Notes: a model not told the origin generated them from the sequence alone. DNA of 29,097 nt from a virus (IMGVR_UViG_3300020551_000015:1-29097); one strand, 5' to 3'. Shown: positions 1 through 29,097, numbered from the stretch's first letter. Numbers and translations: made by a program.

Positions 1-294
1 CAGAATGTTTACATTGACTTTGACCATACTGTATTTACAGAATTGCAAGAGGATGTGGTAGAAAAGTCAGGATGGATTAAAGACCTCAAAGCCCTTAGCC
101 CTAACGAGCAAAGGATGCTGTTGGGATTAGAGAGAATAGAGAACCCCATCTTTGATGAGCCCTGGATTACTACGCAAGATGGTATGCCATTTAGCGAGTA
201 CGAAGCTCCAAACATGGACCTCAGCGATGTAAACGAAGTCGAGGATGAGGTAGAAGATGAAAACGAGGAAAATGATGACCTCGATAATGAGTGA
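1..294 (+). CDS. Phage portal protein, C-terminal part (5' truncated by window edge)
   Basis: Frame 1 is open from base 1 (QNVYIDFDHTVFTELQED...). LSPNEQRMLLGLERI matches the HK97-type portal C-terminal TPNExR..LGL motif. Acidic tail; lies directly upstream of MuF/protease/capsid. Confidence 0.8.
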   Translation, partial: QNVYIDFDHTVFTELQEDVVEKSGWIKDLKALSPNEQRMLLGLERIENPIFDEPWITTQDGMPFSEYEAPNMDLSDVNEVEDEVEDENEENDDLDNE

Positions 295-475
295 GGTTTA
301 CAGAACTTATCCTATAACCAAAAAGGAGAAGTGCTGCGCCTTACTAAAAGCTAAAATGGAGGCTAAGAGATTAGCCTTAAAAAATAGGTTGATGAATGAC
401 AGACAAGGAGAGAACAGAGTATGCGAAGCAGTTTGCGAACACGAATCGCAAATTCGGCAAGACTCACTTTCCTAA
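287..475 (+). CDS. Small hypothetical protein overlapping the portal end and the MuF start
   Basis: ATG at 287 overlaps the portal 3' end; basic 62-aa ORF (MSEVYRTYPITKKEKCC...) that fills the gap before 396. Confidence 0.45.
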   Translation: MSEVYRTYPITKKEKCCALLKAKMEAKRLALKNRLMNDRQGENRVCEAVCEHESQIRQDSLS

Positions 476-1214
476 AGTCAAAAGGCAACTGGATAAGGTT
501 GTCAGCTCTTTGATAGGTACAATAAAGAAACGAGGTCCTAGACAGGCTTTGGTAGACTTACGGACAATGCTCTGGAATGATGAGCTTTACAAACCAATTG
601 AGGCGATTTACAAGTCAGTTGGGGTATACTGGGCTAACCAGACTTACAAGTTAATCCGTAGAGAGGCTGGGCAAAAGGGGATAGGCAGGTCAGAGGAGTG
701 GGCAAAGTTCGTAATGGATGAGCTTGAAAGGACCTTACTGCAATATGCCGTAGTTAAGACCTCAGAGACACTTAGAAATCACTTAATCCTAGTATTACAA
801 TCCTCAATCTCTAAAGAGTTAACGGTCGATGAGATTGTTAAGCTGTTTCAAGAGTCCGGCTTCACAGCCATGCAAGCTGAGCGGATTATAAGAACAGAGG
901 TTGGCAGAGCTGCCAATACTGGGGTAAAAGCATCGGCAGAGTCCTTTAACTACGAAATGGTCAAAGAATGGATTGCATTTAGAGACACTAGGACTAGAGG
1001 TTTTAGACCCGAGCAACCTAAAGACCATTATCACATGGATGGTCAGGTGGTGGACTTTTACGACAATTTTGTGGACCCAAGGAGCAAGGAGCAGATTGAA
1101 TATCCTTTAGCTCCGGGTGGTTCGGCAGGGATGGTCATAAATTGCAGATGTAGTTGGATTGTTGTACCTAAAAGAGATAGCAGAGGAAGATTAATAAACA
1201 GGGGAGGAGCTTGA
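396..1214 (+). CDS. Phage head morphogenesis / minor capsid protein (MuF, SPP1 gp7-like)
   Basis: AERIIRTE, KEW...D.RTR...H..MDGQ and YP..P....INCRC motifs; located between portal and protease. Confidence 0.9.
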   Translation: MTDKERTEYAKQFANTNRKFGKTHFPKVKRQLDKVVSSLIGTIKKRGPRQALVDLRTMLWNDELYKPIEAIYKSVGVYWANQTYKLIRREAGQKGIGRSEEWAKFVMDELERTLLQYAVVKTSETLRNHLILVLQSSISKELTVDEIVKLFQESGFTAMQAERIIRTEVGRAANTGVKASAESFNYEMVKEWIAFRDTRTRGFRPEQPKDHYHMDGQVVDFYDNFVDPRSKEQIEYPLAPGGSAGMVINCRCSWIVVPKRDSRGRLINRGGA

Positions 1215-1269
1215 TCGGCTACGGCCAATACTGCGGAATCATGAAATAATAACCAGGATCAACCCTCCC
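1202..1269 (+). promoter_or_regulatory. Putative structured RNA element upstream of the prohead protease
   Basis: GGGAGG-AGC-TTGATC (1202-1216) is complementary to GATCAA-C-CCTCCC (1257-1269) and encloses a GGC-TACG-GCC (cUACGg tetraloop) hairpin. Confidence 0.45.
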
Positions 1270-1281
1270 AAAATATTGAAT

Positions 1282-2055
1282 ATGAAAAGATACTTTGAAC
1301 AAAAAACACTTAGCAACTCGGTGCAGGATGTCTCTACGACAACCCGCAAAGTAAAGGTTGCTATCAGCCAGATGGGGTCTAAAGACTTTGACAATGATGT
1401 CATCGACTTTAGTGCCTATAACAAGACGCTGGCAGAAAGAGGTCCTAAAGGGGCTAACCTTATCTGGCATCTGACAGACCACAATCCTAGCCTAAAATCG
1501 GCTATTGGTAAGTTTTCTGAGCTGTATGTAGAAAAGGACTATCTGGTAGGTATTACCGATGTGCCCAACACTACATGGGGCAACGATGTGCTAGAGTTCT
1601 ACAAATCTGGGCATATTAACCAGCACTCAGTAGGCTTTAGAACTATCAAGCAAGAGAACCAGAAAAGCCAAGAGGGTGAGTATAACCTTATCAAAGAGAT
1701 TCTACTTTTTGAGGGTTCGGCAGTCCTTTGGGGTGCCAACATGAATACCCCTACTTTAGAGGTGGGTAAGTCATTGACTAGTCAAGATATCCTTGACAAC
1801 CATGCCAAACTTAGCAAAGAGCTTAGCATGCTCTTAAAGTCATTGAAAGATGGCCGCTTCTCTGATGATGCTTTCGAGTTTATCGAGATCAGAGTCGCAC
1901 AAATTAACGAGGCAATTAAATCACTTATTTCAATAGATACCACTCCTAAAGAGGAGCAACCCGCTCAGGCAGTTGCAGAGACTAAGGAGCCGGAGGTAGA
2001 TTTGAGTGGATTGAAGCATAACTTAAACAATTTATTAACTAAATTAAACTCCTAA
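1282..2055 (+). CDS. HK97-family prohead maturation protease
   Basis: D.D.DVI...A, LTDH (catalytic His region), HSVGF (catalytic Ser) and LFEGSAV.WGAN motifs; immediately upstream of the capsid gene. ATG at 1282 preferred over TTG at 1276. Confidence 0.92.
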   Translation: MKRYFEQKTLSNSVQDVSTTTRKVKVAISQMGSKDFDNDVIDFSAYNKTLAERGPKGANLIWHLTDHNPSLKSAIGKFSELYVEKDYLVGITDVPNTTWGNDVLEFYKSGHINQHSVGFRTIKQENQKSQEGEYNLIKEILLFEGSAVLWGANMNTPTLEVGKSLTSQDILDNHAKLSKELSMLLKSLKDGRFSDDAFEFIEIRVAQINEAIKSLISIDTTPKEEQPAQAVAETKEPEVDLSGLKHNLNNLLTKLNS

Positions 2056-2057
2056 CA

Positions 2058-3197
2058 ATGGATGAATTGAAAAGCATCGAGACTGCAGTAAAATCAGCTA
2101 CTGAGTCTGTTGAAAAGATGAAAGCCGCCAATGAGGCTGCTATTGCTGGTGTAAAAAATGATGTAGCCGAGGTAAAGGCTGCTGTCGTAACAATGGATGA
2201 GGCTGCTAAGAAGAACCAAGCTGCTCTTGATCAACTGATTGCTGAGAAGTCAGCTAAGAAGGTTGACAACAAGAACAAGTCTTTCGGTGAGGCTTACAAC
2301 GAGGCTATCGCTGAGGCTTTTGAAGCTAAGCAAGCTGAAATCAACGAATTTCAGAGAAACAAAAATGCAAAGCTGACTATCGACCTCAAAGCTGTCGGTA
2401 CAATGACTTTGGGTAACAACTTGACTGGAGATGGTCAGGCTACTTACAACCAACGCCAAGGTTTGGTTCCTGCTCAGAAAGTAAACTTCCGCGACCTTAT
2501 CCCTACTGCTGTATCTCCTACTGGCCTTTATGTTACCTATCGTGAGACTGGAACTGAAGGTTCTATCGGAATCCAGACTGAGGGTAACCCTAAGAGCCAG
2601 ATTGACTACGACCTTACTGAGGTGAAAGTAGTATCTGACTATATCGCTGGTTTTGCTCGTTTCTCTAAGCAGATGATGTTCCAACTTCCTTTCTTGCAGA
2701 ACACTTTGCAGAGAATGCTGCTGCGTGATTTCTACAAGAAAGAGAACGCTACTTTCTTTAACGTAGCAAGTCTTGCTGCAACTGGTTCTACAACTACTGC
2801 TGCTACTGTTGACGCTGAGCAACTGGTTGACTGGATTGCCAACCAACTGGATGCCAACTTTGACGCTTCTTTTGCTTTAGTATCTTATGCTCAATGGGCT
2901 GACTTGTTAAAGACTAAGCCTACTGACTACTCTGTACCTGGTGGTTTCGCTATCGATGCTAACGGAAATATCCGTATCGCTGGTGTACCTGTTATCGGTG
3001 CAAGCTGGGTTACTAATGACAAAGCTCTTATCATCGATGCTAACTACATCGAGCGTGTAGAGACAGAAGGATTGCGTGTTGAGTTTAGCTACGAAGATAG
3101 CGACAACTTCCAGCGCAACTTGGTAACTGCTCGTGTTGAGTGTTTTGAAGACATCAACATCATGAGAACAGATGCCATGATCTACGGATCATTCTAA
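2058..3197 (+). CDS. Major capsid protein, HK97 fold, with N-terminal coiled-coil delta domain
   Basis: 379 aa; Ala/Lys/Glu-rich helical first ~110 aa ending at DLK/AVG; EGNPK and F.RNLVT.RVE motifs; followed by a terminator. Confidence 0.93.
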   Translation: MDELKSIETAVKSATESVEKMKAANEAAIAGVKNDVAEVKAAVVTMDEAAKKNQAALDQLIAEKSAKKVDNKNKSFGEAYNEAIAEAFEAKQAEINEFQRNKNAKLTIDLKAVGTMTLGNNLTGDGQATYNQRQGLVPAQKVNFRDLIPTAVSPTGLYVTYRETGTEGSIGIQTEGNPKSQIDYDLTEVKVVSDYIAGFARFSKQMMFQLPFLQNTLQRMLLRDFYKKENATFFNVASLAATGSTTTAATVDAEQLVDWIANQLDANFDASFALVSYAQWADLLKTKPTDYSVPGGFAIDANGNIRIAGVPVIGASWVTNDKALIIDANYIERVETEGLRVEFSYEDSDNFQRNLVTARVECFEDINIMRTDAMIYGSF

Positions 3198-3221
3198 ATA
3201 GGTGCTGTGGTTTGATGTGGT

Positions 3222-3250
3222 GGGGCCGGTTTCGGCTGGCCCCTTTTTTT
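3222..3250 (+). terminator. Rho-independent terminator after the capsid gene
   Basis: GGGGCCGGT-TTCG-GCTGGCCCC hairpin followed by T7. Confidence 0.9.
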
Positions 3251-3261
3251 AATAAATCTCT

Positions 3262-3828
3262 ATGCTATACAATCTACTAATTGACTGGGAGGACCAGACC
3301 TCCGAATCGGGGTTGACTGAGCCTTTAACCGTTGCCGAGGTAAAAAATTATCTCAGGCTCGAGGGGTTTATTGATCAGTCCGAAAGTATCTCATCTGACT
3401 TTAACGATGATGATGCTTTGATAGCGGAGCTTATCCGGTCAGCTAGACAAAGGATTGAGGAGTTTACTGGCCTTAGCTTAATTCCTAAGACATGGGAGAT
3501 TGAGTTCACTAACTTGGCTGGAAACTTCGAGATTCCCTTTGGTCCGGTTAATACCATTATCAATGTCAAAGATGATGAGGGGGATAGTATCAGCACAGAT
3601 GATTTTGAGGTCTCTTTGAATGGCCGACTCTTAAAAAACCCCAAGTACGAAAATATGACCATGCTTTACGAGGCTGGTTTTATTAACTTACCTAAAGGTC
3701 TAAAGGATGCCATGTACAAAGAGGTAGCTTACAGGTACACTAATAGAGGGGATGAGAATGTTGATGGCATGAGCCGCGAGGCTATGAATTTGGCTTCAAG
3801 ATATAAAACTGTTAACTGGTTAGGATGA
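3262..3828 (+). CDS. Head-tail connector protein (HK97 gp6 / SPP1 gp15-like)
   Basis: EPLTVAEVKNYLR...DDALI..LI.SAR..IE.FTG and Y.NRG motifs; located after the capsid gene. Confidence 0.88.
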   Translation: MLYNLLIDWEDQTSESGLTEPLTVAEVKNYLRLEGFIDQSESISSDFNDDDALIAELIRSARQRIEEFTGLSLIPKTWEIEFTNLAGNFEIPFGPVNTIINVKDDEGDSISTDDFEVSLNGRLLKNPKYENMTMLYEAGFINLPKGLKDAMYKEVAYRYTNRGDENVDGMSREAMNLASRYKTVNWLG

Positions 3829-4148
3829 TAGGTAACCTAAAGCCCATAAAGCTGCTAAAATATACCCAGACCATTGATGCCAATGGAGATGCTACCGAGT
3901 CGGTGGCTACGACCTACAAGATGTGGGCTGAGGTAGAGGATGGCGGTGGGTCTAGAAGTCAAGCGGATGGTCGGACAGAGATGTCAGATACTAAAACCTT
4001 TAGGCTTCCTTTTAGGGGGTACAATATCACCCCAGATTACAGAATAGAGTATTTTGGGCAAACTTATTCTATCAGCGGTGTCCGTAGGATAGATGAGAAA
4101 CGATTTTTTTGGGAGGTAACAGCATTAGCAATCTTTGAGCTTGATTAA
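3825..4148 (+). CDS. Head closure / head-tail adaptor (SPP1 gp16-like)
   Basis: 107 aa beta-rich; WAEV and RIEY.G..YSI..V motifs; ATGA overlap with the previous gene; synteny. Confidence 0.8.
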   Translation: MIGNLKPIKLLKYTQTIDANGDATESVATTYKMWAEVEDGGGSRSQADGRTEMSDTKTFRLPFRGYNITPDYRIEYFGQTYSISGVRRIDEKRFFWEVTALAIFELD

Positions 4149-4674
4149 GGTTAATGTCATCGGGTTGGATGCGCTGAAAGGCCGCATTGCAACAGCTAGT
4201 AAAGAGGTAAAGACTGAGGTCGATGCCGAGCTACAAGCGGCAGCAATAGAGTTTGTAGGCTTAGCCAAAAGAGACTTAGCCAGTCAGGGGGGAGATAGGG
4301 GTACTTTGTTAAGGTCAATAACCCAAAGCAAAGTCGGAGACATGGTTTACGAGGTTTCTGCTAATACCTTTTATGCTCCATTTATCGAGTTTGGCACAAA
4401 GACCAAATTCAACCCATACCCAGGGACTGAGGAGTATGCCAGCCAATTTAAGGGGGCAAAAGGATCGGGAACTTTGAAGCTGATAGATGCTATCAAAGGA
4501 TGGGTAAAAAGAAAGGGGATTGCAAAGGGTAAAGAGGCAGACAGAGCAGCCTTTTTGATTGCTCGGTCTATATTTAGAAAGGGTATAAGCCCGAAGCCTT
4601 TTTTCTTTAAGCAGATACCCATAGTTAGAGAGCGATTGATAACGAATGTAACAAGAGTATTAGATGGCATTTAA
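4135..4674 (+). CDS. HK97 gp10-like tail completion / neck protein
   Basis: D.GTL.RSI, YAPFIEFGT and GI.PKPFF motifs. Confidence 0.88.
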   Translation: MSLIKVNVIGLDALKGRIATASKEVKTEVDAELQAAAIEFVGLAKRDLASQGGDRGTLLRSITQSKVGDMVYEVSANTFYAPFIEFGTKTKFNPYPGTEEYASQFKGAKGSGTLKLIDAIKGWVKRKGIAKGKEADRAAFLIARSIFRKGISPKPFFFKQIPIVRERLITNVTRVLDGI

Positions 4675-5089
4675 GACCGCACTATACGACCTAAAAACAG
4701 AATGGTACAAGACCCTCGATGGGGTTATCTCTGTGCCAGTCTATAAGGATGCTGTGCCTTTGTCTCAGAATGGCAACTATGTACTAATAAGGTCAGAGGG
4801 TAGTACCCAGACAGACCTCAACAATTCTGCATTTTTTCAGTCTGCTATTATTGTGGTGGATATTTTAACTAAATTCGCTACATTAGGGAATAGCAAGATT
4901 GCTTACGATATTGCTCAAGAGATTTACGATGAGATTATTCTTGGTCCTAACTCTTTTGGCATAACCATACCAGACCATCAGATAACACAAATCACCATAC
5001 AATCAGAGACAGAGGTTTATGATGACGATGGCTCTGAAAAGATATTCAGGCTTTTACTTAGATATGAGCATATTATTAATCAAAATTAA
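4664..5089 (+). CDS. Tail terminator protein (SPP1 gp17 / DUF3168-like)
   Basis: 141 aa; PVY.DAVP...YV.I motif; located directly before the tail tube gene. Confidence 0.75.
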   Translation: MAFKTALYDLKTEWYKTLDGVISVPVYKDAVPLSQNGNYVLIRSEGSTQTDLNNSAFFQSAIIVVDILTKFATLGNSKIAYDIAQEIYDEIILGPNSFGITIPDHQITQITIQSETEVYDDDGSEKIFRLLLRYEHIINQN

Positions 5090-5099
5090 ATAAAAACAA

Positions 5100-5525
5100 A
5101 TGGCAGATGCTACAACAATCTCCGGCAGTGTGATGTTTATCGAATACTCAGACAGCCCGAGCAGTGCAAAAAAGTCGGCTGTTTGCCAGAGTGAGGGATC
5201 ATTCGATGGCAGCCGCAACGTGGTTAGTGATGAGACTAACTGCGGAACTTTGAAAGTATTAGGACCCCAGAACAACCGTTTCACCTTAAATGCGGTAGTT
5301 GACACAGTTCCTGATGCTAACGAGGCTTCGTTCAATGATTTCCAAACTCTGTATGCCAATAACACTAAAAAGTACTGGCATCTTACAGATTCAGCCGAGA
5401 CTATCTATCATGGTGGCTACGGTTGGATTTCAGCTCTTGGTCAGCAGAATGTTAGCGGTCAGACTGCTAAGTTCACAATGACCATCGAGATCGAGGGAGA
5501 CATTGATACAGAACCAGCAAGCTAA
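5100..5525 (+). CDS. Major tail tube protein
   Basis: 141 aa beta-rich and acidic; C-terminal G.G.ISAL......TAKFTMTIEIEG typical of siphovirus tube proteins; synteny. Confidence 0.8.
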   Translation: MADATTISGSVMFIEYSDSPSSAKKSAVCQSEGSFDGSRNVVSDETNCGTLKVLGPQNNRFTLNAVVDTVPDANEASFNDFQTLYANNTKKYWHLTDSAETIYHGGYGWISALGQQNVSGQTAKFTMTIEIEGDIDTEPAS

Positions 5526-5531
5526 TAACAC

Positions 5532-5879
5532 ATGAAACAAATCACACACACAATCGGAGGCAAAGAGGTTACATTGGATGTCGGTAAGATGTGGTTCTCA
5601 AAGTTCTACGGAGAGGCTACATCTTCTGACCCTCTGTTAATGTCTGAGCTTCTAAGTAAGCCTGACAAACAATTTGATTTTATTTGTGGCCTCGTTTATG
5701 GTGGGTTGAACTGCTATAACAAGGTCAACGGCATTAAGGAGTTTATCTCTATTGAGCAGGTCCAAGATTGGGTCGGTGCAATGGATGAGACCGATGCCGC
5801 TAGTCTTATCAATAAGTTTGTAGAGGCTAATAAACCTAAAGACCAGGGGGAAGCCCCAGCCCAAGTGGCAAATCCTTAA
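5532..5879 (+). CDS. Tail assembly chaperone (lambda gpG equivalent)
   Basis: Lies between tube and tape measure genes; ends with a GGGGGAA slippery site. Confidence 0.8.
   Translation: MKQITHTIGGKEVTLDVGKMWFSKFYGEATSSDPLLMSELLSKPDKQFDFICGLVYGGLNCYNKVNGIKEFISIEQVQDWVGAMDETDAASLINKFVEANKPKDQGEAPAQVANP
5846..5852 (+). promoter_or_regulatory. Programmed -1 ribosomal frameshift slippery site (G GGG GAA)
   Basis: Read in frame as CAG GGG GAA. The -1 frame opens right after a TAA at 5837-5839 and runs without stops into the 5891-6199 ORF (GSPSPSGKSLTWDEMRSEAFG...). Confidence 0.8.
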
Positions 5880-5890
5880 CTTGGGATGAG

Positions 5891-6199
5891 ATGAGGTCGG
5901 AAGCCTTTGGCCAGATTGGTCTGCTTCCGGTGGAGTTTTACGGTCTAGAGGTCGATGAGTACCTTTTGCTAAGAAAGGGTTATATCGAAAAGGTAAAGAC
6001 AGAGTCTATCCTATTGAGGTTTCAGACAGCCTTAATATGCGAGGCTCTGATAGGTAAAGGGAATGGGGCTAGGTTTGTCATGGATAGCTGGCAGCTTGAA
6101 TCTAAGACAGATTTAGATCAAGAGCAAATCAGGGCACTACTAAAGGCCAAGAAAGAAAGAGAGGCTTTACGAAGGCTAAAAACGAAGCAGAATGGCTGA
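5891..6199 (+). CDS. Tail assembly chaperone T-region (expressed as a G-T fusion, 5532-6199)
   Basis: In the -1 frame relative to the upstream chaperone; GLLP.EFY.L...EY motif typical of gpT regions; precedes the tape measure. Confidence 0.75.
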   Translation: MRSEAFGQIGLLPVEFYGLEVDEYLLLRKGYIEKVKTESILLRFQTALICEALIGKGNGARFVMDSWQLESKTDLDQEQIRALLKAKKEREALRRLKTKQNG

Positions 6200-7886
6200 G
6201 ATGCAAATAAAGATAGCGGCTGATGTCAGTAGTGCGGTTAGCGGCTTAGATAAACTAAGCAAAGAACTAGACCAGACTGGCAAAGATGCTGTCCAATTAG
6301 GCAATGCAGTCGAAAGTGCAGGGGCTAAGATTAGGACCTTGCCTAATGTTACAGGGCAAGCCACATCGACCTTAACGAACTTTAGCCGAGTGGTGCAAGA
6401 TGCGCCATTTGGCCTTATTGGTATAGCCAATAACATTGACCCTTTAATTAGCTCATTTAATCAGCTTAAAGCTACTACTGGAACTACCGGAGGGGCTTTT
6501 AAGGCTTTAGTGGGTCAGTTGGCTGGTCCTGCTGGTATTGCCTTAGCCGTTTCTACCGTTACATCTTTACTGATTACATTTGGGGATAGGTTATTTAGCT
6601 CTAGTCAATCTGCAAAGCAATTGGCCGAGCAAAGCAAGAAAGTAGCCGATGAGCAAAGAGCTATATTTGAGGGCATAGCTAGAGAAAGGGTAGAGATTGA
6701 TAAATTAATCATTGCCCTAAATTCAGAGAACACAACAAGAGGCCAAAAAGAGGGAATACTTAAAAAGCTCAGAGCTATTAACCCTCAGTATTTTGGTGAT
6801 CTCAAAAACGAGGAAAATCTAGTTAATGCGCTTAGTTTAGCCTATCAAAAATATACGGCTAGCTTGGTAGCAAGGTCCGAGGTCGCTATCTTGACCAAAG
6901 AGCTTGAGGACATTACTACTGAAATTCTAAAGCTAGAGAAAGCTGGTGCTACTACTCAGGTTATTGACTTAGGCCTTAAAAGAGGCTTAGATGGCAGAAT
7001 ACAAGCTGCTAGGTTATTAACCAAAGAGGAACGCACACAACTTGACTTAAATACTCAGCTATCCGCACAATTAAGAGAAAGGGATAGAATCTTATCTCAA
7101 ATTGTAACTAAGCAAGTAGGCATTGAGTTGCCTACCCCTACTGGTGGAACTGCTGATGTCAAATTTGATTTCAATTTAATACCTGGTATTAGCAATCTTA
7201 GCGAATTTGAGGCTAAGTTAGCTGGTCCTTTAGGTGGTTTATTGCCAGATTTACAAAAGGCGATAAAGAATATACAGACAGACCCTAAAGATGTAAAAAT
7301 ACCCATCAAGCCTAATTTGGTGGCTACTGGTGCGGATCAGGCTGTTTTGGAGTTTGCTAGTAACTTATCGCAAGCTTTGCAAAATGCTTTACAGCAAGGT
7401 TTAGAGGGTATCGGTGAAAGTTTGGGCAATCTTTTATCGGGTGAGAACTTTGGTGAGGGTATATTAAATGTAATTAGTTCCTTGCTAAGTGCAATAGGTA
7501 AGGCTTTGATAGCTTATGGTATTGCAAAGGATGGAATCGACAAGATATTGGGTGCTGGTGGTATTTTGATACCCGGTACAGCCGCCATCGGATTGGGTAT
7601 TGCAACGATAGCTGCCTCGCAATTATTAAAGAATTTTGGAGGCGCAAGGGCAGAGGGTGGACCAGTCAGCGGCAATAAAACATACTTAGTGGGTGAAAGG
7701 GGCCCAGAGTTGTTTGTGCCCAATGTCGCTGGCACTATTGTACCTAATGATGAACTGCCTAGCTTTGGTCAAGGATTGGCCTCTATGTTAGGCGGTAGGT
7801 CAGGCGGTGGAACAACATTAAGAGGACAAGATATTATTTTGGCTTATGCCAGAACACAAAGGAGTCAATTAAGAGTCAATGGCTAA
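6192..7886 (+). CDS. Tail tape measure protein (short, 564 aa)
   Basis: Long helical Ala/Gly/Leu-rich protein; VVQDAPFG..GIANNI motif; C-terminal RAEGGPV...YLVGERGPELFVP motif. Confidence 0.92.
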   Translation: MAEMQIKIAADVSSAVSGLDKLSKELDQTGKDAVQLGNAVESAGAKIRTLPNVTGQATSTLTNFSRVVQDAPFGLIGIANNIDPLISSFNQLKATTGTTGGAFKALVGQLAGPAGIALAVSTVTSLLITFGDRLFSSSQSAKQLAEQSKKVADEQRAIFEGIARERVEIDKLIIALNSENTTRGQKEGILKKLRAINPQYFGDLKNEENLVNALSLAYQKYTASLVARSEVAILTKELEDITTEILKLEKAGATTQVIDLGLKRGLDGRIQAARLLTKEERTQLDLNTQLSAQLRERDRILSQIVTKQVGIELPTPTGGTADVKFDFNLIPGISNLSEFEAKLAGPLGGLLPDLQKAIKNIQTDPKDVKIPIKPNLVATGADQAVLEFASNLSQALQNALQQGLEGIGESLGNLLSGENFGEGILNVISSLLSAIGKALIAYGIAKDGIDKILGAGGILIPGTAAIGLGIATIAASQLLKNFGGARAEGGPVSGNKTYLVGERGPELFVPNVAGTIVPNDELPSFGQGLASMLGGRSGGGTTLRGQDIILAYARTQRSQLRVNG

Positions 7887-10233
7887 TTTTTATTTAGGTA
7901 GTTTTGTCAATACGCAAGTAGATTATTCGGACAATAGTGCGAATGAGCAGACTATCTTTATCAAGATTACAAATACTGCCGAGGATGATGAGACAGAGGT
8001 ACAGCTAGAGACAGCCGATGCCCCTGTGGTATTTCAGACCGTTGACAACTCAGAGGATAAATTTACCGTCATTAAGAGTAAGAGCTGCAGACTAAGGGTT
8101 TTTACTAATGATGATGTCAATGCCATGACCTTTGCTGGTGGTGGCGATAATCAATATAAAGTAGAGATTGCGGTCGGTACAGACACAGAGATAGTGTTTA
8201 CTGGCTGGCTTTCTATTTCGGACTTGGGGCAGACCTTTCAGCCTGACCCCAATGTCTTAGAGCTAATAGCCACAGATGGCATAGCTTTTTTAAGAGATTT
8301 ACCTTTAACAGATAACGAGGGAAGATACTTAACTGGTCCGCATCCGTTGATAAAATATATTAGCTGGTGCTTAGAAAAGACTGGGCTGCAATTGCCTATC
8401 TGGGTGGAAATGAATCTACTTGAGGTCTTAGCTACATACGATGCGCCTGCTGACCATTTTTACAATATGCTTTACCTAAATGCTCAGACTTTTGAAACGA
8501 GCATAGGAGAGCTTGAGAACTGCTATTCAGTACTTGAAAAGATACTTAAAGAGTTTTGCGATATCAGCCAGCAAAAGAATGTCTGGTTTATCCGTTCTAC
8601 CGATGAGGCTGGTTATGCGATAAAGAGGGTATGTAAGTTCGACTATACAGGCGAGCCTATTGCCTTTGATGCGCCACTTTTGGTCAAAGATATTGGAGCT
8701 GAGTATGACATGGCCTTTATGAACGATGATGCCAGGTTAAGCCTGCAAAGGCCCTACAAAGCGGTTAAGCATACGTTTGACTATAACTATCCAGCCGAGA
8801 TAGTCCAAAACATAGATTTTGAGAGAGGTGAGGAGGTTGAAGCTCCCGATCCTACTGCCCCAACCTCTACCGGGGTTTATAGACCAGAGGGATGGGTATT
8901 AGCAAGAGCTGGGGATGGCACAGGTGGGGTCTGGTTGGACCTTTATCAACAAGCAGGAGCCAGAGGGGAGCTGATTAAGGAGTTTGAGTATGGCTACGAA
9001 AAGGAGAGATATTTTGTAGTCGAGCATGAGGATGTAACTGGTACTGACTTTATTCACTACCTAAAAAGTACACCTTTTTATGTTCAAAAAGGGGATAGAC
9101 TGCAAATCTCTGTCGATGTTGGTCAAGATGTCAATATAAACACAATCAACCCAGTCCATGTTTGGCTTGAGGCCGATACTAATTACTATACATGGCAATA
9201 TGATAACACAAACCCATCGGCAATCGTTAACCAATGGGTAAGCAAGCCCAAGCCGTTAACAGCTGCAATATCAAGCAATCCTTTTACAGAAATGTGGAGG
9301 ACTAATCTTGATAGTGCTTTAGACCCAACTGATGAGCTGCCTAAGTACACAAACATGACCTCAGAGTTAGAGGTGCCAGCGGATGGCCGAATCTGGGTTC
9401 GTTTGGCAGTAAACTTTAACATATTTGCCCCTATTTACTTTAACAATTTAAGCATAAACCTAACCCCTCGGGTAAATGGCTCTTATGCTAAATATAAAGG
9501 GCAGCAGCATATCTCCGAGCAGCAAGTAGATAACATGGCTGTCAGGGATGAGACGGTGTTTATGTCGGATGCTCCCAGAATCGAAATGAAAGGGGCTTTG
9601 CTTTTGACAGAGTTAGGGGAAACCTTGTATTCTGGCAATGCAGTCTTTGCGGCTGGCAATGGGGTTAATTTAGATGGCTTTTATACCCCATACTTTAACA
9701 TCAACGACTATATTGAGGTAAGCAATACTAGCTTAAATAATGGCAAGTATCGAATCGTAGCGGTAGAGTACTCGCTTATCCCTAATAAGACCATCTTAAC
9801 CTTTGCCGAGCCAACAGTAAGTGAAACTGATGCTTCGACAACTATTAAGGGCTTTAATTATTTGCTATCTGGCAACTTTTACGACTCAATAGAGTTTCAA
9901 GGTAGCCCTCCCCAAGAGGACCAGTTACCTTATGGCCAACATCAGAACCAAGCGGTCTGGAATCAATACAATCGAGTCTTTACAGCCTTTGAGGCTACTG
10001 TGGATGGATTAGACACCGACAAGACTTATGATGGTGAACCAGATTTGCCAGATTTACTACATTTGTATAGGCAAAAAGATGCGCACCCAGCTACCACAAA
10101 CAAAGGTTTTAAGCTGCTACATTACGAGCAAGATACCGATAACTGCGAATGGGGTCTTTATATGATTGAGGTGGTAGATTCTACCATCCCTAAGTCTTAT
10201 GATGGTCATTCGTTCAAATATATACAAGAATGA
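7879..10233 (+). CDS. Tail tip / baseplate hub structural protein
   Basis: 784 aa, acidic, beta-rich and aromatic-rich, directly after the tape measure; no signal peptide. Confidence 0.65.
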   Translation: MANFYLGSFVNTQVDYSDNSANEQTIFIKITNTAEDDETEVQLETADAPVVFQTVDNSEDKFTVIKSKSCRLRVFTNDDVNAMTFAGGGDNQYKVEIAVGTDTEIVFTGWLSISDLGQTFQPDPNVLELIATDGIAFLRDLPLTDNEGRYLTGPHPLIKYISWCLEKTGLQLPIWVEMNLLEVLATYDAPADHFYNMLYLNAQTFETSIGELENCYSVLEKILKEFCDISQQKNVWFIRSTDEAGYAIKRVCKFDYTGEPIAFDAPLLVKDIGAEYDMAFMNDDARLSLQRPYKAVKHTFDYNYPAEIVQNIDFERGEEVEAPDPTAPTSTGVYRPEGWVLARAGDGTGGVWLDLYQQAGARGELIKEFEYGYEKERYFVVEHEDVTGTDFIHYLKSTPFYVQKGDRLQISVDVGQDVNINTINPVHVWLEADTNYYTWQYDNTNPSAIVNQWVSKPKPLTAAISSNPFTEMWRTNLDSALDPTDELPKYTNMTSELEVPADGRIWVRLAVNFNIFAPIYFNNLSINLTPRVNGSYAKYKGQQHISEQQVDNMAVRDETVFMSDAPRIEMKGALLLTELGETLYSGNAVFAAGNGVNLDGFYTPYFNINDYIEVSNTSLNNGKYRIVAVEYSLIPNKTILTFAEPTVSETDASTTIKGFNYLLSGNFYDSIEFQGSPPQEDQLPYGQHQNQAVWNQYNRVFTAFEATVDGLDTDKTYDGEPDLPDLLHLYRQKDAHPATTNKGFKLLHYEQDTDNCEWGLYMIEVVDSTIPKSYDGHSFKYIQE

Positions 10234-10925
10234 ACGATGGTAAAGTAGTAAGGGGGTCCAGCATGATAGCCTCGATAAAGGTTAACGATGCCTATTATCC
10301 TGTCTTTTGTGCTAAGTCTTGCTCGTTTGAAATGAGCAATGAGATTATAAACAGGACCTCTGTCAATGATGGTTTATTCCCTAAAAGGAGGGTTAGGAGG
10401 ACTGAATGGTCCGGCTCTGCCTCTGGGGTCATGGTTACTAATAACGACTCGAACCGATATAGCCCATTTTACTTTTTACAAGATTCTGTTAGAACAAGTG
10501 TTTTGGATTGGCAGTTTGAGTTTACCAATCTTGATGGCGAAATAAAAACTATTGAGGGTCAAGCATTAATACAAAACTTGCCAATAACTGGTGATGTGCA
10601 GTCATTTGTACAGACAACGATAAATATCATCGGGACCGGTGCTTTCACAGTAGATGCAAGCCCATCTGTTACAGATGTGGACTCAGATTACTGGACTACG
10701 GTAGCTGGTCAAAATTATGTCAACGGATTGTCGGTTACTGGCAAAACAATGGTAGGTAAAACGATTTTGGCTATTGCTAGAGAGGGTCTTATTTACGATC
10801 CTATCACTACTGGCACACCTACTAATCGTGAGGCATTGTTTGATAGTGCTTTAGGCAAGATAACCTTTGATGCAAATATACCTTTTAATCCGGGCGAGAC
10901 TGTCTGGGCTATGTGGAAAAACTAA
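10230..10925 (+). CDS. Second tail-tube-like protein with a C-terminal accessory domain
   Basis: N-terminal ~140 aa (CAKSCSFEM..E.I..T....W.GSASG...G.ALI..L.I.G......T.NI.GTG) looks like a tail tube fold; the C-terminal ~80 aa is paralogous to the next ORF. Confidence 0.6.
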   Translation: MNDGKVVRGSSMIASIKVNDAYYPVFCAKSCSFEMSNEIINRTSVNDGLFPKRRVRRTEWSGSASGVMVTNNDSNRYSPFYFLQDSVRTSVLDWQFEFTNLDGEIKTIEGQALIQNLPITGDVQSFVQTTINIIGTGAFTVDASPSVTDVDSDYWTTVAGQNYVNGLSVTGKTMVGKTILAIAREGLIYDPITTGTPTNREALFDSALGKITFDANIPFNPGETVWAMWKN

Positions 10926-11176
10926 TGATTACTAAAAAGTCATATACCCCAACGGCTGGCACGCATATCATTACTGATAGCTCATTAGTAAATATCAAAA
11001 TGCTAATGGTAGCCAGAGAGGGCAATACTTATGACATTATCCGATCTAACAATGATATCCAACTAGATTACAGAGAAGTTAGATATTCGGCTGCCAATGG
11101 TGAGCTGGTTTTTGATGTAAATATCCCATTTAACCCTAACGAAATAATCAATATAGTCTATGATACGATTCCTTAG
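10925..11176 (+). CDS. Small tail-associated protein, paralogue of the upstream gene's C-terminal domain
   Basis: TAATG stop/start overlap at 10923-10927; shares AREG..YD.I...RE....A.G...FD.NIPFNP.E with 10230-10925. Confidence 0.7.
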   Translation: MITKKSYTPTAGTHIITDSSLVNIKMLMVAREGNTYDIIRSNNDIQLDYREVRYSAANGELVFDVNIPFNPNEIINIVYDTIP

Positions 11177-14100
11177 TCTTATTTTACTTATGACATTAAG
11201 CATTGTAGCAAATGCTCAGGCTCCTAGTAACTATACAAATATCAATGGCCGCTACCGCTGGATAGCTGGTATGTTTGATTCGACCTTTCATATCCCAAAG
11301 GGTACAACCCCAAGTCTAAGAACAGGTGGCTCTACCAATCCGGGGGCTATCTTTTACAATACTACCGATTCAAGTGTTTATACTTATACTGGTACGCAAT
11401 GGATAAAGCTGAGAGGTAGTATAAACCCATCAGATACCACAAATAAATATGTAACCCAAGTCTATAAAAAGACTGGGTCCGATTCTATATTTTATGTCAA
11501 AGGTGGTTCACACATTTTTGCCTTTATTGATTCGGTAGGGTCAGGAGGCGGTGGTGGAGGCGGTGGTGGTAAAATCTACTACTTCAATGGTGGGGTGTCA
11601 ATGGGTACTTTTGGCGGCTTTACTATGTATGAGCTAGGAGATACTGCTGTAACAAGTACCGCTGCTAACTTTACACGATCTACAAATGGCAATATAGCAA
11701 ACTTTATTACAGACCCCGGTAAGCCAGGTTTATTGAGTATCCCTGCTGGTGTTTGGACTATTGATGCCTATCTTAGTGAAACAGGCGGAGGTTCTAATAA
11801 TGCCGAGATATATGTTCAAGTAGAAAAGTGGGATGGCTCTACAATAACAACGATAGCCACATCTCCTATTGAGCAAATTACTAATGGAAATGTCATTGAT
11901 CTATACACTTGGTCAGTTTCTATTCCTACGACAAGTCTGGCAATTACTGACCGTATTATCATACAATTTTACATCCAAAATACAAATGGTAAGACCGTTA
12001 CTTTATACACTCAGAATGGATTAGTTGGTGAGGTGCATACAACCTTTACTACTGGTATCGGTGCTTTGAATGGCCTTACGGCTGCATCCCAGTTTTTTGC
12101 CACAGGCACATCTGGTACGGACTTTAACATAGCATCAGCAACAGCCACTCATACTTTCAATCTTCCTACCGCCTCAGCTACTAATAGAGGTGCTTTAAGC
12201 TCGGCTGATTGGACCGCCTTTAATAACAAAGGGTCTGTTAGTTCAGTAGCCACAAATAATGCCACAGGCATAACTGGGGGAACAATTACTACAACCGGAA
12301 CCCTAGCCATTGATACTACTGTTATCTCTACTCGTTTGTGGAGGCAAAAAGGTATCGATTCGGTGCAGTCTAATCTGACAGCGGGTTTGGCCTTAAAGGT
12401 CAATATCTCAGATACAGCATCAATGCTTTTACCTTATTTGCGTAAAGCAGATACAACGGCTATGCTCAGTCCTTATTTGAGGGCTATTGATACGGCATCA
12501 CTGAGCAATAGAATAAATCTCAAAGTCAATATTAGCGACACAGCAAGCATGCTCAGCCCGTATCTTAGAAAGGTTGACACAGCTTCCCTCAGCAATAGAA
12601 TAAATACCAAGCTTAATATATCCGATACAGCCACAATGCTCGGCAACTATCTCAACAATGTAGGCTATGGACTGACAAAAGCCAGTCAAGTCGTATCGGC
12701 TGACTCAGCGACCTTATCCGCTTATTATTTGCGTAGAAAGGACTCGTTGACCTCTACTAATTTACTTGGCTATGTAACCAGAACGGTCCTAGCTGACTCA
12801 GCTGCTGCTATTAGAGCTGGTTCAGGTACTATTAGTGGTTCTGGAACAACAAACAGAATATCTAAATTTACCGCCTCTGGAACTATTGGAAATTCATCTA
12901 TTGCGGATTCTAGCAGTTCGGTTGCAATGACTATTTTAAGTAACGGCAATATTGGCATCAATAGAACTGCCCCAAGCGAGCGATTGGAAATAGTCGGAAC
13001 TTCTCGCTTTACCAGAACAACATCCCCAAGTGTGCATCTTAATATTAGTATGGAAAATGGATTTGCTGAATATGATGCGAGAGGGTCAATAGATCACGTA
13101 TGGGAAAATAGCGGAGTCGAAAGAATGAGATTGACTCTTGGTGGCAATTTAGGTATTGGAACCGCATCTCCAGACTCAATGTTAACGGTATTAGAGGGGG
13201 CTAGATTCCAAAGAGGTGTTAGGATGTCAGGACTTCCCTCAGCACCCGGCACAAGAGCTTTGAGAATAGATGCCAATGGTACTTTATCAGTCGCTGATAC
13301 TACCACAGGTGGAGGAGGTATCTCAGGCTCAGGCACTACAAACTACATACCTAAGTTTACAAGTTCAAGTGCAATAGGAAATAGTAATTTACAAACTGAT
13401 GCATCGGGAAATGTTGGTTTAGGAGTAACACCGAGTGCATGGGGAAGCAATTACAAAGTTTTAGAAAGTGGTAATGGCTCAAATGGAGTAGGTGGCGCAT
13501 TAGCATTTTTTAATACTGGAACGAATGGGGCTATTTTGTATTCAAATGCTTATAATAATAATACAAATGATATTTATTCATATACTGCCCCAGCTGCTAA
13601 ATTTGCTATAGAAAATAATCTTTATAAATGGTTTCAGGCTGCACAAGGAACCGCTGGCAATAATATCACATTTACTCAGGCAATGACTTTAGATGCTTCG
13701 GGAAATCTAAATGTAGGAACAACTACCAGCGCAAGTAAAGTAAACGTATCAAATAAATTAAGATTATGGGATACTACACCAACTGGCGCAGGTGGGTCTA
13801 ACGTAATGGGTTATATGTTTAATACCTCTAGTGTACCAGCTGGAACATTTATTGAGGATGTTGGCACTGGTATAATTTTAAGTATGGGTGTTAATTCAGT
13901 ACAAAGTGGTTCAAGGACTACATCGGTAGTTGGTGGACTTTTTAGAATGGATACACGTTCTACGCAACAAGAATTTACAGTAATAGGAGTTCCGACAGGT
14001 GGTTCAACAGAAAGTCAAAGATTAGGAGTAAATCTACAAAATGGTAACACTATATTAGCACCGGTTGCGGGTAATGTTGGTGTTGGAATTTCGGCTTATG

Positions 14101-15104
14101 CTACAATGGGTAGCAAACTTCAAGTCAACGGTAACGCAGCTATCGGCTACTCAGCCTCTACTGCTGCTCCAACAAATGGATTAGCGGTAAGTGGTGATAT
14201 GGGTATTGGAACTGCTTCCCCAAGCAAATATAATCATGGTGGTACAAATAGATTTTTAGAAATATACAATACTGCGACGTCGGCAGATGCTCAAGCGCAT
14301 TTATTATTATCGACAGGAGCAAGTGCAAATACTGGCTCAATAGGTTCTGTTACTTTTGCTTTACCAAATACGGCTGGAGCAGAAAAACGAGGTGCTATCA
14401 TTCAAGGTTTAATCGATGCCAATAGTTCAACAAGTGCCAATGTTAGATTAGAGTTCCTTACTGCAAATGCTGGCTCTTTAGATACAAGAATGTTAATCAC
14501 ACCAGCTGGAAATATATTTATAGGAAATGGAACTGTCGCAGCTTCCCCAGCAACCGCAATAATCTCAGGCACAGGAGGTACAGGTACAAACGTAGCAGGA
14601 GCAGAATTTAGAATAAGAGGGGGTGCTTCTACGGGTAGTGGTGCTGGAGGACCAATTACTTTTTATACTGCCGCAGCAGGAGCAAGTGGTACAACTGTAA
14701 GAGCCGCAACAGAGGTGGGTAGATTTACAAGTGCTGGAGATTTTGGTATTGGCACAACTACTCCCAATAGTAAATTGCACGTTGCTGGTTCTGTACGACT
14801 TCCCATAACAACCAAAACCACTACTTATACTTTAGATGCTACGGATTACACAGTAGTATTTAACCTTAATGGAAACGCAACGGCAAATCTGCCTGATGCT
14901 ACAACTATTCCTGGTCGTATTTATGTAATTAAAATCAATAGAACCAATGTCGGTGATACGTTAACAATTGACCCTAATGGCGCACAAACAATCGATGGTG
15001 CAGCTACTTTAGCGATACAATGTCAATATGCAGTTACTATACAAAGTGATGGAACTAACTGGCGAATAATTGGTGATTACGCACAAGGGATAAATTGTCT
15101 TTAA
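11160..15104 (+). CDS. Long tail fibre / adhesin-like protein with an N-terminal Sec signal peptide
   Basis: 1314 aa Gly/Thr/Ser-rich; repeated G.VGIGT..P...L.V.G fibre shaft motifs; N-terminus MIRFLSLILLMTLSIVANA/QAP; occupies the fibre position in the tail module. Confidence 0.8.
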   Translation: MIRFLSLILLMTLSIVANAQAPSNYTNINGRYRWIAGMFDSTFHIPKGTTPSLRTGGSTNPGAIFYNTTDSSVYTYTGTQWIKLRGSINPSDTTNKYVTQVYKKTGSDSIFYVKGGSHIFAFIDSVGSGGGGGGGGGKIYYFNGGVSMGTFGGFTMYELGDTAVTSTAANFTRSTNGNIANFITDPGKPGLLSIPAGVWTIDAYLSETGGGSNNAEIYVQVEKWDGSTITTIATSPIEQITNGNVIDLYTWSVSIPTTSLAITDRIIIQFYIQNTNGKTVTLYTQNGLVGEVHTTFTTGIGALNGLTAASQFFATGTSGTDFNIASATATHTFNLPTASATNRGALSSADWTAFNNKGSVSSVATNNATGITGGTITTTGTLAIDTTVISTRLWRQKGIDSVQSNLTAGLALKVNISDTASMLLPYLRKADTTAMLSPYLRAIDTASLSNRINLKVNISDTASMLSPYLRKVDTASLSNRINTKLNISDTATMLGNYLNNVGYGLTKASQVVSADSATLSAYYLRRKDSLTSTNLLGYVTRTVLADSAAAIRAGSGTISGSGTTNRISKFTASGTIGNSSIADSSSSVAMTILSNGNIGINRTAPSERLEIVGTSRFTRTTSPSVHLNISMENGFAEYDARGSIDHVWENSGVERMRLTLGGNLGIGTASPDSMLTVLEGARFQRGVRMSGLPSAPGTRALRIDANGTLSVADTTTGGGGISGSGTTNYIPKFTSSSAIGNSNLQTDASGNVGLGVTPSAWGSNYKVLESGNGSNGVGGALAFFNTGTNGAILYSNAYNNNTNDIYSYTAPAAKFAIENNLYKWFQAAQGTAGNNITFTQAMTLDASGNLNVGTTTSASKVNVSNKLRLWDTTPTGAGGSNVMGYMFNTSSVPAGTFIEDVGTGIILSMGVNSVQSGSRTTSVVGGLFRMDTRSTQQEFTVIGVPTGGSTESQRLGVNLQNGNTILAPVAGNVGVGISAYATMGSKLQVNGNAAIGYSASTAAPTNGLAVSGDMGIGTASPSKYNHGGTNRFLEIYNTATSADAQAHLLLSTGASANTGSIGSVTFALPNTAGAEKRGAIIQGLIDANSSTSANVRLEFLTANAGSLDTRMLITPAGNIFIGNGTVAASPATAIISGTGGTGTNVAGAEFRIRGGASTGSGAGGPITFYTAAAGASGTTVRAATEVGRFTSAGDFGIGTTTPNSKLHVAGSVRLPITTKTTTYTLDATDYTVVFNLNGNATANLPDATTIPGRIYVIKINRTNVGDTLTIDPNGAQTIDGAATLAIQCQYAVTIQSDGTNWRIIGDYAQGINCL
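12396..12653 (+). repeat. Protein-level tandem repeats in the fibre (KVNISDTASMLSPYLRK / DTASLSNRIN)
   Basis: Three (V/L)NISDTA(S/T)ML units plus ADTTAMLSPYLR, interspersed with two DTASLSNRIN units; the copies differ at synonymous codon positions. Confidence 0.85.
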
Positions 15105-15121
15105 TATAAAATAATATAAAA

Positions 15122-15520
15122 ATGAAACAAATCTTAACTATTTTTGTACTGCTTTGCTCTTTGTCAATCTCTGCTCAAGGTACTTTAAGTTCAACCGCTG
15201 GCACTATCAGCCCTACACAGCCCGATACCATTGTGGTCGTAAATGATGCCTTGCAAGTAGAGCCAGTTCTTATTAATGCCTTAACAAAAGACACTTGCTA
15301 TCAGATTATCTGGAATGTGCAAAATGTAACCAGAGATACTACGCAAGGATCGCCTTGTTATGTTAGTATGTTTGACAGAGGGGCTCGTAACTTTGGGCAA
15401 GTGTATTGTTACATCCCTAAAGAGGTTATTAATGCATGGGGAACTAGTAATACCATTATCGATGACTATGTTTTGGCCTACTTTGGTTTTCGAAGACGTG
15501 GAACTTCTAAATCTAAATAA
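15122..15520 (+). CDS. Secreted hypothetical protein after the fibre (possible fibre chaperone or tip)
   Basis: Signal peptide MKQILTIFVLLCSLSISA/QG; A-rich translation start region. Confidence 0.7.
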   Translation: MKQILTIFVLLCSLSISAQGTLSSTAGTISPTQPDTIVVVNDALQVEPVLINALTKDTCYQIIWNVQNVTRDTTQGSPCYVSMFDRGARNFGQVYCYIPKEVINAWGTSNTIIDDYVLAYFGFRRRGTSKSK

Positions 15521-15522
15521 AC

Positions 15523-15726
15523 ATGAAAAAACTACTGATTATCGCAGCCATTGGTCTTTTGTCTTTTACAACGCAAGAGCCTAAGACCGTAACATTAACC
15601 TTAACCGTAGAGGAGGTAAACCTTATCTACATGGGTCTTGGTGAGCTACCAGCTAAAGCAAGTGAGCAGCTTAGATACAAAATAGCCCAAGAGGCACAAA
15701 AACAACTGAACACAGAAAAAAAGTAA
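15523..15726 (+). CDS. Small helical protein with signal peptide (fibre-associated)
   Basis: MKKLLIIAAIGLLSF N-terminus; mature part LTLTVEEVNLI..GLGELP.K.....KI..EAQ resembles small ORFs that often follow phage fibre genes. Confidence 0.65.
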   Translation: MKKLLIIAAIGLLSFTTQEPKTVTLTLTVEEVNLIYMGLGELPAKASEQLRYKIAQEAQKQLNTEKK

Positions 15727-15729
15727 ACG

Positions 15730-15948
15730 ATGACACAGAGTTGGATGATATTTATTTTAGGCCAAGCCGCCACCTATGCAGTAGCCTTGATTAAGATTTG
15801 GAATGATAGCCAGGTAAAAATGGCCCGCATGGATGAGCGACTAAAGGTAGCAGAGGATAAGGATGAGACCTTATTTAAGAAACTCGACCACATATCTGTT
15901 CAACTGACTGAGTTGTCTATTCAATTATCAAATAAACAAGACAAATGA
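15730..15948 (+). CDS. Membrane-anchored coiled-coil protein (holin/antiholin or XhlA-like)
   Basis: One N-terminal hydrophobic segment plus a coiled coil; at the start of the lysis cassette. Confidence 0.55.
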   Translation: MTQSWMIFILGQAATYAVALIKIWNDSQVKMARMDERLKVAEDKDETLFKKLDHISVQLTELSIQLSNKQDK

Positions 15949-16169
15949 GTAACTTTCTGAATCTTGACTTACAAGACCTTACTAAGGGTTTTGTGGTAGC
16001 CTTTTTAAGTGCTACCTTGACTGGCATCGTGGCTATTTTAGAGACTAGCCAACTGCCTCAGTTATCGGATATCAAAGCCGCTGCCATCGTTGGTTTAACC
16101 GCTGGTCTGTCCTATTTGTTAAAGAATGTCCTGACTAATAGCCAAGGACAAATGCTAAAAAAAGACTGA
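15945..16169 (+). CDS. Putative holin
   Basis: 74 aa, two hydrophobic helices, charged C-terminus; upstream of spanin and endolysin. Confidence 0.7.
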   Translation: MSNFLNLDLQDLTKGFVVAFLSATLTGIVAILETSQLPQLSDIKAAAIVGLTAGLSYLLKNVLTNSQGQMLKKD

Positions 16170-16663
16170 TGCGTGTTTTTGTGTTGGCTGGGTTATTGCT
16201 CATCGGTTGCAATCCGGGTAAGCAACTATCTAAAGCAGAGGCAAGGCTGGCTCAGGCTGGCCGCCTCCCAGCTATTTGCGCTGAGAGATACCCGGTTAAA
16301 GACACGACCTACATTAAAGACACTTTGGTCCAGATAGACACCTTTCTGTCTGGGGAGTACATCTTTGACACAGCCCGAATCAATGATACCTTATACGAGG
16401 TTAAGTATAAACCCGTAGTCGTATATAAGACAAAATACATAACTAAAGTAGAAAGGGTTGAGGATGTAGCCAAGATAGAGGCTTTGAGGGCATCTGTAAG
16501 CCAATTAGAGGCTAATAGAGCCGCTTTATCGGTTCAGCTAGCAGAATATAAGGACAAGGCTGGAACCCGACTAAATTGGCTTATTTTGGTCTTATGCGCA
16601 GTCTTTGGGTTTGCTATTCGTAAGCCAGTCATGGCATTAATCAAATTCCACTTAAAATGGTAA
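16169..16663 (+). CDS. Putative unimolecular spanin (lipoprotein with C-terminal TM helix)
   Basis: Lipobox LLIG-C at Cys14, periplasmic beta plus coiled-coil region, C-terminal TM (WLILVLCAVFGFAI); adjacent to the endolysin. Confidence 0.7.
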   Translation: MRVFVLAGLLLIGCNPGKQLSKAEARLAQAGRLPAICAERYPVKDTTYIKDTLVQIDTFLSGEYIFDTARINDTLYEVKYKPVVVYKTKYITKVERVEDVAKIEALRASVSQLEANRAALSVQLAEYKDKAGTRLNWLILVLCAVFGFAIRKPVMALIKFHLKW

Positions 16664-17076
16664 CCTCTGCCCAAGCCTTAAAAAAGTACGGACAGCCCGA
16701 TCCGGCCAATCCCCACATGGTTTTGTGGGATGTTCCAGCACATTTAGAGATAGGGGTTATCCCTAAAAGGGTATATTGTAATAAAGACCTTGTCGGTCCT
16801 TTAGAGGCCGCTTTTAAGGCTTTGATAGATACTGGTCATGTAAGCGAGTTAAAGACCTGGGATGGCTGCTTTAATATCCGTAAGAAAAGAGGTCTAAGTT
16901 CTATGAGCCTGCATTCATGGGGGATAGCCATTGATGTCAATGCCTTTGAGAATGGCCTTGGCAAAGAGCCTAAGCTAAGTGCTGATTTTGTCAAGTGTTT
17001 TACTGATAATGGCTTTGACTGGGGTGGTGTTTGGACCCGAAAAGATGGTATGCACTTTCAATTATCAAAAATTTAA
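16657..17076 (+). CDS. Endolysin, peptidase M15 family
   Basis: FN.R, S.HSWGIAIDVN, WGG.W and D.MHFQ Zn-peptidase motifs. Confidence 0.92.
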   Translation: MVTSAQALKKYGQPDPANPHMVLWDVPAHLEIGVIPKRVYCNKDLVGPLEAAFKALIDTGHVSELKTWDGCFNIRKKRGLSSMSLHSWGIAIDVNAFENGLGKEPKLSADFVKCFTDNGFDWGGVWTRKDGMHFQLSKI

Positions 17077-17082
17077 TTTTCT

Positions 17083-17220
17083 ATGCGGATAGTGAGTTTT
17101 ATCTTCGTAATGTTATTTATTTCCAGTTGTACCGTTCAAAAGGTTTACACAGATGGAAAAGTGGTTAAGGACTCGCTAAAGGTTAAGGTCGCTGGCTTTG
17201 AGATAAAAAAAGCTAACTAA
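17083..17220 (+). CDS. Small lipoprotein (45 aa), absent from the ORF track
   Basis: MRIVSFIFVMLFISS-CTVQKVYTDGKVVKDSLKVKVAGFEIKKAN*; lipobox Cys16; fills the gap between endolysin and phosphoesterase. Confidence 0.7.
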   Translation: MRIVSFIFVMLFISSCTVQKVYTDGKVVKDSLKVKVAGFEIKKAN

Positions 17221-18192
17221 ATGACCAAAATCTCCGTTGTCAGAGAGTATCGAGATAGATACCCTGACTTCCCCAATCTCAAACTGGCTAGAATTATCTA
17301 TGCCGAGAACAAAGAATTATTTACCTCTGTCGATACAATAAGAGGTTTTATTCGGCAAATACAAGGACAAAAAGGTAAAGGGGATAGAACAGTACAAACA
17401 CATAAGCAAGGGCCAAGACCCCTTAATCCTTACAAGTTACCTGAGTCTGATGAGTCAACTTTCGAGCCTTACCATGTCAAGGCCAAACGAATTCTTGGAC
17501 TATTCGACATCCATGCCCCCTATCATTCCATTCCGGCACTAACAGCGGCTCTCGACTATTCTAAGAAAGAGAAGCCCGATGCAGTTATTTTAGGGGGTGA
17601 TTTGTTTGACTTTCATGGCTTATCTCGTTTCCTAAAAGACCCACGCAAAAAGAATTTTGCTACCGAGCTATCAATAGGCTGCCAAGTTATTGAGGTTATT
17701 CAAAAGACTTTAGATTGCCAGATATACTTTAAGTTCGGCAACCATGATGAGAGATACCAACATTATCTCTGGCAAAAGCTAGGGGAGCTGCAAGGGGTAG
17801 AGGACTTTGAACTAGAGAACCTAATTAAGAAAAGGGTCTCAGGGGTTAAATTTATTACTGACAAAAGAATCATAAAGGCTAATGAGCTGAATATTGTGCA
17901 TGGCCACGAATTTGCCAGCTCTATCATTAGCCCGGTAAATATAGCCAGAGGTTTGTATCTTAGGGCTAAAGCTAATACTATTTGCGGCCATCACCACAGG
18001 TCATCAGAGCACACTGAACAGAATATAGAGGGTAAGATAGTAACAACTTGGTCGGTGGGTTGTTTATCTGAGTTACATCCCCAATATATGCCGATAAATA
18101 GTTGGAATCATGGCTTTATCTTAATAGATTTACATGGCACTAAAGAATTTGAGGTAAGAAACAAAAGAATCTGGAAAGGTCAAGTATTATGA
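17221..18192 (+). CDS. Calcineurin-like metallophosphoesterase with N-terminal helical extension
   Basis: DIH, GGDLFD, GNHD, HGHE and GHHH motifs in canonical order. Confidence 0.9.
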   Translation: MTKISVVREYRDRYPDFPNLKLARIIYAENKELFTSVDTIRGFIRQIQGQKGKGDRTVQTHKQGPRPLNPYKLPESDESTFEPYHVKAKRILGLFDIHAPYHSIPALTAALDYSKKEKPDAVILGGDLFDFHGLSRFLKDPRKKNFATELSIGCQVIEVIQKTLDCQIYFKFGNHDERYQHYLWQKLGELQGVEDFELENLIKKRVSGVKFITDKRIIKANELNIVHGHEFASSIISPVNIARGLYLRAKANTICGHHHRSSEHTEQNIEGKIVTTWSVGCLSELHPQYMPINSWNHGFILIDLHGTKEFEVRNKRIWKGQVL

Positions 18193-18383
18193 CACACAAA
18201 AACGCACCCATCATCAAAAAGCAAGTCCAAGAGTTATTAAAGCAACTGCCTCCGATTGAGAGGTTAAATATATTAGAGCCATTATGCGATAAGTATAGAG
18301 CAGAAAGTCGCAAAGAGGTAGAAAAAGATATAATAGAATGGAGCCGCAAGAAAGGAATACCACGAATCAAGACGGACTATTAA
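18189..18383 (+). CDS. Hypothetical protein
   Basis: ATGA overlap with the previous stop; 64 aa. Confidence 0.6.
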   Translation: MTHKNAPIIKKQVQELLKQLPPIERLNILEPLCDKYRAESRKEVEKDIIEWSRKKGIPRIKTDY

Positions 18384-18571
18384 CCTTTGATCCGACCCCT
18401 CATGATGATATCCAAGCATGCGCTCAGGCTATGGGGGTCATTGAGGATATGGATTTAGCCTTATTATCTGATGATGAGGCCACCATGATTAGGCATATCC
18501 GTAAGCTGGCTTTACATATTACCCATCAGGCACTTTACGAAATTTACGAAGGGGGCTGCTATGGCTCCTAA
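18338..18571 (+). CDS. Hypothetical protein
   Basis: 77-aa ORF in a tightly packed operon. Confidence 0.6.
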   Translation: MEPQERNTTNQDGLLTFDPTPHDDIQACAQAMGVIEDMDLALLSDDEATMIRHIRKLALHITHQALYEIYEGGCYGS

Positions 18572-18821
18572 GATAACCAATCCACATAAGGTAGAGCATC
18601 GTAAATTGGGCAGAGAGCAAGCCTGGGGCATAGCTTGGATGGCTGATAATAAAATTAGCATCGATCCGACTTTATCTGGTTATAGATATCTGCTTTATTT
18701 ACTTCATGAGCACTTTCACTTAAAGCACCCGGATTGGTCTGAGACCAAGGTCAGAAAGGAATCATCTAAGACTGCCAGATTCCTTTGGCAAATGGGTTTC
18801 AGGTTTGTCGAGCTGAAATAG
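18561..18821 (+). CDS. Minimal zincin-like protein (HExxH)
   Basis: G.A.....I.ID followed by LLHEHFH and a downstream Glu (WSE); 86 aa. Confidence 0.6.
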   Translation: MAPKITNPHKVEHRKLGREQAWGIAWMADNKISIDPTLSGYRYLLYLLHEHFHLKHPDWSETKVRKESSKTARFLWQMGFRFVELK

Positions 18822-19082
18822 GTTGCCCAGAATATAAATGTAAAGGCATTTGTCCTTTAGTTCCTCTCTAGTGGCGTTAGGCCACTTTTCTTTTGCATAG
18901 TTCCAAAGATCTAGCTTCTCTGATTTAGGCAAGTCCTCTAGCCTTGTAAGACCCATATAGCAGTCTAGTAAGCACTCATTAATAACTCGGCTAGTGGTGC
19001 CTAAATTAATTAAGGCTTCAAAGGTTGTCTCAGATTCTTTAGCAGCTTTTAGGGCTGGTTGTAGAACCTCAAAGGCAATCAT
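18762..19082 (-). CDS. Hypothetical protein
   Basis: ORF track gives 18762-19118; likely start MIAFEVLQ at 19082, which overlaps the small upstream ORF's 3' end. Confidence 0.6.
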   Translation of the reverse strand: MIAFEVLQPALKAAKESETTFEALINLGTTSRVINECLLDCYMGLTRLEDLPKSEKLDLWNYAKEKWPNATREELKDKCLYIYILGNLFQLDKPETHLPKESGSLR

Positions 19083-19170
19083 CTTCCGTATATCGTACAT
19101 AGGCGACTGCATAGCCAATGATTATGCCTGAGATAAAGGCGGTTAATACTAATAATCCAGATTCTATCAT
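19069..19170 (-). CDS. Small membrane peptide (33 aa), absent from the ORF track
   Basis: MIESGLLVLTAFISGIIIGYAVAYVRYTEDDCL*; ATGA overlap with the stop of 19167-19685. Confidence 0.6.
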   Translation of the reverse strand: MIESGLLVLTAFISGIIIGYAVAYVRYTEDDCL

Positions 19171-19685
19171 AATTGAGATTTTAGCCATGTAAAGTTTCTG
19201 CCTAACATAATCAACCAATCAAAGGTCCATTGCACACAGGCACATCGGCACTTTTGGTTATCATCCCCATAAGCAGCTCTTAGAATATCAATATCATCTT
19301 TGCCAAATCGTTTGAGCATCTTATTTGACTTTAGATAGTCGTACCACTTATCCATCTGGTTAAAAGGGACTTTCTCAAAGTTCAGCTTATACATCATTAA
19401 GTCATAGTCTAGCTTCTCTAAGTCTGTCTCTGGCACTTTAGCCTCTTGGATTGGTCTGTAACCAGTTGGGGTCTTTTGTAGGTTATGCCTATCCTTGTTA
19501 TTGTTAGCCCATCTGGCTAGTCTCCTACCTAGGTCCCAGGTTGTTTCTTGCTCAAATCTCATCTTGGTATTTGACTTATTAGGCTCTGACCAATAGTCGT
19601 AGAACTCTTGTTTCATTTGCTCTGTAAAGGCAAAGGGTTCTATTGCTCTCTTAAAGTCTGCTGCTCTTGCTTCTATACTTTTCAT
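19167..19685 (-). CDS. Putative replication protein (replisome-organiser C-terminal-type domain only)
   Basis: EFYDYWSEPNKS.TKMRFE...TWDL.RRL..WANN resembles the C-terminal domain of Bacteroidota phage replication initiators; no N-terminal HTH is present. Confidence 0.55.
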   Translation of the reverse strand: MKSIEARAADFKRAIEPFAFTEQMKQEFYDYWSEPNKSNTKMRFEQETTWDLGRRLARWANNNKDRHNLQKTPTGYRPIQEAKVPETDLEKLDYDLMMYKLNFEKVPFNQMDKWYDYLKSNKMLKRFGKDDIDILRAAYGDDNQKCRCACVQWTFDWLIMLGRNFTWLKSQL

Positions 19686-19689
19686 AGAT

Positions 19690-20115
19690 TATTTACTTAA
19701 ACGAAAAGACATAATATACCCTATAAGGGTGTTATTCCTTTTTTTATTTTAATAATTCATTTCAGTATTGTAGTCGTTCGGATTATGCCGATCCTATCGC
19801 AATCTTAATGAACCCACAATCGGGCGGACCCCCTGTATTATCTGCACCACTTTGGCAAGATGCAGTCGGACACTCTCTCTTTAATCACTAAGCCAATACC
19901 TTATAGAACTATTATTTTTGCAACTATCGGGGACAATCTCAGCTCTATTTGAACCTACCAACCCGACTTCTGGACCACTATCTACCTACAAGGCCATCAT
20001 GGTCGTTAATGTTGCTAAATAAAAAACCCACTGAGGATTGGCGTCAGCGGCCGCACCCCAATGGGTTAATATACTCTTTACTAAACAAAGCACTTAAAAA
20101 GTGGCTGACCTTTGT
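19690..20115 (-). ncRNA. Candidate structured non-coding RNA / replication leader
   Basis: Largest gap in the window, with no minus-strand ORF of 60 aa or more, its own promoter, a terminator hairpin and several stems containing G-U pairs on the minus strand. Confidence 0.5.
20021..20067 (-). terminator. Terminator/attenuator hairpin with a large loop
   Basis: Minus strand AACCCATTGGGG...CCTCAGTGGGTT followed by TTTTATTT. Confidence 0.7.
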
Positions 20116-20120
20116 TAATA

Positions 20121-20152
20121 CAAATATACGAAAAAAATATCAAACTGCCAAA
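20121..20152 (-). promoter_or_regulatory. Bacteroidota sigma70-type promoter (-33 TTTG / -7 TAnnTTTG)
   Basis: Minus strand TTTG (20149-20152), 20-nt spacer, TATATTTG (20121-20128). Confidence 0.75.
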
Positions 20153-20565
20153 TTTATTTTGCCTAAATGGTCGACAAATAAGATATCTGAGTAAGACCGG
20201 ACCCTTGTCATCCGCATAGATATCTCCAAATCACTTGCTAAGTCTATGACTTTCAAATAATAAGGAAAAAATTTAGGGTCTTCAGTTTCAATGTAACTTT
20301 CTATTCTAGACCTATAAGTACTCATGGTAGAATGATCCTTATATCCTACTAATGGGGCTATCTCGGTTAGCTTCATAGGACAATGGCGATAGATAAAGTA
20401 CGATAAAGCCATTCTAATCTCAGCTATTCTAACAACATTGCCATCTTGATCTTTGCATATCTTAAAGTGATTACGGCCTCTTAGACTTTGCAGTTGCTGT
20501 AAGGTTATGCCGTAAAAATCACATGCTGCCTGGACTAGTTGAATCGCTTGCTCTCTGGTGTTCAT
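20140..20565 (-). CDS. DnaA C-terminal (domain IV)-like HTH protein
   Basis: ACDFYGIT..QL.S..R...IAEIRM.L.Y......L.EIA..VGYKDHST matches the DnaA domain IV pattern (RDHTT equivalent). Confidence 0.8.
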   Translation of the reverse strand: MNTREQAIQLVQAACDFYGITLQQLQSLRGRNHFKICKDQDGNVVRIAEIRMALSYFIYRHCPMKLTEIAPLVGYKDHSTMSTYRSRIESYIETEDPKFFPYYLKVIDLASDLEISMRMTRVRSYSDILFVDHLGKINLAV

Positions 20566-21706
20566 AAAGTTCTATGGTTTTGAATATTTGATAAACTACT
20601 TGGGGAACTATTGCGTTTCCTCCAGCTTTGATTGATTCGTTTCTCCATTTAGAAAAGGTAATAGAGTCCAATCTGTCGGAAAGCCCATCATCTCCATTAC
20701 AAATTGGGGAGACAGTTGGGAAGTTTTGCCATTGGTTTCTGCGTTCCACATTGCTATATCCATTTGTCTTTTGCCTATTCTGTTGTTCCAATATTTTTCG
20801 CTGTGTCCGTGTTTGACTATTTGTGCAGTTGGTGTTGGCAACAAAATCCCTCCTTTGTATTTCGCTAATGTTGTTAAGGTCACATCCCCTCCGTTTTCCA
20901 CCTTGTCCACTATTGTTTTCATGTTCCTCCTTTCTATTGATTCGCAAGCTCTTGGTGTTGGCAACATCCCCATTGCCATTGCCCTTGTTAATGTTACTGA
21001 GTGCATTGAACCCTCCTTGACTTGGCTTGATTTCATTGTTGCTGTCGCATTGGTTGAATCCATCGCTGTTGGAGTTAATAAAAGATTGGCCTTTGCTATG
21101 TCGTTTAGACTGGGGCCAAATCTCATCCCATCCTTTGGTCGTATGTTCACAAAACTTCCGTTGATTAGTTTCAATTCCTTCCCGCTGTTGACATTCTCTG
21201 CCATTCCATCCATTGCTTTTGGAGTGGGCAACAAACCATATTCGGTCTCTTCTGTGGGGAGCGTTGACGGATACAGCTGGCAATACATACGGCCATACTT
21301 CGTACCCTTGAGCTTCCAAGTCAGTTTGCACTTCGTGGAATACCAGCCCTCCATTCCAATTAACAAGCCCGAGAACATTCTCGCCAATGACCCATCTGGG
21401 CTTAACTTCTCTAATGACTCTAAGCATTTCTGGCCAGAGGTGGCGGTCATCCTCTTTGCCAAGTCGCTTTCCTGCCATTGAGTATGGTTGGCATGGGAAT
21501 CCTCCGGTGAGAACATCAATTTGGTTTGCATACTTAGTAAAATCTGATTTTGTTATGTCAGTAAATAGTTCTGATTCGGGCCAATAGTATTTGAGGACCT
21601 TTTGACCAAATTGGTTCCATTCGCAATGAAACTTATTCTCCCAGCCCATCCACTCAGCGGCAAGGTCAAAGCCCCCAATCCCACTAAATAATGATCCATG
21701 TGTCAT
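20519..21706 (-). CDS. DNA (cytosine-5) methyltransferase, large (alpha) polypeptide
   Basis: Motif I SLFSGIGG, IV GGFPCQ, VI ENV, VIII HRRDRIWFVA and X GNAIVPQV; the low-complexity middle region is overprinted by a second ORF. Confidence 0.92.
   Translation of the reverse strand: MTHGSLFSGIGGFDLAAEWMGWENKFHCEWNQFGQKVLKYYWPESELFTDITKSDFTKYANQIDVLTGGFPCQPYSMAGKRLGKEDDRHLWPEMLRVIREVKPRWVIGENVLGLVNWNGGLVFHEVQTDLEAQGYEVWPYVLPAVSVNAPHRRDRIWFVAHSKSNGWNGRECQQREGIETNQRKFCEHTTKGWDEIWPQSKRHSKGQSFINSNSDGFNQCDSNNEIKPSQGGFNALSNINKGNGNGDVANTKSLRINRKEEHENNSGQGGKRRGCDLNNISEIQRRDFVANTNCTNSQTRTQRKILEQQNRQKTNGYSNVERRNQWQNFPTVSPICNGDDGLSDRLDSITFSKWRNESIKAGGNAIVPQVVYQIFKTIELYEHQRASDSTSPGSM
20608..21531 (-). CDS. 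Overprinted C5-MTase small (beta) polypeptide in an alternative frame
   Basis: 307-aa ORF nested on the same strand; four L(L/M)(P/L)TP repeats and a C-terminal QLSPQFVMEMMGFPTDWT (motif IX-like). Confidence 0.8.
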   Translation of the reverse strand: MQTKLMFSPEDSHANHTQWQESDLAKRMTATSGQKCLESLEKLSPDGSLARMFSGLLIGMEGWYSTKCKLTWKLKGTKYGRMYCQLYPSTLPTEETEYGLLPTPKAMDGMAENVNSGKELKLINGSFVNIRPKDGMRFGPSLNDIAKANLLLTPTAMDSTNATATMKSSQVKEGSMHSVTLTRAMAMGMLPTPRACESIERRNMKTIVDKVENGGDVTLTTLAKYKGGILLPTPTAQIVKHGHSEKYWNNRIGKRQMDIAMWNAETNGKTSQLSPQFVMEMMGFPTDWTLLPFLNGETNQSKLEETQ

Positions 21707-21897
21707 TTGCTAAGTTTGTAAGCTGCAAAAGTTTTATTGTCTTTAGTAATGTAATTAGTCCAGATTGTATGCCCTTGGTTTCTAAGGTCAGCAATTCTGG
21801 CGGCTAATCTAAAACAGCCAAACTTGTTTAAGGCATCAATGGCGGTAATTTGTTTACCTGATTTAAGATAAATCAAGATTCTTTCTGTTTGTGTCAT
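21703..21897 (-). CDS. Small winged helix-turn-helix protein
   Basis: TQ..RIL..L..G..IT..DAL..FGCFRLAARI.DLR..G..I is a typical phage wHTH pattern. Confidence 0.85.
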   Translation of the reverse strand: MTQTERILIYLKSGKQITAIDALNKFGCFRLAARIADLRNQGHTIWTNYITKDNKTFAAYKLSK

Positions 21898-22117
21898 GTC
21901 TGTGGTTTTTTATGGGTGAATATAAATGGGTAAGTTTTTCATATGTGTAATCAAAGCCATGTCTGGATAGTTTCTCGCATACCCAGGCAAGCTCATCTTC
22001 TGTGTGGTGGATTGCATGCTGGGGAAATAAAGTGGTCCGGATTGTGGGGTTATTTTTACTTAATATCCCTATGTATTGTCCATTCCACTTAAAACGGTAG
22101 GTTATTACTAGTTCCAT
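21863..22117 (-). CDS. Hypothetical protein
   Basis: 84-aa ORF in a packed operon. Confidence 0.55.
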   Translation of the reverse strand: MELVITYRFKWNGQYIGILSKNNPTIRTTLFPQHAIHHTEDELAWVCEKLSRHGFDYTYEKLTHLYSPIKNHRHDTNRKNLDLS

Positions 22118-22508
22118 CTTTTGCTGTTTTTAGTAGTGTGGTGTAAAGAGTAATGATGTCCTCTAAATCTGCTCTATCCCATTTGTGGACCTTATTTCGG
22201 TTATTTTCTAGCCACTCTACCCTTTTTTTGCCAATCTTTAAGAGTAGGTGCTTGCGGTAACCAACCAAGTGAAACTCATCAAAGCCATTGCATCGTTGAC
22301 ATTCTCCGTTGACATTGTCCTCATGAAACCTAAGAAAAGACCCACCTTTGACTGGTACATAGTGCCCAGCGTTCATGGACTCTACTGGCAAGGTCTTAAA
22401 ACAACTGATACAAGTAAAATATCCGTCTTTAGAATCTCTTTGCCTGATATAAGCATTAAAGACCTTTTGGGCTTTCTCTGTCAGTCGTGGTAAGGTAACC
22501 TTTCTCAT
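22089..22508 (-). CDS. ninG: NinG/Rap-family recombination endonuclease
   Basis: AQKVFNAYIR.RD, CISC, AGHY, LRFHEDN..GEC..CN and Y...L..KIG motifs. Confidence 0.9.
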   Translation of the reverse strand: MRKVTLPRLTEKAQKVFNAYIRQRDSKDGYFTCISCFKTLPVESMNAGHYVPVKGGSFLRFHEDNVNGECQRCNGFDEFHLVGYRKHLLLKIGKKRVEWLENNRNKVHKWDRADLEDIITLYTTLLKTAKDGTSNNLPF

Positions 22509-22870
22509 AGATTCATTTCGGCTTTACGATACGATACAATGGTTCTGATAGCATCTAATTGATGGGTTGCAGATGCATTGACCCGGTCAGCCCAGTTGAC
22601 TAAATAGTTAACCTCTTTAGCATTTGTGCCTACAAACTTAGTAATAAGAGAGGGGCTTAGTCTTTTATCTAACCCCTGCTCCATAGCTTGCAGTAATCCT
22701 TGGTTAATTATTTGATCTTGGGCTAATTTAGCCTCTGCTAGTAGCTGGCCTGACTTAGCGACCATTATCAGTAGATACTCAATCCGTTCTAAAAGCTGAT
22801 TGGGTTCATGTCCAATAGGGGTCTCTAAGTAGGCCTGCATCTTAGAAAGGGAGGTCCTTATCTGGTCCAT
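22505..22870 (-). CDS. Hypothetical helical protein
   Basis: ORF track gives 22505-22894; likely ATG start MDQIRT at 22870. Confidence 0.6.
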   Translation of the reverse strand: MDQIRTSLSKMQAYLETPIGHEPNQLLERIEYLLIMVAKSGQLLAEAKLAQDQIINQGLLQAMEQGLDKRLSPSLITKFVGTNAKEVNYLVNWADRVNASATHQLDAIRTIVSYRKAEMNL

Positions 22871-23141
22871 TGCTTTGTGGTTTGTAAGTGTCAACTACGG
22901 TATTCCAACCGCCACCATCTTTGCGTTCCAAAATACTAATCTTTAGCTGCTTGTTACCTTGATAATCCGTTAAGAGGTCTGGATTGTCTTTAAGCCATTG
23001 GAATAGGTCATTTGGTGTGATAATAATTTGACCTTTTACAAACGAGGGGGCATTTTCTCTGGGTGCAAATACCCTAATCCCTTGGGGAAACTTTTTGTCA
23101 AGTTGCTTTTGACTGATTGCGGCTGCCATTTTGTAGCTCAT
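22842..23141 (-). CDS. Putative single-stranded DNA-binding protein
   Basis: 99 aa beta-rich with an acidic C-terminal DKDLPF SSB tail; in the recombination module. Confidence 0.6.
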   Translation of the reverse strand: MSYKMAAAISQKQLDKKFPQGIRVFAPRENAPSFVKGQIIITPNDLFQWLKDNPDLLTDYQGNKQLKISILERKDGGGWNTVVDTYKPQSNGPDKDLPF

Positions 23142-23142
23142 T

Positions 23143-23613
23143 TTACTTTAGATTTACGGTTATAGATGTTGTGGATGTCTTAACTGGGGGGTAAAGAATA
23201 ACGACCTCATCCTCTACTAATATCTCTGTGCCAGGCTTTACTGCCTTTAAAAAGGCTTGGCGGTCCTTTATCTCTTTCTCTAATTCTGCCATCTTTTGAG
23301 CAAGCTCATTATATACCGGATCGCCACAATTAGAGTAATCATACTTAACTCCAGCCTCTTTAATCTCAAATTTGGCATTGTGTAACTCAAAGGACTTGCC
23401 ATGCTTACTAGCCTCATCTAAGGCCAAGTCTTTATATTCTGGGTGGCTTGTTATCTGCTTTATTAGGTCCTCCAAGCATTTTACTTGCAAATGTACCTTT
23501 AGAGGGTCTATAAAGCCCTCTTTTAGGCTATTTATGACACTTTGGGCAAAATCCTGCCTTTCGGATTTAGTGGTCTCAAATAGGCTTAAATCGGTTGTGG
23601 TAGCTATTCTCAT
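23143..23613 (-). CDS. Hypothetical protein (recombination module)
   Basis: 156-aa ORF, ATGA-coupled to the putative SSAP gene. Confidence 0.7.
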   Translation of the reverse strand: MRIATTTDLSLFETTKSERQDFAQSVINSLKEGFIDPLKVHLQVKCLEDLIKQITSHPEYKDLALDEASKHGKSFELHNAKFEIKEAGVKYDYSNCGDPVYNELAQKMAELEKEIKDRQAFLKAVKPGTEILVEDEVVILYPPVKTSTTSITVNLK

Positions 23614-24293
23614 TTTACTGTCTTTTTAAGGTGTTTGGAGATGTCCTTTTGTGAGGGATTAACTATTTGGTCAATCGGCTTTTTGCGAGCCTCTAAGCGA
23701 TGCTGCAACTTTTGGTAGGTCTTATAGTCTGGGCAGTTAGTAATGGCCTCTTGAGCCAAGATAGCCTCATCATCGGATAGGTCTGTATGGCCGATAAGGT
23801 TAAGTAAGATAAACTTCTCATCCATAGTGGGACCATCTTCTGCTACTTTATTAAAATCCATCTCCTCGGCAGGTGTAGCCTCAAAGCCAGCCGCTTTCAT
23901 AAGCCAGCTAATAAGATTCCTAAAGGCTTTGCCTGTGGCTCTAGTCTGAGCCATGGATAAGATAGCATACTCATCCCATTGCCTTTTGTTGGCCTCTTTA
24001 TTAGAGCAGATGGCAACACCTTTAGAGATAACCTCGTTAGTGCCCCATTTGCAGATATTCACCTCCGCTAAGTACTTAACCTCTGTGTCGGTCGAGTGAT
24101 TAGAGATGTAATTCAACTGAGGGTAAAGGCCGAGCTGCGCTCCCGCCCATTGCCAGGACTCCACTAAGGGATATTCCTTGCCTTTGATGTTTACGGTAAG
24201 CTTTTGCTCTTTTACAAATCGTTTGAGTTCGCTTGCTAGTTGCAAGGATTGTGCTGGCTGCGCCAGATCGTAGGTGATTAAATCGTTTGACAT
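23610..24293 (-). CDS. Putative single-strand annealing recombinase (SSAP)
   Basis: I.GK.Y, SMAQTRA.GKAFR and TPAEEM resemble conserved SSAP motifs; located next to SSB-like and NinG genes. Confidence 0.6.
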   Translation of the reverse strand: MSNDLITYDLAQPAQSLQLASELKRFVKEQKLTVNIKGKEYPLVESWQWAGAQLGLYPQLNYISNHSTDTEVKYLAEVNICKWGTNEVISKGVAICSNKEANKRQWDEYAILSMAQTRATGKAFRNLISWLMKAAGFEATPAEEMDFNKVAEDGPTMDEKFILLNLIGHTDLSDDEAILAQEAITNCPDYKTYQKLQHRLEARKKPIDQIVNPSQKDISKHLKKTVK

Positions 24294-24303
24294 GGTGGGT
24301 TTA

Positions 24304-24585
24304 TTAAATCGTTTCGGATAACATAGAGCCCAAGTTGTTTGGGTTCTCCTCGTTTTTATTTACAAATAAAGGTAAGGGGAATTTGCGTTCAAACTCTTTT
24401 GCTGGTATTTTCTCATCTCCGACAAGGTAGTAACCTTTGCCATCTGAGTCAATACGAAAAGGGGTAAATTGTCTGATATACTTGTTTCTAACATACTCTG
24501 CTGCTGTCATTCTAAAATAGTTGTGAACCGCTGCAATCCATTCGTTGTAGTCTCGCATCGGGTGGGTGGGGTAAGTTGTTTTCAT
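24304..24585 (-). CDS. Hypothetical protein
   Basis: 93-aa ORF. Confidence 0.6.
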   Translation of the reverse strand: MKTTYPTHPMRDYNEWIAAVHNYFRMTAAEYVRNKYIRQFTPFRIDSDGKGYYLVGDEKIPAKEFERKFPLPLFVNKNEENPNNLGSMLSETI

Positions 24586-24603
24586 GTGGTGAATTTAAGG
24601 GTT

Positions 24604-24637
24604 AAAAAAATGCCCCCCGAATAGAAATTCAGGGGTT
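24604..24637 (-). terminator. Rho-independent terminator in the early operon
   Basis: Minus strand CCCCTGAAT-TTCT-ATTCGGGGG followed by GCA-T7. Confidence 0.75.
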
Positions 24638-24657
24638 GGTTTACCTATTGCTTGCCA

Positions 24658-24942
24658 TCAATCATGGGCTAAACCCATAATATCATTTACCTTATATTGG
24701 TTAGGTTTATAAGTAGGGGTAAATACTTTGATGCCTGATTCAAGTCCATAAGATACTCCGGTGTGAAACATAATAAGGGCAATTGCTTCGGCATCCATCC
24801 ACTCCTTAAATGTTAAACGGACTCCAGTTTGGTCTGAGTACATCTTGTCGGCTGGTTCAAATAGTTCTGCTTGATAATAGCCTTGTCCAGATTCAAAAAT
24901 GTGGATGGCTCTGTCTTTGGATGTAATAATTGTAATTGTCAT
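24658..24942 (-). CDS. Hypothetical early protein
   Basis: 94-aa ORF with an A-rich upstream region. Confidence 0.6.
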   Translation of the reverse strand: MTITIITSKDRAIHIFESGQGYYQAELFEPADKMYSDQTGVRLTFKEWMDAEAIALIMFHTGVSYGLESGIKVFTPTYKPNQYKVNDIMGLAHD

Positions 24943-24957
24943 GGCTTTTGTTTTTGA

Positions 24958-25041
24958 TTATTGGCAAATGGTGTCTTGTAAAAGGCCTATCACATAGGCA
25001 ATCGCTAATAAAGCGAGTAAAAGTTTAATTGGTGCTTTCAT
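24958..25041 (-). CDS. Small hydrophobic peptide (27 aa), absent from the ORF track
   Basis: MKAPIKLLLALLAIAYVIGLLQDTICQ*; fills the gap between its neighbours. Confidence 0.55.
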   Translation of the reverse strand: MKAPIKLLLALLAIAYVIGLLQDTICQ

Positions 25042-25043
25042 AA

Positions 25044-25292
25044 TTAGGCAATTTGTATGGTTTTGATTCTATCGTTAAATTCGGCAGATGGTCCGATGGC
25101 AGTTTGCATCCAAGTATCAAAAAAAGTATTAATCTCTTTTTTTGTCATGTTAGGGGTGCGACTATACAATACAAAAGAAAATGCTTTTTTCGGATGCATA
25201 CAAAATGCAAGTCCTTTGTCATCTGATTTGTAAGAATAAATCGTTTCATTCATTAAACCTTTTGTAGTGCTTGTTAAATTGTAAGTTTTCAT
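25044..25292 (-). CDS. Hypothetical early protein
   Basis: First gene of the leftward operon; 82 aa. Confidence 0.6.
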   Translation of the reverse strand: MKTYNLTSTTKGLMNETIYSYKSDDKGLAFCMHPKKAFSFVLYSRTPNMTKKEINTFFDTWMQTAIGPSAEFNDRIKTIQIA

Positions 25293-25386
25293 TGTTAAAT
25301 CGTTTGGTTATGGATGCAAGATAATACACTTTTACACATTAACCAAAAATATTTTTAATTTATTTTTAATCGCGTATATTTGTGAT
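25293..25386. promoter_or_regulatory. Divergent promoter region
   Basis: AT-rich. Rightward -7 box TATATTTG at 25375-25382, 4 nt before ATG 25387. Leftward TTTG (25344-25347)-N20-TATCTTGC variant (25316-25323). Confidence 0.7.
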
Positions 25387-25617
25387 ATGGAAAAGCAGAA
25401 ACGAGGTCGTAAGCCAAAGCCTGCACATCTAAAGGTGCGAATGGTATCAGCTTACCTAACATTAGAGCAGATTCAATTGATTAACAACGAGTTCGGAAAC
25501 TTGACAAATGCAGTAAAGTATCACATTTTAAGCAAATTCAATGGATATCGTGATAGCTTTGGGAACTGGCAGCCGGTGGATGGACAACGAGCTGAGGTAT
25601 GCCCTAAGGTCGATTGA
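25387..25617 (+). CDS. Small basic DNA-binding regulator (AT-hook / ribbon-helix-helix-like)
   Basis: KRGRKPKP followed by a beta-helix-helix pattern; first gene after the divergent promoter. Confidence 0.55.
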   Translation: MEKQKRGRKPKPAHLKVRMVSAYLTLEQIQLINNEFGNLTNAVKYHILSKFNGYRDSFGNWQPVDGQRAEVCPKVD

Positions 25618-26230
25618 CAAGCACCTAAAAGGCCACACTGGTCGCATTTTATTAATAGGTCAAAGACCTAAATGGGTAAAAAATGTCGATCACTACCCCA
25701 TCCCAGATGTGCCAGGGCGCAAGAATTTCAGCATCTTTCAAAAGATACTGACTGGGTGCGAGATGACAAATACTCCCGATTTTATCTTTTGGAATGATGA
25801 CCACTTTCTAATTAAAGACCTAAGAGTAGACCAGTTTAAGTATTGGTATGATGGTCTGTGCAGCCAATGGGCTGAAAAAGCGACTGGATTGTATCAAAGG
25901 GCTATCACAAATACTGCCAAGCTACCCGGATGTAATGACCTTTATACCGATATTCATGTGCCTATCGTTTACAATGCGACCGAGTTTGGTAAGCTCTTAA
26001 AGCTAGACTGGAGACAAGAGTATGTCATTAAATCGGCTTATACTAGAAACATGGAGGGCGGCTTTGAATACATGGCTGACTTTAAGTTGAGCAATCAGTA
26101 CAATCTAAGCACTTGGCAAGGTAAGTTAGTGGGCAAGACCTTTTTCTCAATAGGGTCTTATACTATAAACAACGATTTTAAGATATTAATGCAAGACCTT
26201 TACCCAGATAAGTCAATCTACGAAAAATGA
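25541..26230 (+). CDS. Stealth-family-like sugar-1-phosphate transferase
   Basis: MDIV (CR1-like), ELRYALRSIDKH...I.LIGQRPKWV and FIFWNDDHF (CR2), plus a HVP motif. Confidence 0.7.
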   Translation: MDIVIALGTGSRWMDNELRYALRSIDKHLKGHTGRILLIGQRPKWVKNVDHYPIPDVPGRKNFSIFQKILTGCEMTNTPDFIFWNDDHFLIKDLRVDQFKYWYDGLCSQWAEKATGLYQRAITNTAKLPGCNDLYTDIHVPIVYNATEFGKLLKLDWRQEYVIKSAYTRNMEGGFEYMADFKLSNQYNLSTWQGKLVGKTFFSIGSYTINNDFKILMQDLYPDKSIYEK

Positions 26231-27198
26231 GAATCTTTATACAAAGCCCGAACATTAACTCTCGGCATGGTGGCATAAGGGTCATTAACGAATGGGCAAA
26301 TAGATTGCAGGCTTTTGGGCATAAGGTTATCTTATACAACCAAGCTGGACCAGTTAGATGCGATTGGATGACCATAACTTGCAAGATTGTCAATACTACT
26401 AGTTTATTGGACAAATCAGACCTTTTGATAATAACCAGCCCGCATGGGGCTTTTTTATTGGCTAAAGATAAGCCAGCCAAAAAGGTGGTTTTTTTGCAAA
26501 TGTTGGAGCATCTGTTTAACATAACCAACAAATCATTTTTTGATAGTTGCTTAGCTTTATACACTACTAAATACCCTTTGATATCCATAAGCCAGTGGAA
26601 TATCAAGTTTTTACAAAATAAATACCAAAGAAAGGGCCCGATACACTATGTAGGCAATGGGGTAAATCTAGATGACTTCTCTATTAGCAATAAACCAAAA
26701 GAGGGCAAAATAGCTTTACTAGAATCGCCAGAGCCTACTAACATGGCTAAAGACACCGAAAAGATAGCCGTACAAGTAGCCAAAAACCTAATAGAAAAGG
26801 GCTGGACAATTAAAGGTTTTGGATTACAGGCAGCCAAAGACAATATCTATACAGAATACTTTACTAAGCCGAGCCTAGAAATTATGAATCGTTTATATGA
26901 TGAGGCAACCATCATGATTAAGGCTACCAAGTATGATGCAAGATCAACAGCCCCTTTAGAAGCTGGCACAAAGGGTACGGTAACGATTCGGGGCATTATT
27001 GAGGGGGATGATGACCTAAATGATAGCAATTCTTTTAAGACTGGCTACTCTTATGACAAGTTATTTGATGCCACCATGTTTGCAATAAATAACCCAGAGC
27101 AATTAAAGCAACGGTCTGAGAATATTAAAGCCCATGTGCAGACTTATACTTGGGATTATTGGATGGCTATAATCAATCAAATCTTATGCAGCTTATAG
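26227..27198 (+). CDS. Glycosyltransferase, GT-B / GT4-like
   Basis: HGGIRVI.EWANRL...GH.V, ISISQW, VGNGV and PLEA motifs, ending in YTWD. Confidence 0.85.
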   Translation: MRIFIQSPNINSRHGGIRVINEWANRLQAFGHKVILYNQAGPVRCDWMTITCKIVNTTSLLDKSDLLIITSPHGAFLLAKDKPAKKVVFLQMLEHLFNITNKSFFDSCLALYTTKYPLISISQWNIKFLQNKYQRKGPIHYVGNGVNLDDFSISNKPKEGKIALLESPEPTNMAKDTEKIAVQVAKNLIEKGWTIKGFGLQAAKDNIYTEYFTKPSLEIMNRLYDEATIMIKATKYDARSTAPLEAGTKGTVTIRGIIEGDDDLNDSNSFKTGYSYDKLFDATMFAINNPEQLKQRSENIKAHVQTYTWDYWMAIINQILCSL

Positions 27199-27626
27199 TT
27201 GGATGCGGTCCTAATTGGGCCAAAAGAGAGAATGACATTTTTTTAGATGTAAGACCATTTGACAATGTCGATGTGGTTCACGACCTTAATATAACCCCTT
27301 GGCCTTTCAAAGATAACAGCATGATAGAGATATCTGCTATTCATGTGGTGGAGCATCTTAATAGCTTACTAGACTTTATGAATGAAAGCCATAGAATACT
27401 ACAAAAGGGGGGGGCTTTATACATAGAAACCCCAGAAGCAGGGGCAAACCCAGACTTGCAGTTTGCTGACCCTACTCATGTAAGATGCTATCGGAAGCAC
27501 ACTTTCATAAACTATTTTACCCTATCTGAGGCTCATAAGTTTGGCTACACTGATAAGCTCTGGGCTATCATGCACATAGAAACTAAAGATGGAAACCTTA
27601 TTGTCCACTTAACACCCCTAAAATGA
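27186..27626 (+). CDS. Class I SAM-dependent methyltransferase
   Basis: VGCG, D.VHDLN..PWPF.DNS, HVVEHL, E.HRIL..GG.L.I.TP and DPTH motifs; ATG at 27186. Confidence 0.88.
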   Translation: MQLIVGCGPNWAKRENDIFLDVRPFDNVDVVHDLNITPWPFKDNSMIEISAIHVVEHLNSLLDFMNESHRILQKGGALYIETPEAGANPDLQFADPTHVRCYRKHTFINYFTLSEAHKFGYTDKLWAIMHIETKDGNLIVHLTPLK

Positions 27627-28237
27627 GAATCTTAATCGTTGCCTTAGAATACTTAGAGCCAGAATGGCTAGAGACCCTAAAGTGTATTGAGGAAACTGGG
27701 TTACCTTATGAGATAGTCAGCCGGGATGGGGTAGGAAATATGTCAAGGGCTTACAATACTATTATAACCAAAAACAAAGAGGCGGATTACTATTGGTTTG
27801 TTTCAAATGTAACCTTTAAGCCTCAGATGCCTTATGAGTTAGCAATGGCTTGCGAGACATTAGGCTGGGCTGGCATCCATCCGGCTATGCCTACCTCTGA
27901 TCATAGATTCCAATGGCCTAACGGACACGAACCCAAAGAGACCCCTTTTATCGAATGGACTGCCCCGATGATTAATGCAGAGGCCTTTAACTTAAACCCC
28001 TTAGACGAAATGCTGCCTTATTATTACATGGACCTTGACTGGTGTCATCGGGTCAAGCCTAAAAGGGTGGGGGTGCTTCATAGCCAAGTCATCGGGCATA
28101 CTTATTTAAGGAATAAAAAAGAGCATCCCATCGGTCAGCTCAGAAAGCAGCTCAGAAACTACTGGACCCCAATCAGTCAAAGACACATGCTGCAAAAATG
28201 GGGTAAAAACTGGCAACAAGATTTATGGCCTAAATAA
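27623..28237 (+). CDS. Glycosyltransferase, GT-A / GT2-like (divergent)
   Basis: SRAYN, LDE.L.YYYMDLDWC.R, H and KWG C-terminal GT2 motifs; the canonical DXD is not obvious. Confidence 0.65.
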   Translation: MRILIVALEYLEPEWLETLKCIEETGLPYEIVSRDGVGNMSRAYNTIITKNKEADYYWFVSNVTFKPQMPYELAMACETLGWAGIHPAMPTSDHRFQWPNGHEPKETPFIEWTAPMINAEAFNLNPLDEMLPYYYMDLDWCHRVKPKRVGVLHSQVIGHTYLRNKKEHPIGQLRKQLRNYWTPISQRHMLQKWGKNWQQDLWPK

Positions 28238-28243
28238 AACAAA

Positions 28244-28864
28244 ATGACAACTTTAGAACTACATGGAATCTATCATGAATTAGCTTTCTGGCAAGGTTTT
28301 GTAAAGACAGACCGTTTTTTACAAGGCTGGGTAAAGAAAGTAAAAACACCCGAGCTGAACAAAGAGGTGGCAGACTTTATATTATCTGTACCAAATCAGA
28401 AAGTATTAGATGTGGGCTCAGGGGTCTGCTCAATACTAAATGGATTAGTAAATGTAACCCCTTGCGACCCTTTGGGAGACCTTTACAAGCTAGTCTTTGA
28501 CTTTGAGAGACACAAGCTAGTAGCCCCACTACCCTACCCAGCCGAGGAACTGACCTACAAAAACGAATTTGACATAGTTCACATATCCAATGCCTTAGAC
28601 CATACCCAAGAGCCTAGAAAGGCCCTAGAATGTTTATTGCAAGCTGTAAGGCCTGGAGGGTATCTAATCGTGCAAGGGTTTTTTAACGAGGCAACCCATG
28701 AAAACTGGCAAGGCTTCCATCAATGGGATATCTCTTTAGATGATGATGGCTGTATGGTTATCTTAGGCAAAAAGGACAAAACATTTATTGCATGGCCTCC
28801 CCATAAGTTTGCTACCGTACATCTTTTAGGTCGGGATTGGTATTATTGGATAGTAAAAAAGTAA
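28244..28864 (+). CDS. Class I SAM-dependent methyltransferase
   Basis: VLDVGSG, AEEL...FDIV..SNALDH and VRPGGYL motifs. Confidence 0.88.
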   Translation: MTTLELHGIYHELAFWQGFVKTDRFLQGWVKKVKTPELNKEVADFILSVPNQKVLDVGSGVCSILNGLVNVTPCDPLGDLYKLVFDFERHKLVAPLPYPAEELTYKNEFDIVHISNALDHTQEPRKALECLLQAVRPGGYLIVQGFFNEATHENWQGFHQWDISLDDDGCMVILGKKDKTFIAWPPHKFATVHLLGRDWYYWIVKK

Positions 28865-28867
28865 AAC

Positions 28868-29097
28868 ATGGTTATTTGTTGCGATATAGATGGCTGCTTA
28901 ACAGATGGCAAAATCTGGGTTGACCATAAGGGAAACATTATTAAGTCCTTTAATAACAAAGACATCGGGGCGATAAAGGAGCTAATCTCTATGGGCTATC
29001 AGGTCCACTTAGTAACCGCAAGCAGTTGGCCTGGAGCAGAGCAATACCTACGCAGGTCTGGGGCTCAATTGCACATCATACGAAATAAAGAGACTAT
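28868..29097 (+). CDS. KdsC/YrbI-like HAD phosphatase (3' truncated by window edge)
   Basis: MVICCDIDGCLTDGKIWVDHKGNIIKSFNNKD matches the D.DG.LTDG...K.F..KD pattern of KDO-8-P phosphatase / CMP-sugar synthase HAD domains. Confidence 0.8.
   Translation, partial: MVICCDIDGCLTDGKIWVDHKGNIIKSFNNKDIGAIKELISMGYQVHLVTASSWPGAEQYLRRSGAQLHIIRNKET

Follow-up and report, generated by a model that had tools for sequence, protein, structure and literature searches.

The tail fibre encoded in a 29,097-nucleotide viral sequence (the whole of the stretch analysed here, hereafter the window), the source of which is a small, long-tailed, freshwater-type phage of Bacteroidota, carries a predicted N-terminal Sec/SPI-type leader, as do the products of the two genes that follow it, whereas no such leader is found on the head and tail-tube proteins. 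This distribution points to a fibre for which maturation in the periplasm is likely, as is the addition of sugars there, and we consider it rather probable that Sec-exported fibres join cytoplasm-built tails at lysis, a route whose steps of export, cleavage, glycosylation and attachment we infer. To our knowledge, tailed phages are held to assemble fully in the cytoplasm before lysis. The host is assigned at phylum level only (Bacteroidota), because no close prophage turned up in GTDB when the N-terminus of the fibre and the capsid served as queries.

Organization of the fibre locus

Table 1. Features of the fibre locus, and the corresponding proteins of cultured phages
Feature	Position or genes	Strand	Basis
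Tail hub / Tal-like protein, leaderless, without motif enrichment	7879..10233	+	sequence and Atlas leads
Two leaderless proteins: a further tube-like protein (231 aa, the second) and an 83-aa paralogue of the C-terminal domain of the former	10230..11176	+	profile match
Tail fibre / receptor-binding protein, 1314 aa, mosaic body and tip	11160..15104	+	PHROG families, layout in relatives
Fibre signal peptide, predicted Sec/SPI, 19 aa, ending Ala-Asn-Ala	11160..11216	+	leader conservation, heuristic
Mature N-terminal domain of fibre, conserved (Gln20 to ~residue 86)	11217..11417	+	alignment of relatives, motif column, weak fold matches
Protein repeat block of fibre, residues 380-550	12297..12809	+	11/20 glycosylation motifs inside
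132-aa fibre partner (second gene), SPI leader, +1 Gln19	15122..15520	+	homologues, model of family member
67-aa fibre partner (third gene), leader of LLS/FTTQ type	15523..15726	+	homologues, heuristic
Lysis genes directly 3' of fibre module	15730..17076	+	two small membrane proteins, lipoprotein, M15 endolysin
Leader-bearing MS/MS-noted proteins	phi39:1 gp25-26; phi19:1 gp101-104; phi10:1 gp91-94; phi18:3 gp85-87

Judged from its sequence, the fibre has the usual receptor-binding layout of a fixed N-terminus and mosaic tips: residues 1-100 are common to 18/18 full-length relatives, sequence beyond residue 600 is common to at most one of the 18, and the C-termini are not conserved among relatives. 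The middle part of the protein matches PHROG tail-fibre families 9942 (1e-10, residues 560-946) and 18345, and the fibres of relatives match PHROG tail-fibre families at up to 3e-46, those of 2/18 having S74 chaperone ends (Peptidase_S74 in L037). In two complete relatives without an integrase (32.3 and 31.4 kb, with terminal repeats), no ORF other than the fibre gene is fibre-like. The window fibre contains only two cysteines, 1288 and 1313, both within the tip domain, and no DNA tandem array underlies its protein repeat block. The conserved mature N-domain is predicted to be a trimerisation/tail-anchor module; its model had no fold match at E<=0.001, the weak matches obtained being to the Mtd N-terminus and to tailspike N-domains (best Z 3.2, rmsd 2.5, 40 aligned), and no significant PDB match was obtained by sequence for DUF7936, the fibre or the fibre tip.

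The profile of the 83-aa tail protein matches the 231-aa tube-like protein at 5e-12, and these two proteins are a candidate docking site for the fibre; a complex prediction combining three fibre N-domains with the 83-aa protein scored 0.00 and returned no answer, and counts neither for nor against such docking. Considering that the hub may possess a carbohydrate-binding insert of its own (an Atlas lead only), receptor binding may not fall to the fibre alone. Among the lysis genes, the two small membrane proteins are holin-like in our reading, and the lipoprotein (gene at 16169) is spanin-like, with a lipobox and a C-terminal membrane segment. A scan for sigma-70 promoters and terminators gave a result at chance level.

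The 132-aa partner is predicted, from a model, to form a four-strand sheet plus two helices. The model of a member of this family matches uncharacterised phage proteins of 79-111 aa, while against the PDB Foldseek gave no match at E<=0.001 (best Z 3.8). Assignment to DUF7936 (PF25590), which had been expected, was not supported, there being no Pfam match and hhalign probabilities of 0.4% and 0.3%, and tblastn searches for leaderless homologues in cultured phages gave noise only. Leaderless homologues of the 67-aa protein (E 3e-18 to 2e-9) are placed after ordinary tail fibres in other phages.

Detection and conservation of the leaders

Leaders were called throughout by a home-made heuristic, used in place of SignalP, which asks for K/R in the first six residues, a small residue at -1 and an uncharged stretch of eight residues whose mean hydropathy is >=2. 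Of the 46 window genes 4 are flagged, namely the three fibre-locus genes and the lipobox spanin. The earlier note had reported three consecutive fibre-locus genes with signal peptides, and this was borne out, the ORF starts being as quoted there; its statement that the upstream virion proteins have no such N-terminus also holds for all 15 upstream head, neck and tail genes, none of which is flagged, including the gene that it had listed at 10925. Cleavage is predicted after residue 19 of the fibre and residue 18 of the 132-aa protein, with Gln at +1 in both, and after residue 14 of the 67-aa protein (LLS/F). The features of the Q-rule for Bacteroidota Sec/SPI substrates (PMC5837995), that is, a basic n-region, a hydrophobic h-region, small residues at -3/-1 and Gln at +1, are all present in the fibre and the 132-aa protein. 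The 67-aa leader is the least typical of the three, since it has no clean Ala-x-Ala/Gln site and the +1 Gln of the Q-rule is not clean.

The check that the earlier note had proposed, namely whether the leader is conserved in homologous fibres, gave a clear answer: by the heuristic, a leader is present in 30/30 distinct related fibre N-termini, comprising 21 different leaders, with Gly (17) or Ala (13) at -1 and Gln at +1 in all. Therefore, the fibre leader is not a chance feature. Conservation rises sharply at the +1 Gln, mean column identity over 26 QAP-type sequences being 0.70 in the leader versus 0.97 in the following 40 residues. When the mature domain was used as a profile, without the leader, 566 proteins were retrieved; among the best 150 of these 566 matches the domain is N-terminal in 119, of which 108 are flagged and 100 have Gln at +1. 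Homologues of the second gene are flagged in 118/120 cases, 110 having +1 Gln, and those of the third gene in 86/90. The window fibre thus differs from a siphophage fibre made in the cytoplasm without a signal peptide in its SPI-type leader, which is conserved as far as the heuristic can tell.

Export of all three proteins, as the earlier note had envisaged, is well, if indirectly, supported by the conserved leader and Q-rule and by a motif bias (see below) that is confined to leader-bearing proteins and lost in leaderless homologues, but it is not universal in the clade: the second slot holds a leaderless DUF7936 gene in 5/19 distinct cases and is missing in 1, and because this leaderless protein follows a leader-bearing fibre, not every partner is co-exported.

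Distribution of a periplasmic glycosylation motif

The motif D-[ST]-[AILVMT] is described in PMC8729774 as the O-glycosylation motif of Bacteroidota, used in the periplasm and only on exported proteins. The window fibre, putatively exported, bears the motifs expected of such an O-glycoprotein, with 20 occurrences versus 5.1 in shuffled sequence. Outside the repeat block there remain 9 versus 4.0 expected (p 0.011). The control motifs in the fibre are not enriched (E-[ST]-x, 0 vs 2.4; N-[ST]-x, 5 vs 11; [ST]-D-x, 5 vs 5.0). The spanin has 4 versus 0.3, and the window hub 3 versus 2.9. In the wider family, whose totals are not independent counts because the relatives are kin, the motif occurs 233 times versus 83 in fibres (n=19), 276 versus 54 in second-gene homologues (n=120), 131 versus 131 in hubs (n=41) and 2 versus 3.8 in leaderless DUF7936 partners (n=9). 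A D-S-T motif at fibre residue 40 is near-invariant, its column being occupied in 96/107 domains, and it is lost in the two truly leaderless N-domain homologues, where the total is 1 versus 5.2. The fibre of one relative (L003) is without enrichment (4 vs 3.4).

Leader-bearing proteins annotated as virion components in cultured Cellulophaga phages

Six cultured Cellulophaga phages, for which 65 virion proteins have an MS/MS note in GenBank, were used for comparison. Credible leaders are present on 13 of the 65, 12 of them with +1 Gln, and all 13 lie in the fibre/spike slot before the lysis genes; they do not count as independent cases, since there is homology among some of them (97% identity between gp93 and gp102). 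Like the window, the Cellulophaga baltica phages phi10:1, phi19:1, phi39:1 and phi18:3 have consecutive SPI-type leaders in the slot between tail-tip genes and lysis; unlike those of the window, their leader-bearing proteins are shorter, some have pectate-lyase domains, and they are depleted in the motif (16 vs 40 in 15 flagged proteins), as the 50 others are not (67 vs 75.5). Since the Cellulophaga proteins avoid the motif, glycosylation is not a universal purpose of export. Among cultured phages, the best match to the window capsid comes from phi10:1 (35%, 2e-50), in which the genes are also ordered as in the window; gp95 of phi10:1 has a leader and no MS/MS note. The window N-domain profile matches phi19:1 gp101 at 2.7e-6 among 26 proteins, a match that covers only the 32-residue C-terminal motif of the domain. 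Since no window protein has a close cultured homologue, the virion evidence for the window fibre is one of analogy. No literature remark was found on the leaders of these Cellulophaga 'structural proteins'. Phages phi18:1 and phi46:1 and Flavobacterium phage 11b, considered as further cases, were set aside, their fibre genes being leaderless; 11b has the same gene order.

Comparison with other known systems

In the aquatic phage loci L102, L108 and L109 the fibre (often with a Peptidase S74 end) is followed, as in the window, by two further genes, here one for DUF7936 and one for a small helical protein. The latter is a homologue of the 67-aa protein, and PHROG fibre families are shared, but all three genes are leaderless, and the profile comparisons detected no homology between DUF7936 and the 132-aa protein. 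The MAT fibres of Bdellovibrio bacteriovorus (Caulton 2024, PMC10769870) are described as having a signal peptide, a conserved N-domain and a mosaic trimeric fibre with S74 or other tips. The window fibre shares with them the signal peptide and phage-like fibre, whereas MAT fibres are presented there as chromosomal predator-surface adhesins with a ~130-aa beta-rich domain, and not as virion parts; the window fibre, encoded in a phage tail operon and with a conserved domain of ~67 aa, is set apart by description only. The M13 g3p of filamentous phage (PMC8310372) is likewise a receptor-binding virion protein with a cleavable Sec leader, but it is membrane-anchored and added at extrusion, without lysis, in a non-tailed phage. 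Prophages of Porphyromonas gingivalis also contain Q-rule genes (Matrishin 2023, PMC10367356), which again are Bacteroidota phage genes with SPI leaders and +1 Gln; they comprise five of unknown function, maybe outer-membrane modifiers, with no tie to tail fibres or virion assembly in the available text of that paper. The crAss001 structure was rejected as a precedent, the word 'signal' being absent from the available text of the paper and gp22 being docked by residues 1-26. Full-text literature searches, carried out mostly at abstract level and with subscription papers largely outside, yielded no description of signal peptides on tailed-phage fibres.

Alternative explanations

The earlier note had left two fates for the exported fibre, namely virion attachment or display on the infected cell. 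The first is favoured by the MS/MS annotation of the same slot in Cellulophaga phages, by the lack of a tyrosine integrase in near-complete relatives (found in 0/5) and by the fact that neither an outer-membrane anchor nor a T9SS signal was found, and display is the less favoured. More broadly, the proteins may be exported without entering the tail, as soluble depolymerases, decoys or receptor blockers released by lysis or held in the envelope, with the hub alone binding the host. We regard this as unlikely. It draws on the Atlas look-alikes of the hub with carbohydrate-binding modules (a lead only), on the cell-surface role of the S74-ending MAT fibres (PMC10769870), on the reading of Q-rule phage genes as envelope modifiers (PMC10367356) and on the ability of MS/MS to detect co-purifying proteins. 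The fibre, however, has no lipobox, and T9SS cargo or a trimeric autotransporter adhesin was rejected, since neither a C-terminal secretion domain nor a beta-barrel anchor was found, the C-termini vary and there was no T9SS or autotransporter match in Pfam or NCBIfam for the window fibre and seven relatives' fibres. The fibre start codon comes before the 83-aa tail gene has ended, and the + strand from 10066 to 11160 contains no match to the TAnnTTTG promoter. Four exported proteins of the Cellulophaga phages that we read as spanin-like carry no MS/MS note, in contrast to the 13 leader-bearing ones, which argues against bulk envelope contamination.

A dual fate, in which export is leaky or Sec jams late, so that the copies in virions come from the cytoplasm (with the leader either intact or cut off by a phage protease) and the leader is left over from capture of host secreted proteins, appears quite improbable. 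Leaderless homologues of the N-domain and the 67-aa protein exist, so these folds work without export, and leaderless DUF7936 partners accompany leader-bearing fibres. Against this, leaders are kept on three separate genes with divergent sequences, SPI-type -3/-1 residues and +1 Gln; the 67-aa leader, in a family with leaderless phage homologues, looks added rather than inherited from a host enzyme; and motif enrichment here together with depletion in Cellulophaga implies that a periplasmic enzyme exerts selection. Moreover, there is a single internal Met near the fibre start, Met38, and four relatives have Lys in its place, which also counts against the view that the leaders are artefacts, produced by miscalled start codons or by N-termini that are hydrophobic by chance. 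In favour of that view are the home-made heuristic, which wrongly flagged 2 of 52 other virion proteins with an MS/MS note from cultured phages, and five database representatives of N-domain proteins that start at an internal Met. Against it, no start precedes the fibre ATG back to an in-frame stop, the ATG lies in an overlap with the upstream gene, and leader character is kept throughout the relatives; we consider this view most improbable. Membrane-associated steps are known in tailed-phage assembly, and the leader could be an uncleaved anchor, or fibres could travel with envelope vesicles, such that tail completion takes place at the inner membrane or particles exit membrane-attached. The 67-aa leader, without a textbook cleavage site, would fit, whereas the fibre and 132-aa leaders have short h-regions and strict small-residue/Gln sites, and with such an anchor the body of the fibre would be stranded in the periplasm, separated from the tail, which makes this very unlikely.

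Proposed route and its significance

Under the preferred reading, that of Sec-exported fibres joining cytoplasm-built tails at lysis, the fibre and its two partners would likely be exported through Sec by their host-style leaders. Established Bacteroidota biology suggests that SPI cleavage, followed by cyclisation of the N-terminal Gln to pyroglutamate, and O-glycosylation at D-S/T motifs in the periplasm are likely to ensue. The fibre trimer would then fold in the periplasm, assisted by the co-exported 67-aa protein, and would dock through its conserved N-domain on the leaderless tail-tip proteins when lysis proteins open the membranes, either via holin lesions before the burst or in the lysate. 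A tentative extension, which we hold somewhat short of an even chance, is that a widespread group of Bacteroidota tailed phages has a two-compartment virion, with cytoplasmic heads and tails and periplasmic fibres to which host enzymes add a pyroglutamate cap and the host O-glycan, the halves being joined only at lysis.

The fibre, the leader, the Q-rule and the motif were known already; the route is new. It is directly testable in the cultured phages phi10:1, phi19:1, phi39:1 and phi18:3, and the leaderless phi18:1 shares their host species. For annotation, such genes are filed as morons or auxiliary enzymes, the families of phi19:1 gp102 and phi39:1 gp26 being labelled 'moron/AMG pectate lyase' in PHROG. 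If the fibre is Sec-routed, assembly would include an extra step across a membrane, infectivity would be tied to the lysis pathway and the glycosylation system of the host could modify the virion. Under the two-compartment extension, the recognition fibre of each particle would also bear the glycan of the host last infected, a non-genetic mark that could alter adsorption, host range or stability.

Phage genome and layout of the fibre module

The window covers the greater part of the genome of a small long-tailed phage, in which an HK97-type head, neck, tube, tape measure, hub (a leaderless tail protein), second tube-like protein and 83-aa protein are followed by the fibre module, with lysis genes and a metallophosphoesterase downstream. 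The 45% completeness assigned by CheckV looks too low, given that complete relatives measure 31-34 kb. Five close relatives, 30.6-34.3 kb long, reach 96-100% completeness; terminal repeats are present in two and a tyrosine integrase is absent from all five. Terminase and portal are the main genes of one relative (G003) missing from the window. Among cultured phages, Cellulophaga phage phi10:1 (35%, 2e-50) and Flavobacterium phage 11b match the capsid best, and on this ground we infer a Bacteroidota host; no close prophage turned up in GTDB scans. The sugar- and methyl-transfer cluster of the table is retained in both complete relatives, directly ahead of terminase, and may modify the capsid or the surface of the host; its two glycosyltransferase-like ORFs have no family match.

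Positions of the fibre module, of other features of the window and of loci in other phages
Feature	Position	Strand	Observation
Small genes	5532-6199	+	two adjoining, in tube/tape-measure interval, where a frameshifted tail-assembly chaperone pair would be expected
Hub	7879-10233		
83-aa gene region	10230-11176	+	83-aa gene a paralogue of the second tube-like protein's C-terminal domain (5e-12)
Fibre	11160-15104	+	1314 aa
Second gene	15122-15520	+	132 aa
Third gene	15523-15726	+	67 aa
Spanin	16169-16663	+	lipobox protein with C-terminal membrane segment, one-piece-spanin-like; glycosylation motif count 4 in both complete relatives too
395-aa ORF	20519-21706	-	cytosine-methylase-like by our reading; overlaps next ORF in a different frame
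307-aa ORF	20608-21531	-	like the 395-aa ORF, not among the ORFs of two complete relatives
Transfer cluster	25541-28864	+	Stealth-like protein, two glycosyltransferase-like ORFs (our reading), two methyltransferases
Virion protein loci, Cellulophaga phages	L099:5017-11154, L100:13848-20879, L111:2892-8584		near-identical leader-bearing proteins across different families
Replacement of 67-aa gene	L033:11573-11818		81-aa leader-bearing gene, different sequence, same LMSF-type leader end
Lysozyme-like endolysin (our reading)	L013:6021-6452, L038:13382-13813		replaces M15 peptidase in relatives with DUF7936 partner
Credible leader-bearing MS/MS-noted proteins			phi39:1 gp25-26; phi19:1 gp101-104; phi10:1 gp91-94; phi18:3 gp85-87

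No Pfam or NCBIfam family matches the 1314-aa protein as a whole; its middle matches PHROG tail-fibre families (relatives to 3e-46), and an S74-type chaperone ends two of 18 full-length relatives (Pfam match for locus L037). Its first 100 residues are common to all 18, and past residue 600 at most one still aligns; such a conserved start and variable remainder are typical of receptor-binding proteins. In two complete relatives its counterpart is the sole fibre-like ORF. The model of the N-domain (the conserved mature N-terminus, Gln20 to about residue 86) has a pLDDT of 82 and weak fold matches (best Z 3.2) to the Mtd N-terminus, tailspike N-domains and collagen trimerisation domains. The hub may carry a carbohydrate-binding insert, and the 83-aa and second tube-like proteins are a possible collar or fibre-docking pair.

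The second slot of the module, in 19 distinct cases, holds the 132-aa family with its leader (putative Sec/SPI signal peptide) in 13, a leaderless DUF7936 protein in five and nothing in one. Leaderless homologues of the 67-aa protein exist in other phages (E 3e-18 to 2e-9), where they sit after a PHROG tail fibre and DUF7936 (L102, L108, L109) or among other tail-region genes (L104, L105, L107). This placement makes the third gene part of the fibre module and not of the lysis genes, and a module that lacks leaders elsewhere carries separate ones here; the 67-aa protein has one in every inspected locus of the window's clade.

Conservation of the leaders

The three N-termini quoted in the earlier note for the fibre, 132-aa and 67-aa ORFs are present in the sequence exactly as given. 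Leaders were called not with SignalP but with a home-made heuristic (early K/R, hydrophobic stretch, small residue at -1), which flagged four of 46 window genes, these being the three module genes and the lipobox spanin. Related loci were retrieved via the fibre N-terminus and separately, without the leader, via two upstream tail genes, yielding largely the same contigs. The 74 fibre ORFs recovered reduce to 30 distinct N-termini, and the leader conservation that the earlier note proposed to check holds by this heuristic in 30/30, each leader being followed by Gln; this residue at +1 is the Bacteroidota rule for SPI substrates according to the portion of PMC5837995 available.

A profile of the 67 mature residues, excluding the leader, matched 566 proteins. 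Among the best 150 the domain is N-terminal in 119, of which 108 were flagged and 100 have Gln at +1. By inspection, five of the 11 unflagged proteins start at an internal Met, two start within the leader, one has a longer leader, one is ambiguous and two (P0178, P0193) are truly leaderless. Among the matches listed, leaders were flagged in 118/120 homologues of the 132-aa protein and 86/90 of the 67-aa protein.

Leader-bearing virion proteins of cultured Cellulophaga phages

Virion proteins were taken to be those with an MS/MS note in GenBank, the measurements having been made on purified particles according to the accessible part of a later paper (PMC11946311). The 65 such proteins scored come from six phages (four whole records, parts of phi10:1 and phi18:3). 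The heuristic flagged 15, of which 13 are credible (several mutually homologous), 12 of these with Gln at +1. All 13 are located between tail-tip and lysis genes; gp95 of phi10:1 has a leader and no MS/MS note, and peptide positions are not given in the notes. The phi10:1 order is that of the window (tape measure, hub, second tube-like protein, small protein, leader-bearing genes). The same order occurs without leaders in phage 11b; phi18:1 and phi46:1 lack leaders as well. The window N-domain profile matches phi19:1 gp101 over 32 residues. Furthermore, phi19:1 gp102 and phi10:1 gp93 are 97% identical and phi18:3 gp86 shares the same N-terminus, which suggests that an exported-fibre cassette may be mobile among these phages.

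O-glycosylation motif

The Bacteroidota motif D-[ST]-[AILVMT] is used only on exported proteins, according to the part of PMC8729774 available, and its distribution was taken as evidence on whether the proteins enter the periplasm. It occurs 20 times in the window fibre vs 5.1 in shuffles, four times vs 0.3 in the spanin and twice vs 0.5 in the 132-aa protein (p 0.09), with no enrichment in any of the other 20 window genes tested. Leaving out the repeat block brings the fibre count to 9 vs 4.0 (p 0.011), and none of three control motifs shows enrichment in the fibre. Family totals, which are sums over related sequences and not independent counts, are 233 vs 83 for 19 fibres, 276 vs 54 for 120 second-gene homologues, 131 vs 131 for 41 hubs and 2 vs 3.8 for nine DUF7936 partners; the L003 fibre shows no enrichment. 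The residue-40 motif is retained in 96/107 N-domains and lost in both leaderless homologues, whose total is 1 vs 5.2. The flagged Cellulophaga proteins are depleted (16 vs 40), whereas the other 50 are not (67 vs 75.5), and this avoidance could also reflect selection by a periplasmic enzyme. Since these proteins avoid the motif, glycosylation is not the general aim.

Proposed route and alternatives

The likely route takes the fibre through Sec into the periplasm, where SPI would remove the leader, the new N-terminus would receive a pyroglutamate cap and, in the window's clade, sugars would be added. As no T9SS or barrel domain was detected (Pfam, NCBIfam) in the window fibre or the fibres of seven relatives, it would remain periplasmic and trimerise there, perhaps with help of the 67-aa protein. 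Docking on the tail tip, whose proteins have no leaders, would follow through the conserved N-domain after the compartments have been mixed by holin, endolysin and spanin. Late docking has a precedent, as fibres attach in vitro to fibre-less T4 particles.

That the proteins are instead released or displayed, never attaching to the virion, seems unlikely beside the 13 credible leader-bearing proteins with MS/MS notes in cultured Cellulophaga phages. Slightly less probable is a cytoplasmic fraction supplying the virion copies. A route via a membrane anchor is improbable, with Gly or Ala at -1 in 30/30 distinct fibre N-termini. Least credible is that the leaders are an artefact: the 30 distinct N-termini carry 21 different leaders, and column identity passes from 0.70 within the leader to 0.97 from Gln onward.

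The window module works like known tail-fibre modules but departs from their cytoplasmic, leaderless character. In Sec use the fibre resembles Bdellovibrio MAT fibres and filamentous-phage g3p, as far as the available source text describes them, a resemblance that does not imply membership of either group. The available part of Matrishin 2023 (PMC10367356) reports Porphyromonas prophage genes of unknown function that follow the Gln rule, and makes no tail link there. A full-text literature search found no paper on exported tailed-phage fibres. A Sec export route for a tailed-phage fibre would, if it holds, be new, and the cultured phages make it testable now.
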